NCBI GenBank assembly: GCA_027050205.1
Contig: JALUCS010000126.1
Coordinates: 5,004-69,003, forward strand
Reading direction: 5' to 3'
DNA length: 64,000 nucleotides
Origin: a candidate division WOR-3 bacterium
Lineage (GTDB): Bacteria > Hydrothermota > Hydrothermia > LBFQ01
The translations under genes were made by a program, and so were the position numbers. Below, one piece after another: positions 1 to 64,000 of the stretch (its first letter is position 1; every line of letters starts with the position of its first letter). The notes beneath the pieces are model-generated. The model did no database searches. It saw nothing but the letters and a program-made list of their open reading frames with translations, and was not told where the DNA came from.

Positions 1-2136
1 GTCCCCGCCGATGAAGTTGGCCGTTATAAACGTAGCCGGGCTACCACCTCCGTTCGCAACGAGGAGGAACAGGGTATCCCCGGCCAACCTCCCACCGAGG
101 AAGGAGAGGGAAGGACCCCTGCCTATAACGAAGAGGCTGTCCCCTACCGGCGTACAGGTCGGACACCTGACGGTCATGTACCCCTCTACCTTCCTGTCGC
201 CGGCGAAGGACGAGGAGGGGACCTCCAGGGAGAAGGGGAGGGAGTCGGTTATGGGGCCGAGATATAGGGAGTCGGGGCGTAGGGGAAAGGGGGCGTAGAG
301 TACTACCCAGACGCTGTCCAAGGGCGTAGGGGCGTAGACCACACCGGAGATACGGAGGGTGTCCCCGGAGGAGAGGGTGTCGGAATAGGTGTAGCGAATG
401 GATACGTCGGTGGGGCCGTAGGTCAGGGTGGAGATGTGGGGAAAGTAGCCCTCGGCGTAGATACCCACCTTGAAGGGGCCGGGGTGGAGGCCCATCAACC
501 TCACCGTAAGGCTACCGGAAGAACCCACCCTCCACCTGCCTATCACCCTGCCGTCCTGAAGGACGCTGACGAGGGCGCCCAAAGGTACCCCGGAGACGGA
601 GAGGGTGTCGGAGGATAGGGATACGGAGGGGGTAAAGGTGGAGGGGACGTCCCGGTAAAGCCGTAGGGACGGATCCCCAACGAGGTGGTAGCTCAAGGCC
701 TCGTAGATGTAGGTGAAGTAGTACCCGGAAGATGCGGCGAAGTGCTTTAGGTGCAAGTCCACCATCCCGGCGAAGAAGCCGGAGGTGTCAAGATAGGCCT
801 CCCTGAAGGAGGAGGCCACCATAGGGATAGCCGACCCCGGAGAGCTCTCCTTCGTTGGACCGTAGGAGGCTATACTCTTCCCCTCCTTATACACGAGGAC
901 GTTTATTGAGTTGGTGTGGGGGGAGTTGACGAAGCAGCCTATGTGCATCCAGAAGACGGGGGTACTGTCCGTACGGAGGCGGGGGATGTCCTGCGCCAGG
1001 AAGGGGACGGTGATGGTGTCAATATTCACGATGAAGGTGCGGTAGTTGGAGTGGGAGAAGGCCATAACGAAGGTGGAGTTGGCCACCGAATCTACGAACT
1101 CCCCCATGCTCACATCCCGCTCCGGTACGTCCACCTCGCAGAGGGAGTCGTAGGGTAGGGACGGGGGGACGTAGTTGGCCATGCTCTCCACCATGGAGCA
1201 GGCGTCGTTGTCCATGTAGAAGCGGGAGGCGAAGAGGAGGATGTTGGGCGGGAAGGGGTAGTTGTAGTGGGTCTCGTAGTACATCACCCTCCTGACCATC
1301 TCCATGGCCTCCTGTAGGTCCGTCGCCGGCATCCTACCTACGGCCACATCCATCCACAGGTCAAGGCTGTCCGAAAACTGGCCAAAGTCCCAGTTGCCGT
1401 CGGAGTTCCAGTCCCCGTCCAGACACCCGTAGTACGCGTCGCTCTGCATCTCGTCCCCGTAGTCATATGGCCAGGCCGAGGGCATACGGAGGCGGGGGGA
1501 AGGGACGTGGAACCTGTCCCCACCCAAAAGGAGGAACTTTACCCCCCAAGTTCCGTAGAGGTACCGTACGAAGTTCCTTATCCTCTCCGCCGGCGTCCTA
1601 CCCGGGTAGGAGAGGGCCTCCTCCAAGGTAAATACGGCCGTCCTTATGCCAGTAAGGTTCTTGAACTCGGCGAGGCTGTCAAAGGCCGGCTTCAGGTCCG
1701 GCGTCGTAATTATAGCGAGATCTAAGGAGTCCGTCCCCGGCAACGTCGTTGGGGACGTCCCCACCCCCACCCTTGAGACCTCAAGCCTCACCTCCCTGTT
1801 CCGGTAGTACCTACTCCCTTCCTTGGTAATTTCAAACACGAGGACGCTCGCCTTCCTTATCCCCCTGTACGTCCCGTACCTGACCAAGACGGGGGACGAG
1901 GGGACGGGCCTCGGCTCAAGGGGGAAACTCCCCCCATCCAAAAGGGTGAAGGTGGGCGTTATTTTGGGGCTGACCTCCACCCTATCCACGCCCACCATCC
2001 GCACCGCGAGGCTCTCACCGGGGAGGAGGTCGTAGGTCAGGACCTTCAACCTACCCTGCGGCACACCCGGAACCTTCACCAGTAGATCCCCTTTCCCGAA
2101 CCTCACCGTAAGGATAGAAGCCGTCAATAGGAGCAT
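1..2136 (-). CDS. C25 family (gingipain-like) cysteine peptidase, 3' end outside window
   Basis: Not in the ORF track because it runs off the left edge. Own translation from ATG 2136: MLLLTASILTV...LAIITTPDLKPAFDSLAEFKNLTG...FLLLGGD...SDAYYGCLDGDW...VAVGRMPA...FSHSN...HIGCF...YHLVGDPSL, which are typical C25 blocks. Confidence 0.85.
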   Translation of the reverse strand, partial: MLLLTASILTVRFGKGDLLVKVPGVPQGRLKVLTYDLLPGESLAVRMVGVDRVEVSPKITPTFTLLDGGSFPLEPRPVPSSPVLVRYGTYRGIRKASVLVFEITKEGSRYYRNREVRLEVSRVGVGTSPTTLPGTDSLDLAIITTPDLKPAFDSLAEFKNLTGIRTAVFTLEEALSYPGRTPAERIRNFVRYLYGTWGVKFLLLGGDRFHVPSPRLRMPSAWPYDYGDEMQSDAYYGCLDGDWNSDGNWDFGQFSDSLDLWMDVAVGRMPATDLQEAMEMVRRVMYYETHYNYPFPPNILLFASRFYMDNDACSMVESMANYVPPSLPYDSLCEVDVPERDVSMGEFVDSVANSTFVMAFSHSNYRTFIVNIDTITVPFLAQDIPRLRTDSTPVFWMHIGCFVNSPHTNSINVLVYKEGKSIASYGPTKESSPGSAIPMVASSFREAYLDTSGFFAGMVDLHLKHFAASSGYYFTYIYEALSYHLVGDPSLRLYRDVPSTFTPSVSLSSDTLSVSGVPLGALVSVLQDGRVIGRWRVGSSGSLTVRLMGLHPGPFKVGIYAEGYFPHISTLTYGPTDVSIRYTYSDTLSSGDTLRISGVVYAPTPLDSVWVVLYAPFPLRPDSLYLGPITDSLPFSLEVPSSSFAGDRKVEGYMTVRCPTCTPVGDSLFVIGRGPSLSFLGGRLAGDTLFLLVANGGGSPATFITANFIGGD

Positions 2137-2148
2137 CGGTCTCGGATT

Positions 2149-2784
2149 TTAAGGCTGCCCGCCTCCGAAGGCCACCTCCTTGGCCCGCAGGATGTCCTCC
2201 AGTATCATCCCCTTCAGTCTGGGGTTCCGGAGGGCGGCGGCCGGGTGGTAGGTGCATACTCCGGGTATCCCGTATCGGGTGCCGTGGACCTTGCCCCTTA
2301 TCTCCTTCATAGGGGGGTTGTCCGTCCTACCGAGGATGTAGAAGGAGCTGTACCTCCCCAGACAGAGGAGGACCCTCGGCTGCACCAACCTTATCTGGAA
2401 CTCAAGGTAGGGGGAGCAGGCCCTTATCTCGTCGGGGAGGGGGTCCCGGTTGTTGGGGGGCCTGCACTTCAGGACGTTCGTAATGTAGAAGTCCCTCTGA
2501 CGGCTTAGGCCCGCCTCCTCTATCAGCCTCGTCAGGAGCTGCCCCGCCCGGCCGACGAAGGGCTTCCCCTTCAGGTCCTCGTCCCTACCCGGAGCCTCCC
2601 CTACGGCCATTATGGGGGCGAAGGGGCTTCCGTCCCACACCACCACCCTGGTCCTCCGCAGGTGGAGGCGGCACCTCTTACACTCCTCAACCTTCCGGGT
2701 GAGCTCCTCGTGTATCCGGAGCCGGTTCTCCGTCTTCAGGACCAACTCGTACAAACCCAGACCCTTCAGGAGCTCCTCGTTCAT
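2149..2784 (-). CDS. Uracil-DNA glycosylase family 4 (Fe-S)
   Basis: CKRCRL, VGEAPG, PFVGRAG, TNVLKCRPPNNR and YHPAA motifs. Confidence 0.93.
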   Translation of the reverse strand: MNEELLKGLGLYELVLKTENRLRIHEELTRKVEECKRCRLHLRRTRVVVWDGSPFAPIMAVGEAPGRDEDLKGKPFVGRAGQLLTRLIEEAGLSRQRDFYITNVLKCRPPNNRDPLPDEIRACSPYLEFQIRLVQPRVLLCLGRYSSFYILGRTDNPPMKEIRGKVHGTRYGIPGVCTYHPAAALRNPRLKGMILEDILRAKEVAFGGGQP

Positions 2785-4310
2785 GTCTCATCCTCCGAGG
2801 GGGTGGAGACCGCAGCGTAGAAGCCCAACCATACGAGGAGTACGAGGATAATGATCCGGGCGACCCACTGGCCCGTATTTCCGGTTATCAGCATACTCGG
2901 ATCCTTCAGGTTCTGGGTGACCCACATGAAGGTTATGACGGCGAGGAAGGCGAGGGAGACCGTACCGGTGAGGTAGGCCACCCACTTCGGCAGCCTTATC
3001 TGGGCGCCCTTGTTCAGCTCCCGGTGGAAGTTCTCCGGGCCGAATATCCAGACGAAGAGGATGATCTCCACGAGGCCGAACAGGATGAGCATGAAGCTGC
3101 CCGCCCAGAAGTCCAGCTCGTCTATGAATTTGGGCAGGAATATAGCGAAGTGCGCCCCGATTACGACCGTTACCATAGAAACGGCGACGGCCTTGGTGTG
3201 GCTCCAGCGCAGCTCGTCCTCAAAGAAGGTTATCATTGGCTGTATCAGGGCGACGGAGGAGGTGAAGGCGGCTATGAAGAGGAGGAAGAACCAGAGGAAG
3301 GAGTAGAACTGACCGCCGGGGAGGGAGTTCAGGGCGGCCGGCATGCTCATAAAACCTATGCGGAAGGTCCCGGCGGAGGCCAACTCGGATATGCTGGCGG
3401 GTCCGAAGAAGACGAAGGCGGCCGGTATGGCGATGGAGGAGCCGAGGACCACCTCAACGAACTCGTTCGTACTGGCCGTCGCCATCCCCGTGACGACGAT
3501 GTCGTCCTTCTCCCTGACGTAGGAGGCGTAGGTGGCTATCGCCCCCATACCGAGGGACAGGGTGAAGAAGATCTGCCCCGCCGCCTCAACCCAAACCTTA
3601 GCGTCAAAGATACGGGAGAAGTCCGGTTTCCAGATGAACTCAAGCCCCTTAACGGCGCTCCAATGCTCGTTCGGCCCCTTTGAGAAGAATATGACCACCG
3701 CAAGGAAGATGGCCATTACGATGAGTAGGGGCATGCCGTATTTGGCGAGGACCTCAATGCCGTACCGGACCCCCCTCTGGAGGACGTACCAGTTGAGGAG
3801 GACCGTTATCCAGAAGATGAGGTACGCGAAGGGGGTAGGCCTGGTGTACTCGGCGAGGAAGGCCCCGAAGGGACGGAGGGCCTCGGCCGTATCCGCCGTC
3901 CTTATCGGTTCTGGGAGCCACCCGAAGAGGGCGCTAAGGGAGAAGCCGAGGGTCCAGGATTCTATATAGATGTAGTACATTATGATGAGGACGGGGGCTG
4001 CCACCCCCACCACGCCTATGAGCCTACCGATGAGCTTGGCCCTGCGGGAGCGGAAGAGGGTCCCGATTATACCCACGGTGGAGCCGTGGCCCCTCGCTCC
4101 CCCGTACCTGCCCGCCATCCACTCCACCCACATCAGGGGGAGGCCAAGGAGGGCGAGGGAGACGAGGTAGGGGATCATAAAGGCCCCACCACCGTAAAGG
4201 GCCACCTTTGAGGGGAATCGCAGGAGGTTCCCAAGGCCTACGGCGTTCCCGGCTGTGGCTAAGACGGCACCGATGCGGGAGCCCCAGTGTTGTCTCGGTC
4301 TCTTGGCCAT
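2781..4310 (-). CDS. Na+-dependent amino-acid transporter (NSS/SNF, LeuT-like)
   Basis: AGNAVGLGNLLRFP and GQIFFTLSLGMG motifs; about 12 hydrophobic segments. Confidence 0.93.
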   Translation of the reverse strand: MAKRPRQHWGSRIGAVLATAGNAVGLGNLLRFPSKVALYGGGAFMIPYLVSLALLGLPLMWVEWMAGRYGGARGHGSTVGIIGTLFRSRRAKLIGRLIGVVGVAAPVLIIMYYIYIESWTLGFSLSALFGWLPEPIRTADTAEALRPFGAFLAEYTRPTPFAYLIFWITVLLNWYVLQRGVRYGIEVLAKYGMPLLIVMAIFLAVVIFFSKGPNEHWSAVKGLEFIWKPDFSRIFDAKVWVEAAGQIFFTLSLGMGAIATYASYVREKDDIVVTGMATASTNEFVEVVLGSSIAIPAAFVFFGPASISELASAGTFRIGFMSMPAALNSLPGGQFYSFLWFFLLFIAAFTSSVALIQPMITFFEDELRWSHTKAVAVSMVTVVIGAHFAIFLPKFIDELDFWAGSFMLILFGLVEIILFVWIFGPENFHRELNKGAQIRLPKWVAYLTGTVSLAFLAVITFMWVTQNLKDPSMLITGNTGQWVARIIILVLLVWLGFYAAVSTPSEDET

Positions 4311-4351
4311 AGTCGTCTATTGTAATGAAGAAAACGGCTTAAAGAACGAGT

Positions 4352-4705
4352 TTATTCCCTTACCGTTGCCTTGAACCTCTCCACCTCGTCGGCCAGACTC
4401 TTTAGGACGTAGGTCAGGACGGCGGCGTCGTCCACGTACCCCACTATGGGCAGGAAGTCCATTACAGCGTCCGTAGGGACGAGGAAGTAGAGTAGGGCGG
4501 CGGCGAGGGCGAAGATGGTCCTGTTGCTCAACCGGTACCTACCGCTCAAGGCCTCCCGGAGCATAGCGACCGTCAGGAGGAGGTCCCCCAGGATACCCTT
4601 CGGCCCCCCCTTCCTCAACCTCCCCTCCGCCTCCTTCAGGATCTCCCTTACGTCCCCCATCCCCCTAACGCGGGACAGGGCCAACCGGAACAGGAACTTC
4701 CCCAC
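4352..4705 (-). CDS. YkvA/DUF1232 family membrane protein
   Basis: ALLYFLVPTDAVMDFLPIVGYVDD motif. Confidence 0.85.
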   Translation of the reverse strand: MGKFLFRLALSRVRGMGDVREILKEAEGRLRKGGPKGILGDLLLTVAMLREALSGRYRLSNRTIFALAAALLYFLVPTDAVMDFLPIVGYVDDAAVLTYVLKSLADEVERFKATVRE

Positions 4706-4728
4706 AGGGAAATTTTAAGGCCGGAACC

Positions 4729-5697
4729 CTACCGGTTCCTTTTAGTGCGGTCGTACCTCTCAACCCACCTCCGGAGCTCCTCCTTGGAGGAGGCGTAGTC
4801 AAATGCTTCATACACGACGAAGAAGTTCTCCGGGTCTACCACCCTGGGGTAGAGGAGCTTGGCCGCCTTCAGCCGATCGTTCTCAAAGTCAAACTCCTCC
4901 AGTATGGCCAACACCTGCTTGGATGTGAAGTAGTTCTTGGAAGCGGCCTCCTTAACTATCGCCATCTTCTCGTCGGAGAAAGAGGCGTCCTCTAAGGCCT
5001 CTATGAGCCTCTCAAAGGCCTCCGGATCCATCGGCTCCCTGTCTTCCTCCTTGTTGAGGTGCTTGACGTACAGGGTGTTCTCCATCCCGTCCTTGACCTC
5101 CACCTTCCCCTCCCACTCGCCGCGGCCGCACCTCAACCTCACTATGTAGAAGCCGGCCTTCAGGTACTTTCCCGTAGGGGTCGTCGCCTTATGGACGCGA
5201 TGGCCGTCCTCGTCCAAAACCTCGCAGGAGCATCCCCTCGGCTCCTTTATCCGCAGGTAGGTCCTCCCGTAGGGCCGACGCACCACCGTATAGTCCCCGT
5301 ACTCCTCCCTCTCCTCCGTCTTCTCCCCATCCTTCTGCTCCATGTACTTGATGTAGAGAACGTTGTCCATCCCCCTCTTTATCTCCAGAACCCCGCTCCA
5401 GGAGTAGTCGTCGTAGCTGACGTTTATGCGGTACTTACCCGGCTTCATAGCCCTGGTGAGGGGTAGGTGGCTGGAGAGGACGAGGCGGTGGCTGCCGGCG
5501 CGGTATATGCGGACGGAGGCCCCTTCGGGGGAGGGGATAACGAGGCGGGTCATCCCCGTCCTCGCCCTGTAGAGGACGTAGGTATCGGTCTCGTACACTT
5601 CCTCGTACGCGTCCTCGTCGGGTAGGTCCACCCTCACCCTGGCCCTCCCTCCATCTACGTCTATTTGCAAACCTTGTGCCATTAACACCAACAGCAT
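4729..5697 (-). CDS. Exported protein with two internal repeats and a C-terminal DUF4476-like domain
   Basis: Repeats WSGVLEIKRGMDNVLYIK / WEGKVEVKDGMENTLYVK. C-terminal FSDEKMAIV...FDFENDRLKAAKLLYPRVVDPENF. Confidence 0.7.
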   Translation of the reverse strand: MLLVLMAQGLQIDVDGGRARVRVDLPDEDAYEEVYETDTYVLYRARTGMTRLVIPSPEGASVRIYRAGSHRLVLSSHLPLTRAMKPGKYRINVSYDDYSWSGVLEIKRGMDNVLYIKYMEQKDGEKTEEREEYGDYTVVRRPYGRTYLRIKEPRGCSCEVLDEDGHRVHKATTPTGKYLKAGFYIVRLRCGRGEWEGKVEVKDGMENTLYVKHLNKEEDREPMDPEAFERLIEALEDASFSDEKMAIVKEAASKNYFTSKQVLAILEEFDFENDRLKAAKLLYPRVVDPENFFVVYEAFDYASSKEELRRWVERYDRTKRNR

Positions 5698-5839
5698 AAC
5701 GAGTCTATTCTAAGGACGTGTCGGTGTAAGGGGGCGGAACCGACGAATACACCCTCCAAACCGCTGATTGTTCCTATAAGATAGAACAATTGCGTACGGC
5801 CGCCCTACGCCGCCCCTATTGCTCCGCTTAAGGAGAGCA

Positions 5840-8194
5840 TCACCTCACTACGACGAACTTGCCCGTTGCCGTCCCCCTCTCCGTCATCACCACTACGAAG
5901 TACAGCCCTTCGGGTAGGTTGGAGATGTTCAGGCTCAACTCCGTCTCCCCTACGCTTATGTTCCTGGTCACCTTCTCCTCCCTTACGAGGTGGCCGGAGG
6001 CCGAGTATATGCGGATGGCCACGTAGTCGGCCGGGTAGGGACTCTCAACGACTAAGGTTATACGCCTGTGCCTGGACTTTGAGTAGGGGTTGGGATAGAC
6101 CTTCGCCACCCTCATCCGTGGGCCTGTAGGCTCCACCTCAAACGGCTCGGCCGTAGCGAGGGCGTAGGCGTCGGGCATTCCGTACCCCGTCAGGTAGTTG
6201 GGCGTCGGATAGCCGGGGAGCTGGGAGGCTGTCTCAAGGAGCTTCCGCCGGAGCTTGGCGACGTCCCACGATGGATGGACCTCAAGGGCGAGGGCGAGGG
6301 CGCCCACCGTCAGGGGCGTGGAGTAGGAGGTCCCGGATACGCTCACGAGGGGGAAGGAGTCGTCCACCGCCACCACCGTGAAGGGGGCAGCCACCTCCGG
6401 CTTCACCCGGCCATCCGCGGAGGGGCCGAAGGCAGACCGGTTGGCCGGGAGCCACCTCCCGGAGACGGAGTCCCATATTACGCCGCTAACCGCCACCATA
6501 TCGTAGGCGTCGGCGGGGGCCGTAAGCGTTGTGTCCCCTACGAGGGGGTCGGGCAGGGGCCTGTTTCCGACGTTCCCCATGGCGGCGACCACCAAAAGGC
6601 CGTACTTGAGGGCCTGGGAGACCGCCCGTGAGGAGACGGCCGTCCGGCCGTCCATCATATCCTTCGTGTATCCGAGGTCCGCCCCGTAGCCCAGGCTGAT
6701 GTTGGCTATCTGCACACCCCGACGCACCGCCCACTCCAACGCTGCTACGAGGAAGTCCTCCTCTATGCGGTTCTCCCACACCACCCCCGTATCCGTACGG
6801 CCCACCTTCTCCGTCTTGGCGAGGTAGTAGGTCGCCCCCGGCGCCACCCCGATCAGCCTCCCCTCAACGTACCCGGCCAGGACGGAGAGGACGCGGGTAC
6901 CGTGGTACCGGCCTATCCCGTACTCCGGGGCCTCCGCAACCGTGTCCCCCCTGGCCCGGAAGACCAACCTATCCCCGAAGAAGGTGGGTTTGTCGCACGA
7001 GGTCCACCCGTAGGTGCCAAGGAGGTTGCCGAGGGTGTCGTACACCTCTATACGGTCGGGGGAGGGTACCGCCACCTCCGTACCGTTGAAGGCCACCTCC
7101 GTGAGCATAGGGGCGGAGGCTACGGGTCTCCCACCGACGAAGGCCGTATCGTTCCTGACGTAGGCCACCTTACCGCCGGCGTATACGGGACGGAAGCCGG
7201 GAAACAGGGGGGTGGTACCGCTGCGGGTCATCATATAGACCGTATCCCCGTCGGAGAAGAGTAGGGTATCCCCCTTTAGGTGCATCCCCCCGAAACCCTC
7301 TACCCTCTTACCCCTCCAGCACTCTATGGAGGATATTGCTCTATCGTAATAGCACAATTTTACGCTGTCCCCAGTGAAGGCCCCCAACGTGAGGGTGTCG
7401 GGTAGGGTGTCTAAGACGGCCATCTGGTAGCCGGTGAAGGTCCTTATGTCCTTTACAGTATCCTCCACCGTATCCACGGTGGCGAGGTGTAGGGTTCCGA
7501 AGCCGGAGGTCCATGCTACGAATATGCTGTCCCCAAGGAGGGCCAGCGAGGGGTTGTACTCGTACCCCATCTGGACGTTCCTAAGGCTCCACGAGCTGTC
7601 CTCGTTCAGGACGTACAGATAGAGGTTCCACGCCCGCGTGTTCGTTCCCTGTAGGGCCTTCTCGTCGGCACCGGAGTAGATGCAGAGGAAGGAGGAGGAC
7701 AGGGGGAGGCAGTCGTAGGAGTGGACGTAGAAGGGTATGGGAACGGGGGGAGGGATCTCCCTGTCCTCCAACATCAGGCGGTCCCCACTGTTGAAGTCCA
7801 TCTGACCGCCCACCTTAACGCCGAAGAGGGCGGGGTTGTTCAGGTCAAAGCCCGTGTCAAATATCCCGACCTTTACCCCCTTGCCGGTTATACCCAGCGA
7901 GTGGAGGGTGTCGGCCCTTACGGCCTCTACCTGCCGTTTGGACTCCCCGTAGGAGTAAGAGGAGATACCAATATTGCTACTGTTAAGCGGAACAATATTC
8001 CCGGAGCGTTTCACCCTGTACGTAAGGACGGGTACCCCCTCCGGGTTGAGGCGGAAGCCCCTCGGACTCTTCCCTTCCGCGAACCAGTAGAAGGAGAAAC
8101 GTTCGGTTAGGGTGGATTTGGTCCTCATATAGAGGGAGTAGGCCTCCGCGTAAGGTACGTCGCTCGCCCTAAGGGACACCCAAAGAGGTACCAT
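5840..8194 (-). CDS. S8 subtilisin-like serine peptidase with T9SS-like C-terminal domain
   Basis: Catalytic triad motifs FDTG, HGT and GTSYSTP; C-terminal VYPNP...IYSASG...LPEGLYFV. Start moved to ATG 8194, which follows a TATAAT box and removes the overlap with the divergent gene at 8268. Confidence 0.88.
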   Translation of the reverse strand: MVPLWVSLRASDVPYAEAYSLYMRTKSTLTERFSFYWFAEGKSPRGFRLNPEGVPVLTYRVKRSGNIVPLNSSNIGISSYSYGESKRQVEAVRADTLHSLGITGKGVKVGIFDTGFDLNNPALFGVKVGGQMDFNSGDRLMLEDREIPPPVPIPFYVHSYDCLPLSSSFLCIYSGADEKALQGTNTRAWNLYLYVLNEDSSWSLRNVQMGYEYNPSLALLGDSIFVAWTSGFGTLHLATVDTVEDTVKDIRTFTGYQMAVLDTLPDTLTLGAFTGDSVKLCYYDRAISSIECWRGKRVEGFGGMHLKGDTLLFSDGDTVYMMTRSGTTPLFPGFRPVYAGGKVAYVRNDTAFVGGRPVASAPMLTEVAFNGTEVAVPSPDRIEVYDTLGNLLGTYGWTSCDKPTFFGDRLVFRARGDTVAEAPEYGIGRYHGTRVLSVLAGYVEGRLIGVAPGATYYLAKTEKVGRTDTGVVWENRIEEDFLVAALEWAVRRGVQIANISLGYGADLGYTKDMMDGRTAVSSRAVSQALKYGLLVVAAMGNVGNRPLPDPLVGDTTLTAPADAYDMVAVSGVIWDSVSGRWLPANRSAFGPSADGRVKPEVAAPFTVVAVDDSFPLVSVSGTSYSTPLTVGALALALEVHPSWDVAKLRRKLLETASQLPGYPTPNYLTGYGMPDAYALATAEPFEVEPTGPRMRVAKVYPNPYSKSRHRRITLVVESPYPADYVAIRIYSASGHLVREEKVTRNISVGETELSLNISNLPEGLYFVVVMTERGTATGKFVVVR

Positions 8195-8267
8195 AGACGC
8201 TATTATATTTCCGGAGGGTAGTCGGAATACGTCCCCGTCCGTCCCCGCCGTATAATAGTGCGACCGT

Positions 8268-9365
8268 ATGTGGCTACTTCTCCTTACCGCCACCTCTTCC
8301 GACAGCCTCTTGGTGCGCACAATGAAGCCGGAGATAGAGAAGGTTTTCGTTCCGCCTCCGGACTACACCCTGAACCCCGGCGACCGGGTCCTCATAACCG
8401 CGTACTCAAAGGAGGTCTCCATAGTCCAGTACGAGACCTTCGTAGATAACAACGGCCTCCTACCCCTTGAGATATCCCCCCTCTCCCGCCCTACGGCCGT
8501 AAAGGTCAAGGGGCTGACCATAGACTCCGCCCAGAAGGTCCTCCTAAAGGCCTACAGGAGGTTCATCCCCTCCGTCGGGTACGTGTCCCTCCAGCTCATA
8601 GCCCCCTCCAAGTTCTACGTCATACTCCGGGGGAACTTTGACCCCTCCCTCAACGGCTTCCTTCAGGTCAACGGCCTTACGAGGCTCTCCGACCTCGTTT
8701 GGAAGAAGGGGAAGGCCCTCCCTTACTCGGCCTTCAGCCGGGTGGTTGTCAACGGCGATACCTTCAACCTCTGGAGGTACCTCAAGGAGGGGGACATAAG
8801 CCAGAACCCCCTGCTCAAGGCCTACGATACGGTATTTCTGGATAGGACGGACTCCGTCGTCTATGCCGTCGGGGACTTCTCCAAGGGGAACTACTGGACG
8901 ATAGAGTGGGAGCCGGGGGATAGGGTCCACGACCTCGTCCTTAAGCTCCAGCTCGCCCGCCGTCTCTACACCCTGCGGAGGGTCCTCATAAACGGCCGGG
9001 AGGCCAACTTAAACACCCCCCTGCACGTCGGTGATACGGTTAGTTTTGACTTCGCCATTCCCTACGTCCTCGTCCTCGGAGAGGTCGTCAAACCGGGTGG
9101 GGTGGAGTACGCCCCCCACAAGACCGTCCAGGACTACATAATAGAGTCCTACGGTTTCGGCGAGAGGGCCAACCGCTGGAACATACGGGTGAAACATCCG
9201 GGGAGTACGAAGTTGGAGAGGGTCTCCCTGGACTACAGGCCCGGTCCGGGGGACGTAATAATCGTCGGCACTACCCTCCTGACCTTCAGGGACCTCGTCT
9301 TCCTCGGCCCCTCCATCGTATCAACGGCCGTCCTCGTCTATACTACCTTCTTCTCAAAGCGTTGA
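8268..9365 (+). CDS. SLBB-domain polysaccharide export protein (Wza/KpsD-like)
   Basis: DYTLNPGD, NPLLKAYDTV, VLGEVVKPG and PGDVIIV motifs; C-terminal hydrophobic helix. Confidence 0.8.
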   Translation: MWLLLLTATSSDSLLVRTMKPEIEKVFVPPPDYTLNPGDRVLITAYSKEVSIVQYETFVDNNGLLPLEISPLSRPTAVKVKGLTIDSAQKVLLKAYRRFIPSVGYVSLQLIAPSKFYVILRGNFDPSLNGFLQVNGLTRLSDLVWKKGKALPYSAFSRVVVNGDTFNLWRYLKEGDISQNPLLKAYDTVFLDRTDSVVYAVGDFSKGNYWTIEWEPGDRVHDLVLKLQLARRLYTLRRVLINGREANLNTPLHVGDTVSFDFAIPYVLVLGEVVKPGGVEYAPHKTVQDYIIESYGFGERANRWNIRVKHPGSTKLERVSLDYRPGPGDVIIVGTTLLTFRDLVFLGPSIVSTAVLVYTTFFSKR

Positions 9366-10089
9366 AGAGGCGGTGGTAGAGGGGCGTTAGCCTTGAGGGT
9401 AAGGTTAAGGCCACATCCACCAAGGCGTAGAGGGACAGGAGCTTGTGCCTTAATGTCAGGTCGGGGAGCATAACGGGTATCCTCGGTACGTGCATCCTAC
9501 CGAAGGACCTTCGGCAAGAGGGACCGGCGAATCCCCAGCGGTACCCCACCTCTGCGGCTACGGATAGCACCTTCCTATTATATATATTAAAAGGATAGGC
9601 AACGGCGACCACCTCCTCACCGAGGAGGTCCTCAAGGTACTTCTTGGAGTACTCCAACTCGTAGCGGAGTTGCCGGTCGGGTAGGGTGGTCAGGGAACGG
9701 TGGGAGACCGTGTGGGAGCCTACGAGCCAGCCGGAGCGGTGTAGTTCTATTATAGCGGAACGATCCATGTGCCTTACGGGTATACCGAAGTGAGCGTCCC
9801 ACAGGTTCCGCTTGCCAACGAAGTCGGTGATGACGAAGACGGCTCCCTTTACACCCATCTCCTCCATTATCGGGAAGGCCCACCTATGGACCCCCTCAAG
9901 GGCGTCGTCAAAGGTCAGGAGGAAGGCGTCGTAGGGTAGGGGGAAGCGAAGGGCCTTGGGGTCCATAGGGCGAAAGCGGTTGAGGAGGAAGGAGAGGTGC
10001 CTTCGGAAGAACTTCGGGGGTACCCAGTTCCCCGAAAGCCTAAGGTAGGGGGAGACGTCGTGATAGGCGAAGACGAGGGGGTACCTCAC
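9343..10089 (-). CDS. Polysaccharide deacetylase (NodB/CE4)
   Basis: TFDDA, GSHTVSH and AYPF motifs. Confidence 0.88.
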   Translation of the reverse strand: MRYPLVFAYHDVSPYLRLSGNWVPPKFFRRHLSFLLNRFRPMDPKALRFPLPYDAFLLTFDDALEGVHRWAFPIMEEMGVKGAVFVITDFVGKRNLWDAHFGIPVRHMDRSAIIELHRSGWLVGSHTVSHRSLTTLPDRQLRYELEYSKKYLEDLLGEEVVAVAYPFNIYNRKVLSVAAEVGYRWGFAGPSCRRSFGRMHVPRIPVMLPDLTLRHKLLSLYALVDVALTLPSRLTPLYHRLFNALRRR

Positions 10090-10376
10090 GGTGGGTATTG
10101 TACGGTGGAGGGGTTTTGGGCCGGGGTGGTTATTTGTATTATATCAATATTTTCATAATACGACTAATTTTACTGTTTGATGGTATTTTAGTGTTAAATT
10201 GCAACATTTTAATACAAAGATTTATTTATATGTATAGATAATATAGTTTCAATAAATTGTATAATAATTTTACTTTTTGATAGAAAAGTATTCGTACAAC
10301 ACTTAAATATCACACTCCCCACAAACGATTTCCAACCTTTACCCCCACCGGAGGCCGGCCGTATAATATCGCAGGT

Positions 10377-11042
10377 ATGGCCGTATTCAAGAGATTGGCG
10401 GATATCCTTAGGGCGAACATAAACGCCCTGTTGGAGAAGGCGGAGGATCCGGAGAAGATGCTCAAGCTCATCCTATCCGATATGGAGGAGGCCTTGAGGA
10501 AGGCCACGGTGGCGACGGCCCAGGCCGTGGCCAACGAGAGGCGGCTGAAGGCCCAGTACGAGCGGGCGAAGGCCCTCGCCGAGGAGTGGCAGAGGAGGGC
10601 GGAGGAGGCCCTTAAGTCCGGGGACGAGGCCCTCGCTATGAAGGCCCTCAAGAAGAAGGTGGAGTACGAGGAGAAGGCCGCCCGGTACGAGGAGGCTTAC
10701 AGGGAGGCTCACGAGGTCTCCGAGAGGATGAGGGACCAGCTGGAGAAGCTCAAGGCCAAGCTTGAGGAGGCTCGGACGCGGTATACGACCCTCATATCCC
10801 GGAAGAAGGCCGCCGAGGCGCAAAAGACCTTCGCCCAGTACTCCGGTACCTTCGGGGGTGAGGTCTTCTCCAAGTTTGATAAGATGGAGGATAGGATCCT
10901 CCGGGAGGAGGAGGAGGCCAAGGCCCTCGCAGAGCTGTCCGGCGATACCCTTGAGGACGAGTACGACGAGCTTATGAAGGAGAAGAAGGTCCAGAGCGAA
11001 CTTGAGGCCCTCAAGGAGAAGCTCGGCCTGAAGGGAGGGTAG
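10377..11042 (+). CDS. pspA: PspA/IM30 family protein
   Basis: MAVFKRLADILRANINALLEKAEDPEKML N-terminus; long coiled coil; FDKMEDRI. Confidence 0.9.
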   Translation: MAVFKRLADILRANINALLEKAEDPEKMLKLILSDMEEALRKATVATAQAVANERRLKAQYERAKALAEEWQRRAEEALKSGDEALAMKALKKKVEYEEKAARYEEAYREAHEVSERMRDQLEKLKAKLEEARTRYTTLISRKKAAEAQKTFAQYSGTFGGEVFSKFDKMEDRILREEEEAKALAELSGDTLEDEYDELMKEKKVQSELEALKEKLGLKGG

Positions 11043-11047
11043 GGGAG

Positions 11048-11494
11048 ATGAAGGTGAAGATAGTTCCCGGTACGAACGAGAGGCTCCTGCAGGAGGTCAG
11101 GGGGAAGGTCAGGGATTACCTGAAGGACATAGTTGGGGACTTCGTGGAGATGGACGGCATCTTCTCCTTCACCTACGGGAGCGTCACCGTCAACGTTGAG
11201 GTTGTCCCTTGGCACAGTGAGGACGTCTTGGTCAAGGTCTTCTCCTACATAGCAGAGAACGTCTCCCTATCCGAGGAGCTTATGGCCACCCTCCTTGAGA
11301 TGAACGCCCGCTTGCCCCTCGGAGCCTTCGCCCTCGGTATGGACAACAGCGTCGTGTTCCGGTACGCCCTCGCCGGGGCCAACCTGAACTTCAACGAGCT
11401 CCTTGCCGCCGTCTATACCGTCGCGACCGTTGCCGACTCCTACGATGAGTTCGTAAAGGGCTACAGCGCGGGGATGGAGAGGAGGCTGGACTGA
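11048..11494 (+). CDS. YbjN / type III secretion chaperone-like fold protein
   Basis: LLEMNARLPLGAFAL...ADSYDE pattern; 148 aa; SD-like GGAG upstream. Confidence 0.6.
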   Translation: MKVKIVPGTNERLLQEVRGKVRDYLKDIVGDFVEMDGIFSFTYGSVTVNVEVVPWHSEDVLVKVFSYIAENVSLSEELMATLLEMNARLPLGAFALGMDNSVVFRYALAGANLNFNELLAAVYTVATVADSYDEFVKGYSAGMERRLD

Positions 11495-11495
11495 T

Positions 11496-12092
11496 ATGGG
11501 TACCGTATTGCTCCTATTAACCGTAGCAATACTTCTCCTCCTCGTCGGCGTACCCGTATACCTTATATATCTATATAACAACCTCGTCCGGAAGAGGCAG
11601 CTGGTAAAGGAAGCCTGGAGCGGCGTTGAGGTGCAGCTGAAGCGCAGGGCCGACCTCATCCCCTCGTTGGTAGAGGTCGTAAAGGGGTACGCCAAGCACG
11701 AAAAGGAGATATTTGAGAAGATAGCCGAGGCGAGGGCGAAGAGCCTCGGAGTGGGGAGCATCGCCGAGAGGGGTAGGGCGGAGGGGGAGCTAACCCGTGC
11801 CTTGAAGAGCATAATAGCCCTCGCCGAGAAGTACCCGGACCTCAAGGCCAATAAGAACTTCCTTGAGCTGCAGAAGGCCTTAACGGACGTAGAGGACGAG
11901 CTACAGCTCGCCCGCCGATACTACAACGCCACCGTGAGGGAGTACAACACGGCTATACAGATGTTCCCGGCCGTCCTCATAGCCAGGAGTATGGGCTTTA
12001 CGCCGGAGGAGTACTTTGACCTTGACGTAGAGGCCTTCAGGAGCGGGGAGGACGCCGTTCAGCAGCGGAGGAGGCCGAAGATAGAGTTCTGA
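11496..12092 (+). CDS. lemA: LemA family protein
   Basis: N-terminal TM; YNNLV, QLKRRADLIPSLV, YPDLKA and ARRYYN motifs. Confidence 0.93.
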   Translation: MGTVLLLLTVAILLLLVGVPVYLIYLYNNLVRKRQLVKEAWSGVEVQLKRRADLIPSLVEVVKGYAKHEKEIFEKIAEARAKSLGVGSIAERGRAEGELTRALKSIIALAEKYPDLKANKNFLELQKALTDVEDELQLARRYYNATVREYNTAIQMFPAVLIARSMGFTPEEYFDLDVEAFRSGEDAVQQRRRPKIEF

Positions 12093-12097
12093 AACGG

Positions 12098-12125
12098 GTT
12101 GCACATAAGGTATCTTATGTTAACT
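12098..12125 (+). other. XerCD dif-like chromosome dimer resolution site
   Basis: GTTGCACATAA-GGTATC-TTATGTTAACT versus E. coli dif GGTGCGCATAA-TGTATA-TTATGTTAAAT (11-6-11 layout; XerD arm 10/11, XerC arm 9/11). Intergenic; KOPS polarity inverts across it. Confidence 0.88.
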
Positions 12126-12134
12126 AACCTTTCA

Positions 12135-12173
12135 GGGAGGGACGGGGGCGGTCAAGAGACCTCTGCCCCTCCC
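12135..12173 (+). terminator. GC-rich hairpin downstream of lemA and dif (possible terminator)
   Basis: GGGAGGG...GGTC-AAGA-GACC...CCCTCCC inverted repeat; no U-tract. Confidence 0.3.
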
Positions 12174-12880
12174 TCCATCTACCGTTGGCATCAAACTTTC
12201 CGCAATCGCTCCGGCCCCTATTGTTCCGCTTTACAGAATCTACAACCCCCGACCCCGATTTAGCGAAGGGTTGGTCGCCCTGTCCCCTACCCTAACGCCG
12301 TTACCTATATGCCGTTTTAGGTACGTCTCCCGGACCCGTGGGGTTCCTAAGGTTCTACGGATTCGTAGATGAGAATACCGGTGCAGTCTTAGATCCAACG
12401 TAACAGTCCTTGATGCGAATAAATCGCCCGTTGGAGGGCCGGGAAGTAATACCGTAGGGTTCAAACCTCGCCCAACCGCACTTTTATTCGTAGTACCCTA
12501 CCCTAATTCAGAAACCTCCATCCAACGCCGTCGGGGAACATCCCCAAACTCCACGGGGCCGGCTTTCGTCAAGCATCAAGTTCCATACGACATAGCCCGA
12601 ATCTTATCGGGGAAACCGGCAACAACACCCATGGGACCGCCCGCCGTTTGATAGGGACTCCTATTCGTCGGTTCCTACTTTGATCAAACTGGGATAACCC
12701 AAGGGCGACTTCGGGGACGTCGTCTGTTCCCTTACGTACCGCTTAAGCGGATCTATGTGTTATTGATACGCTAAACCGGAACAATAATCACTCCGGCGAA
12801 ATGGTTTCCGTTGGATCAAGTATTGCTCCTATTAAATAGAACAATACCCAAGACGCCGCCCTCCGTATAATCAACCCGCT

Positions 12881-14122
12881 GTGAGGGGCTTCGTACTCTA
12901 CCTTATACCCGTCCTCGCACTCCTATACTCCCTCTCCCTACCCCCCGTAGGCCAGCACGACCATTCCCTCCTCCTGATACACCTGCAGGCCCTCGGCCTC
13001 CTGAAGTACTCCTCCCATCCCCCTACCCTACCCATTTTAGTTAGGGCGGTCTACGAAACCTTAGGGGCGGATTACCAGGTGGTTAGGCTCCTCGCCATAC
13101 TCTCCGCCTCCCTCCTCCCCCTTTCGGCCCTCCTCATAGGTAGTCGTCTCGGTAAGGGCGTAGGGCTGTGGGCCTACCTCCTGGCTCTAACGAGTCCCCT
13201 CTTCCTCATCTACGGAAAGGCTCCTCTGTACGCCCTCTTCGGTTTCTCCTTCGGTGCCTTCGCTCTCGCCCTCCATACGAGCGGGAGGCCTCTCCTGGCC
13301 AACCTCATATCTGCCGTCGCCCTAATCCTGGACTGGACCTCCATCCCCCTCGTCCTCCCCGTCCTCTACGATACCCTCAAAAGGCGAAGGCCTCTCCTCC
13401 TACTCTACCTCCCCACCCTCCCCATATACGCCCTGTGGGTGGCAGACTTCTCAACAGTAGCCGGCGGGGAGTTCTCCCAGAGGCTACCGTCCCCCCAATC
13501 CCTCCTCCTGTTGGTGCCGGTGGTGGCGTTAAGATTGCTCCTATTTACCGGACCTATAACCCTCCTCGGCATCCTCCACCTCTCCATCCGCCGTACGAGG
13601 CTACCCCGCTTCCTCCTCCGGTACCTCTACCTACAGCTCGCCTTCGTACTCCTATGGGCGAACTTTTACGTTTATCATACCCCCTACCTCTTCAACCTCC
13701 TCCCCCTTTTGGCCGTAGCCGGGGCGTTGGGAGTTGTAAGGATGGGCGTTAGGCTCAAGGCTTCGCTATTAACCCTTTCCATCATCTACTCCGCTGCTCT
13801 CACCTTCCTCCTCCTCTATCCCTACAGGACGTTCGCCGCCTCGGATGTGGGTTGTATATTACTACGCTTAAGCGAATCAAAAGCGGGGGCGAGGTACGTC
13901 CTCCCCGAAGGCGGCCGACCCCCGAAGTCCCTCAAACTCCTCCTCACCCTCCTACCCCCCGACGACTCCTCCCCTATAACCGTATCCTTCGGACCGAAAG
14001 GGAGACGCCCCATCGTGTTGTACGGCGATACCGTATCAATAACCGGCTACGGTACGGTCAGGTGCCGAGGGGATACGGGACGGATAGACCGACTATTACT
14101 CCGCTTAAAAGGAATTAAGTAG
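12881..14122 (+). CDS. Multi-pass membrane protein, GT-C (ArnT/PMT-like) glycosyltransferase candidate
   Basis: About 11 hydrophobic segments; HPP motif in the first loop; VRLLAIL; YLFNLLPLLAV. Confidence 0.55.
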   Translation: MRGFVLYLIPVLALLYSLSLPPVGQHDHSLLLIHLQALGLLKYSSHPPTLPILVRAVYETLGADYQVVRLLAILSASLLPLSALLIGSRLGKGVGLWAYLLALTSPLFLIYGKAPLYALFGFSFGAFALALHTSGRPLLANLISAVALILDWTSIPLVLPVLYDTLKRRRPLLLLYLPTLPIYALWVADFSTVAGGEFSQRLPSPQSLLLLVPVVALRLLLFTGPITLLGILHLSIRRTRLPRFLLRYLYLQLAFVLLWANFYVYHTPYLFNLLPLLAVAGALGVVRMGVRLKASLLTLSIIYSAALTFLLLYPYRTFAASDVGCILLRLSESKAGARYVLPEGGRPPKSLKLLLTLLPPDDSSPITVSFGPKGRRPIVLYGDTVSITGYGTVRCRGDTGRIDRLLLRLKGIK

Positions 14123-14410
14123 GGCCTTGAGGACCTTAGGAGCAGACCGGAGCGTCCGTAGGCTCAAGAGCAGAGAAGGCCTTTCCCGACAACGTTGAGG
14201 ACACCCTTGGGCGTATCCTCCATTCCTAATATCCTTTATATATAGGATAGGAGATAGATACATCGCCTTAGACGGGGCGGACCGGCCTTGACCCCTTCTA
14301 GAGCTTCTCATCCCCTACTCTACCTTTATCCCCGCTATCGTACGGCCGTAGGGCCACCGTGCCGGTTAAATTGGCGATTGGGCCGCAGTACCGCAGTAAA
14401 ATCCTATCCT

Positions 14411-17131
14411 ATGGCCAAAAAGACGGTGTACTTCTTCGGCAACGGTGTAGCCGAAGGCCACGGTCTCGGAAAGGACCTCCTCGGAGGTAAGGGCCACGGT
14501 CTGCACGAGATGACCCACGCCGGCCTGCCCGTTCCCCCCGGCTTCACGATAACGACGGAGGTATGCCGGTACTACTACGCTCATAACAGGCAGTTCCCTC
14601 CCGGCCTGAAGGATGAGGTCCTCCAGAACCTGAAGAGGGTTGAGGAGGCCAAGGGGCAGAAGTTCGGCGACCCCCACAACCCCCTGCTGGTCTCCGTCCG
14701 CTCCGGCGCCCCCGTCTCCATGCCCGGAATGATGGACACCATCCTGAACCTCGGCCTGAACGACGAGACGGTGAAGGGCCTCGCCGAGATGGCCAACGAG
14801 AGGTTCGCCTACGACTCCTACAGGCGATTCCTCCAGATGTTCGGCAAGGTCGTCCTCAAGATAGACGATAAGCTCTTTGACAGGGAGCTGGAGGCCGTAA
14901 AGGAGAGGAAGGCGAAGGAGTTGGGTAAAAGTGCGAAGGAGGTTAAGGACACCGACCTGACGGCCGAGGACTGGAAGGAGGTCGTGGAGAGGTTCAAGGA
15001 GGTCATAAGGAAGGAGACCGGATCAGACTTCCCGCAGGACCCCTACCAGCAGCTCTGGATGGCCATAAAGGCCGTCTTTGACTCCTGGAACAACCCAAGA
15101 GCCATAGAGTACCGGAGGATTGAGGGGATACCCGACGACCTCGGAACGGCCTGCAACGTCGTGGCCATGGTCTTCGGCAACCTCGGGGACGACAGCGGTA
15201 CGGGGGTGATGTTTACGAGGGACCCCAACACCGGCGAGAAGCGGGTCTACGGTGAGTTCCTCCCTAATGCCCAGGGTGAGGACATCGTGGCGGGTATCCG
15301 TACCCCCATGCCCCTTTCCAAGAGGGACAAGAAGGACCCCAACCAACTTTCCCTTGAGGAGTGGGACCCCAACGTCTATAAGGAACTCCTTGAGCTGGCC
15401 GATAAGCTGGAGAGGTACTACAAGGACATGCAGGACATAGAGTTCACCATAGAGCGGAAGAAGGTGTGGCTCCTCCAGACCCGCCGCGGTAAACGCACAC
15501 CCAAGGCCGAGGTGAAGATAGCCGTTGATATGGCCAAGGAGGGCCTCATAACCAGGGAAGAGGCCATAATGCGGGTGGACCCCTACAGGTTTGAGCAGGT
15601 CCTCCACCCCTACATAGACGAGAAGGTCGTTGAAAAGCAACTCGGATACGTCCCCGTCATAGCCCATGGGATAGCCGCCTCCCCCGGTGCGGCGACCGGT
15701 AAGGTGGTCTTCCACCCGGACAAGGCTCACGAGATGGCGGAGAAGGGTGAGAAGGTAATACTGGTGAGGGTTGAGACCTCCCCGGAGGACATCAAGGGTA
15801 TGGCCGCAGCCGTCGGTATCCTGACGGGGAGGGGTGGCGCCCTGTCCCACGCCGCCGTGGTGGCCAGGGGTATGGGTAAGCCCGCCGTCGTCGGCGCCGA
15901 GATGTTGGACATCTACGAGGACGAGGGCTACTTCAAGGTGAGCGGAGAACACACCTACAACGGCAAAGAGGTTGTGGTGCGCGAGGGGGACGTCATCACC
16001 ATAGACGGCGGTAGCGGTAAGGTCTATCTGGGGGATATACCGAAGGTAGAGCCGGAGCTGGGCGGTGAGGTGGCGGAGCTGCTTGAGTGGGCGGACGAGG
16101 TCCGGAAGGGCAAGCTCGGTGTGAGGGCCAACGCCGACACGCCAGAGGACGCCCGCAGGGCGAGGGAGTTCGGGGCGGAGGGTATAGGTCTCGCCCGCAC
16201 GGAGCATATGTTCTTCGCCGAGGACAGGATAAGGGACTTCCGTACGATGATCCTCTTCGCCTCAAGGAAGGGGGAGAGGTACGAGGAGGCCAAGGAGAGG
16301 ATAAAGTCCTATCAGGCTGAAGACTTCTACGGCCTCTTGAAGGAGATGGACGACCTCCCGGTGATAATCCGCCTCTTAGATCCTCCCCTCCACGAGTTCC
16401 TCCCCAAGACGGAGGACCAGATTAAAGAGACGGCGGAGTACGCCGGGGTATCCGAGGAGGAGATCAGGAGGTTAGTTGAGGCCACCCACGAGGCCAACCC
16501 GATGCTAGGACACAGGGGCGTTAGGCTGGCCATCACCTACCCCGACATCTACGCCATGCAGACGGAGGCCGTGGCCGAGGCCTACCTGAAGCTCAAAAAC
16601 GAGGGCTATAACCCCAAACCCAAGATAATGCTCCCCTTAGTGGCCTTCGCCTCGGAGATGGAGAAGGTGCGGGAGATAGTGGAAGGGGTGCTTGAGAGGT
16701 ACGGCCTGAAGGGGAAGGTTGAGGTCGGGACGATGATTGAGCTGCCAAGGGCGGCGGTTAAAGGGGACGAGATAGCCCGCTACGCCGACTTCTTCTCCTT
16801 CGGGACGAACGACCTCACCCAGACGACCCTCGGATTCTCAAGGGACGACGCCGGTAAGTTCCTGCCGGAGTACATAGAGAAGGGCCTCCTTGAGGACGAC
16901 CCCTTCAAGACGGTGGACGACGCCGTGGTGGCCTTGGTGGAGATGGGGACGTCCAAGGGTAAGTGTGAGAAGGACAACCTTGAGGTGGGGGTGTGCGGTG
17001 AGCATGGCGGGGACCCCAAGAGCATACGGAAGTTCTATAAGGCGGGGGTTGATTACGTGAGCGCCTCCCCCTTCAGGGTGCCGGTGGCCCGTCTTGCGGC
17101 CGCCCAGGCCGTACTCGGTGAGAGATGCTGA
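14411..17131 (+). CDS. ppdK: Pyruvate, phosphate dikinase
   Basis: LLGGKG, VSVRSGAPVSMPGMMDT, SHAAVVARG (phospho-His) and GTNDLTQ motifs. Start moved to MAKKTVYFFG at 14411. Confidence 0.96.
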   Translation: MAKKTVYFFGNGVAEGHGLGKDLLGGKGHGLHEMTHAGLPVPPGFTITTEVCRYYYAHNRQFPPGLKDEVLQNLKRVEEAKGQKFGDPHNPLLVSVRSGAPVSMPGMMDTILNLGLNDETVKGLAEMANERFAYDSYRRFLQMFGKVVLKIDDKLFDRELEAVKERKAKELGKSAKEVKDTDLTAEDWKEVVERFKEVIRKETGSDFPQDPYQQLWMAIKAVFDSWNNPRAIEYRRIEGIPDDLGTACNVVAMVFGNLGDDSGTGVMFTRDPNTGEKRVYGEFLPNAQGEDIVAGIRTPMPLSKRDKKDPNQLSLEEWDPNVYKELLELADKLERYYKDMQDIEFTIERKKVWLLQTRRGKRTPKAEVKIAVDMAKEGLITREEAIMRVDPYRFEQVLHPYIDEKVVEKQLGYVPVIAHGIAASPGAATGKVVFHPDKAHEMAEKGEKVILVRVETSPEDIKGMAAAVGILTGRGGALSHAAVVARGMGKPAVVGAEMLDIYEDEGYFKVSGEHTYNGKEVVVREGDVITIDGGSGKVYLGDIPKVEPELGGEVAELLEWADEVRKGKLGVRANADTPEDARRAREFGAEGIGLARTEHMFFAEDRIRDFRTMILFASRKGERYEEAKERIKSYQAEDFYGLLKEMDDLPVIIRLLDPPLHEFLPKTEDQIKETAEYAGVSEEEIRRLVEATHEANPMLGHRGVRLAITYPDIYAMQTEAVAEAYLKLKNEGYNPKPKIMLPLVAFASEMEKVREIVEGVLERYGLKGKVEVGTMIELPRAAVKGDEIARYADFFSFGTNDLTQTTLGFSRDDAGKFLPEYIEKGLLEDDPFKTVDDAVVALVEMGTSKGKCEKDNLEVGVCGEHGGDPKSIRKFYKAGVDYVSASPFRVPVARLAAAQAVLGERC

Positions 17132-18414
17132 TAAGACTGAAGGCCCGCAGGTACCGAAGCCTGCGGTGGGTGGACGTACCTGTGGGCCACTTTAACGTCC
17201 TGATAGGGCCGAACGCCTCCGGTAAGAGCAACTTCCTTGACGTCCTCCTCTTCATAAAGGATATGATAACCTCCGAGGATGGGGTTATGGGGGCGGTGCG
17301 GAGGCGGGCGCCCGACTTCTCCCACCTCGTATGGATGATGGAGGACGTAGGGGAGGGTTTTGAGTTCGTCGTGGAGTACGAGCTGCCGGAGGAGTACAAG
17401 GTGAGAACCAAGGATAAGCGGGGTAAGGAGAGGCTCTACGACAGGATAAAGTACATGCTGAAGGTGGGAACGGGGGAGTACGGCCCCGCTCCCGTCAGGG
17501 AACACCTCTATCTGGTGGATAGCTCCTCCACCGAAGAACCGCCTCCGAAACGGGACTTTTTCCCCCAGACGCTCCCGGACAGGCCCCTTATTGACACTAC
17601 GAAGAAGAAGGTAAGGACGCCGGTAGGACACAGGATAGTGGCCCGGAGGCCGAAGTACGGCCCAGGGGTCTATATGAGGTCGGAGCGGGGTTCCAGACCC
17701 TTCAACATAACCCTTAGCATAAACCCCCGTAAGTCCGTCCTCTCCGTCCTTTTGGAGGACGAGCGGAGGTTCAGGACCTCGCTGTGGTTCAGGAACGTAC
17801 TGAAGAACTCCCTCCTCTTCGTCCATCTAAACGTTGAGAGGATGAGGCGTCCGACCCCACCGAGCGCCCCCACCACCTTCCAGCCCGACGGCTCCAACCT
17901 CCCCACCGTCCTGTTGGACCTGAAGGACAACTACCCCCGGAGGTTTAAGTGGTACGTCTCGCATGTCAGCTCCGCCCTGAAGGACGTTGAGGATATTGAG
18001 ATTCAACGCAGACCGGAGGATAACTTCCTGTACGTCGTCCTCCGCTACAGGTACGGTCTGAAGGCCCCATCGTGGGTACTGTCCGACGGTACCCTCCGGT
18101 TCCTCGCCCTTAGCGTCATCCCCTTCCTCCCACCCCAGAGCCGCATATTCCTCATAGAGGAGCCGGAGAACGGGATACACCCCCGCGCCGTAAGCAGCCT
18201 GTTGGAGGTACTCAAAGGCCCGTCCGACAACCAGATATTCGTAGCCACCCACTCCCCCCTGATACTCCGTCAGATGCAGCCGAAGGACATCCTCGTCTTC
18301 AGGAAAACCGAGGATGGGGCCACGGACATAGTGAGGGGGACGGAGCATCCGGCCCTCCGGAGGTGGAGGGAGGAGGTTCCCCTTGATAAGTTGGTGGTGA
18401 GCGGTATCCTATGA
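17125..18414 (+). CDS. ABC-class AAA ATPase (AAA_21-type, MADS MAD3-like)
   Basis: Walker A GPNASGKS, signature LSDGTLR, Walker B IEEPENGIHP and H-loop ATHSP; overlaps the ppdK stop. Confidence 0.85.
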   Translation: MLIRLKARRYRSLRWVDVPVGHFNVLIGPNASGKSNFLDVLLFIKDMITSEDGVMGAVRRRAPDFSHLVWMMEDVGEGFEFVVEYELPEEYKVRTKDKRGKERLYDRIKYMLKVGTGEYGPAPVREHLYLVDSSSTEEPPPKRDFFPQTLPDRPLIDTTKKKVRTPVGHRIVARRPKYGPGVYMRSERGSRPFNITLSINPRKSVLSVLLEDERRFRTSLWFRNVLKNSLLFVHLNVERMRRPTPPSAPTTFQPDGSNLPTVLLDLKDNYPRRFKWYVSHVSSALKDVEDIEIQRRPEDNFLYVVLRYRYGLKAPSWVLSDGTLRFLALSVIPFLPPQSRIFLIEEPENGIHPRAVSSLLEVLKGPSDNQIFVATHSPLILRQMQPKDILVFRKTEDGATDIVRGTEHPALRRWREEVPLDKLVVSGIL

Positions 18415-19028
18415 GCGAGTACGACGTCGTCATACTCGTGGCGGACTCCCACGCGGAGGTCTTTGTGGACGTCCTGCTTAAGGAGAAGAGGGAGGCGATC
18501 GGTGTTGGCCCCATCAGGTACGAGGTGATCGTCCACTACGAGAGCGATCCGGGGGTATTCAAGAACCCGTACGAGCTTCTACGGGCCTATCAGGGCAGGG
18601 CGAGGAAGGTCCTGGTGATGTTGGACGAGGAGTGGAGCGGTTCCCCGGGTAAGGGGGAGATTGAAAAGCGCATCAAGGAACTGATCCTCAGGAACACCAC
18701 ATGGGGGGCGGAGGACATAGAGGTCGTAGTCCTGTCGCCGGAGATAGAAGTTTGGGCCTGGTACGACACATGGAGGCTCACGTGGGCTTTGGGGGTTGAT
18801 AGGCGGATCGTAGAGGACTGCCGTAAGGAGTACGGGGTGAGGGAGGACGGGAAGCCCGTCAGACCCAAGGAGGCTCTGGAGTGTATATCTAACAACGGAG
18901 GGCCGCCCTACGGTGGAGGTATGTTGAGGCTCATAGCCCAGCGTGTAAGTAGGAGGGTGGCCAAGGCGTGCAGGGACGAGGGGTTCGGGAGGTTCGTTGA
19001 GTTCTTGAGGGCGGTAGGAAAAAGGTAA
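18411..19028 (+). CDS. MAD4-like / DUF4276-type TOPRIM-fold partner protein
   Basis: VVILVAD, VH-x3-DPG, LVMLDEE, PEIEVWAW and KPVRPKEA motifs; ATGA overlap with the ATPase. Confidence 0.6.
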   Translation: MSEYDVVILVADSHAEVFVDVLLKEKREAIGVGPIRYEVIVHYESDPGVFKNPYELLRAYQGRARKVLVMLDEEWSGSPGKGEIEKRIKELILRNTTWGAEDIEVVVLSPEIEVWAWYDTWRLTWALGVDRRIVEDCRKEYGVREDGKPVRPKEALECISNNGGPPYGGGMLRLIAQRVSRRVAKACRDEGFGRFVEFLRAVGKR

Positions 19029-19091
19029 GGGTCCCCGCCCTACCCTATCCGTTTTTAAAAAACCCACCTTTCGGGAGTAGAATCGCCACCT

Positions 19092-21131
19092 ATGGTGGAA
19101 ACTCTCCTCTTGAGCGCGGTGGCTCTCGGCGTTCTCGGATTCCTCGCCGCTATCGCCACCTACTACTACATAGGGAGTCTCCCCGGTGGAGAGGGGAAGA
19201 TGGTGGAGTACGCTGCGGCCATCCGTAAGGGTGCCTTCGTATTCCTCCGCCGTGAGTACATCTACATCAGTATATTCGTAGTAATCGTATTCCTCGTCCT
19301 GACCTTCGCCATCAAACCCATGGTCGGTGTGGCCTACCTGACGGGCGCCCTCTTCTCCCTCCTCGCTGGCTTCGTCGGGATGGCTGCCGCCACCCTCGCC
19401 AACGTCCGCACGGCCTACGTGGCCTACAAGACCAAGAACGCCGGCGACACCCTCTCCGTGGCCTTCAAAGGTGGCTCCGTGATGGGAATAACCGTCGCCG
19501 CCCTCGGTCTCCTTGGCGTCGCCTTCTGGTACTGGCTCACGAAGGATGCGGCGGTCTTGAGCGGCTTCGGTATGGGTGCCTCCTCGGTCGCCCTCTTCGC
19601 CCGCGTGGGCGGTGGGATATACACCAAGGCGGCCGATGTCGGTGCGGACCTGGTGGGTAAGGTGGAGGCCGGGATACCGGAGGACGACCCTCGCAACCCC
19701 GCCGTCATAGCCGACAACGTTGGAGATAACGTCGGAGACACGGCCGGGATGGGTGCCGACCTCTACGAGTCCTACGTTGGCAGCATGGTGGCCACCGTCG
19801 CCATAGCCCTCGCCGGCTCCTTCTCCCTCTCCAACATGAAGTTAGAGTACGGCGCCCTCCCCATAATCCTCGCCGCCCTCGGCCTCGTGGTCTCCCTGAT
19901 AGCCGTGTATGCCATTGACCTCTTCAAGAAGGCCGACCCGCAGACGGCCATAAGGAACGCCACCATAACCGCCGCCGTCCTCTTCGTTATCGGGGCGTAC
20001 TTCGTCAACCAGGTCGTCGTCGGCAGCATCGGTACGTGGCTGGCCGTGGTCGGTGGCCTGGTGGCCGGTCTCCTGATAGGTTTTGAGAGCGAATACTACA
20101 CCTCCGGAAGCCCCATCAAGTTCATAGCAGAGTCGGCCAAGTTCGGGCCGGCGACCGTGATAATAAACGGCGTAGCCGTCGGATACGAGTCGGTGGTCCT
20201 ACCCTTCATAACCATAGCCGCCGCCATCCTCTTCGGCTACTTCTCCGCGGAGGTCTGGGGTGCGCCCGGTCTCGGCATCTACGGTGTGGCCCTCGCCGCA
20301 GTAGGTATGCTGGCCACCGTCGGCATAGTGATGACCACGGACTCCTACGGCCCCATAGCCGACAACGCCGGCGGGATAACGGAGATGGCCCACCTCGGTG
20401 AGGACGTGAGGGCCATAACCGACAAGTTGGACGCCCTCGGCAACACCACGGCCGCCATAGGTAAGGGTTTCGCCATAGGTTCCGCCGCCCTGGCCGCCCT
20501 CGCCCTCCTGGTGGCATACACCGAGACGGTAGGGCTTGAGGCCCTGGACTTCACCAAGGTGGAGAGCGTCGCCGGGGCCTTCCTCGGAGCGGCCATGCCC
20601 GCCCTAATAGCGGCTATGACCCTCAAGGCCGTGGGTAGGGCCGCCAACAGGATGGTGGCGGAGGTGCGCCGCCAGTTCAAGGAGCTGAAGCTCCTAACCG
20701 ACCCCAACGCCAAGCCCCAGTACGACAAGGCCATAGACATCGTCACCCAGGCCGCCATAAGGGAGATGATCCTGCCGGGCGTCTCGGCCGTCCTCGCTCC
20801 CCTCATCGTCGGCTGGCTCCTCGGCACGGAGGCCCTCGGTTTCTTCTTGGGTGCCGCTCTCTTAGTGGGAGCCTTGATAGCCATCTTCATGGCCAACACC
20901 GGTGGGGCCTGGGACAACGCCAAGAAGTACATAGAGGCCGGGAACTTCGGCGGTAAGGGGTCCGACGCCCACAAGGCCGCCGTCGTCGGCGACACCGTTG
21001 GCGACCCCTTCAAGGACACCACCGGTCCCTCAATGAACATCCTCATCAAGCTCATGTCCATCGTCTCCCTCGTCTTCGGTCCCCTCATCCACCAGTACGG
21101 CGGCGTCCTCCTCAAGTTCTTCACCCACTGA
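19092..21131 (+). CDS. hppA: Membrane-bound pyrophosphatase, K+-dependent (likely Na+-translocating)
   Basis: [31 protein letters not shown] and [10 protein letters not shown] (Ala marks the K+-dependent type). Confidence 0.95.
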
Positions 21132-21151
21132 AGGTAGTACCGGAAAGTAAG

Positions 21152-21179
21152 GGGCGGGGCCCCGTCCCCGCCCTTTTTT
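21152..21179 (+). terminator. Intrinsic terminator after hppA
   Basis: GGGCGGGG-ccccgt-CCCCGCCC followed by TTTTTT. Confidence 0.85.
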
Positions 21180-21216
21180 ATTTCAACCGCAACCAGAACG
21201 CTCTTAAAATCCCCGT

Positions 21217-21957
21217 ATGAAGACCCTCATCCTCGGAGCCAACTCCGCCATAGCCAAGGCGGTGGCCGAGATCCTCGCCGGGAAGGGGGAAGAGCTCTAT
21301 CTGGCCAGCCGGAACTACGAGGAGACGGAGAGGTTCGCCTCCCACCTACGCGTAAAGTACGGTGTGAAGACCTACGCTGACCGCTTTGACGCTATGGATT
21401 ACGACTCCCACGGCCCGTTCTTCCGCAAGGTACTGAAGGAGATGGGGGAGATAGACAGGGTTCTGATAGCCTTCGGCTACCTCGGGGATCAGGAGAGGGC
21501 GGTCAGGGACTTCTCCGAGGCCAGGAGGATAATTGAGATAAACTACCTTGGAGCCGTTTCCATCCTCACCCACATCGTACCCTATATGGAGGAGAGGGGG
21601 AAGGGTACCATAGCCGCCATATCCTCCGTCGCCGGGGACAGGGGAAGGGGCAGCAACTTCACGTACGGGAGTGCCAAGGGAGCCTTGAGCATATACCTAA
21701 GCGGACTCCGGAACAGGCTGTATAGGAAAGGGGTCCGGGTCGTTACCATCAAACCGGGCTTCGTGGCCACCCCTATGACCGCCCACCTTGACCTTCCGAA
21801 GAGGCTCGTATCCAAACCGGAGAGGGTAGCGAGGGACATCGTGATGGCCATAGAGAAGGGGAAGGACGAGGTATATACGCCCGGCTACTGGCGGTTCATA
21901 ATGTGGGTGATAAAGGCCATACCGGAGCCGATCTTCAAGCGACTGAACCTCCGTTAG
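21217..21957 (+). CDS. SDR oxidoreductase (DprE2-like)
   Basis: ILGANSAIA, SSVAGDRGR, YGSAK and KPGFVATPMT motifs. Confidence 0.85.
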   Translation: MKTLILGANSAIAKAVAEILAGKGEELYLASRNYEETERFASHLRVKYGVKTYADRFDAMDYDSHGPFFRKVLKEMGEIDRVLIAFGYLGDQERAVRDFSEARRIIEINYLGAVSILTHIVPYMEERGKGTIAAISSVAGDRGRGSNFTYGSAKGALSIYLSGLRNRLYRKGVRVVTIKPGFVATPMTAHLDLPKRLVSKPERVARDIVMAIEKGKDEVYTPGYWRFIMWVIKAIPEPIFKRLNLR

Positions 21958-22856
21958 GCCTCTACGGTTGAGTACTCCGGATTCCAGACGGCAAGTAGGT
22001 GGAGGAAGGGGTTGGGCAGGTACCTCCGGTAGCCGGTTTCGGTGTCCCTGATGGCGAGGTACAACCGGTTGAACCTGCGGTAGTCTATGGCTCCGTCCCT
22101 GTGCAGTTCCCTTAAAGCGTAGTATCCGAGTCGCAGGAGCATAGGTCCCCCCTCGTTGAGTTTCTTCAGGAGCTCCTGGGATGCGGTGAGGCTTCCGAGG
22201 GCGTACGCCTTCCAGAGGTTTATCACCCTGCGGTAGTCCCGGACGTGGGAGAGGAGCCGGAGGGCGACGCCCGGACTGTGGCCAGAGAGTTCGTAGAGGA
22301 CGGGGTCCTCCTCCCCTACCACCTTTATGAAGTCCCCGTAGCTTAGGGGTGAGAACCTGACCTTCAGGGACCGGGAACGTATGGTGGGCAGGACCCGGTG
22401 GGGGTGGGAGGTTATGAGGATGAAGAGGGTACGCCTCCAGCCCTCCTCAAGGAGCTTGAGCATGGAGTTCTGGGCCTCAAGGGTGGCGTTCTCGGCGTTC
22501 ATTATCACCACCACCTTACGGTTGAGGGCGACGGGGGGCCTTACCACCTCCGCCTTTATCTCCCTTATGCGGTTTATCCCGATGGTGGAGCGGGACTCGT
22601 AGAAGTCTTCGGGCCGAGGCTTCCCCGGAACGGGGGGGACGGGTGAGACGAAGAGGACATCCTGACAGGTTAGACGCCTCACCTTCTCTGCGAGTCCGTA
22701 CTTTGAGGCTAGAACCTCAAGGAACTCGTAGGCGAGGGTGGCCTTCCCCACCCCCTCCGGACCCACCAGCATGAGGGTGGGGACCTCCGCACCCTCAAGG
22801 AAGCGGGAGAGGACCCGCTTGGCCACCCCCTGCCCTACCGTCCTCTCAAACATCAC
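21954..22856 (-). CDS. holB: DNA polymerase III delta' subunit-like
   Basis: GPEGVGK, AQNSMLKLLEE and LPTIRSR motifs. Confidence 0.8.
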   Translation of the reverse strand: MMFERTVGQGVAKRVLSRFLEGAEVPTLMLVGPEGVGKATLAYEFLEVLASKYGLAEKVRRLTCQDVLFVSPVPPVPGKPRPEDFYESRSTIGINRIREIKAEVVRPPVALNRKVVVIMNAENATLEAQNSMLKLLEEGWRRTLFILITSHPHRVLPTIRSRSLKVRFSPLSYGDFIKVVGEEDPVLYELSGHSPGVALRLLSHVRDYRRVINLWKAYALGSLTASQELLKKLNEGGPMLLRLGYYALRELHRDGAIDYRRFNRLYLAIRDTETGYRRYLPNPFLHLLAVWNPEYSTVEA

Positions 22857-23830
22857 CGTCGGCCGAGTATCTCCTTGAGTTTCCTTATGCGGTCTATCCG
22901 GTAGGGGTCTCCCCCGTACTCCACCGTAAGCCAGTAGGAAACGAAATCCCCGAACCAGATGAGGTAGAGCATCTGGGCCAGTCTGCTCTCCCCCTTCGCC
23001 CCAACGCTGTAGGCTCCGAGGACGTAGTCCCGCAGGAGGTCCTCCACTATCTCCATCCGCAACCTTACCCTCGGGTGGTCGTAGTCCGTCTTTAGGAAGA
23101 CGAGCCAGGCCTTGGTATCAAGGAATTCGGGGTGGTCAAACCCCTCTATCTCGTTGTGGTTATGCTCCGGGAAGAGCATCACGTGGGCGAAGGCGTTGGC
23201 GTTCTCGTTTATCTGGTTCTTCCAGCGGACGGCCACGGAGCCGATGGAGGCGTCCGCGTATATCAGGGGCAGGCGTTTGTATATTCGGCTGGCCACCTCG
23301 TACGTGGGGGAGTCCTCACCGTCCAACTCCTCACCGTACCCCTTCAGCTCCTCCGCCGCCTTCAGGAGTTCCCCGTACTCCTCCCCTTTGATTATACCCA
23401 TCTCCCTCGCCCCGAAAGCCAGGGCCTTGAAGAGGAAGCCGAAGGCCTCCCTTGGCTGGTATCCGGAGGGTACCGTTACGACAGGCACACCGTCCCCCTT
23501 GGCCATCTCCCGCAACTTCCCCCCCGTCGTGATCACGAACCCCCTCATCCCCCTCTTCACAGCCTGCGAGTATGCCGACAGGGTCTCCTCCGTATTTCCG
23601 GAATAGCTTACGGCAACAAAGGTGTCCCCCTCACCGTAGAAGGGAGGAAGGTCGTAGTGCCGCACCGTCCTTACGTCAAGGCCGAGCCAGTCGGCGAAGA
23701 GGTCCCCCGCCGCCGCCGAGCCTCCCATGCCCATTATTACGATCCTGCCGCCCTCGTAGGGCCTGAAGGTCCCCTCCGCATCCGGCTCGTAGAGGAGCAT
23801 ATCCGGAAACTTCCGTATGTTCTCAACCAT
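22853..23830 (-). CDS. Bifunctional phosphoglucose/phosphomannose isomerase
   Basis: GMGGS, SYSGNTEET, RWKNQINENA and PEHNHNEIEG motifs. Confidence 0.92.
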   Translation of the reverse strand: MVENIRKFPDMLLYEPDAEGTFRPYEGGRIVIMGMGGSAAAGDLFADWLGLDVRTVRHYDLPPFYGEGDTFVAVSYSGNTEETLSAYSQAVKRGMRGFVITTGGKLREMAKGDGVPVVTVPSGYQPREAFGFLFKALAFGAREMGIIKGEEYGELLKAAEELKGYGEELDGEDSPTYEVASRIYKRLPLIYADASIGSVAVRWKNQINENANAFAHVMLFPEHNHNEIEGFDHPEFLDTKAWLVFLKTDYDHPRVRLRMEIVEDLLRDYVLGAYSVGAKGESRLAQMLYLIWFGDFVSYWLTVEYGGDPYRIDRIRKLKEILGRR

Positions 23831-23831
23831 G

Positions 23832-24662
23832 CTAAGATTCTACGCTGGAGCGGAGGAAGGCCACGTACTCCTCCATACACTTCAGGAAGGAGGGGGCATC
23901 GTACCGGTACCTTGAGGAGAGTAGAACGGAGGTCCTCGGCCTTATCTCCATACCGGGGCCGGGAGAGCGGAGGAGGATCCTGGACCTGGAGCCGAGGGCG
24001 TCCCCTAAGAGTACGGCGGCCTTAAAGGGGGTCGTGGGGAAGCGGCCGGTTACGTGGTATACGCCTCCGGGGACCTCCCCCTCCAACATCTCAAAGATGA
24101 CCCGTGCGAGGAAGGGGGCGTAGGTGGGGGAAGAGAGCTGTCCGTCGTGGGCCTTCACCTCCTCACCCTTGAGGAGCATTGAGGGGAGGCGGCTGAAGAA
24201 GTTCCTCCCCCCCGGACCGTAGAGCCACGAGGTCCTTATCACGATGGCGTCGGGGTTCTCCTCCAGAACGTACCTCTCGCCGAGGAGCTTGGTCTTTCCG
24301 TAGACCCCCAGGGGTTGGGGGTAGTCGTCCTCGTAGTAGAAGCCAACCCTACCGTCAAAGACGTAGTCCGTGGATACGTGTACGAGCCTTACCCCCATCT
24401 CCCGGCTTACCCTCGCCAACACCTTGGGGAAGTCCGCATTCACCAGGGTGGCCTCAACCGGATTCCCCTCCGCACCGTCTACGTCCGTGTACGCGGCGGC
24501 GTTTATGACCACCTTCAGCTCCCGTAGGAACTTCCGCAGGTACCTCTCTACGCCCCCTACGTTCCTAAGGTCAAAATCCCTCCTTGAGTGAAACTTGATT
24601 ACGGGGAGTACCTCCCGGAGCGCCCTACCGAGGGTCCCCGTACCTCCTATTACACCTATCAC
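23832..24662 (-). CDS. rfbD: dTDP-4-dehydrorhamnose reductase family
   Basis: NAAAYTDVDGAE, STDYVFDG, YGKTK and RTSWLYG motifs. Confidence 0.88.
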   Translation of the reverse strand: MIGVIGGTGTLGRALREVLPVIKFHSRRDFDLRNVGGVERYLRKFLRELKVVINAAAYTDVDGAEGNPVEATLVNADFPKVLARVSREMGVRLVHVSTDYVFDGRVGFYYEDDYPQPLGVYGKTKLLGERYVLEENPDAIVIRTSWLYGPGGRNFFSRLPSMLLKGEEVKAHDGQLSSPTYAPFLARVIFEMLEGEVPGGVYHVTGRFPTTPFKAAVLLGDALGSRSRILLRSPGPGMEIRPRTSVLLSSRYRYDAPSFLKCMEEYVAFLRSSVES

Positions 24663-24668
24663 GCCCCG

Positions 24669-26357
24669 TTATTTTACGCCGGGGAAACCCCGGCCGTAGA
24701 GGGAACGGTAGGCCCTGTAGCTCCGTATCACCCTCCGGACGTACTTCCGGGTCTCGCTGTAGGGTATTACGTCTATGAAGTGGGGGAAGTTCAGGAGCTC
24801 GTACCCGTACCTGCAGAGCCACCTGTCCAAGGCCCCCCTACCGGCGTTATAGGCGGCGGCCACAAGGTGAGGGGAACGGTAGATCTGGAAGGCCTCCCTA
24901 AGGAGGAAGGCACCCATCCTTAGGTTGGTCAGGGGGGCGTAGGGGTCCCTCACCCTCTCCTTCATCTCCCTCCTGAACCGCCTGACGTTGAAGGGCATTA
25001 TCTGGGCGAGACCCATAGCCCCCGCCCTTGACCTCGCCTTCCTCTTGAACCGGGACTCCTCCCTGACTATAGCCCGGAGGAAGAGGGGGTCTATGCCGAA
25101 CTCCTTGGCCGCCGAGTCTATCTCCCTCCCGTAGAGGGTGTAAGGGAAGGCCATCCTCCCCCACCAGAGGGGTACCCCCCTACCCTTGTCTGCCACCCTA
25201 TACACCCCCGCCAGGACGTAGGAGGCCTTCAGGAAGTTCCCCTCGTCCATCAGCTCCCTTGCCCTCCTGTAGCCGGAGGGGACGTCCTTAACGTACCAGG
25301 GGTAGGCGAGGCTCCAGCCCCAGAGTTTCTCCATCACCTTGCCTATCTCGTAGTTCCTAAGGTTGCCAGCGGTGTCCCAGACGTCCCCCTCCTTCCATGG
25401 AACGTCCTCCGAAAGTTCAAGGTAGTAGTAGCTTATGGGGTTGTAGGTGCGGAGGTCCCGGACGTAGTTGGTATCCCGGCTTAGTAGGTAGAGCCAGTAG
25501 GTCGCCTGCGTCCATACGAAGGACCCCCTCTCCGCCCTCTTGCGGGCCTCGTAGAAGTAGTTGTACGCGTCTTCAAGGTAATGGACGCCGTAGGCGGAGA
25601 GGCCGAGCCATACGAAGCTCTCCGGGTCCAAGCCGTCATAGGCGGTGGCCGAAATGCGGGCGTAGAGGTCGGAGGCCTCGTAGCGGAGGAAGGGTTTAGC
25701 CACCTCCGAAGCCATCACTCGGTAGGCCCTCCTGTAATCCCCCATCCTGATGAGCTCCAAGAGGGCCAGGGATATGGAGTCGTAGTCTTCGGCGTTCAGA
25801 AACCGCACAAGGTGCTTTATGAGCGCCCTCTTCCGGTACTCCGGGGGCATCTTGAGAACCTCGGAGAAGGATACCCCCCTCCTCTTCCACTTCGCCACCA
25901 GGTACAGGCCGTACTCCTCCGGGTCCGTCGTATCCGCCGCCTTGAGGACGGAGTCCCACATCCCGTGGGCGAGCATAACCCGAAGCTTCAATTTCTTGGA
26001 AACTGGGAGTTTGAGGAGTTTCTTCGCCTCCTTTGTCCTTGGGTAGAGGCGGCCGAGGTCGGCGAGGTAGGAGACCTTGCGGGTCTTCCTGTAGAGGTAC
26101 TTGAGGACGGGGTAGGTCTTCGGACAGGGAGGAACCTTGACGGCCGGCGATCCTCCCCCGGCGAGTCGGTTGCAGGCCAGACGGCAGGGCCTCTTATCTT
26201 TCAGTGAGCATATCTCCCGGAGGATGCGGGAGGCTTCCCCCGGAGGGGTGGTCTTGAGGGTTGCCTTTGCGGCGAGGATGTAAGGTCTTATCTCCGGGTA
26301 GAGCTGCTGTAGGGAGTCAAGGGCGCGACTGCTAAGGGCGGCAGATAGTAGGAGCAT
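24669..26357 (-). CDS. Soluble lytic transglycosylase (Slt-like)
   Basis: IVREESRF, AMGLAQIMP, AAYNAG and PYSETRKYV motifs; helical N-terminal region. Confidence 0.88.
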   Translation of the reverse strand: MLLLSAALSSRALDSLQQLYPEIRPYILAAKATLKTTPPGEASRILREICSLKDKRPCRLACNRLAGGGSPAVKVPPCPKTYPVLKYLYRKTRKVSYLADLGRLYPRTKEAKKLLKLPVSKKLKLRVMLAHGMWDSVLKAADTTDPEEYGLYLVAKWKRRGVSFSEVLKMPPEYRKRALIKHLVRFLNAEDYDSISLALLELIRMGDYRRAYRVMASEVAKPFLRYEASDLYARISATAYDGLDPESFVWLGLSAYGVHYLEDAYNYFYEARKRAERGSFVWTQATYWLYLLSRDTNYVRDLRTYNPISYYYLELSEDVPWKEGDVWDTAGNLRNYEIGKVMEKLWGWSLAYPWYVKDVPSGYRRARELMDEGNFLKASYVLAGVYRVADKGRGVPLWWGRMAFPYTLYGREIDSAAKEFGIDPLFLRAIVREESRFKRKARSRAGAMGLAQIMPFNVRRFRREMKERVRDPYAPLTNLRMGAFLLREAFQIYRSPHLVAAAYNAGRGALDRWLCRYGYELLNFPHFIDVIPYSETRKYVRRVIRSYRAYRSLYGRGFPGVK

Positions 26358-26389
26358 AGCGGTGATTATAAAAGCGCACTGCTATCCCA

Positions 26390-26686
26390 TTACCCTATCC
26401 CGTACTTGCTCAGGTAGGCCTTCACGAGGAGGTTGAAGAACTTCGTGTGTTTCCCGTCCATCAGCTTAAGATGCACCAGCTCGTGTACTATCACCTCGTG
26501 GCGGAAGCGGGCGGGTTGCTTGAGTAGGTCGCTGTTTAAGGTGAGCCTTCCCCTCGTTGAGACGCTCGCCCACTTCCGTTTCATCGGCCTCACGTGTATC
26601 TCCTTCAACCTGTCCTCAACCCCTATCCTCCTCGCCCACGTCCAGACTTCGGCGATGAGAATGTCCCGCATTACGTCCTCACTCAT
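26390..26686 (-). CDS. YgjP/DUF45 (M48-like) metallopeptidase domain protein
   Basis: MKRKWAS...VIVHELVHL...HTKFF; sits directly downstream of hsdR, as is typical. Confidence 0.8.
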   Translation of the reverse strand: MSEDVMRDILIAEVWTWARRIGVEDRLKEIHVRPMKRKWASVSTRGRLTLNSDLLKQPARFRHEVIVHELVHLKLMDGKHTKFFNLLVKAYLSKYGIG

Positions 26687-29579
26687 CCGCTATCCTCCTT
26701 AGCAGGTTAAGGATGTCGTTTGCCCATTCAACCCTGTCCTCTATACCTGCCCCTTTGAGGACCTTGTAGAGCCTCCTGCGGAGGCCTCCCTCCTGTCGGG
26801 CGCTCTTACTCCAATAGGGGAACTCCTTCAGGGCCTCGTCTATACCGAGGGCGAGATCTTCGGAGGTATGGGGGTCCAACCCCTTGTGGAGCCGCAGCCA
26901 CCACTTTACGGCGAAGGCACCGTTGGAGAGGTGGGTTTCCCCCATCTGCCTCTGGGCCTCCTTTATCTCCCTTACGAGTTTCTCCAGCTCCTTTAGGGCC
27001 TGCCTGCTGTTTATCTGCCTCTCCTCAAAGGCCTTCCTTATCCTCTCCGCCCTCTCCCCTATGGGTATGAGGAAAGGTTTCTCCTTCCCCTCCTCCGCCA
27101 CCATCCGGGCTATGGTGTTGAGGAGGTTAAACATCCTGACGGTTTCGGGTTTGTGCCTGGCGGTTAGGAGGGACTCAAGGGTTTCGGGGGTTATCTCGTA
27201 GGTCTCTTTAAGGAGGTTTAAGGTTGGGGTACGGGTGTGCCTCTGTACGATTTCGGCTGTCTTTCTAAGGAAGGACTTATCAACATCAACCGAAGGCTCG
27301 TAGGCGCTTCGCAGGATCCTGTACATCTCAACGAGTTTCCTGTAGTCGTCCAAGAAGGGACGGAGGAAGGGGTCGGGGGATAGCACCTCGTAGAGTTCTT
27401 GGAGTTCGCGAAAGAACCTATAAAACTCCTCCCTCAAGGGTTTATCCTTGAAGCGTTGGAGGATGGCTTCGGCGACCCTGTCCGGTTCGTTGGGATCAAA
27501 TACGGGTAGGTACTCCTCCCTCCCCACTCTTATGAGCTCCTCAAAGCGCTCCTTCAGGACGTCTATTCCCTCAACTATTCCCTTGATGTCCTCCGAGTCA
27601 AAGGCGAGGGCCTTTTCAAGGTTGTCAAATATGCCTACGAAGTCAATTATGAGTCCGTTGGTCTTCCTACGTCCGTCTTCGTCCTCGTACGGGCGATTCA
27701 CTCTGGCAATGGCTTGGAGGAGGACGTGGTCCCGCATGGGTTTGTCAAGGTACATAGCGTAAAGGATCGGGGCGTCGTATCCGGTCAGGAGCTTCTCCGT
27801 GACTATGAGAATCTTGGGGTTTTCGTCGGGCTTCCTGAAGGCCTTCCTTACGCGGGTCTCCTCCTCGTCGCTTAGGTGGTAGCGTTTCAGATGGGGAGGG
27901 TCGTTGTGGTTCCGGCTTATTACGACCTCGCTGTATTCAGGGGGCAGGTACCTGTCCAAAGCCTCCTTGTAGAGGACGCACGCCTCCCTATCCACGGCCA
28001 CAAGGAAGGCCTTGTACCCCATAGGTTCAACGTTGCTTTTAAAGTGTTCGGCCACAAAACGGGCGATCTTCTCAACTCTTTCGCTGTTTTTGAGCATATT
28101 TTTGAGATTCACCGCCCTATCCAACACCCGGTTTATCTCCTCTATATCGGCCACACCCTCAAGGGCGGCGGCCTTCCAGAACTCCCTCTCCATCGTCTCC
28201 CTATCCACGACCAACTCGTTTGGGGCCATCTGGTAATGGAGGGGAACGGTGGTCCCATCCTCTATAGACTCCTTTATGGAGTACTTGTCCAGATAACCCC
28301 TCGGAGGGTCATCCACACCGAAGACCTTGAAGGTACCCTTCCCCCTACTCGTCTTATCTATCGGTGTCCCGGTGAAACCTATAAACGTGGCGTTGGGAAG
28401 CGCCCCCATAAGGTAGTTTCCGAGGTCCCCGCCCGTTGATCTGTGAGCCTCGTCTATCAGGACGATGATGTTGGAGCGGGTGTTCAGGTTGGCGTCCGCT
28501 TTATCAAACTTATGGATCATAGAGACTATCAGGCCGCGGGTGTCCCTCTTGAGGAGTTCCCGGAGGTGTCTTTTGCTCTTGGCAACGTGGAGGTTTCCGA
28601 AACCGACGGCCTCAAGGTTCTGGAAGAGCTGCTGCTGGAGTTCGTTCCTGTCCACTATCATAAGGACGGTGGGGTTCTTGAAGCGGGGGTCCTCCAGTAT
28701 AAGTCTGGCGGCGGTTATCATCGTGTAGGTCTTCCCGGAACCCTGTGTGTGCCATACGAGTCCCCTACGCTTTCCGCGGTCACTGGCCCTCCCTACGACC
28801 TTTCCGACGGCCCTCATCTGATGGGGACGGAGGACCACCTTGGACAGCTCCCCGTCCCTCCGGACGAAGAGGATGTACCTGCCGAGGATTTCAAGGATCC
28901 TCCTCCGGGATACGAAGGCCTTGACGAGGGTCTCAAAGTCCCCGGCCTGCTCGTCTCTGTAATTGAACAGGGCTTTACGGGAGAGGTTCCACGTGGGGCC
29001 GTAGAGGAAGCGGTGGAAGTCTGTAATTACGTATATTTGGCTCTGTACCAGAAGCTCCGGAGCCTCGTCGTGGTACCGTCTTATCTGCTCATGGGCCTCC
29101 CCTATGCCCTCAACCTTCGTAGGGGCCTTGGCCTCAAGGACCACAACGGGGATGCCGTTGACGAGGAAGACGATGTCAAGGCGAACGGTGGAGGTTCCAC
29201 TGACGAAGCGGAACTCCTCGGTTATGTGGAATACGTTGTTCTCCGGAACCTCAAAGTCAATAAGGCGTACGTTCTTCTCCCTTTTCTCCTCCTCAACGAA
29301 TACGGTCTTAAGGCCCCTCAGGTACTCCCACACCTCGTAATTTCCTTCAACGTTGGGCCTCACCCTTACAAGTCTGTCTATCACCTCTTCGGCCTTCGTC
29401 CGGTTTACTATGGCAGTGGGGTTGAGTTTCTGAAGTTGCTCTATCAGAATGCTCCGCAGTACGGGACTACTCTCCCCTCCCCGTAGCCTAAGGGCCTCAT
29501 CCGGAGGGAGGTACCTCCAACCCACCTCCTGGGTGTGGCGGATTATAGGTTCCTGAACGGTCTGGCGTTCGGAGAACAT
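26679..29579 (-). CDS. hsdR: Type I restriction endonuclease subunit R
   Basis: DIVFLVNGIPVVVLEAK nuclease motif; HTQGSGKT, DEAH, GFTGTP and QAIARVNR helicase motifs. Confidence 0.95.
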   Translation of the reverse strand: MFSERQTVQEPIIRHTQEVGWRYLPPDEALRLRGGESSPVLRSILIEQLQKLNPTAIVNRTKAEEVIDRLVRVRPNVEGNYEVWEYLRGLKTVFVEEEKREKNVRLIDFEVPENNVFHITEEFRFVSGTSTVRLDIVFLVNGIPVVVLEAKAPTKVEGIGEAHEQIRRYHDEAPELLVQSQIYVITDFHRFLYGPTWNLSRKALFNYRDEQAGDFETLVKAFVSRRRILEILGRYILFVRRDGELSKVVLRPHQMRAVGKVVGRASDRGKRRGLVWHTQGSGKTYTMITAARLILEDPRFKNPTVLMIVDRNELQQQLFQNLEAVGFGNLHVAKSKRHLRELLKRDTRGLIVSMIHKFDKADANLNTRSNIIVLIDEAHRSTGGDLGNYLMGALPNATFIGFTGTPIDKTSRGKGTFKVFGVDDPPRGYLDKYSIKESIEDGTTVPLHYQMAPNELVVDRETMEREFWKAAALEGVADIEEINRVLDRAVNLKNMLKNSERVEKIARFVAEHFKSNVEPMGYKAFLVAVDREACVLYKEALDRYLPPEYSEVVISRNHNDPPHLKRYHLSDEEETRVRKAFRKPDENPKILIVTEKLLTGYDAPILYAMYLDKPMRDHVLLQAIARVNRPYEDEDGRRKTNGLIIDFVGIFDNLEKALAFDSEDIKGIVEGIDVLKERFEELIRVGREEYLPVFDPNEPDRVAEAILQRFKDKPLREEFYRFFRELQELYEVLSPDPFLRPFLDDYRKLVEMYRILRSAYEPSVDVDKSFLRKTAEIVQRHTRTPTLNLLKETYEITPETLESLLTARHKPETVRMFNLLNTIARMVAEEGKEKPFLIPIGERAERIRKAFEERQINSRQALKELEKLVREIKEAQRQMGETHLSNGAFAVKWWLRLHKGLDPHTSEDLALGIDEALKEFPYWSKSARQEGGLRRRLYKVLKGAGIEDRVEWANDILNLLRRIADE

Positions 29580-29584
29580 GATCT

Positions 29585-30445
29585 TTACCCCTTCTTATGC
29601 CTTGTGTTATCAAATAAGTTTGGCTCATTTTCTCGCATTTTTAAATAAATATTGGTGTATGGTCTCCCTTCTTCATCAGGGAAACCCCATAAATTAAATT
29701 TCCTACGCCATCTATATTGATCTTTTCTGACCCATCGCACTATAAATGACGCTAATTCTCTTTTTGCTGGTTTTCTCACTTTATTTAATAAAGCTGCTTG
29801 AGTTGAACCTATCAATAAATCAGTAAACTGTAGTAAATCATCATCTGAAGAGTCTTTAGGCACCACTTTTAATATTACTTCAGGATAATTCCCTTTCTCC
29901 TCCTTCTGTAGAATGCTATCATATCTTGCTCGTTGTTGTATGTATTTCTCAAAATTATCAATTATACTACGATTCTTTTTATCTGTTATAAAAGTTATCT
30001 CTAATCTATCATATTCGTTTTCCTGAAGTATATGCCAATTAATACCAGCTTTTAACGCCATAGCAGTAAAACGATTGTACTCGTGAAAATCTTTTGGAAA
30101 TCTGCTATGTTCGTAAGCACTACTATAACGATCTACAATGAGACAAGAAAAATTTGCAATCTCTGACAAACGTTGGCGAAATTCTATCATCCATTTTTTA
30201 GCTATTCTTGCTTTTGCACCATATTTACCTGAAAAGGATTTAGGTAATTCCTTAAAATGAATTTCTCTAAAGTAGTTTTCCTCCTCCCTTACCCTATACA
30301 AAATTTTGCGTGCAATATCAATATCATGACTTTTTATAAATAGCAGACCTATAATTAACCATCGTTTCTCTGGGAGACTTTCATCATGAAAAACATGATA
30401 CTTCCCTACTTTCACGATTTCATTGCCCCAAAAATCTCGTTTCAT
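29585..30445 (-). CDS. DUF3800-like protein (RNase H-like fold)
   Basis: N-terminal FHDES, EIHF and C-terminal LQFTDLLIG; AT-rich. Confidence 0.65.
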   Translation of the reverse strand: MKRDFWGNEIVKVGKYHVFHDESLPEKRWLIIGLLFIKSHDIDIARKILYRVREEENYFREIHFKELPKSFSGKYGAKARIAKKWMIEFRQRLSEIANFSCLIVDRYSSAYEHSRFPKDFHEYNRFTAMALKAGINWHILQENEYDRLEITFITDKKNRSIIDNFEKYIQQRARYDSILQKEEKGNYPEVILKVVPKDSSDDDLLQFTDLLIGSTQAALLNKVRKPAKRELASFIVRWVRKDQYRWRRKFNLWGFPDEEGRPYTNIYLKMRENEPNLFDNTRHKKG

Positions 30446-30446
30446 C

Positions 30447-30536
30447 CTAACTTTTGATCAAATAATATCCCCACAATCTCCTCCCCTCATCGTCCTCCAT
30501 CTCCTCAATCACCCCCGGAACCAAAATCTCCAACAT
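30447..30536 (-). pseudogene. 29-aa ORF or gene remnant upstream of the DUF3800 gene
   Basis: TATAAT then ATG; MLEILVPGVIEEMEDDEGRRLWGYYLIKS*; stop is 1 nt before the DUF3800 ATG. Confidence 0.35.
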
Positions 30537-30614
30537 CGCTACCGCTATTATACAGCCGAACCGTCGCCCTCAAACTGCCTCAAAGCTCTTCGCCTATGAA
30601 TATGCGGCATAAAC

Positions 30615-31835
30615 CTATCGTTGGAGAGTGGAAAATATATCTTCACAACCCTTAACCCTCCTTTCATAAAATTCTCTCTCAAAATATTCATCCTTAAGGT
30701 CATTTATAGGAACATATACTTCAACTGGAATACTTGCGTTTTTAAGGTAATTTACCATCACAGGACCAACCTGCTCCCATTTCAATCCCCCAAGACCACA
30801 CCCAAGGGCGGGGAAGGCTATTGATTTAACCCCTTCCCTCCTGTAAAACTTCAAAAACCACTTCAAACCCTCACATATCATCTTGAGATTGCTCTTTTCC
30901 TTCCAGTGCCTTTTTGTAGGAAAGAATAGGAACCACCTTTCGCCGTTAAGGCTCTCCGGCTTATAAAGGTAGGGCCTCCCTGGTCTTAATATTTTCCTTT
31001 TTACGATGTTTTGATACACCAGAAAGGCTGCCGGGTACATGTACTTAAAACGGCTTGCCAAACCCTTTCCCATAACACCGACAGTGTTGACGCTTATAGT
31101 TAATGTTTGCATCTCGCTATCAAACATATCACCTTCCACTATGTAAAGGTTTGGATAAATTTCCACTTTTCTGCGAGGTTCAAAGAATAAATCGGGGTCA
31201 ACAATAATTTCTATACCTTTAGGTAATTTTCCCACCATTCGTAAAACTTTTTTCTTCATATCTTCGTTAGGTACATAAATAGCCCGTATGTACTTTTTAG
31301 GCACCCTCTTGGGGATTAAGACCTCGGACTGTAGAAAGGTCTTAGGGAATAAGTACTCCACAGATGGGAATGGGAGCTTGCTTTTCTTAATAAAAGGTTT
31401 TATGTTTATTATGGCTTCACTTGAATACCAATCCCGTATATCTCGCACCTTCTCAAAGAGTTTTGTTAGATATACATCTCCAGAATCCAATAGAATTGAA
31501 TAATCACTCGCAGCGTTACCTATGGAAACTTTACTTCCACTTCTTTCGGATACTGTTGCATCTACGCCTATCACGAGTAGTTTATTCTTGCGCTTTTTTG
31601 ATAGTCTATACATCATAGCGTTCCTTGGATAGACGTAGAGATTCGCATATTTACTTAAACCCTTTTTTCTTCTTTTTTCAACTATCCCCTCATCTGCTAT
31701 ATCTATAAAATTCAAACCAAGTTTTTCAACCTCATCACGGCTCAAAATACCTGAGCGAAGTATAGATTCCAGATTCTCAATTCCCGTAATATAGTACAGT
31801 TCCCTCCTTCGGTCTCGCCTTCTTGCCTTTCTCAC
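30615..31835 (-). CDS. DarT (DUF4433) ADP-ribosyltransferase fused to a DarG-type macrodomain
   Basis: N-terminal YYIT..NLESIL..GILSR, PRNAMMY, GNAAS and QSEVLI; C-terminal GDMF, SVNTVGVMGKGLA, FPTKRHWK and FPALGCGLGGL. Confidence 0.85.
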   Translation of the reverse strand: MRKARRRDRRRELYYITGIENLESILRSGILSRDEVEKLGLNFIDIADEGIVEKRRKKGLSKYANLYVYPRNAMMYRLSKKRKNKLLVIGVDATVSERSGSKVSIGNAASDYSILLDSGDVYLTKLFEKVRDIRDWYSSEAIINIKPFIKKSKLPFPSVEYLFPKTFLQSEVLIPKRVPKKYIRAIYVPNEDMKKKVLRMVGKLPKGIEIIVDPDLFFEPRRKVEIYPNLYIVEGDMFDSEMQTLTISVNTVGVMGKGLASRFKYMYPAAFLVYQNIVKRKILRPGRPYLYKPESLNGERWFLFFPTKRHWKEKSNLKMICEGLKWFLKFYRREGVKSIAFPALGCGLGGLKWEQVGPVMVNYLKNASIPVEVYVPINDLKDEYFEREFYERRVKGCEDIFSTLQR

Positions 31836-33127
31836 ACCAGCCCCTCCATGTTGTGTGCTAACTTACCCACCAACTCCTTAGGTATCCTCCTCTTCGCTGT
31901 CATCAAGTCGTTGAGCAGAGCTTTAAAAACCTTTTCCAACGCCTCCGCTCTCCTCCTCTCGGCCTCTATTTTGTCATCTACGGCCTTCAGTATCTCGGCT
32001 ATGCGTTTCTGCTCGTGGAGAGGGGGAAGAACTAAAACCTGTTCTCGTAATATGCGATAATGACGATTATAACCTCTACTTGGAATTTTAAGATTTAGTA
32101 AGGCATAATAAAGGAAAAGAGGGAAGTATTTTTCGGTATTAGGTATTAAAATTTTAGTACCATCAGCTCCACGTACAAAGGGAAAATCTACGTACTTAAA
32201 TATACGAGTATGATCTCCAAAAACTATCACCGGAAGCGGTCCATAATAGACATCATCTTCGTTATTCCAGTATCCAGCGATTAGATTCTGCCCCTGATCA
32301 ACAATAGGGAATCGCCCCACTGGGAGGTAATTTTGCTGTTTAACTTTGCTAGTTTTTATTCTTTTTTTAAGTATAGCGTCCTCAAACCTCACCACCTCCC
32401 AGTGTTCCGGTATATCTCCCACCTCCGTTTCCTTCAACTTCACTTTATCAACCTCACCGAGAGGCACAGGGCCGTAGGTGAATAGGTGCTTCATCAAAGA
32501 CTTCTTGAGTTCCTTGAGAGCCTTTATAACCTCTTCCGTCTTCTCCTTCGCCTCCTGCACAGCCCTTAAGATGTAGGCGATGGCCTTCTGCTCCGGAATC
32601 GGGGGGAGGAGGATGGGAAGAGTTTTTATCCGAGACAAAGCCAATTTAGGTTGCGAAGTTTTAGTAGTTTGTGATCTTATGTACATCTGCCCCATTGGAC
32701 TAGCCAAGAAAAATATAAGAAAATTTTGGTCAAGGGATTGAGACAAAATCACAATTCTTGCGGCATTTTCTGTAAGGTGCGCCCCATCCAATTCATCCGG
32801 AATTCTTCCAACAATACCTATAGTTCCTGCAATTGAAATATAAACATCCGATTTTTTAATATGATAGCGCTGCAAAAGGCGATGTTGGTCCTCAGTTAGG
32901 TATTTCAAGTTATCCGTAGTTATTGAGAAATTCCTAAAATTTACCACACGGATATACGGATATTTAGTAGGACGCTCTGAAAATTTTTGCCCTTTAGGTA
33001 AGCGTTTCCCACCTTTAACCTCTACCACCTCCCCCAACCTCACCACCTCCCACTCCTCCGGTAAAGGCCCCAACTCCGTCATTCTGTAGCCGGGCGGTAC
33101 ATCATCCGTATTTGCTACTCTGCTCAT
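31832..33127 (-). CDS. hsdS: Type I R-M specificity subunit S
   Basis: Two TRD plus conserved-region units (LPEEWEVVRL / IPEHWEVVRF; PPIPEQKAIA / PPLHEQKRIA). Confidence 0.93.
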   Translation of the reverse strand: MSRVANTDDVPPGYRMTELGPLPEEWEVVRLGEVVEVKGGKRLPKGQKFSERPTKYPYIRVVNFRNFSITTDNLKYLTEDQHRLLQRYHIKKSDVYISIAGTIGIVGRIPDELDGAHLTENAARIVILSQSLDQNFLIFFLASPMGQMYIRSQTTKTSQPKLALSRIKTLPILLPPIPEQKAIAYILRAVQEAKEKTEEVIKALKELKKSLMKHLFTYGPVPLGEVDKVKLKETEVGDIPEHWEVVRFEDAILKKRIKTSKVKQQNYLPVGRFPIVDQGQNLIAGYWNNEDDVYYGPLPVIVFGDHTRIFKYVDFPFVRGADGTKILIPNTEKYFPLFLYYALLNLKIPSRGYNRHYRILREQVLVLPPLHEQKRIAEILKAVDDKIEAERRRAEALEKVFKALLNDLMTAKRRIPKELVGKLAHNMEGLV

Positions 33128-33135
33128 ACGGACAC

Positions 33136-33178
33136 CTCCTCCTTATCCACACTGCGGATTATAAAGGCGGAGGGCGTT
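33136..33178. repeat. 43-bp direct repeat, copy 1 (promoter plus first mntA codons, upstream of hsdS)
   Basis: CTCCTCCTTATCCACACTGCGGATTATAAAGGCGGAGGGCGTT, identical to 33817-33859. Confidence 0.95.
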
Positions 33179-33536
33179 ATAGATCATCCTGCCATCCCTC
33201 GTTCCATATCACACCTTCAAGCTTACGCTCAAGTTCGGGTATGTCATCCCTCACCGTCGCCCATAACACCCCAACATCCACACCGAAATAGAAGTGTATC
33301 AACTTATCCCTCGTCCTGGCTATTATGCTCCACTCAATTTCAGGATATTTTTCCTTCAATTCGGAAGAAACCTTCTTACTCGCTTCCCCCAGAATCTCCA
33401 AATTTCTGACAACGGCGTCTATAGTCCTCTCGTCCCTTAGAAAGTCCTTAAATCGCATACCCTCGGTATACTCCAAGATCTTCCTACACGCTATCAGCAT
33501 ATCAAGGACAAATTCCCTATCTCCCCTTTTATACAT
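33177..33536 (-). CDS. HepT-like (DUF86) HEPN ribonuclease toxin
   Basis: DAVVRNLEILGEA and RDKLIHFY (R-x4-H-x-Y). Confidence 0.9.
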   Translation of the reverse strand: MYKRGDREFVLDMLIACRKILEYTEGMRFKDFLRDERTIDAVVRNLEILGEASKKVSSELKEKYPEIEWSIIARTRDKLIHFYFGVDVGVLWATVRDDIPELERKLEGVIWNEGWQDDL

Positions 33537-33831
33537 ACTCCAGTTCCTTCTTTATCGCTTCTCTTACGTGTCTTATGCGTATGTTCTCCACTCCGTAAGG
33601 CGTTAGTAGGTCCACTTCCCTTTTGAACAACCTCTCAAGGAAATCGGCGAGGCCTATGAAATCCTTCAAATTTCCCCTGCGGTCTTCAAACTCAACAACA
33701 ATATCAATATCGCTATCCTCCCCCGCCTCCCCTCGCACTACGGAGCCGAAGATCCCTATCCTCTTAACCCCGAACTTCCTTATCTCCTCGTAATTCTCCC
33801 TTATCCGCCTTATGATCTCCTCCTTATCCAC
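33529..33831 (-). CDS. MntA-like minimal nucleotidyltransferase antitoxin
   Basis: FGSVVRGEAGEDSDID (GS-x10-DxD); overlaps the HEPN gene. Confidence 0.9.
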   Translation of the reverse strand: MDKEEIIRRIRENYEEIRKFGVKRIGIFGSVVRGEAGEDSDIDIVVEFEDRRGNLKDFIGLADFLERLFKREVDLLTPYGVENIRIRHVREAIKKELEYV

Positions 33832-33859
33832 ACTGCGGATTATAAAGGCGGAGGGCGTT
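33817..33859. repeat. 43-bp direct repeat, copy 2 (mntA promoter and start)
   Basis: Identical to 33136-33178; on the - strand it contains TATAAT-7nt-GTG. Confidence 0.95.
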
Positions 33860-34071
33860 CTACAGGGGAGGGTGGTGTCCGATATATGTCCGTTAATAGG
33901 TTAGAATGTAGTATCTCTTATTTTTCTCTGCTGTGGCCTTAGATAGTCCTTTTACAAATATCTAAAAATAATTCCAATAATTGAAATTTACAATTTCTAG
34001 GCTTTTTTGGATACCTCTCTTAAACTCTATCATCCGATTTTAATTTTTAGAACACCAAATGTTAAATATTC

Positions 34072-35103
34072 TTAGAATGGTAAATTATTGGAATCAAAGT
34101 CGGGTTCATCAAGAATTCCTGGATTTAAAAGGTCATTTAGCAGCTCAAGGTCACTGGAATCTATTTTATCCTCATTACCTTTGATTATTTTTAATATAAA
34201 TTCCATAACATCGGTATCATTAATTATCCAATATATCTGATTATTTGATACATATGCAGCCGCGATTGCTCTTATCTGATCCTCTGAAAATTCATCATAT
34301 TTATTTAATTTTGCTATTATTTCATGGGTTTCAGCAAACGATCTACTATTTAATAATCTCTTTATTAAGATTTCTTTTTCTAGCTCACTTGCTAATTTAA
34401 TATTTGGGAAATTATCCCTGAAAAACTGTGATAGGCTTTTATAGAATATTATATTTGAATTTTTCTTTTCCTGCCATTCCTCAAATAAAAAAGTGTTAAA
34501 ACTATCCTTATCAATAGGAGAAATAAAGTCCTTATCATCTGATATAAAATATAAGTTTTCACCATTAGGCACTTTTTCAAGTAAAACTTCCCAATTTAAA
34601 GCATCCCCCAAACTTCCTTTTTTTCCTGGAGGATTACCTCTTTCTATACGTATACGTGCTTTTTCTATAATTTCATCATCCGTTTTCAAAATTTCGGATA
34701 GTTCAAAAATTTGCTGTATTATATAATCTGCTTTAAGATCTTTATTTCTAATATCTTCACGAATATTCAGTATCAGCTCGTTATATAATTTTTCACATTC
34801 CTTAAGTAATTTTATAAGCACTTTATACTCCTTATAATCCTTGCAATATTGAGGAAATTCCAACTTGAATTTTTTATTTTGCTTACGAAGCTTGTCGAAT
34901 GAAGAAGCTATTTTGTTTTCTCTGTTTCTATAAAATTCTTGAACGACCTGTTCCGGTAGAAATAATTTTATTTCCCCTTCACTACTTTCTAATAATGCTA
35001 TTAATTTTTTAAGCTCCTCTAAATCTTCGCTGGTGAAATGATAAAAGGCTAGGAAAATATTTGTATCTATAAATAGATTTATCCTACCCCTTTCATCTTC
35101 CAT
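34072..35103 (-). CDS. PIN-domain protein (DUF4935/PIN_12-like)
   Basis: FIDTNIFL, QEFYRNR, GDALNW and ISDDKDF motifs; very AT-rich. Confidence 0.8.
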   Translation of the reverse strand: MEDERGRINLFIDTNIFLAFYHFTSEDLEELKKLIALLESSEGEIKLFLPEQVVQEFYRNRENKIASSFDKLRKQNKKFKLEFPQYCKDYKEYKVLIKLLKECEKLYNELILNIREDIRNKDLKADYIIQQIFELSEILKTDDEIIEKARIRIERGNPPGKKGSLGDALNWEVLLEKVPNGENLYFISDDKDFISPIDKDSFNTFLFEEWQEKKNSNIIFYKSLSQFFRDNFPNIKLASELEKEILIKRLLNSRSFAETHEIIAKLNKYDEFSEDQIRAIAAAYVSNNQIYWIINDTDVMEFILKIIKGNEDKIDSSDLELLNDLLNPGILDEPDFDSNNLPF

Positions 35104-35141
35104 GTCTCACCAACTATTATATCCCTGAAGCACTTCCAATT

Positions 35142-35549
35142 TCATCTGAGAACCACATAAACGTAATAGGGTGGTTTCTCCTTGATGTCGCGTGGTTTCT
35201 CAATGCCAACATCGCCCTCGTCCAGGATATCCATCAGAATGCTTTCGGCATAGTACCGGATAAGTTCGTCTTCAACCTCGTGGGCATAGCGTAGACTGGT
35301 CGTCCTATAAACCACCACGGCCTTATCAAACTCCCCCGCATATCGGGGAAGCTCCTCCTCCGGGGATGATGTCCGGCCTACGTACATCTGAAGGTAAAGG
35401 TTAGAATTTATAAGCCGGGTGATGCGACGTTTTATCTTCGGGAGGACCTCTTTAGGACGGCCGGTATAGATGGAGTAAATCGTCGGTATGTATCTTGTGC
35501 TTGCAAAGGCTATGAGGATGGCGAGAAATTCTTCAAACGTCAGCTCCAT
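35142..35549 (-). CDS. Hypothetical protein, GIY-YIG-like
   Basis: MYVGRTSSP...AHEVEDELIRYY...YYVYVV. Start moved to ATG 35549, 6 nt after TATAAT. Confidence 0.5.
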   Translation of the reverse strand: MELTFEEFLAILIAFASTRYIPTIYSIYTGRPKEVLPKIKRRITRLINSNLYLQMYVGRTSSPEEELPRYAGEFDKAVVVYRTTSLRYAHEVEDELIRYYAESILMDILDEGDVGIEKPRDIKEKPPYYVYVVLR

Positions 35550-35597
35550 ATGTGCATTATAAGACCGACTGTCGAGTAGAAGACCCCCCCAAGGCCG

Positions 35598-35623
35598 TAT
35601 TGCTCCGGTATACCGGAGCAATA
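35598..35623. repeat. Perfect 26-bp copy of the dif-associated palindrome
   Basis: TATTGCTCCGGTATACCGGAGCAATA. Confidence 0.85.
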
Positions 35624-36208
35624 AATCGTTTTATTTGGATATGATGATACTTCTTAATAATTTAGAAACGAAACGGCCCCTTGGATATTACGCCGATAGA
35701 ATACCGCCGTCACTGTTCAATCCGAACCTGGCCGTTGATCTTTAGGGTGTCGCGGAGTTCTCACAGTTTAAACGGAAATTTGGGATTAAGCCGATAGAGG
35801 GAGTCATCCACCGTCCGCATAGGCTCATAGAACTACTGAACTTTTTGGTCATATGAAAATGCTTCGTAAAAATGGTGAAAATACGCAGTTGTTGGCATTA
35901 AGTTGTGTAAAATCTAAATATATCTTAAGGATTATGAAACTCTTTGATTTTCCTGTTTGACAGGACTATATTACAATCGCTATTCTATCATCAGAATCCC
36001 CAAATCTTGGACCGCATCAAGTGATAGCCTCACCTTTAGACGGAAATCGTTTTGGCGTATGCAATACAAAAAACTTTCCACATTGGGAAATGAATCGCCC
36101 TATCAGCCGAATACCCCGATCCTTTATCGGCGGGAAAGACCTTCATCCTGCCGCTCGTATCATCCGATTCGCTGAATCCCCCATCGGTGTCCTATTGCGG
36201 AAGGTTTC

Positions 36209-37063
36209 CTACCTGTACTTGCCTTCGTACAGCCCCTTTACGAATATGTGCTTGAGGGTATCCCCTACGGAGTACGCCCGGATGTAGTCCCCGGCGACCT
36301 CTATGGTGGAGCCTCCCTCCCTGTACTCCACCTTCGCCGAGTCCCTGAAGATTACGTATTGTACGTAGCCGTCCTTGAAGGTTATCTCCACCGTCCGGGA
36401 GGTCCCTTGGCCGTTCTCCCACTCCACGCGGGCGTTCCCGAAGATCTTCAGGCTCTTGAGGGTGGTATCGGCCATAACGACCCGGAAGGTGTCGCCTGTC
36501 GCCTTGAACCTCTTGGACTCCGCCACCACGTCCCCTACCCCGAAGGTGGTATCCCTGTGGAGTACGAAGAGGTCCGCCCTTATCTCCACGGTGTCCCTGC
36601 GGAGTATCTTGGCGTAGGCGTCCCCCATCACGTACCCGAAGGCCTCCTTTCCGTCGTAGAAGGCGCTGTCCCCCTCAACGATTATCCCCTTCGTCTTGGA
36701 CTCAACGTACACGTTCCCCACCACCCAGGTGGAGTCCCCCCTGGCTACGATCTTGTCCCCGGAGACCTTCCTGTAGGAGTCCTCAAAGTACGCGTCCCCG
36801 ATGAGGCGTAGGAGGCGGTTCTTCCGCCTGTAGTATAGGCTGTCGGCCTTCATCTTCAGGTGGCTTGAGGTTATATCGGCACGGTAGAGCCTCACTATCC
36901 CCGCCCCCTCGTAATACACCCCCCTACTCCCCCTGATGTCATAGTCCCTCGTCTTGACCTTGACGCCCTTGCCGAGTATATAGACCGTTTCCCCACCCTT
37001 GAAGAGGACGGTCATTGAGCCGGCGCTGAAGGTGAACCTACCGGAGAGGAGAATGAGGAACAC
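36209..37063 (-). CDS. LptA/OstA-like beta-jellyroll periplasmic protein
   Basis: Repeated ADSLYY / GDSAFY / GNVYVE / GDVVAE units. Confidence 0.65.
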   Translation of the reverse strand: MFLILLSGRFTFSAGSMTVLFKGGETVYILGKGVKVKTRDYDIRGSRGVYYEGAGIVRLYRADITSSHLKMKADSLYYRRKNRLLRLIGDAYFEDSYRKVSGDKIVARGDSTWVVGNVYVESKTKGIIVEGDSAFYDGKEAFGYVMGDAYAKILRRDTVEIRADLFVLHRDTTFGVGDVVAESKRFKATGDTFRVVMADTTLKSLKIFGNARVEWENGQGTSRTVEITFKDGYVQYVIFRDSAKVEYREGGSTIEVAGDYIRAYSVGDTLKHIFVKGLYEGKYR

Positions 37064-37066
37064 GCC

Positions 37067-37648
37067 CTATTTTACGGTCGCCCTGCCCACGAAGTAGCCT
37101 ATGGAGAAGCCGAGGCCGGCGCCCAAGAGGACGTCCGAGAGCCAGTGCCTGTCTAGGTATATCCTCGCCGCCCCTACCCCGGTCGCTAAGGCCAGGCTCC
37201 CCCACCTCACCCAGGGGTTCCGGCTGCGGGCGAAGAGGTAGCCAGCGGAGGAGAAGGCGACGGAGGTATGACCGGAGGGGAGGGAGTTGAAGTCGTCGTC
37301 AAGGCTGAAGGGGCGGAAGTAGGTTGCCCCCTTACCCACGCCCGGCCTGGCCCTCCCTATCGCCACCTTGAGGCCGAGGGTGGTTATACCGGTTATGAGG
37401 AAGGAGACTTCCCCCCACTTACCGAGGGAGTAGAGGGCGTCGTCCTTGAGGAGGTATCCGGTGAGGGCGACCCCCGCCCAGCCGAGGGCGTGGACCTTCC
37501 CGTCCCCCAAGGGATTGATGGCATGGAAGAGGAGGTCCAGATTTCGGGACCTATGGCTCTGGACGTACCCCCTCAAAGACTCGTCCGCCGTATATACGGC
37601 TACGGGTGTCAGAAGGAGGGAGGTGCCGAGGACTAAGCCCTCAACCAT
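37067..37648 (-). CDS. PAP2 family phosphatase
   Basis: K-x4-RARP, PSGH and ARIYLDRHWLSD motifs. Confidence 0.9.
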   Translation of the reverse strand: MVEGLVLGTSLLLTPVAVYTADESLRGYVQSHRSRNLDLLFHAINPLGDGKVHALGWAGVALTGYLLKDDALYSLGKWGEVSFLITGITTLGLKVAIGRARPGVGKGATYFRPFSLDDDFNSLPSGHTSVAFSSAGYLFARSRNPWVRWGSLALATGVGAARIYLDRHWLSDVLLGAGLGFSIGYFVGRATVK

Positions 37649-38421
37649 ACCTGCCTCCGTCTCACCGACCAGACTGCGGCGAAGACCAGGAAGGATAGGG
37701 CGGTGGTGGTGGCGCCGTAGGGGAGGTCCAGGTAGAAGGAGAGGGCGTAGCCGGAGAGGGAGAGGAGGAGGGAGATGAGGCCGCTCATAAGGAGGGATAG
37801 GAGAAAGCCCCGAAAGAGCATAAAGGAGAGGAGGGCGGGGACGACCACTAAGGAGGTCGTGAGGATGGAGCCGAAGACCCGGAGGACGAAGATTATCGTC
37901 AGGGTCTCAAAGAGGAGGAGGAGGGCGTGGTAGATGCCTACGGGGAACCTCTCGGCGGCGGCTATCTCCTCGCTGAAGAGGTAGACCTTGAGGCCGTTGT
38001 AGAGGAAGGCGAAGCCCAAGACCCCGATGAGGAGGAGCAGGAGGATGGCGGCCACGTTCCCCCAGGTTGCGAGGGTGACGTTGCCGAACATATACGACCA
38101 CAGGAGGTTGGCGTACCCCCTGTAGAAGCGGAGGGCTATCGCCCCGACGCTCATTAAAAAGGAGAAGGTGAGGCCGATTATGGCGTCCCTCGGCAACCTC
38201 CTACCGAAGAGGTATATCCCAAGGCCCATCAGGAGGCCGAAGGTGAGTCCGCCGAGGGTAGGGTTGAGGCCGAGGACCACGGCGAAGGCTATACCTCCGA
38301 ACATAGCGTGGGCCACCCCCGTAGCAGCGAAGGCCATATTCCGGGCGACGACGAAGAAGGAGGCGAAGCCGAGGAGAAGCCCCCCGGACAGCACGGCTGC
38401 GATGTGGAGGAGCATGCTCAA
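37633..38421 (-). CDS. Metal (Zn/Mn) ABC transporter permease
   Basis: GVAHAMFGGIA, YMFGNV and LPYGAT motifs; hydrophobic throughout. Confidence 0.85.
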   Translation of the reverse strand: MSMLLHIAAVLSGGLLLGFASFFVVARNMAFAATGVAHAMFGGIAFAVVLGLNPTLGGLTFGLLMGLGIYLFGRRLPRDAIIGLTFSFLMSVGAIALRFYRGYANLLWSYMFGNVTLATWGNVAAILLLLLIGVLGFAFLYNGLKVYLFSEEIAAAERFPVGIYHALLLLFETLTIIFVLRVFGSILTTSLVVVPALLSFMLFRGFLLSLLMSGLISLLLSLSGYALSFYLDLPYGATTTALSFLVFAAVWSVRRRQVWLRA

Positions 38422-39209
38422 AATATCCTGACGTTGAGGTTTATGTACCTACCCGGATTGCGGCGTATGTCCTCTATGAGCGCCCGCAGCTCCTTGACGG
38501 TCAGGTTCAACTCGTTGTAGAGGGAGTCCTCGGTCATCAGCCTCTGAACGGTACCGTCCGCCCTGACGAAAGAGTCCACGACGGCGGCCGTCTCGTCCAA
38601 CCTGTTGGCCACCTGAAGTATCTGGTAGGATACGGCGTCCACCTTGGCGTTGGCGTTGTCTGCCAGGTCCTTAGTGGAGGCCACCAACTCCCTTAGGTCC
38701 CGGCTAAGGGCCACCAACTCCCTCTGGGTGCGGAGGAGAAGGACGTTGGCGTTCCTTAGGGTGGTATCCGTGCGGGCCGAGATCCTCTCAAAGCTCTGTA
38801 GGATGCGGTCTATGAGGAAGACGAAGTCCGTAAAGGTAGGCGTCTCCTCTCCCTTTATCAGTGAGCCTTCGGGCAGGAAGTCCCCCTTTCCTTGATAAAC
38901 GGCGAGCTTGCGGTTGCCCACCACCCCCTCGTTCTCTATGCGGGCGTAGGCCCCCCTCCGGAGCCTTATCCCCTCGGTGTAGAAGCGTATGATGACGCTG
39001 TCGGTGTATATCTCTATCCGCTCTATCCTCCCGACGTTCACTCCCTGGAGGCTGACGGGGTCCCCGTTTCCGAGGAAGCCCGCCGTCCTGAAGACCGCCC
39101 CGTAGTGATACTTCCTCTTCAGGGAGAAACCCTTGAGCCAAAGGAGGCCGGCCGCCCCTATCCCGAGTGCGAGGAGCAGGAAGAAGGCGGCCTTGAGCTT
39201 CTCCATCAC
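38418..39209 (-). CDS. MlaD/MCE family protein
   Basis: N-terminal TM; GDPVSLQGVNVGRI; C-terminal DIRRNPGRYI. Confidence 0.85.
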   Translation of the reverse strand: MMEKLKAAFFLLLALGIGAAGLLWLKGFSLKRKYHYGAVFRTAGFLGNGDPVSLQGVNVGRIERIEIYTDSVIIRFYTEGIRLRRGAYARIENEGVVGNRKLAVYQGKGDFLPEGSLIKGEETPTFTDFVFLIDRILQSFERISARTDTTLRNANVLLLRTQRELVALSRDLRELVASTKDLADNANAKVDAVSYQILQVANRLDETAAVVDSFVRADGTVQRLMTEDSLYNELNLTVKELRALIEDIRRNPGRYINLNVRIF

Positions 39210-39859
39210 TTGGAAAGGCTCTCTTGGACCTTACGCCAGTCCGAAAGGAACTTCTCCAGGCCTATGTCCGTTAAGGGGTGTTTCAGGAGCTTCCAGAGGA
39301 CGGCCGGCGGCACCGTCCCTATGTGGGCGCCCGACTTCGCCGCGGCTATGAAGTGGGCGGGGTGCCTTATGCTCGCGGCTATTATCTGGGTGGGTATATC
39401 GTAGAGGGCAAATATCTTGGCCGTCTCCCTTACCACCTCCACCCCGGAGTAGCCTATGTCGTCTATGCGGCCGATGAAGGGGGAGACGAAGTCGGCTCCC
39501 ACCCGCGCGGCTATGAGGGCCTGGGCGGCCGAGAATATGAGGGTGACGTTCACCCTGATGCCATCCCCCTTGAGGCGACGGACGGCCTTCAACCCCTCCG
39601 GCGTGAAGGGGATCTTCACCACGATGTTGGGGTGGATGGAGGCCAGGTCCTTCCCCTCCTTGTACATCCCGTCGGCGTCCTCGGCCACGACCTCGGCGGA
39701 GACGTGTTCAAGCATCTCCGCCAACTCCCTGTATATCTCGCGCGGATCCCTCCCCGTCTTGGCGACGAGGCTGGGGTTGGTCGTGGCTCCGGAGACAAAA
39801 CCCATCTCGTAAAGCTTCTTTATTTCCTCCACGTCGGCGGAATCCACGAATATCCTCAT
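39206..39859 (-). CDS. tal: Transaldolase / fructose-6-phosphate aldolase
   Basis: FVDSAD, GATTNPSL, VVKIP, NVTLIFS, SPFIGR and AASIR motifs. Confidence 0.92.
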   Translation of the reverse strand: MRIFVDSADVEEIKKLYEMGFVSGATTNPSLVAKTGRDPREIYRELAEMLEHVSAEVVAEDADGMYKEGKDLASIHPNIVVKIPFTPEGLKAVRRLKGDGIRVNVTLIFSAAQALIAARVGADFVSPFIGRIDDIGYSGVEVVRETAKIFALYDIPTQIIAASIRHPAHFIAAAKSGAHIGTVPPAVLWKLLKHPLTDIGLEKFLSDWRKVQESLSK

Positions 39860-39901
39860 ATCAACCGTCTATTGTACGCCCGAAAGCGGCCTAACGGACC
39901 G

Positions 39902-41464
39902 TTAGAACACTACGATGGCCTCCTCCAGACTCCCCGCCTTTACGACGTAGGCTCCCCTCTGAAGTCTCAAGGTGAGGGTTCCACCCTTCGCCACCCTACG
40001 TACTACGAGGCGGCCATCGGCGGAGTAGATGGAGACGGGTAACTCCCTCCCGACGTAGAGCCTTACGAGGCCGCGGCCCACCTGCTCCACCTTAAGGCTG
40101 ACGGGAGGCGTAGGGGCCTCCTCCGCTCCGAGGTCTCCCCCTTCGCCCAAGACGTTGCACCCGGATACGGGGGTGGAGGAGTCAAAGACGTAGAGTCGGC
40201 TACTGGAGTAGTCCCCGCTGGAGACGACCTCCATACAGGAGTCGTTGTCCACGTCGGCTATGGAGAGGCCCTCAAAGTAGTCGGAGTCGTAGGTCCAGGC
40301 CACCGTCCCATCCGGACCCCTAAGGACGGCGAGGTGGGGACTGGAGCCGTACCTCGCCCCGGAGACTATGACCTCTATCACCCCGTCCCCGTCTATGTCG
40401 CCTATCTTGCGGCCGAGGGCCTGGTAGCCGCTCCTCGTTCCACTGTAAGACCACTGGACGCTCCCGTCCGTCCCACGGAGGACGTAGAGGTACCCCGTTG
40501 AGGAGGGCATGCATCCGAAGAGGACGTCCTTGACACCGTCGCCCGTTACGTCGGCTATGGTGGGGGAGTTGAGGGATCCCCAGTAGGAGCCGCACCCGGA
40601 GGTCCAGGACCATATTACGGTGCCGTCATGACGGAGGGCTACGACGTTCCCGTTCCCGGCCACCACCACCACGTCGTAGAATCCGTCCCCGTCCACGTCG
40701 GCTACGGCGGGGTTCCCTTGGGTACCTACGGAGTACGTCCATACGGTTGAGCCATCGTTGGCGTTAAGGACGTAGAGGGTGTTGCTCGCTACGGTTATGA
40801 CCTCGTCGTGGCTGTCTCCGTCCAGATCCGCAACGGCGACGTTGGCGTAGCTGGAGGAGCCGGAGTGGGACCAGAGGGTGGCGCCGTCGCTACCCCGAAG
40901 GGCGTAGATGCTGCTGCCTACGACGAAGACCTCCCCCACACCGTCCCCGTTGACGTCCTGTATGGTAGCAGGGGAGTAGCTGACGCCAAGGGACCTGCTC
41001 CAGAGGACGGCCCCGTCCGTACCCCGGAGGGCGTAAACCGTCCCGCCGTTGGAGACCACCACCTCAAGCCCCGGAGAGGAGGGGTCCAGCTCGCCCAGGG
41101 CGGGGGTCCCCCAGCCGGTGGAGGAGCCGAGGTACCTCGTCCAAAGGAGGGTACAGTCCGTCCCCCGGAAGACCATCACCCGGCTGGAGCTGTAGGTGAG
41201 GACGACGATCTCGTTGATGCCATCGTCGTTGATGTCGGCGACGGCGGGGTCACCCTCGCTGCCGGTGTTGAGGGTGGCGGAGCATTTCAGGTGGGGACCC
41301 GTCACCGCCCCCGTTAGCCGTTGGATACCCGCGAGGGAAGAGGAACCGTGGTGCATCATCCAAGTGCTGACGGCCGAAGATACCGGAGGTACCTGGGCCT
41401 CAAGGGAGACCGCACTCCCAGCAATGAAACTTCCAAGTATCGCATACAAAAACCTTCTCATCAA
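39902..41464 (-). CDS. Secreted FG-GAP/PQQ-like beta-propeller protein with T9SS-like C-terminal domain
   Basis: Repeated AD-x-x-GDG...ALRG-x-DG-x-x-x-W units; C-terminal IYSADGRLV...GAYVV. Confidence 0.8.
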   Translation of the reverse strand: MMRRFLYAILGSFIAGSAVSLEAQVPPVSSAVSTWMMHHGSSSLAGIQRLTGAVTGPHLKCSATLNTGSEGDPAVADINDDGINEIVVLTYSSSRVMVFRGTDCTLLWTRYLGSSTGWGTPALGELDPSSPGLEVVVSNGGTVYALRGTDGAVLWSRSLGVSYSPATIQDVNGDGVGEVFVVGSSIYALRGSDGATLWSHSGSSSYANVAVADLDGDSHDEVITVASNTLYVLNANDGSTVWTYSVGTQGNPAVADVDGDGFYDVVVVAGNGNVVALRHDGTVIWSWTSGCGSYWGSLNSPTIADVTGDGVKDVLFGCMPSSTGYLYVLRGTDGSVQWSYSGTRSGYQALGRKIGDIDGDGVIEVIVSGARYGSSPHLAVLRGPDGTVAWTYDSDYFEGLSIADVDNDSCMEVVSSGDYSSSRLYVFDSSTPVSGCNVLGEGGDLGAEEAPTPPVSLKVEQVGRGLVRLYVGRELPVSIYSADGRLVVRRVAKGGTLTLRLQRGAYVVKAGSLEEAIVVF

Positions 41465-41492
41465 CGGAGATTGTAAGGCCGATACTGTCCCT

Positions 41493-42353
41493 TTACTCGT
41501 ACTTGTAGAAGCCTTCCCCCGTCTTCCTACCGAGTTTGCCGGCCTCCACCATCTTGACGAGGAGCGGGCAGGGACGGTACTTGGGGTCCTTGAAGTCGTT
41601 GTAGAGGACGAGGAGGATGTTTAGGACGACGTCCAGACCTATGAAGTCGGCCAGGGTGAGGGGACCCATAGGGTGGTTCATCCCGAGCTTCATTACGGTG
41701 TCTATAGCCTCCTTGGTGGCCACCCCCTCGTACAGGGCGCATATGGCCTCGTTTATCATAGGCATCAGGACCCTGTTGGAGACGAAGCCGGGGTAGTCCT
41801 TCACCTCTACGGGGGTCTTACCGAGCTTCTTCGCCAGCTCTATCACGAGGTTGGCCGTTTCGTCGCTCGTGGAGTAGCCCCTCACCACCTCTACCAACTT
41901 CATGACGGGGACGGGGTTGAAGAAGTGCATACCGGCAAAGAGCTCCGGCCTACCGGAGTAGGAGGCGAGGCGGGTGATGGATATGGAGGAGGTGTTGGAG
42001 GTCAGGACCACCTCCGGGCGGGTTATCTCACCGAGCCTGTTGAAGATGTCCCTCTTGACGTTCTCGTCCTCAAACACGGCCTCAACCACGAAGTCCACAT
42101 CCGCGAAGTCCTCAAGGTTGGTCGTGGTGGTTATGCGGGAGAGGACCTTGGGGATGTCCTCCTCGGAGATTATGCCCTTCTTGGCCTGGCGGCCGAGGTT
42201 CTTCTCTATGGTCTTGAGCGCCCTCTCCAGGTAGCCCTCGGAGACGTCGGCGAGTTTGACGTTGTACCCGGCGAGGGCGAAGACGTGGGCGATGCCGTTC
42301 CCCATCGTACCGGCACCTACGACACCTACGGTCTTGATATCCTCTAACCTCAT
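41493..42353 (-). CDS. hbd: 3-hydroxybutyryl-CoA dehydrogenase
   Basis: [29 protein letters not shown] and [13 protein letters not shown] motifs. Confidence 0.93.
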
Positions 42354-42378
42354 AGGAAGGGGATTCTACGGTCGCACC

Positions 42379-42894
42379 CTACCTACCGAACCTGTCCCTA
42401 AGGTAAAGTATCACCGCCCACCTGTCCTTTTCGGATAGGATGTCCTTGTAGGCGGGCATAGCGCTCCCTATGGGCTTCCCGCCCTCCGAAATCGTCCAGA
42501 AGAGGTACTCGTCCGTGGCTATGTGCCGCTTCATAACGAAGGAGAGGTCGGAGGGTTTGGGGTCCAACCCCTTGGCCGCCGGTCCGTCCCCCTTCCCGTT
42601 CTCCCCGTGGCAGGCTTTACACTGCTGGGTGTATATCTCCTCGCCCCTCTTGAGAAGCTCCGGGGAGGGTTCGTAGGGGTTGGTCTTGCCGGAATACTCC
42701 GCCGGGAGGCCGCCGTGCATGTACAACCTGTGCCGTTTGACGCTGACCTTGGCCATATGCCCCATCATTCGGCCCCTTCCCATTCCCATCATCCCCATCG
42801 CATGGGAAGGGTGGCTTCCCCCCCTACCGCAAGCCCAAAAACCCGTAGCGATGAGCAGGAGCGTTCCACCTTTGAGGATGTCCTTAACGAGCAT
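42379..42894 (-). CDS. Monoheme c-type cytochrome, probable lipoprotein
   Basis: CKACH and SAMP motifs; FWAC lipobox-like site; His/Met-rich linker. Start moved to ATG 42894 because the ORF-track extension runs through the tRNA. Confidence 0.85.
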   Translation of the reverse strand: MLVKDILKGGTLLLIATGFWACGRGGSHPSHAMGMMGMGRGRMMGHMAKVSVKRHRLYMHGGLPAEYSGKTNPYEPSPELLKRGEEIYTQQCKACHGENGKGDGPAAKGLDPKPSDLSFVMKRHIATDEYLFWTISEGGKPIGSAMPAYKDILSEKDRWAVILYLRDRFGR

Positions 42895-42925
42895 CTTTCT
42901 ATTGTACAGGAGAGGAGGGAAAAAG

Positions 42926-42998
42926 TGGAGCGGAGGGGAGTCGAACCCCCGACCCCCTGGTTGCAAACCAGGTGCTCTCCCACCTGAGCTACCGCCCC
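42926..42998 (-). tRNA. tRNA-Ala(UGC)
   Basis: GGGGCGGTAGCTCAGGTGGGAGAGCACCTGGTTTGCAACCAGGGGGTCGGGGGTTCGACTCCCCTCCGCTCCA; G3:U70 pair; full CCA not encoded. Confidence 0.96.
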
Positions 42999-43022
42999 AA
43001 ACGCCCGGAAATTCTAAGGCGG

Positions 43023-43790
43023 TCAACGGGAGTAGTTCAGCCCTATGTAGGTGCTTAGGGGTAGCTCCGGATGTACGGTCGCGAGTACGTCGGAGGAGAT
43101 GCTGGCCGTCTGGAGGGTGAAGCCGAGGTAGAAGGTGGGGAACTCCCCGTCGTACCGCATGCTTCCGCGGAGGGTCAAGAGGTCGTAGAGCCTCCAGCTA
43201 CCGCCGAGACCGAAGTTTATGCCGGAGTACTGGTCCTTGTAGAGACCCACGGAGGTGCGGATGGTGGCCTTGGGGAGGAAGGAGATGTAGCCACCGAGGA
43301 GGGTCGGCAGGGGTGTGCCGCCTATGTCGGGGGCGTTCACGTTGCGGGCGAAGAGGCCAACGTTCCAGCGGTCGTAGACGGTGAAGGAGGAGGAGAGGTG
43401 GAGACCGAAGGCCTGAAGCCTCGGTACGTCTGGGCGAGGGGTGTTGAGTTGGTAGTAGGAGAAGGAACCTCCAAGGCGGAATCCGGGAAAGACGTTGTGG
43501 GCGTAGCCGAGGGTGGCAGCTATCTCGCTCGCCGTCCCCTTGTACTCGTCCTCAAGGCGGGCGAACCGTCCCTCAAGGGATAGGGCGAGGCCTTTGAAGC
43601 CAACGCCGACGTAGGCGTCGTTGAATATGGCGAAGGACTGGCTGTAGGCGGCGGAGACGGAGAGCCTTTCGGGGTTGGAGGCGGGGTCAAAGGACACCCT
43701 CAAGGGGGTGGCCTCCGGCATCATCCACAGACCGGCGAGGTGGGGGCCCCCGGCGACGAGGACCCCCGTTATGGCGTTAAAGAGCATCAA
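43023..43790 (-). CDS. Outer-membrane beta-barrel, PorV/PorQ-like
   Basis: DPA near the N-terminus, alternating beta strands, VGLFARNVN and HPELPLSTYIGLNY. Confidence 0.55.
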   Translation of the reverse strand: MMLFNAITGVLVAGGPHLAGLWMMPEATPLRVSFDPASNPERLSVSAAYSQSFAIFNDAYVGVGFKGLALSLEGRFARLEDEYKGTASEIAATLGYAHNVFPGFRLGGSFSYYQLNTPRPDVPRLQAFGLHLSSSFTVYDRWNVGLFARNVNAPDIGGTPLPTLLGGYISFLPKATIRTSVGLYKDQYSGINFGLGGSWRLYDLLTLRGSMRYDGEFPTFYLGFTLQTASISSDVLATVHPELPLSTYIGLNYSR

Positions 43791-44926
43791 TCGTGTTCCT
43801 CCTCGGGGTTATGCTCAATCTCGTACTCGCCCTCCTCTAGGCCCTTCTTGTGGCGGAGCTTCTTGAGGATCTTGGGGAGGTTGGTGTACTCCATGCTCTC
43901 CTCGGGGAGCCTGTGAGGCTCAAAGATGCCGTGCCTCCTCATTATGTTCGCGAGGTGGTTGGCCTCCTCACGGGCGTAGTCAAAGGCGGGGTCGTCAAAG
44001 AGGTCCCTGGGGCCTACGAGCTTGCCGTTGGCCAGCTGGAAGCCGGCGGCTATCACCCTCGGAGGGCCGTCAAACCGGGAGGGGTTGGCGTGGCTGAAGG
44101 GTACGGGCATAAGCGGCCCCATATGGCTACCCCTCATCCATCCCTCAACGAAGAAGGGACGGGCGAAAGGCTCTAGGATCTCACCGACGGCGGGGAAGCC
44201 GCTCTGCGCCCTCACTACTAAGACGGGGTCGTCCTTACCGACGTACTTGCCGGCTATGAGGGAGAGCTTCTGCGTAGAGGCCACGGCGGCTATCTCACCG
44301 TCCTTGCGGCGATAGACGGCCTTGACGGTGTACCTCTCTATGCCGCTGATGAGGGCGAGGAGGTCGTAGGTCTCCTCCGGGCAGTCTACGGCGTACTCCT
44401 CACCGGTCTTTACGTCAAGGACTATGAAGCGGAACCCCTCGTGCATTGAGGGGTCTATCACCAGGCCGGCCGTGTTCTGGGGGTTGGCAAACATCTCGTA
44501 GAGGGGGAGGTTCCAGGCGGAGGGGGAGGTCTTGTCGGCCATGAAGACTATAACAGGCTCGGAGGGCCTCTCCACGAACTCCATCTCCGCCACGCCGGGA
44601 CCCATACCCTTCACGTTCCCGCTGAAGGCGTCCGAGAGGAGGTCCTGACCGGCGCCGTAGAGCTTGAGCTCCTTCGCCTTCTCCGTAGCCTTCAAAAAGG
44701 CCTCCCAGGCCAGACGGTGGATGTCCTCGTTATCCACACCCTTGGTGTGGGTCATTATGAGGTTGATGTCGTCCCCTACCCTAAGGACGGCGTAGTCTAT
44801 GAGGAGACCGGAGGTCTTCGCCTCCTCAAGTACCTGGGATGCGGCGTCCATGAGGGCGGGATGGGTGCTGGAGTGTCCAACGTACCCACCGACGTCGGCC
44901 TTTATTACCGAAAGGGTCACCTTCAT
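43787..44926 (-). CDS. fbp: Fructose-1,6-bisphosphate aldolase/phosphatase (class V)
   Basis: SVIKADVGG, VGDD, LYGAGQDLL, YVGKDDP, GWMRGSH and RFDGPPRV motifs. Start moved to ATG 44926. Confidence 0.95.
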   Translation of the reverse strand: MKVTLSVIKADVGGYVGHSSTHPALMDAASQVLEEAKTSGLLIDYAVLRVGDDINLIMTHTKGVDNEDIHRLAWEAFLKATEKAKELKLYGAGQDLLSDAFSGNVKGMGPGVAEMEFVERPSEPVIVFMADKTSPSAWNLPLYEMFANPQNTAGLVIDPSMHEGFRFIVLDVKTGEEYAVDCPEETYDLLALISGIERYTVKAVYRRKDGEIAAVASTQKLSLIAGKYVGKDDPVLVVRAQSGFPAVGEILEPFARPFFVEGWMRGSHMGPLMPVPFSHANPSRFDGPPRVIAAGFQLANGKLVGPRDLFDDPAFDYAREEANHLANIMRRHGIFEPHRLPEESMEYTNLPKILKKLRHKKGLEEGEYEIEHNPEEEHD

Positions 44927-44996
44927 AGGACGGTATTTTAAAGGGGTAATCGCCCCCTTCCCGGAGTTGGACGGCTTCGGGCGTATAATATCGGAA

Positions 44997-45596
44997 ATGT
45001 TCCCCAAGAGGGTTATCTCGCTCTCTATCCTGATAGTGATAGGCGTCTCGCCGCTGTGGGGACGAGGTAGGAGCCTGTGGATGGAGGTCGGAGGGGGGCC
45101 TTGGCTCCCTATGTTCGGCACCTTCAAGAGCGACCACGACCCCGGCCTCCAGGGGCGCATCCGCATCGGGTACGACGGCCGCTTCACCGTACCCCAAGCC
45201 CTCCAAACTTGGTTTCCTCCCCTCGCCCTGTTCAAGGACGCCTATCCCTTCGCCGAGGTCTATCACTCCTTCAACAGGTTGAAGACGGGGACCTCCGGAA
45301 ACCTCCTGTTCTTCGGGGCCGGAGGTAGGGTCCTAAAGAACGCTGGGAGCTTCGGGTACGGCGGACAGATGTCCCTCGGTTTCCTCTACCTTTACTCCTC
45401 CAAGAGCTACCAACCCGCCGGTATCCTCGGTATTTACGGGAGGTGGGACCTGCGAAGTTTCTACCTCTACGCCGAATACTCCCTGGAGACGTCCGTTGAC
45501 CTGAGGTCCTCCTACTCCGTAGATACCTCCCTCTCCTTCCTCCAGAGGACGGCCGGGTGGCACGAGGCGGGGGTGGGGATAGGGATGAGGTGGTAG
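44997..45596 (+). CDS. Putative outer-membrane beta-barrel protein
   Basis: ATG 44997 follows TATAAT; signal-like N-terminus; amphipathic strands; terminal Trp. Confidence 0.55.
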   Translation: MFPKRVISLSILIVIGVSPLWGRGRSLWMEVGGGPWLPMFGTFKSDHDPGLQGRIRIGYDGRFTVPQALQTWFPPLALFKDAYPFAEVYHSFNRLKTGTSGNLLFFGAGGRVLKNAGSFGYGGQMSLGFLYLYSSKSYQPAGILGIYGRWDLRSFYLYAEYSLETSVDLRSSYSVDTSLSFLQRTAGWHEAGVGIGMRW

Positions 45597-45599
45597 CCC

Positions 45600-47612
45600 T
45601 CAAAGGTTCCCGTAGGCCGCCTTCAGAATCTCCAACAGGAGCCTCCCCTTCCCCTCCCTTAAGGCGCGGTCTATGACCTCCTCACCCTTCAAGGCAGAGA
45701 GGAGCATGACCTCAAACGGAATCTCCCTCTCCTCATCGTCCTCCTCCTCTACCGCCATCTCCTCCAGGAGGCCGAGTTCTTCAAGGATGCCCTCCGGGCC
45801 CACGTTCTCCTCCGAAAGGCGGTCCAGGGCGTACGCCCATCCCCGTATCGCCCCCGTCATCAGTAGGTTGTATAAGTATTCCGAAAAGGACCACAGGGGC
45901 CTGATCACCTTCTCCCCCTTCCTCCATATCACCATCGGGTAGGTCTCATCGTCCACGTCCAACCGCACGAGGGCGACCTCGTCCTCAAAGGGGGAGTCAA
46001 AAACCCTCATCTTCCGATAACCTCTGGGTTTCCTCCCGAAGTCGGGGACGTCCCCCTCCTCTCCCACCAGGGCCTCAACGGGCAGTATCCGGGAGGACCC
46101 CACCCTGCCTATCCCCTCTATCCCATAGGAGAAGGTCAGGCCGTTGCACACCCTGTAGAAGTCCATCAGGTAGTCCGGGAGACTTACACCGAACCTCTCC
46201 TCCGCCTCCCTCGCCATCTCCCTCAACCTGTCCTCGGAAACGGGAGGGTTCACCTCAAGCCTTACGTCTATCCCGTCGGATACGTCCTTCAGCCTCCGGG
46301 CGAGGTCCTTGAGCCTTACGAGGAAGCCCAGGGCGTAGTCGCCGTAGTAGTGAAAGACGGCACCCTTCGTTATGAAGTTGCGTCTGGTTGCGAGGATGAC
46401 GTCGCTCCTTTTCATAAACTGCGCCCCGGTGAAGTCGGCATCTCCCTTGAAGCGGGTTTCCTCTATCTCAAGGTGTCCCTTAAAAATGGCTCCTCTGAAG
46501 GACACGTGGGAGAGGAACTTGCTGTATCTCAGAGCCGCCCACTCCCCTTCGCACACGCACCCGTCAAACGTCGCCAACCCCTTGAAGGTGGAGTTGCTTA
46601 TCTCCAGATTCCTTATACGGGAGCCGGACAGGTCAAAGATGCCGCCAACCTTGAGCCTGAAGAGGTGCAGGTGGTGGGAGAAGTGCGCCCCACGGATGAG
46701 TACGTCCGAGCCGAAGGTGGCCTCATCAAAGCCGGAGTACAACCGTATGGACGCCCCGTCAAGGCGGAAGGGTCCCCGGAAGGAGGCTTCGTCCATGTTG
46801 AGGTTGGTTCTTACGTCTATACCGGATAGGTCCGCTTCGGCCCGGAACTCGGCTTCGGTGAAATCGCCCACATTAAAGGTGGCACGGACGAAGTCCGCCC
46901 TACCCAAGAACTTCGTCCCCATAAAGAGACCCCTCTCTTTAAAGACGCTCTCCCGGAAGGAGACCCCTCCCTCAAAGACGACCTGCGAGAAGTCCGCCCT
47001 CGTGAGGAAGCGGGTACGCCTGAAGGAGGCGAAACCGGAGAAGGTACTCTCCTCAAAGTAGGCGAGGTCGTGGAACACCACGTCGTCAAATATCGCCCTG
47101 CCCAGAAACTTGACCTGCGAAGTGTGGAGCCACGTCCGGAAGGTAGCCCCCTCAAAGATAACGCTCCCGTTGAAGACCGTCTCCTCCCCCTCCTCCCAGA
47201 ATGGGATACCCGTACTGCTCTTGGGGAAGTCAAAGCCGGAGAAATCGTATGCCCTACCGAGGAGTATCCCCCACCGTTCCTCGTACCTGTTCGCCCAGAA
47301 GGGGAGGTTGAGGTACTCCCTAAGTGGTCTCCAGAACTCCCTGTCGCTGAACTCCTTGTCCCATATATCGGCCTCCTTGGACGTGTGGAAGACGCACTTG
47401 CCCCTCTCCGAGGGCGGTATGGCTTCCAGCTCCTCCCTCCCAGCCCACGCGAAGCCGATGGCGTCCCTAAGGCACCCCATGACGGAGCAGATGGACGAGT
47501 CAAGGCCGTAGTCCCTGGCGACTTCCCACGCCTCCGGGTTCTCCCGTACGTTCCTGGCGTGGTGGTCGTACCGGTACTTCCTCCAGGTCCTCTCGTTGAA
47601 GATCAGTCGCAT
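45600..47612 (-). CDS. Pentapeptide-repeat protein fused to an SMI1/KNR4 (SUKH) domain
   Basis: CVFH followed by many A-x-F-x-x-A-x-F repeats; C-terminal NPPVSE...GVSLPDYLMDFYRVCNG...SFSEYL. Confidence 0.75.
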   Translation of the reverse strand: MRLIFNERTWRKYRYDHHARNVRENPEAWEVARDYGLDSSICSVMGCLRDAIGFAWAGREELEAIPPSERGKCVFHTSKEADIWDKEFSDREFWRPLREYLNLPFWANRYEERWGILLGRAYDFSGFDFPKSSTGIPFWEEGEETVFNGSVIFEGATFRTWLHTSQVKFLGRAIFDDVVFHDLAYFEESTFSGFASFRRTRFLTRADFSQVVFEGGVSFRESVFKERGLFMGTKFLGRADFVRATFNVGDFTEAEFRAEADLSGIDVRTNLNMDEASFRGPFRLDGASIRLYSGFDEATFGSDVLIRGAHFSHHLHLFRLKVGGIFDLSGSRIRNLEISNSTFKGLATFDGCVCEGEWAALRYSKFLSHVSFRGAIFKGHLEIEETRFKGDADFTGAQFMKRSDVILATRRNFITKGAVFHYYGDYALGFLVRLKDLARRLKDVSDGIDVRLEVNPPVSEDRLREMAREAEERFGVSLPDYLMDFYRVCNGLTFSYGIEGIGRVGSSRILPVEALVGEEGDVPDFGRKPRGYRKMRVFDSPFEDEVALVRLDVDDETYPMVIWRKGEKVIRPLWSFSEYLYNLLMTGAIRGWAYALDRLSEENVGPEGILEELGLLEEMAVEEEDDEEREIPFEVMLLSALKGEEVIDRALREGKGRLLLEILKAAYGNL

Positions 47613-47659
47613 AGTGGGATTGTAAGGGGGCTTCGGAGCGAAGCGAGAATGCGGACCCT

Positions 47660-47683
47660 ATTGCTCCGCTATAATAGAGCAAT
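47660..47683. repeat. Copy of the dif-associated palindrome
   Basis: ATTGCTC-CGCTATAATA-GAGCAAT; a degenerate second copy at 47691-47714. Confidence 0.8.
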
Positions 47684-47878
47684 TTTTAATTTTAATCCGT
47701 ATTACCGAAATAATACCAAAATTCGTACAGAGCCACATAAGGGGTTGGAATCCATTCCGGCAGAAGACTCGGATGCTCCCTATGGCCTTTATTCTGCACC
47801 AATGACTCCTCCGTTGCACTTCCCTTTGCAACCGGTGGAGGTTTTCAACTTTACCCCCCATAAAATACCCACGATGGG

Positions 47879-48388
47879 ATGAGGTGGCTTCCTATCCTCC
47901 TTCTCCTATCCTCCTGCTCGTTTGCTGTAAGGGGGGATATAGACGGCTCAACCCTCACCTCCCCCGAAGTCATCGGTACCGTCGTCCTCGGTTTTGAGGC
48001 CCCCGGAGGGCATGGGGACGTATCCATCGGCGGGAACCTCTTCAAGGAGCCGCCAAGGGGGTTGAGGGGGACGACGGATGGCCTCCTTTACCTCACCTAC
48101 CAGCTCATGCCCTACTCCAAAAGGCTCAAGAGGAGCAACCTTCCCCTATTCTCCCCCGGTTTCTCCGTCGGCTACGCCCACAGGTTGGACACAGGCCACA
48201 ACCTCCTCCTCTCCGGCAACCTTGAGCTTAACTTCCTAAGGTACTACGGCCGGGAGGCCTACGACTTCGGCCTACTTTTCCTAACCGTCAGGTATCAAAC
48301 CTTCTTCCCGACGTCCGGTAGGGACATCCGCACGGGTGTGAGCTTTGGGTTCGGCTTCAGGGGGGCGTGGTGGTCCGCTCCGTGGTGA
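47879..48388 (+). CDS. Hypothetical lipoprotein or small beta-barrel
   Basis: MRWLPILLLLSSC lipobox-like start; beta-rich. Confidence 0.55.
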   Translation: MRWLPILLLLSSCSFAVRGDIDGSTLTSPEVIGTVVLGFEAPGGHGDVSIGGNLFKEPPRGLRGTTDGLLYLTYQLMPYSKRLKRSNLPLFSPGFSVGYAHRLDTGHNLLLSGNLELNFLRYYGREAYDFGLLFLTVRYQTFFPTSGRDIRTGVSFGFGFRGAWWSAPW

Positions 48389-49599
48389 GGTACCTCCTCC
48401 CCCTACCCCTCCTGTCCTCTTGCGCCTCCTTTAGCCTGGAGATGCCGTACAGGGAGGTGGTTATACTGAATCCGGAGGATGGGGCCATCGTCCCGGACAC
48501 CTTCACCCTATCCATCCTCGCCTATGACAGGGGACCGGTACTCCGTAAGGAGATAGTCTACGGATTTCCGGACGGGCCGGTTGAGAGGGGTAGGTTCCCC
48601 GGATGCTACCGGTTTGAGGCGGTGGTTAAGGTGAATGGGCGTGAGGTGGGAAGGTACGAAGGGTGCGACTCCCTAACGGCGACGGTCAGGGTCAGGGCGA
48701 GGGGGGAGGAGGTAAGGGTGGAGTTGAGGGTGGGAGGAACCGTAAAGGAGGCCACCTACACCGTCGTTGAGCCTTACCCCTACACCTTAACCCCCCTTTC
48801 CCACGTACGGGATACTGCTGGGAGGAGGGCGGAGCCTCCGGTCAGGTACTACGGTAGGGTTCCCTTGGGGGAGAGGGAACTCCTCGTCTCGTGGGACGAC
48901 GGTACTACCGTCCTTTACCTCTGGGGGGATACCCTCAAGGAGGTGCTACGGGGTAAGTGGATGAAGGCGGTGGCCATCGGTGGGAGGGCCTTAGTGGTCG
49001 GTGAGGACGGAAACGGTGGGTTCTACGCCCTCGTCGGTGGGGAGGGCGTCCTGTCCCTCCGTAGGGTGGATGGCCCAACGTACGTAAGCGACGTCCTGAT
49101 ATGTGGGCGAGGGGTGGCCTACTTCGGCGACGCCGGGGTGATTTGGTTGGACGACGAAGGAAACTTCGGCCTCTCGGAGGTTCCGATGGTACCCTTCGGT
49201 GGGAAGGGGTGCCTGAACGGTTTGCCCTACTTCTCCTTCCTCTCCGACTCTTCCCTCCTCCTCGTCGGGGCGGATACCCGGACCCTCCCCGCACCGGAAG
49301 GGGCGAAGGGGATCCAAGTCTTCTACGGCTACGGGGACACCCTTCTACTCATCTACGGGAACGGCGGCGGGATAAGGGGTAGGATGTGGGACGGTAGGAG
49401 GTGGGTAAGGACGTACGTCCCTTGGAGTCCGTCCTCTGTGGGGTGCTATGGCCCCGCCGTAGCCTGCGTGTGCCTCTGCCCTATAGCCTTCCCCTTGGTA
49501 TCTACGGAGGGTAGATGCTCCATCAACGCTCCGGTCTTCGGGGTGGTGGCTGGGGGTGTTAGGGTTGGGGACCGCACCTACTCGGTTAGGTTCAGGTAG
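48367..49599 (+). CDS. Hypothetical lipoprotein (Ig-like plus beta-rich domain)
   Basis: LLSSC lipobox-like site; ILNPEDGAIV Ig-like start. Confidence 0.55.
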   Translation: MVVRSVVRYLLPLPLLSSCASFSLEMPYREVVILNPEDGAIVPDTFTLSILAYDRGPVLRKEIVYGFPDGPVERGRFPGCYRFEAVVKVNGREVGRYEGCDSLTATVRVRARGEEVRVELRVGGTVKEATYTVVEPYPYTLTPLSHVRDTAGRRAEPPVRYYGRVPLGERELLVSWDDGTTVLYLWGDTLKEVLRGKWMKAVAIGGRALVVGEDGNGGFYALVGGEGVLSLRRVDGPTYVSDVLICGRGVAYFGDAGVIWLDDEGNFGLSEVPMVPFGGKGCLNGLPYFSFLSDSSLLLVGADTRTLPAPEGAKGIQVFYGYGDTLLLIYGNGGGIRGRMWDGRRWVRTYVPWSPSSVGCYGPAVACVCLCPIAFPLVSTEGRCSINAPVFGVVAGGVRVGDRTYSVRFR

Positions 49600-50394
49600 A
49601 TAGGGTAATACATACCTTATAAGGAACCGGAAATGCCTTGTGCTACGGGTGAAAATGCGACGTCGGAATGTGGCCGGCGATTTTCCAAGCGGCTTAAGGG
49701 GTCGTTAAAGTCGTATCATTTTTGGATACGTTAAAATTTTGATATTCTGCGGACGAGATGCTCCCCACCTCCTATCGGCATAATCTCACTTGGCTGTCCG
49801 TTCAAAATTTACCATAAGGGGACGTTGGACGTCCGGCGAACTATACCCCTATCGGTGTAATCCCCAAATTTTTACGGGGATAACGGGATGAAATTCGCGG
49901 CACATTACATAAGATCAATCAAGGTCCGTTTGTGTGTAAATTTCTACTGTTATATGGGTATAGAATTATAGTCTTTATGATGAAATATGAGGAAACTGAA
50001 CATTATCAAAAATATAACCATCAAATTTCTATAAACGGTATAAAGATGCCTGTTTGCTATTCAATTCGCATAGGGTATAGTTTTCCCAACATAAATTTTC
50101 CATTTTGGATTGAGATAAAATTTGGATAATACTTAAAAAATTTCGCAAAAATTACAAAAATACATAATTACTCGTAATAAGTCATTAAAATCCTGCAAGT
50201 TTTAAATTGAAGGCAGTTAAGGATAGAGGCGTGCGTAAAAATCACAGTACCGTTATTCCCGTTTGACGAGACCGTATAGAAGCTGTCATCCCACAGTATA
50301 ACTCTTAAGGAAAATCCCTCCACCTATTCCAAAAACGACTAAAACCTAAAGAGCGCCCCAAAAGGGCAATGACGGACAGGTTCCTATGCCCGCC

Positions 50395-51255
50395 TCACAT
50401 TATGGTACCCTTCAGTGCTTCGCTGCACTCCGGCGGAGGGTCTTCCGGTAGTCGCTTGGCGATCTCGTGTATGAGGTCTATGATCTGCTGCTTTCTACTG
50501 GAGGAGACCTGAAGAACCTCCTCCGTCGTGAGCTTGGTTGGGGATATGCCGGCGGCCATGTTGGTGACTATCGTTATGAGGGTGTAGCACATCTCCAGTT
50601 CCCTCGCGAGGAAGGCCTCCGGTACGGCCGTCATGCCTACCAGATCAGCCCCCAAGATCCGAAGCGCCCTGATCTCCGCCGCCGTCTCCAGCCTCGGCCC
50701 CTCCATAGCAGCGTAGGTACCCTTGGGTATCACCTCAAGGCCCGCCTCGGACAGGACCTCAAAGGCCACGTCCCTACCCTGCGGGTCAAACGGCTCCGTT
50801 ACGTCTATATGCACCACCTTCTTCTCCTTCAGGGCGTAGTACACCCTGTCTCTTCCCCTGCCCGGATGCTCAAACTCGCCGTCGGGGGTGAACTTGCCCT
50901 CGTAGAAGGTTATCTGGCCGCGGGTGCGGGTCATATCAAGGAGCTGGTCCGGTATGACTATGTCCCCCACCTCAAGGTCGGGGTTTACGGCCCCTACGGC
51001 CGAGATGGCGAAGATCCGGTCGACCTCCAACAGCCTGAACCCCCATATGTTGGCACGGTAGGGTATGCGGTGGGGGGGAATGTCGTGGTTCTTGCCATGG
51101 CGGGCGAGGAAGACGAACTCAAAGCCGTCCTTCCCGGCGATTATGTAGTCGGCCGAAGGCTCCCCCCAAGGGGTCTTCCGTATGTGCCGCCTGTCAAGGA
51201 TATCGTACCCCTCAATGTTGTAGAACCCGGAACCGCCTATAACTCCTATACGCAT
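50395..51255 (-). CDS. mtnP: MTAP-family purine nucleoside phosphorylase
   Basis: IGVIGGSG, TPWGEPS, RHG, EGPRLETAAE and VGMTAVPE motifs. Start moved to ATG 51255. Confidence 0.9.
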   Translation of the reverse strand: MRIGVIGGSGFYNIEGYDILDRRHIRKTPWGEPSADYIIAGKDGFEFVFLARHGKNHDIPPHRIPYRANIWGFRLLEVDRIFAISAVGAVNPDLEVGDIVIPDQLLDMTRTRGQITFYEGKFTPDGEFEHPGRGRDRVYYALKEKKVVHIDVTEPFDPQGRDVAFEVLSEAGLEVIPKGTYAAMEGPRLETAAEIRALRILGADLVGMTAVPEAFLARELEMCYTLITIVTNMAAGISPTKLTTEEVLQVSSSRKQQIIDLIHEIAKRLPEDPPPECSEALKGTIM

Positions 51256-51312
51256 AGGGGGGATTCTAAAGGGGCGATTTACCCCGTAGCGTTCTGCAGT
51301 AGAATACCGACT

Positions 51313-51942
51313 ATGCAGAGGGTCAGTCCTACCCGTATGAACCTCCTCATCCGTAAGAGGCAGATGAAGATAGCCAGACAGGGGGCGGACCTCCTCCGTA
51401 AGAAGAGGGACGCCCTGATGAAGGAGTTCCAGAAGATGCTGAAACCTATAGTGCAGGCCCACAGGGAGCTTGACCGCACGGCCCGTGAGGCCGTAGCCTT
51501 CCTATCCTTGGCCCTCGGTAAGGATGGCCCGGAGGCAGTCAGGTCGGCCGCCCTCTCCAGCGCCGGGAGGCTGAAGGTGTATAAGGAGGAGGAGAAGGTC
51601 TGGGGTGTCAGGATCCCCAACCTCAAGGCGGAGGGGGTTGTAAGGAGGAGTAAAGAGAGGGGATACACCCTCCTAAGCGTGAGCGCCCGCATTGAGCTGA
51701 CGGCAGCCGCCTACGAGAGGCTTATGGCCAAGATCTTTGAGTTGGTGCCGCTTGAGGCCAAGATGAAGAGGATCGGACAGGAGATAAGGAAGACGTCGCG
51801 GAGGGTGAACACCCTTGAGCAGAGGGTCATACCCCAGCTTCAGGCCGAGATGAGGTTCATCCGTCAGGTCCTTGAGGACAGGGAGAGGGAGGACAAGTTC
51901 CGTCTGAAGAGGCTCAAGGCCAAGAAAGAGAAGAGAGGTTAG
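51313..51942 (+). CDS. ntpD: V/A-type ATP synthase subunit D
   Basis: PTRMNL, G-x-x-LL-x-KKRDAL, RRVNTLE and EREREDKFRLK-like C-terminus. Start moved to ATG 51313. Confidence 0.92.
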   Translation: MQRVSPTRMNLLIRKRQMKIARQGADLLRKKRDALMKEFQKMLKPIVQAHRELDRTAREAVAFLSLALGKDGPEAVRSAALSSAGRLKVYKEEEKVWGVRIPNLKAEGVVRRSKERGYTLLSVSARIELTAAAYERLMAKIFELVPLEAKMKRIGQEIRKTSRRVNTLEQRVIPQLQAEMRFIRQVLEDREREDKFRLKRLKAKKEKRG

Positions 51943-54732
51943 ATGCTCGTCCTGCTCCTAAGCCAGTGGTCCTACGGGTACAACAAGGTGGATTACAAGA
52001 ACCTCCGCTGGGGCTACCTTGACGGGAAGCACTTTCAGGTGTATTACTATCAGGGTGGGGAGAGGCTGGCGGAGTTCGCCCTTGGGGTACTTGAGGAGGC
52101 CTTCAAGGAGTACCAACCCTACTTTCCGGGAGCCATAACCGAGGGGGAGAAGATTCCCGTCCTCATATACGTCTCCCCCAAGGACTTTGAGATGACCAAC
52201 GTCTCCCCTTACCTCGTACCGGAGGGGGTCGGTGGCTTCACGGAGAGCTTCAAGAGGAGGATAGTGGTCCCCTTCGCCGGATCCTATCCGGAGTTCCGGC
52301 ACGTCCTACGGCACGAGCTGGTGCATGCCTTCCAGTACTCCTACTCAAGGGGGCTGTCATCTATGTTCTCATCCCCTCCCCCGCTGTGGTTTGTGGAGGG
52401 GATGGCCGAGTTCCTGTCGGAGGGGTGGAGCGTCCGCACCGAGGCCTATATGCGGGATATGGTCATAAACCTCTCCCTCCCTCCTCTACGGGAGATGGAC
52501 TACTACGCCGGGTACATAGTCTATCGCTACGGTGAGGCCTTCTTCAACTACGTAAAGGACGTCTACGGGGAGGAGGCCGTTCGGGACTTCATAAGGTACG
52601 GCTTGGGCGGTAAGGTGCAGGAGGCCCTCCGCCGTATCACCCACAAGGACCTCGTGGATATTGACGAGGAGTTTTCTATGTACATAAAGGAGAGGGTCCT
52701 GAAGGCGATGGGTACCTTCAACTTCCCCAACGATATAAAGAAGCTGACGAGCCGTCGTAGGGACAACTCCTTCCTCAACCTCGGTGCCGCCATATCACCG
52801 GACGGCTCCAAGGTGGCCTTCGTGTCGGATAGGGGCGGGAGGATTGGGATATACGTCGCCGACCTCGCTACGAGGGAGATAAAGAAGCTCCTTTCGGCCG
52901 GGAGGTCCCCGGACTTTGAGAACCTACACGTCGTAAAGCCCTCGTTGAGCATATCTAAGGACGGGAAGCTGGTCACTATATCGCAGGGTACGTACTCGGA
53001 CCTCCTCCACATCTACGACATCCGTACCTTCAAGAGGCTCAAGAAGGTCCCCCTGAAATTCTTGGACGGCGCCCATGGCGCCCGCATATCCCCGGACGGC
53101 GGTAAGGTGGTCTTCGTAGGGTACTCCAACGGCGTCCCCGACCTCTACCTCTACGACATAAGGCGAGGGGTGTTCTCCAAACTGACCAACGACCCGTGGA
53201 GCGAGGACGACCCCTATTGGTACGACGATAGCACCGTCATATACGTGAGCGACAGGAACGATAAGGGGGAAATAGGTGCCTACGCCATTTTCAAGGTAAA
53301 CGTCAATACCGGCGACATAGAGTACGTCTGGGGCAGGCGGAGGATACTCCGCTCCCCTATAAGGTGGAAGGACGGGATCGCCTTTCTGACGGACTACAGG
53401 GGGGCGGTGAATATGTTCCTCCTGCGGGGGGACAGCATTTATATGCTAACCGATTACTTCACGGAGCTATCCCATCCGGACGTGGCCGAGAACGGTAGGG
53501 TGGTCTTCTCTATGATGTGGGAGGGGGGATGGGACGTCTTCCTCGCCCCTTACTCCTTGGATGAGAAGGGGGAGGTTTCTCTGGAGACGGAAGGAGGTTA
53601 TACCCTGCCCGACTCCAACCTCATCGCTGGGGCAGTTAAGAGGCCTCTGGGCTTCACCCTCGGCATAGACATGGCCTACGGGAGCCTCGGATACTCCTCC
53701 TTTTACGGGACGGTCGGGGCCTTCTACATGCTCCTCTCGGACATCCCCGGAGACAACTGGATATTCCTCCAGCTTCTCGGCCAATCCCAGGACATAAGCA
53801 ACTCCGAGTTCGTGATAACGTGGTACAACTTCAAGGGGCGCCTGGACAAGGTCCTCGGCCTCTCCCAGCTCTGGAACTTCAAGTACACTCCTCCCCATTT
53901 CATATACGAGAAGAGGCTTTCCGCCGACGTCGGTCTCCAGTACCCGTTTACCCGGTACTTCAGGGTAGAAGGGTACTTCTCCGCCCACTACAACACCTGG
54001 ATAATGTTTCACGAGGACTCCCTACTCTACTACTACCCCAACTGCGTTAGCTACAACCTGTGCATATCGCCCAGATTCACCTATCCTAAGGGGTACGATA
54101 TTACGGCCTCTCTGGTCTACGACGACGTCCTCTTAACCTACTATGGCTCAACGGAGGGCGTAAGGTGGAGGTTGATAGGGGCGACGAGTCTCCCCGGCTC
54201 ACAGGTGGACTTCAGGACGGCCTTCTTTGAGGGGATGTTCTTCAAGAGGGTAACCCACCGGAGCATCTGGGCGAACCGCCTCGTCCTCGCCCGTAGCGTT
54301 GGCAAACATAGGGATGCCTTCACCGCCGGGGGGCCTTACGGTGTGAGGGCTTACGACCTCTTCTACTTCTTCTACGACGAGAACAACAGACCGGTGCGGT
54401 TCCTCATAGGCAACAACCTCGTCCTGTTCAACTCCGAGTTGCGGTTCCCCTTCCTTGACCGCCTCAAGTTCGGTTTCCTGCCCTTTGAGGTTAGGGGCAT
54501 AAGGGCGCTCCTCTTCTTGGACATAGGAAACGCCTGGTTTGACGAGGATATACCCCTGAACAAGTTCCAACCTATAAGGGACGGCGTCCTCTGGGACCTC
54601 TTCGCAGACTTCGGGGCCGGTTTCCGTTTCAACCTCGGATACTTCCCCTTGAGGGTGGATTACGCCTTCCCAACGGACCTCAAGAGGGTCTATAGCGGGC
54701 GGTGGATCCTGTCCTTCGGCTGGGACTTTTAG
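51943..54732 (+). CDS. Omp85/BamA-like barrel with N-terminal peptidase MA and TolB/PD40 propeller
   Basis: HELVH...WFVEGMAE; SPDGSKVAFVSDR repeats; VRAY, NSELRFP and terminal FGWDF. Confidence 0.82.
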   Translation: MLVLLLSQWSYGYNKVDYKNLRWGYLDGKHFQVYYYQGGERLAEFALGVLEEAFKEYQPYFPGAITEGEKIPVLIYVSPKDFEMTNVSPYLVPEGVGGFTESFKRRIVVPFAGSYPEFRHVLRHELVHAFQYSYSRGLSSMFSSPPPLWFVEGMAEFLSEGWSVRTEAYMRDMVINLSLPPLREMDYYAGYIVYRYGEAFFNYVKDVYGEEAVRDFIRYGLGGKVQEALRRITHKDLVDIDEEFSMYIKERVLKAMGTFNFPNDIKKLTSRRRDNSFLNLGAAISPDGSKVAFVSDRGGRIGIYVADLATREIKKLLSAGRSPDFENLHVVKPSLSISKDGKLVTISQGTYSDLLHIYDIRTFKRLKKVPLKFLDGAHGARISPDGGKVVFVGYSNGVPDLYLYDIRRGVFSKLTNDPWSEDDPYWYDDSTVIYVSDRNDKGEIGAYAIFKVNVNTGDIEYVWGRRRILRSPIRWKDGIAFLTDYRGAVNMFLLRGDSIYMLTDYFTELSHPDVAENGRVVFSMMWEGGWDVFLAPYSLDEKGEVSLETEGGYTLPDSNLIAGAVKRPLGFTLGIDMAYGSLGYSSFYGTVGAFYMLLSDIPGDNWIFLQLLGQSQDISNSEFVITWYNFKGRLDKVLGLSQLWNFKYTPPHFIYEKRLSADVGLQYPFTRYFRVEGYFSAHYNTWIMFHEDSLLYYYPNCVSYNLCISPRFTYPKGYDITASLVYDDVLLTYYGSTEGVRWRLIGATSLPGSQVDFRTAFFEGMFFKRVTHRSIWANRLVLARSVGKHRDAFTAGGPYGVRAYDLFYFFYDENNRPVRFLIGNNLVLFNSELRFPFLDRLKFGFLPFEVRGIRALLFLDIGNAWFDEDIPLNKFQPIRDGVLWDLFADFGAGFRFNLGYFPLRVDYAFPTDLKRVYSGRWILSFGWDF

Positions 54733-54738
54733 CTTAGC

Positions 54739-56193
54739 CTACCTGACCACTACCTTAAACACCCTATCCTTGACCTTAACGAAATACACACCGGTGGGCA
54801 GAGATACCCTGCCCTCGCCTCTGAAGACGAGTCTGCCGCTGACGGAATACACCTCACCCTTAACCTTCATCTCAAGCCCTCCCTTTAGTACGGTAAATAC
54901 CCCCTTACTCTCCATCCTCCTCTCCTTAACCTCTACCATACCTTTGGTGGTAACACTGAAATACACCATACGATCTGGCTCCCTCCTGTCCCCACCCCAT
55001 ATGCCAAAGAGACGGTCGCTGTCGTACTCAAACCCCATATACTCCCCCTCAAGATTGTCCCCGTACATCCTGAAATCCGCAGAGGACACACGCCCAACTA
55101 CCTCCCACGTGTTCCCTCTATCAACACTCCTGCCCCACATTACCCTCCAGACACTGTCCCTTCGGGACGTGTCCACCTTCTCAAGATAGCTTACGTACCA
55201 CACGCTCGCACTTTGGGTCAGGGTGGGCTGTATCTGATCCCTGTTCAGCGTGCTGTCTATCCACCTACCCGTCCAACTCCCATAACCTCCGTTGTAGTTG
55301 TAGGCCACCCGCACATTGCACGTTGTCATCCCGTTGAACCTCGTGTATCCTATTGCTATCGTGTCTCCTTTGACTATCATGGTGTGAATCGTTTTCGTTG
55401 GTCTCTTCCAAATTAGCCTGCTCCTTGTGGCACATTTTGTTGTACTATCCGCCAGAAACCATATCGCTGCTGTGTCTATTATGTCCCAAGTTGCGCCGTA
55501 GTCGTCGCTCCTCGCCAGACCGATGGTTATCCTTGAAGGAGATGAAAGGAAGTACTTTGTGCTTGCGTACGAGAGATAAAATCTACCACCGGTGTATGCA
55601 AGATAGGATACGTTTGCCTCCCTCGTAGAATCAACGATTACGGGCCCTTCCCATGTTATTCCACCATCTGATGAATGATAAACGACTACAACCGGAGTGT
55701 CAGCTTTGTACTCATGAGCCACGCTTACGACGATTTTTCCTCCGGGTGCAACGGCCATTCTGGGATAGTCTTTGGGGATGGTATCCCTTACAGTGTCTCC
55801 ATAGATCATGCCAGTAAGTGTATCGCAATCACCTAATACCCCTCCTATCACCTCACAGAAATGGACAAAGTATCTGCTGCCATGTGGTAATCGTGGGCAT
55901 ACCTCAAGATAAACGACAAAAAATCTGCTGGGATTATCAGGATCGGGACGAACAAAAGGATCCGTTCTATTACAGTTTTTAGGAAACGTATCAGCATCAC
56001 TCCACGTACTTCCCCCATCGCTACTGTATTTATAATAGACCTTTATATTACCACGGGTATCTGCCTTCATCCAGGCAACCATTACATTGTTGCCGTTAAC
56101 TGCCACATGAGGTTCTACGTTCCTATATCCTGACTCTCCTATTTGAACTTCGCTCAGGAAGGGAGGATCAAGGGAAATCAGGAGTGCCAGCAT
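54739..56193 (-). CDS. BNR/Asp-box (sialidase-like) secreted protein with T9SS-like C-terminal domain
   Basis: Four S-x-D-x-G-x-T-W boxes; C-terminal VYSVSGRLV...LPTGVYFV. Confidence 0.8.
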   Translation of the reverse strand: MLALLISLDPPFLSEVQIGESGYRNVEPHVAVNGNNVMVAWMKADTRGNIKVYYKYSSDGGSTWSDADTFPKNCNRTDPFVRPDPDNPSRFFVVYLEVCPRLPHGSRYFVHFCEVIGGVLGDCDTLTGMIYGDTVRDTIPKDYPRMAVAPGGKIVVSVAHEYKADTPVVVVYHSSDGGITWEGPVIVDSTREANVSYLAYTGGRFYLSYASTKYFLSSPSRITIGLARSDDYGATWDIIDTAAIWFLADSTTKCATRSRLIWKRPTKTIHTMIVKGDTIAIGYTRFNGMTTCNVRVAYNYNGGYGSWTGRWIDSTLNRDQIQPTLTQSASVWYVSYLEKVDTSRRDSVWRVMWGRSVDRGNTWEVVGRVSSADFRMYGDNLEGEYMGFEYDSDRLFGIWGGDRREPDRMVYFSVTTKGMVEVKERRMESKGVFTVLKGGLEMKVKGEVYSVSGRLVFRGEGRVSLPTGVYFVKVKDRVFKVVVR

Positions 56194-56205
56194 ACTTTCA
56201 CCTCC

Positions 56206-56835
56206 TCATTTCAGATAAACAGGCCCCACTTCAAACGAGGCGCAGGAGTCTATGGAACCTAATGGAGGCGTAACGAAAAGAGTAAAACCGTAGATCGGCT
56301 GGAAAGATTGATTGGGATAAACGAGATCGTAGAGATACATCGCAACCCTTTCCCACTTACCGGGTTCTTTTATGTGGGCCTTTCTCGTTCCCCATCCTTC
56401 CCATTCTACCTCCTCGCCTTTGTTGTTAAGGGAACGGAGTTCCGGTACGAAACGTACAGTACAGTACTTCTCCTTGCTTCTGACATAGACGATGAGGCTA
56501 TCAACCTTGGGTATCGGATAGTAGTAGAGGTCGTAGTACTTGCCATTATAGGAGTTCTCGTATCCGAACTTATAACCCATCTCCTCGTACCTTCTCTTCA
56601 TATCCACATCGCCCTTTTCTATCCATCTCTGGCCAGCTATGAGTGTAGCACCGGAGTAGGACCTGTGCTTGGGATAGGCGAAGTAGAACCTCTGGTAGGC
56701 CTTTATAACGATCTTGGCATCCTCCTCCTTGGGTACGCTGTCATCGGGGAGTATCAAAGTATCCCTCTTCAGAGGTAGGGCAGCCCACCATCCACCTTCT
56801 AACTCTACCGGTTGCGACAGAAGGCATAGAAGCAT
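56206..56835 (-). CDS. Hypothetical exported protein
   Basis: Short hydrophobic N-terminus; resembles the neighbouring gene 56879-57502. Confidence 0.6.
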   Translation of the reverse strand: MLLCLLSQPVELEGGWWAALPLKRDTLILPDDSVPKEEDAKIVIKAYQRFYFAYPKHRSYSGATLIAGQRWIEKGDVDMKRRYEEMGYKFGYENSYNGKYYDLYYYPIPKVDSLIVYVRSKEKYCTVRFVPELRSLNNKGEEVEWEGWGTRKAHIKEPGKWERVAMYLYDLVYPNQSFQPIYGFTLFVTPPLGSIDSCASFEVGPVYLK

Positions 56836-56878
56836 AAGGTTATATTTTAAAGGTGAAGCAAAGATTTTGAAAGTGTAT

Positions 56879-57502
56879 TTACTTTACAAGGTATATTGGG
56901 CTTAGCTCTATCTCGTACTCGTAGTCGCCAAAGGTGTCGGCTAGGGGGATGATGTAAAAGCTAAGCGGATAGGGTCTATCGGTACCGTACGAACAAGGCA
57001 AGGAAAAGTGCATCCCGACAGCCGGAGGATTATAAACGTTAAAATCCTTACCTAAACTATCAAGGTCTATACGAATCTCTATCCACGATACGTCAAGGGT
57101 TTGCTTTCGTACTATAGGGCTTCTACAGTATCCCCGATATACAATCTCTCCGCCCATTTCGTACTTTCCCTTCCCCCTGATATAGAAGACGAGATACCTA
57201 CCCCAGTCAAGGAGGTCAAGAGGATAGCTTTTAAGATAGGAAGCCATACCGGGCATAAGGAGTTCCGTCCTCCAGCTCTTATCCCTGTACTCCCACACTC
57301 CCTTTAGATGCAGGGCCTTGTAGTCATCTACGACCCTGTACTCCCCGTTGGGTACGGGAATACTGTCGCTCAAGGGTAGTGTGTCAAAGTTGGCTATCTC
57401 CCAGCCCCCGTACTCGTACTTCACCGCACCGACAGCCTTGAGTATGCTGTCCATCTGTCTGCTCTCGTAAAGGTCGGCAAAGAGGTAGGCAAAAAGCAAC
57501 AC
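56879..57502 (-). CDS. Hypothetical exported protein
   Basis: Short hydrophobic N-terminus; LVFYIRG...WIEIRIDL...IELSPIYLVK. Confidence 0.6.
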   Translation of the reverse strand: MLLFAYLFADLYESRQMDSILKAVGAVKYEYGGWEIANFDTLPLSDSIPVPNGEYRVVDDYKALHLKGVWEYRDKSWRTELLMPGMASYLKSYPLDLLDWGRYLVFYIRGKGKYEMGGEIVYRGYCRSPIVRKQTLDVSWIEIRIDLDSLGKDFNVYNPPAVGMHFSLPCSYGTDRPYPLSFYIIPLADTFGDYEYEIELSPIYLVK

Positions 57503-57528
57503 GGCAACCTTGATTTTATAGGAGGCGT

Positions 57529-60500
57529 ATGCCCCGACGAAGTTTTGGCTATCTCGTCCATAAAATAATGGCCATGATAGGCTCCGTTATCCTCGTAGCC
57601 GCTAGCATAGGCGACCTCTTTCCCATAGCAGAGGCCGATTTGGAGGCCGAGGTTATGTTCCTTGCGGGGGTTTCGGCTTTCCGCATAAGGGAATTGAGGG
57701 AACTTAAGGACATAAGGGACCTGTGCCTCCATTCTGTGGCCAAAGACCTACCGATTTTGACGGCGTCCTCGTGCTACCTTTACGCCGAGAGGTTGAACGG
57801 TCTGGCCAAGTACGACTCCGCCCTCAATTACTACGGCTATGCCTTGAAGGGTATAGAGAAACTCAAGCATCATCGTATAAGGCGGATAGATGTTGTTCTA
57901 GATTCATCTTTTATTAATTTTATTGCATCGTTTCCGAAAATTCGCCAAGAATTACCCAGAATAATAGACACGTACGGGTATAAGATTACCATAACGCCCG
58001 GATTGTTGGGAGAATTGGCGAAGGTGGTGGAGGGAGACATATACCTCGGTATGGGAAGGGCGAAGTATTACAAGGTATCTTACGGGTTGGACCCCGAACG
58101 GATAGACCTCTTCTACAGCACACTATCTGACGCCGAAAGGGACTATAAGAAGGCCGTAGTATCCTATATGGAGATGTTTTTGCCCGGCGTGAAAGACACC
58201 TTCAACTTCCCCAACCCCAAACTGGGCCGAGCCTACCTCCACCTCGCCGCCCTCTACAAACTTAGGGGGGAGATTCAGAGGTCCGACTCCCTATACACAA
58301 AGGCCAGCGACAACCTCGGTAATGTGGCTGCGTGGTACTTCGCCCTCGTATCCGACAGATTCCCGGATATGGAGAGGGCTAAGCCGTACATCCGTAAGGC
58401 CAAACTTTACACCCTCCTATCTTTGGAACCGCTCCTGAAGAGGATCAAGTACGACTACGGGAAGTTAGCCGATACCTACCTAATGCTTGGAAAGATAGCC
58501 CTTGTGGAGGGGAATATGAGACTGGCCCTATCAACCTACCGCAGAGTCAACACCCTAAGCCTCTCTTACGCCTCCGAGTACCTTGACACCGTAGTGTCCG
58601 ACTACCTATGCTTCCTGAACGAGGAGGGATGCGGGGACGGTTGGGTACAGGCAATGCTACGGACAGCCGGGAAGAGATACGAGAGGTTCAACAAGGCCGA
58701 AGCCTACGGGATGTTGGCCGAGACCTACGAGCTGAAGGGGGACTTGAGGAGGGCCGTACGGTACTACGGGAGGATGGCGGAGGTCTATCTGAACTACGGA
58801 CGAAGGATTAGAGAAAGAAAAACGAAGAAAAAACTAAAAAATTTAATTGATTATCTCAAAAAATACACCTACTTAAACTCCCCCTCCGGCGCCCAGGTTC
58901 TCTTGGCGGCCGGTGAGATATACGACGCCCTCGGATACCACCACGTCGCCCTCTCCTACTATCGGAAGGCCCTTAAGATATACAGCGATTGCTCCAAAGA
59001 GCGGGACAAAGGGGAGACCTACTTCCATATCTGGAGGAGCTTCCTGATAAGGGGAGACTACGCAAAGGCCTTCAGGTACCGCGACAGCATAACCCGAACG
59101 GACAGCCTACGGGCGGGGGACCTACACTTCGGGACGGGTAGGTACTACGAAGCGAGGAAGGATTACAGCAGAGCAGTGGAGTACTACCTCCGCGCCCTCA
59201 AAGCCTACTCCTCCCTCAAGGGAAGTCTGAAACTCGTCAAGATGATCGCCACCACCGAACGCCTGATAGAGACCTACGAGAAGCAGGGGAAGTACGGCAA
59301 GATGAAGGATCTCTACAGGTCCCTCTTCCTATCCTATCAGAGACTCGGAGAACTTGAGGGAGACACGGCCTACTACTCAAAGGCCTTGGAAACGTACGAA
59401 CGGCACCTGAAGGACGATACCCTCAAGGAGGTCCTTGGGTCCTCCGCCCTGCTCTACCTGATCTCCGCCAAATTTTACAGGGAGAAGGGAGATTACCGGA
59501 GGGCTATAGAGTACTACCGTAAGTTCTTAGACACCTACGAACGTACCGGGGATACCTCCACCGACCTAAGGAACGTCTATGCGGATCTTGGAGTGCTGTA
59601 CTCCCAGATAGGGAAGGAGGACGAGGCTAAGAGGTACTACAAGGCAGCCGGTTTAGAGATACGACCGGAGGACAGGATCCTCGCCACGGCAGAGGCTTAC
59701 CTTCAGGAGTGTATGAAGGGTGGTCCCAAAGGGGCGTGCGGGAAGGCGGAGGAACTCCTTACGAAACTCGGACCTCCCTACAGGTACAGGTTGTACGAGG
59801 TGTATTTCGCCCTGGCGACCTACCACCTCCACAATCGCCCTAAGGAGTACGTGGAGCGTATGCTCAAGGCCGTAAGTCTGGCGGACTCCCTACGTACGGT
59901 GTGCCTCTCCGGAAACGTCCCCAAAGGAATAGACTGCGACGACTTCCACCATGCGAGGAACCCCCTCTTCCTCCTCTACTACTACCTAGCCCTAAACTAC
60001 AGCCGTTGGGCGGAGGAGGTGTCTAACAGGCGGAGGGACAGCCTCTTCTTTACCTACGTACGGCTATCGGAGGAGTACGCCCTACGGGCCAAGGAGGCCG
60101 CCACCTCGCCCTACGTTTCGGACGCGGAGGGTGTCGGGGACGCCTTAGAGGACATCTACTTCCTCCTCGGAAACCTGTACTACACGGCCGCCCTGTATAA
60201 GAGCCGGGAGGGGCTGAAACGCTTCGAGAGGGAGGCGGACGCGAGGATAAAAAGGTACAAGGACGAGACCGTAAAGGAGGCTAAATCGGTATCTCGCTAC
60301 GACTTTGTGGGCGATAATATGTACAAGGAAATTACTGATAGTCTCAATAAAGCGAAGGATAAGGTGGTATATAAGACCCCGAAGGAGGAGGACCTGTACA
60401 GGTACGTAATCCTCAAGAGTCGGTGGCGCGAGTACTCCATACGGCGGTGGATGACCTCGTTCAGGGAAAAGAGGGTGATACAACTGATGAAGAAGGAGAT

Positions 60501-61161
60501 AGAGGCGGGCTTCAAATCGGGGAGGGGGATGATACTGATGGTTGACGGCAGACCCTACCTGTCAAAGGCCATAAACTCCTTCGTTCAGGGCCTCAAGTAC
60601 GCCCAGATGGGATACTTCAAGGAACCGGAGGACCCTAAAACCCTCTTTCAGTTCCACGACCAACTCGCCATCGTTGGCCCGGATATGAACGTACCCGCGA
60701 TGAAGGTGGCCAACCTATCCTGTCGGAAGGATATGGACATCGGACCCGAAGACGGGGAACTTTACATCGCCATCACCCCCTCCGTATGCGAGAGGATCAA
60801 ACGCCTACCCTACGACTACCTCAACTCCCCCGCTTGGACAGGGTTCTTCTTTAACGCCCTCCACTACGACATCGTAGCCGAACAGGTTGGCCTCAACACC
60901 GGGTACTCCCTCCTTATACTCTTCGCCTCCCCCAACGAGAGCCTGAAACAGTACTCCACCCTCCTCCACCGTCCCTACACCTCACGGAAGGCCGAAGTAT
61001 CCGAGCGTATGGGCGAGATCTCCTCCCTCCTCGGTCTGCGGAAGGATGCCGAGCAGCTGTGCGCCGTAGCCTACGACGAAGACCTCGTCGAGGGGGAGCG
61101 GTGCTACAGGCACCTCTACTGGCTCTACATCCGGAAAGGATACTACGGCCAACTCCGATGA
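57529..61161 (+). CDS. Large TPR-repeat protein
   Basis: Many helical repeats (GDY-x-x-A-x-x-YY-x-KAL type); hydrophobic N-terminal segment. Confidence 0.8.
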   Translation: MPRRSFGYLVHKIMAMIGSVILVAASIGDLFPIAEADLEAEVMFLAGVSAFRIRELRELKDIRDLCLHSVAKDLPILTASSCYLYAERLNGLAKYDSALNYYGYALKGIEKLKHHRIRRIDVVLDSSFINFIASFPKIRQELPRIIDTYGYKITITPGLLGELAKVVEGDIYLGMGRAKYYKVSYGLDPERIDLFYSTLSDAERDYKKAVVSYMEMFLPGVKDTFNFPNPKLGRAYLHLAALYKLRGEIQRSDSLYTKASDNLGNVAAWYFALVSDRFPDMERAKPYIRKAKLYTLLSLEPLLKRIKYDYGKLADTYLMLGKIALVEGNMRLALSTYRRVNTLSLSYASEYLDTVVSDYLCFLNEEGCGDGWVQAMLRTAGKRYERFNKAEAYGMLAETYELKGDLRRAVRYYGRMAEVYLNYGRRIRERKTKKKLKNLIDYLKKYTYLNSPSGAQVLLAAGEIYDALGYHHVALSYYRKALKIYSDCSKERDKGETYFHIWRSFLIRGDYAKAFRYRDSITRTDSLRAGDLHFGTGRYYEARKDYSRAVEYYLRALKAYSSLKGSLKLVKMIATTERLIETYEKQGKYGKMKDLYRSLFLSYQRLGELEGDTAYYSKALETYERHLKDDTLKEVLGSSALLYLISAKFYREKGDYRRAIEYYRKFLDTYERTGDTSTDLRNVYADLGVLYSQIGKEDEAKRYYKAAGLEIRPEDRILATAEAYLQECMKGGPKGACGKAEELLTKLGPPYRYRLYEVYFALATYHLHNRPKEYVERMLKAVSLADSLRTVCLSGNVPKGIDCDDFHHARNPLFLLYYYLALNYSRWAEEVSNRRRDSLFFTYVRLSEEYALRAKEAATSPYVSDAEGVGDALEDIYFLLGNLYYTAALYKSREGLKRFEREADARIKRYKDETVKEAKSVSRYDFVGDNMYKEITDSLNKAKDKVVYKTPKEEDLYRYVILKSRWREYSIRRWMTSFREKRVIQLMKKEIEAGFKSGRGMILMVDGRPYLSKAINSFVQGLKYAQMGYFKEPEDPKTLFQFHDQLAIVGPDMNVPAMKVANLSCRKDMDIGPEDGELYIAITPSVCERIKRLPYDYLNSPAWTGFFFNALHYDIVAEQVGLNTGYSLLILFASPNESLKQYSTLLHRPYTSRKAEVSERMGEISSLLGLRKDAEQLCAVAYDEDLVEGERCYRHLYWLYIRKGYYGQLR

Positions 61162-61162
61162 C

Positions 61163-62362
61163 CTACCACTCCACCTCCACTATCTGGGCGTTCTCCTTGG
61201 TATCAAACGAGGAGGACGTCTTGAAGATGTTGAGGGCATCGTCGTAGGACTGGACTGCCTCCCTTACGAACATCGGCTCCTCCCTCAAATAGAACCTGAT
61301 GTGGTAGATGGCAAACAGGAGGCCCATTATCCCCCCCACCACGTACGGGGAGTAAGGCTCACCCACCCCCACGAGACGCTGGAAGTCGTTCTCGTAGAAG
61401 TTATGGACCTTCGCTACCGCCCTCCCCTCTCTGATCTCCTCCACCTTCCAGAACCCCATCCCCCAGAACTTCATACTCCCCATTATGGCCCGGAAGAAAT
61501 CCTCCGGGGTCTCCGGGTTCCCGTAGGCCACCTTACCTATGGATGTGTAGTACAGGGTGACGAAGGTCATCAGGAAGCCGGCGTACCCGGTGAAGCGGAG
61601 GGTCAGGTCGGCGGTCTGGAAGTCCCCCTCCGTCAGGGCCTTCCACGTGGCGTAGGAGAAGTAGTCGGTGGGGAAGTACAGGAAGGCCACCCTCTTGAGA
61701 CCCCCGTAGGCCGAGGGGAGGTAAATGTTTCCGGAATCGTCGGCCGGAGGTATGGCCTCCCTTAAGAGGCTAACCTTTTCAAAGAAGTCCGGGTTCTCCT
61801 CCCGATAGAAGTTGAGGGTATCGTACCTAACCTTGGGAAACTCAAGACGTGAGGCTCTGACCTTAGGGACCATACGGCACACGGGGTCCTGCATCGCCAC
61901 GCACTCCACCTCCTCAACGTACACCGTACCCGGAGGCCTATCCAGCGCCAGATCCAAAGTGGCGGCTATGAAGCCCCTCTGAAAGTCGCATATAGGTACG
62001 TCCGAGGGAGCGTGATGCACGTAGAGGTAGGTCTGGGCTATAGGGGAGGCGAGGAGTTTGACGCTATCCTTACCGACCATAACGCTCCCGTACCCGAAAC
62101 TCATAAAGAGGGTCTCGGCGAAGTCAAGGAAGGCGTCTTTCCCTTCAAGTTTGAGCACCTCCCTCGCCCTTTTCAAGGTACGGTAGTTTGCAAAGACGGA
62201 GGCCCTATAGAGTATCTCCTTGCCCTTGGGGTGGGAGGCACGTATGGCATCCTCAAAGTACTGGTTCAGAAACGCCGACCTGTACGCGTACGGGTATCCG
62301 AAAACGAGGGATCTACCCGTACTGGGGTCAAACTCAACGAAATCAAGCGTGTGCTTTATCAT
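61163..62362 (-). CDS. V4R-domain protein (tandem V4R-like units)
   Basis: SFGYG...PICDFQRGFIAA...VEEVECVAMQDPVC; second unit FWGMG...VGGIMG lacks the Cys residues. Confidence 0.7.
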   Translation of the reverse strand: MIKHTLDFVEFDPSTGRSLVFGYPYAYRSAFLNQYFEDAIRASHPKGKEILYRASVFANYRTLKRAREVLKLEGKDAFLDFAETLFMSFGYGSVMVGKDSVKLLASPIAQTYLYVHHAPSDVPICDFQRGFIAATLDLALDRPPGTVYVEEVECVAMQDPVCRMVPKVRASRLEFPKVRYDTLNFYREENPDFFEKVSLLREAIPPADDSGNIYLPSAYGGLKRVAFLYFPTDYFSYATWKALTEGDFQTADLTLRFTGYAGFLMTFVTLYYTSIGKVAYGNPETPEDFFRAIMGSMKFWGMGFWKVEEIREGRAVAKVHNFYENDFQRLVGVGEPYSPYVVGGIMGLLFAIYHIRFYLREEPMFVREAVQSYDDALNIFKTSSSFDTKENAQIVEVEW

Positions 62363-62367
62363 CTTCC

Positions 62368-63408
62368 TTAAAGGTCAAAATGAAGTTTCAACCTCCGATA
62401 GAGATCCTCGGGGTGCGGGTACGTCCGGACGTAGCGGGCTATCTCCACCCGGAGGAGGCTCTTGGGCTTGTCATCAACCCTCCGCATCACCGTCTCAACT
62501 ATCCGGGCGATCTCCTCCTTCGTACGTCTCGCCTCATCAAGGGCGTCAGCAAGGCGCATTACCTCAAGCTTGTGAGGATACACACCCCTACCCGTACTCC
62601 GCAGACCTACGAATACTCCCCTACCCTTGTACCTGACGTATAGGGCGAAGGGTTTCCCGACGCTCCTTACGGTCTCCCAGGGGTACTCCTCAAGGAGGTT
62701 GAGGAGGTTATCCGTCTCCCTCTTCAACGCTGGGAAGAGCCGCAGGAGGTTGGGGCCGTACTCCGTCTCCCCTACAAACTCCCTCCCCCTAAGCGCCCCA
62801 TAGACCACGGCAACGTGAGGGAAGAACAGGATGTAGTGGCCCGTTAAGCCGATGGATACCACCTGATGATGGACATCTACGAGGAAATCCTCCTCGGCCG
62901 GCTCGTCCATAAAGGAGACCGAAAGGACACCCATCGCCTTCAACTCCGGTAGGAGCGACAGGGTATCCACACCCCCGCCCTTGAGGTTCAAGGTAGGCTC
63001 CTCGCCGGTACCGAAGAGTTTCCGGACCGATTCCCTGTTCAACTCCTCTACGTGGATCGTGAAGTCCCAATCGTTCCGCCTTATGGCACTTACGACATCC
63101 TCAAGGACCCTCTGGCTGTACCTCTCAAGGTGGCGGAAAAGGGCCTTACCGTACTTGCGGTGGGCCAGGGCTACGATATTCTCCTTAGCACTCTTCACCT
63201 CCTCCTCGCTTAAAAGTTTCTCGTACCAAGGCTCGCTGACCACGAAGGAATGGGCCATTATCGGAAGTCCCCTTACGAAGTAAAGCGTTAGAAGCGGATC
63301 GTCAAAGGGTTGCCGCCTCAACCGCAGCACAACAGATCTGCGGTTCTTTCGTATATTCCGCAAAATATCAATTAAATTATCAATTTTGCCTCTGATTATT
63401 CCCTTCAT
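62368..63408 (-). CDS. Hypothetical protein (possible DUF4388-like N-terminus)
   Basis: 346-aa ORF; LIDIL...LYFVRGLPIMAH; stop is 5 nt before the V4R gene start. Confidence 0.55.
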   Translation of the reverse strand: MKGIIRGKIDNLIDILRNIRKNRRSVVLRLRRQPFDDPLLTLYFVRGLPIMAHSFVVSEPWYEKLLSEEEVKSAKENIVALAHRKYGKALFRHLERYSQRVLEDVVSAIRRNDWDFTIHVEELNRESVRKLFGTGEEPTLNLKGGGVDTLSLLPELKAMGVLSVSFMDEPAEEDFLVDVHHQVVSIGLTGHYILFFPHVAVVYGALRGREFVGETEYGPNLLRLFPALKRETDNLLNLLEEYPWETVRSVGKPFALYVRYKGRGVFVGLRSTGRGVYPHKLEVMRLADALDEARRTKEEIARIVETVMRRVDDKPKSLLRVEIARYVRTYPHPEDLYRRLKLHFDL

Positions 63409-64000
63409 AGAAAAACTATTCTAAGGCTGTTCAAAAATCTCCGTCCCTGTGGGAATCGTACTATTTTTACACATTTACCAATTATATATGGAAATTTACA
63501 GAAATATAATTCATAATTTCACCAAAATATTGGATACAATTAGCGCTACACTGAAATTATTAAACACTTTTGGTGCGGTGAAGGTTTGAAAGGGGGAATG
63601 AAATAAAACACAAATGAAGTTTAAAATGTACCAATAAAGCGTAAAAATTCCAAGAAATATGCGACTTAATACGTTTAAAGTCCAAGATACCTTATTTTTC
63701 TTATGAAGCTACTCTTAAATAACAATGCGAAAATCCTGCAATCAAAATAGCTATAAAAATACAGCTGAATTTGTGAAATATAATACATAACTCCTTAAAA
63801 AATTGAAAAATATGCACAAGAAACAAAAACGCCAGGAACACGCCGCCGATTGACCTTCGGCAACCCTACACACCGGAGCAGTTCCGGGATAGAATAACCC
63901 TCTATGCTCTTAATTTTCCTAAGTCAGGCCCAGGGGGGAACGGCCGATACTACTACCACCCCGAAGGCGGTCTATATAGGCCAGATACAGTTCATAGGCG

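Follow-up and report, generated by a model that had tools for sequence, protein, structure and literature searches.

In the analysed window (a stretch of 64,000 nucleotides), dif, where chromosome dimers are resolved, is surrounded by an array of palindromes of 24-26 bp with the consensus TATTGYTCY-N2-TWWA-N2-RGARCAATA, which on balance we regard as a candidate dif-centred binding array for a two-fold symmetric (dimeric), sequence-specific DNA-binding protein. Ten strong sites lie between positions 5766 and 13558, and two perfect copies (35598, 47659) stand apart from them (Table 1). As the palindrome is packed at dif, occurs almost nowhere else in the genome and keeps this arrangement in relatives, it probably forms a docking array for a protein handling the replication terminus. 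The array had been noticed before, and all 11 copies listed in the original prediction were recovered where it had placed them, but its count of about 14 copies near dif was too high. While the supposedly weaker copy at 12220 (site 12219 in Table 1) is solid, those at 14017 (score 10.3), 12733 (4.2) and 14095 (9.5) are indistinguishable from chance, and that at 13858 (13857 in Table 1) is marginal. Outside the array, where two to three copies had been reported for the remaining 50 kb, there are exactly two solid sites.

Table 1. Palindrome sites, dif and the inner KOPS-like zone in the window, with matrix scores and the state of each site in related genomes
Feature	Position	Strand	Context and score	Related genomes
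Palindrome	5766..5791		Intergenic, 69 bp upstream of DUF4476 gene start; 27.9	Orthologues in G002 (30.0), G004 (21.7)
Palindrome	5817..5842		Intergenic, overlaps subtilase stop codon, 51 bp from 5766 site; 27.0	Sites at matching place in G002 (25.1), G004 (18.7)
Palindrome	7334..7359		Within S8 subtilase gene; 22.9	Weak in G006 (16.4); absent from G002, G004
Palindrome	7972..7997		Within S8 subtilase gene; 35.4	Orthologues in G002 (28.7), G004 (33.7); none in G006
Palindrome	9740..9765		Within polysaccharide deacetylase gene; 23.4	Orthologous positions in G002, G004, G006 score merely 4.8-6.9
Palindrome	11506..11531		Codons 4-12 of lemA; 35.4	Kept in G002 (35.6), G004 (23.3), G006 (36.0) and G005
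Palindrome	12219..12244		Non-coding, 94 bp right of dif, one strong half; 21.8	No conservation in G002 or G004
Palindrome	12761..12786		Non-coding, upstream of 413-aa membrane protein gene; 32.9	
Palindrome	12821..12846		35 bp upstream of 413-aa membrane protein gene start, 60 bp from 12761 site; 36.8	Sites at matching place in G002 (29.1), G004 (18.8), G006 (29.8)
Palindrome	13533..13558		Within 413-aa membrane protein gene; 28.4	Specific to G000
Marginal palindrome-like sequence	13857..13882		14.3; chance hits elsewhere in the genome reach 17.7	
Isolated perfect 26-bp palindrome TATTGCTCCGGTATACCGGAGCAATA	35598..35623		Right edge of low-GC defence island, 48 bp upstream of 135-aa ORF; 38.0	Near-identical perfect counterparts in G002, G004, in different gene context
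Isolated strong palindrome	47659..47684		Intergenic, 47 bp upstream of pentapeptide-repeat/SUKH gene; 35.1	
dif, GTTGCACATAA-GGTATC-TTATGTTAACT (XerC arm, 6-bp centre, XerD arm)	12098..12125	+	Begins 6 bp past lemA stop	
Inner KOPS-like zone	9700..13500		GGGNAGGG motifs converging on dif	

The motif is confined to the dif neighbourhood in this genome (G000). The pattern ATTGYTC-N10-GARCAAT with at most three mismatches was found 13 times in the window against 3.51 expected, and none of 100 shuffles reached 13; two of these matches (33347 and 58988) look like chance hits. Throughout the 2,052,029-base assembly there are 12 matches with at most two mismatches, ten of them on the contig that contains the window (C126); the other two represent one duplicated sequence on contigs C44 and C45 without the TWWA centre. 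Eight of the 12 fall into one span of 7.8 kb (binomial P ~2e-17). A symmetrised 26-bp scoring matrix was trained on 11 window sites, which therefore score high by construction, and was used to scan the 2.05 Mb draft assembly. The twelve sites with scores between 21.8 and 38.0 all belong to C126, and the genome otherwise reaches 17.7 at most; the site at 12219 reached 21.8 though it had been left out of the training set. The density of the motif is thus uneven rather than uniform, with 10 of the 12 strong sites gathered in a stretch of 7.8 kb around dif. All assemblies considered here are drafts, and distances hold only within a contig.

The array span holds a real dif, as had been proposed: in the whole assembly, the sequence in Table 1 alone matches a generic dif core without mismatches, and its core is single-copy in 18 of the 19 genomes of the order. 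Its position downstream of lemA is kept in four aligned genomes, and no further copies of the XerC or XerD arm were found on the contig. The KOPS-like motif GGGNAGGG converges on dif in the inner zone, with four + strand copies in the 2.4 kb left of dif and six - strand copies in the 1.3 kb right of it. The polarity of the motif switches at dif: counts on the + and - strands of the whole contig were 21 and 1 left of dif, and 18 and 40 right of it; the respective numbers around dif were 9 and 7 (left) and 6 and 30 (right) in G004, and 19 and 7 (left) and 0 and 7 (right) in G002. An unbiased scan returned GGGTAGGG as the top polarity-switching 8-mer. G000 encodes two tyrosine recombinases of the XerC/D type and an FtsK with a gamma domain.

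Coding sequence alone does not explain the intragenic copies. Four intragenic matches were counted at up to two mismatches and five at up to three, whereas shuffling of synonymous codons yielded means of 0.035 and 0.275, respectively, and the observed numbers were reached in none of 1000 shuffles. The excess proposed over codon-shuffled controls thus holds, and the reading of the lemA codons (GTA TTG CTC CTA TTA ACC GTA GCA ATA) was correct. In a set of 39 sites, complementarity between mirror positions was not above that predicted from column composition, except for the central pair (p = 0.013); half-sites hence vary independently, which favours recognition by a protein over a hairpin. Per-nucleotide identity inside seven sites aligned between G000, G002, G004 and G006 was not raised (0.71 versus 0.744 for background 26-mers), with the lone exception of the lemA site, whose identity is in the highest 1% of aligned 26-mers. 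This site is absent from G001 and G003, and the N-terminus of LemA differs in both.

Genomes of the same genus keep the array beside dif at a DNA identity of about 73%, at which five site positions persist as motif matches, and the genes of the array keep their order in four species. Genome-wide searches allowing three mismatches gave 10 matches in G002 (seven between -6.4 and +2.3 kb of dif), 11 in G004 (seven near dif), seven in G006 (three on the 7-kb dif contig), three in G005 (two near dif) and two in G001 (both near dif); in one congener, G003, dif is present and no palindrome sites were found. G008 has two of its three genome-wide matches at this threshold within 911 bp of dif. In the genera g2 and g4 weaker sites occur 0.5-5 kb from dif in a different gene neighbourhood, which indicates that sites track dif and not particular genes, although the sites in both genera are degenerate and their genomes AT-rich, with many matches to reversed-pattern controls. 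No sites were found near the dif-like sequences of genus g3. Some sites may lie away from the terminus, as one contig of G004 carries both parB and the isolated perfect site, 33 kb apart.

The palindromes might instead be operators of an ordinary dimeric repressor with paired binding sites, serving mostly envelope-related genes that happen to adjoin dif in this genus. Of the 12 strong sites, six precede a start codon by no more than about 120 bp: 5766 and 5817 before the DUF4476 gene, 12761 and 12821 before the membrane protein gene, and the isolated copies 35598 and 47659 at 47-48 bp. Sites are paired at a spacing of 51-64 bp, three sites share one divergent promoter in G007, and a pair in g4 occupies the divergent promoter between a GT4 glycosyltransferase and a DegT gene. 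Many neighbours are also envelope-related, among them a subtilase with a T9SS tail, a Wza-like exporter, a deacetylase, PspA and LemA. However, the other six strong sites are deep in genes or have no downstream gene, and the sites stay near dif even though gene content there differs between genera. The sites are not gathered in promoters of one functional regulon, being found in or beside genes for the subtilase, the polysaccharide deacetylase, LemA and the membrane protein in G000, and within genes for AspRS, UvrB and TyrRS in g4. The lack of any other strong site in 2 Mb would be unusual for a regulon, and we know of no operator that the palindrome matches. We therefore consider this explanation unlikely, if the most credible of the alternatives.

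It is improbable that the palindromes are sites of recombination or transposition, that is, crossover sites of serine or tyrosine recombinases, targets of mobile islands or abutted remnants of transposon ends. A 12-2-12 layout with an A/T central dinucleotide does appear to resemble the crossover sites hix, gix and res, and the central pair tends to self-complementarity. In addition, the isolated perfect copy 35598 adjoins a defence island, G002 differs from G004 in having a methylase island inserted next to the corresponding perfect site, and IS1-like InsA genes are present in G000, G002 and G004 (not in G001, G003 and G005). On the other hand, the Resolvase family is represented in one of 19 genomes of the order, which is not G000, and the tyrosine recombinases of G000 are just two, as are the different arms of dif, with which the palindrome has nothing in common. 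IS1-like copies lack flanking half-sites, the InsA-like ORF adjoining parB has no syntenic counterpart in G002 or G004, and the conserved gene order of the array also speaks against mobility.

Slightly less probable still are Ter-like barriers that, together with a terminator protein, keep the fusion of forks within the dif region. Sites do flank dif on both sides, and the stronger half-site tends to be dif-distal (17 distal, 5 proximal and 3 ties for 25 sites in three genomes), but these represent only about 11 independent positions (8 versus 3), a difference without statistical significance. Polarity is also impossible for the best sites, whose symmetry is perfect. If the strong half were the blocking face, as in RTP, forks would be stopped entering the region, not leaving it. 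Neither the RTP nor the Tus family was found. Finally, hairpins (cruciforms, terminators or REP-like elements) or a compositional accident can hardly account for the sites: perfect copies could fold into a stem of 10-11 bp and one G004 copy sits between convergent genes, but compensatory pairing between the arms is not in excess, no T-run follows the sites, intragenic copies occur on either coding strand, no Rfam match was found, and chance is ruled out by the shuffles and the rest of the genome.

A dif-centred binding array has a close counterpart in MatP/matS of enterobacteria and vibrios, where a short palindrome bound by a MatP dimer is likewise confined to the terminus, flanks dif and is often intragenic. 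Yet matS measures 13 bp and is spread over hundreds of kb, while the palindrome described here has 24-26 bp with about 10 sites in 8 kb, and the MatP family was not found. The label "matS-like" given to the motif is thus appropriate by analogy only, as an array of about 8 kb is no macrodomain of hundreds of kb. In Vibrio cholerae, the local density of matS around dif is described as setting the segregation delay, so that local site density matters for matS function (PMC11564523). Bacillus subtilis XerD is reported to use extra terminus binding sites apart from dif (XDS) for SMC unloading, which keeps a chromosome-organising machine off dif (PMC11894783); the palindrome, however, resembles neither arm of dif. 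For Thermococcus kodakarensis, it has been described that the sequence surrounding dif, not dif itself, recruits TrmBL2 and forms an SMC boundary, and a general avoidance of SMC passage over dif in prokaryotes is proposed in the same work (PMC11840125). This archaeal boundary is a 1.9 kb intergenic region for which a discrete palindrome does not figure in the description cited, whereas here a defined motif is spread over genes. ZapT of Caulobacter crescentus, an annotated regulator linked to the divisome, is similar in having about 10 sites near the terminus, mostly intragenic, but by that account these span ~0.9 Mb and yielded no consensus motif (PMC7188993).

Like parS clusters bound by ParB, the array comprises several copies of one palindrome, some intragenic, within a few kb at a single landmark, as in a nucleation array, but it is located at dif and not at the origin. 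That the motif is not parS was borne out: G000 has its own canonical parS (one perfect copy on the dnaA contig) and a single ParB, and no second ParB_N protein was found in this genome. Fork traps of the Tus/Ter and RTP/Ter type also flank the terminus with several protein-binding sites on each side; Ter sites differ in being asymmetric and polar. The search for a binder found none. Among the candidates, MerR (a single gene in this genus), Rrf2 and TrmB-like families were rejected because they also occur in the site-less G003, RHH_1 because it is absent from G000 and found in G003 only (1 of 19 genomes), and DUF4476 and the 413-aa membrane protein because their presence does not follow the sites. 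A search for the SMC hinge gave no match in G000; the same search misses 4 of 14 control genomes.

The proposed terminus-organising system is thus partly supported: all refuting tests named with it turned out in its favour, while protein binding, the dimeric state of the protein and all of its function are inferred. The best reading is that the array would be analogous to MatP/matS in function and unrelated by descent. The array may also have a regulatory role, since about half of the strong sites are in promoter-like positions. Once bound, the array would give rise to a local nucleoprotein complex by which the dif region is marked and held in place; until the arrival of FtsK, this complex may hold sister dif regions to each other or at the site of division, or it may act as a roadblock. 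Converging GGGNAGGG motifs would steer FtsK to dif, where it would clear the region and then activate XerCD.

Inspection of the sequence recovered every listed copy of the palindrome at the position claimed for it in the original prediction. With the pattern ATTGYTC-N10-GARCAAT and up to three mismatches, the window contains 13 matches against 3.51 expected, a number reached by none of 100 dinucleotide shuffles. In the whole draft assembly of the source genome (G000; 135 contigs, 2,052,029 bases, 93.5% complete; the window represents bases 5004-69003 of its contig C126), 12 matches with at most two mismatches were found, ten of them on C126; a single sequence, duplicated on contigs C44 and C45 and lacking the conserved centre, accounts for the remaining two. 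A symmetrised 26-bp matrix, trained on 11 window sites (whose own scores are thus circular), separated two score populations in the whole draft: 12 sites scoring 21.8 to 38.0, all on C126, and a remainder whose best member reaches 17.7. The site at 12219, which lay outside the training set, scored 21.8. The predicted concentration around dif, the XerC/XerD dimer-resolution site, therefore holds at the scale of the draft, with no strong site in the other approximately 1.98 Mb. Ten of the 12 sites fall inside 7.8 kb, and the other two are at distances of 23.5 and 35.5 kb from dif, to whose left the contig extends for 17 kb. Among the weaker copies proposed, the one at 13858 is marginal by matrix score, and those at 12733, 14017 and 14095 are at chance level. 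Of the weak matrix matches elsewhere in G000, none is in the promoter of a DNA-binding gene. Refinement gave the consensus TATTGYTCY-N2-TWWA-N2-RGARCAATA, in which the outer 7 bp of each side are strongly conserved, as is the T-WW-A centre, and two inner variants, CCGNT or CTATT, each occur in either half of the palindrome. In sum, the initial observation is confirmed and strengthened.

Coordinates of dif, the palindrome sites and neighbouring features (positions in the window, unless a contig is named)
Feature	Position	Remark
dif	12098-12125	GTTGCACATAA-GGTATC-TTATGTTAACT; starts 6 bp after the lemA stop
Solid palindrome sites near dif	5766, 5817, 7334, 7972, 9740, 11506, 12219, 12761, 12821, 13533	matrix
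Isolated solid palindrome sites	35598 (perfect 26-bp palindrome), 47659	matrix
Strand switch of GGGNAGGG at dif	C126 (window -5003 to 67502), G002:C5, G004:C29, G007:C4	
Type I restriction R subunit	26679-29579	defence island
DUF3800	29585-30445	defence island
DarT-Macro fusion	30615-31835	defence island
Type I restriction S subunit	31832-33127	defence island
HepT/nucleotidyltransferase pair	33177-33831	defence island
PIN_12 protein	34072-35103	defence island

The identification of dif itself proved right. A generic dif core has one match without mismatch in the whole G000 assembly. Of 19 genomes in the order, 18 contain the core of this site, essentially in single copy, and with at most two mismatches it is found in 44 of the 46 genomes sampled from the class. 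The tyrosine recombinases of G000 number exactly two, in keeping with a dif whose two arms differ, and an FtsK with a gamma domain is also encoded. When 8-mers were screened without bias for a change of strand preference at dif, GGGTAGGG ranked first. Plus- and minus-strand counts of the KOPS-like, FtsK-orienting motif GGGNAGGG are 21 and 1 to the left of dif and 18 and 40 to the right in G000, 19/7 and 0/7 in the congener G002, 9/7 and 6/30 in the congener G004, and 12/8 and 8/14, a weak switch, in G007. Up to about 2.5 kb from dif all copies point at dif in G000, G002 and G004, and six copies lie within 1.3 kb to its right, in a 0.75-kb stretch without a long ORF. As the motif is antisense to most genes on the left and mostly sense on the right, the strand switch is not explained by gene orientation. 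The locus is a dimer-resolution locus with FtsK-orienting sequences converging on dif, and we infer that it is the replication terminus too; GC skew over 72 kb of the contig was uninformative. A reading of the array as an origin or parS region is rejected by the location of dnaA and the one perfect canonical parS on contig C93, and of parAB, including the only ParB_N gene of G000, on contig C123; the palindrome is unrelated to parS, as had been claimed.

Two further features of the recombination machinery and its surroundings were recorded. The stretch to the right of dif (12126-12880, approximately 0.75 kb) contains no ORF longer than 74 aa and matches no Rfam family; its counterpart in G002 carries a minus-strand ORF of 245 aa, and the stretch in G000 may therefore be a decayed gene. 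Elsewhere in G000 (C70:2413-2865; L044:2283-2735 in the extracted locus), a gene for a 150-aa protein with a bifunctional-nuclease domain (BFN_dom) overlaps the start of one of the two Xer-type recombinase genes, which suggests an operon common to the overlapping pair.

Selection on the DNA, rather than on the proteins encoded there, was examined in the seven genes that the array overlies (7,278 bp). In 1000 rounds of shuffling synonymous codons within each gene, the mean number of intragenic matches was 0.035 (at most two mismatches) or 0.275 (at most three) and the maximum 2, against 4 and 5 observed, counts that no round attained; the predicted excess over codon-shuffled controls is therefore real. 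The site within lemA is kept with its A/T-ending codons in G000, G002, G004, G005 and G006, and the codons that follow vary freely. LemA of G001 and G003 has an N-terminus of different sequence without the site, which is thus not needed by LemA. Against a simple selection reading, mean nucleotide identity in the seven sites aligned between G000, G002, G004 and G006 is 0.71, compared with 0.744 for background 26-mers, which are mostly coding, the lemA site (0.91) being the only one to reach the top 1% of 26-mer identity. What is conserved is therefore the motif rather than every base. Matrix scores of 18.7 to 36 are retained at five positions in two or three other species at approximately 73% DNA identity; the remaining sites have been gained or lost by lineage.

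A palindrome of this length might also act as a hairpin. In 39 sites from five genomes, a rough test since orthologues are included, complementarity between mirror positions showed no excess over column composition except at the central pair (25 self-complementary pairs observed, 17.7 expected, p = 0.013), the inner variants combine freely between halves (for example at 47659 and 12821), and the palindrome region has no Rfam match. This half-site pattern is consistent with one half being read by each of two protein subunits and not with selection on a stem. Among 25 imperfect sites from three genomes (5766-13558 in the window, and loci L011 and L013), the stronger half is distal to dif in 17, proximal in five and tied in three, a trend that is not significant when counted by independent positions (about 8 against 3).

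Within the genus, the array follows dif in most genomes. Genome-wide counts with the centre-containing pattern and at most three mismatches gave ten matches in G002 and 11 in G004, seven of them in each case between -6.4 and +2.3 kb of dif (for seven of ten falling in 8.8 kb the binomial chance is approximately 3e-15), seven in G006, three of which are on the 7-kb dif contig, three in G005, two of them near dif, and two in G001, both adjoining dif; reversed-pattern controls gave 0 to 2 matches. G003 has dif and no palindrome match genome-wide, and no recurrent palindrome of another kind was found near its dif, where gene order (L031) is the same as in G000 to the left and different to the right. 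With few or no sites in G001, G003 and G005, it looks as if the palindrome system were decaying in this subclade. The window also contains an AT-rich intergenic island (10100-10330, approximately 31% GC) between a deacetylase gene and pspA, which has 27-28% GC in four congeners including the site-less G003 and allows no alignment between species; it is probably the control region of pspA and not tied to the palindromes.

Other genera of the order carry sites in other gene neighbourhoods. In genus g2, where dif is accompanied by genes for a GT1 glycosyltransferase, a metallophosphoesterase, a nucleotidyl transferase and a citrate transporter, the sites are more degenerate, of the form TTTGTTCTATTATAATAGAAC, and lie 0.7-0.96 kb from dif; in G008 of this genus two of the three genome-wide matches (at most three mismatches) are within 911 bp of dif. 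In genus g4, palindrome sites occur in a dif neighbourhood of GT4, DegT, YchF, AspRS, UvrB and TyrRS genes, and seemingly separate site clusters in G017, G014 and G015 are one neighbourhood split over contigs. Evidence from g2 and g4 is weaker because of the low GC content around dif (26-42%) and 2 to 14 matches of the reversed-pattern controls. No sites were found near dif-like sequences in genus g3. The motif was likewise missing at the 19 dif loci sampled from ten further families of the class, which indicates that the element is confined to this order; a crude de novo search for recurrent palindromes at those 19 loci barely recovered its positive control. A scan of 185,579 species, which possibly excluded near relatives, yielded 110 matching stretches, and each of the 80 among them that were listed was a lone match in an unrelated taxon.

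The isolated perfect copies adjoin inserted defence genes in both G000 and G002, and that of G004 is 33 kb from parB. In G000 the neighbouring genes form a low-GC island (26679-35621; GC3 0.23-0.59 compared with approximately 0.8 in the flanks), to which a 135-aa ORF also belongs and at whose right edge the perfect palindrome is located; comparison with G004 shows that G002 has an inserted DNA methylase island next to its matching perfect site. Another pair of genes, 5 kb to the right of dif (17125-19028), encodes an AAA_21/AAA_15 ATPase of 429 aa and, overlapping it, a 205-aa ORF without Pfam match, and looks like a two-gene defence-type module.

The palindrome element is a member of none of the terminus systems tested here. 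Like the matS sites of enterobacterial MatP, which are restricted to the terminus region, the palindrome sites are confined to the dif contig and absent from the rest of the draft. The matS sites extend over a macrodomain of hundreds of kb, a span for which the G000 contig allows comparison up to 17 kb to the left of dif. The 13-bp matS consensus is GTGACRNYGTCAC; the sites, read directly, have the form ATTGYTC-N10-GARCAAT without GTGAC...GTCAC and are not matS, in agreement with the original prediction, and MatP (PF06303; detected in the E. coli control) has no match in the 93.5% complete G000. The same is true for Tus (PF05472; detected in E. coli) and RTP (PF02334; detected in B. subtilis), which act on asymmetric sites of opposite orientation to the left and right of the terminus; here the best sites are perfect palindromes, and the weaker ones show the trend towards a distal strong half described above. 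With at most one mismatch, XerC/XerD arms occur on the contig at dif itself only, and the palindrome shares nothing with them. Crossover sites of serine recombinases (hix, gix, res) have a similar 12-2-12 layout with an A/T centre, but this reading is made unlikely by the distribution of the resolvase domain (PF00239), which is present in one of 19 genomes of the order (G009) and not in G000. To our knowledge, the palindrome matches no CIRCE, LexA, Fur/PerR, CRP, NrdR, IscR or BirA site, and no report of palindromes arrayed around dif came up in the open-access library searched.

Several candidate binding proteins were rejected. Families of DNA-binding proteins were profiled in 19 genomes of the order; the site-less G003 has MerR_1, Rrf2 and TrmB-like proteins too, and G000 has no RHH_1. 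The DUF4476 protein, whose gene has two sites in its promoter, belongs to a family that also occurs in G003 and is missing from the site-bearing G007, G008, G013 and G018. In G006, which bears sites, no counterpart of a 413-aa membrane protein was found, and the 135-aa ORF adjoining the perfect palindrome is without a relative next to the site there; no second ParB was found in G000. An IS1 InsA-like ORF (zinc ribbon and HTH, 114 aa) overlapping the parB stop in G000 (C123:5516-5860; L027:2235-2579) looked promising, since within the genus its close relatives are restricted to G000, G002 and G004. Yet it is one of three IS1-like copies, the others (C40:2287-2562, C31:1380-1664) each being followed by an InsB-like ORF, has no palindrome half-sites at its ends and does not adjoin parB in G002 or G004; judging by these features we treat it as a transposon remnant. 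Genes adjoining dif in g2 (metallophosphoesterase, GT1) and in g4 (ParB_N/GmrSD_N-like gene and SMC_N-like ATPase) are not common to other genera. In four g4 genomes the 260-aa ParB_N/GmrSD_N-like gene is located directly beside dif (L042:10037-10831, L039:10049-10831, L156:429-1211, L041:4455-5249); the SMC_N/AAA-type ATPase gene (332-335 aa) adjoins it in G014 and G015 and is found beside dif in G013. This pair, which is absent from G000, may be a defence pair or related to dif.

In the strongest alternative, an ordinary repressor would use the palindromes as its operators. Promoter-like positions account for half of the strong sites, and pairs of sites are 51-64 bp apart; however, six of the 12 are not in promoter positions, no strong site occurs outside the dif contig, and the genes beside the sites differ between genera. 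A repressor role need not exclude a role of the array at dif. On balance, we regard a protein-binding array centred on dif as the best-supported reading, one that we consider somewhat more probable than not. A dimeric, sequence-specific protein would occupy about ten sites within a few kb to the left and right of dif, the zone in which the KOPS-like motifs converge. The result would be a local complex that holds or marks the region and that FtsK, travelling towards dif, would meet and probably clear; this complex may act on cohesion, on septum positioning or on a loop extruder. The closest models come from studies that describe MatP, XerD/XDS or TrmBL2 keeping SMC complexes from crossing dif as a general prokaryote pattern (PMC11840125; PMC11894783) and ZapT tying the terminus to the divisome through approximately ten mostly intragenic terminus sites (PMC7188993). 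The SMC hinge family had no match in G000, but the same search misses four of 14 control genomes.

Little is known of how bacteria other than enterics, Bacillus and Caulobacter mark and manage the replication terminus, and the systems described so far rely on proteins unrelated to one another. The organisms studied here, which look like members of the FCB group from their T9SS sorting domain and DUF4476, might, in a bolder version that we put forward tentatively and with more doubt than trust, be an order of uncultivated bacteria with a new terminus 'centromere', in which a dedicated protein assembles on 26-bp palindromes arrayed over 8 kb, where the KOPS-like motifs converge, and holds or positions sister dif regions, or blocks motor proteins, until FtsK and XerCD act. 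If true, this would be the third or fourth independent invention for guarding dif, after MatP/matS, XerD/XDS and TrmBL2, and the loss of the whole system in G003 would provide a natural comparison. The cis-element is unusually clean, being long, specific, absent elsewhere in the genome and centred on dif and the KOPS polarity switch, and its partner could thus be fished with the perfect 26-mer as bait and the site-less congener as subtraction control. Should the binder represent a new family, it would be an independent case for the emerging rule that a special protein-DNA structure surrounds dif.
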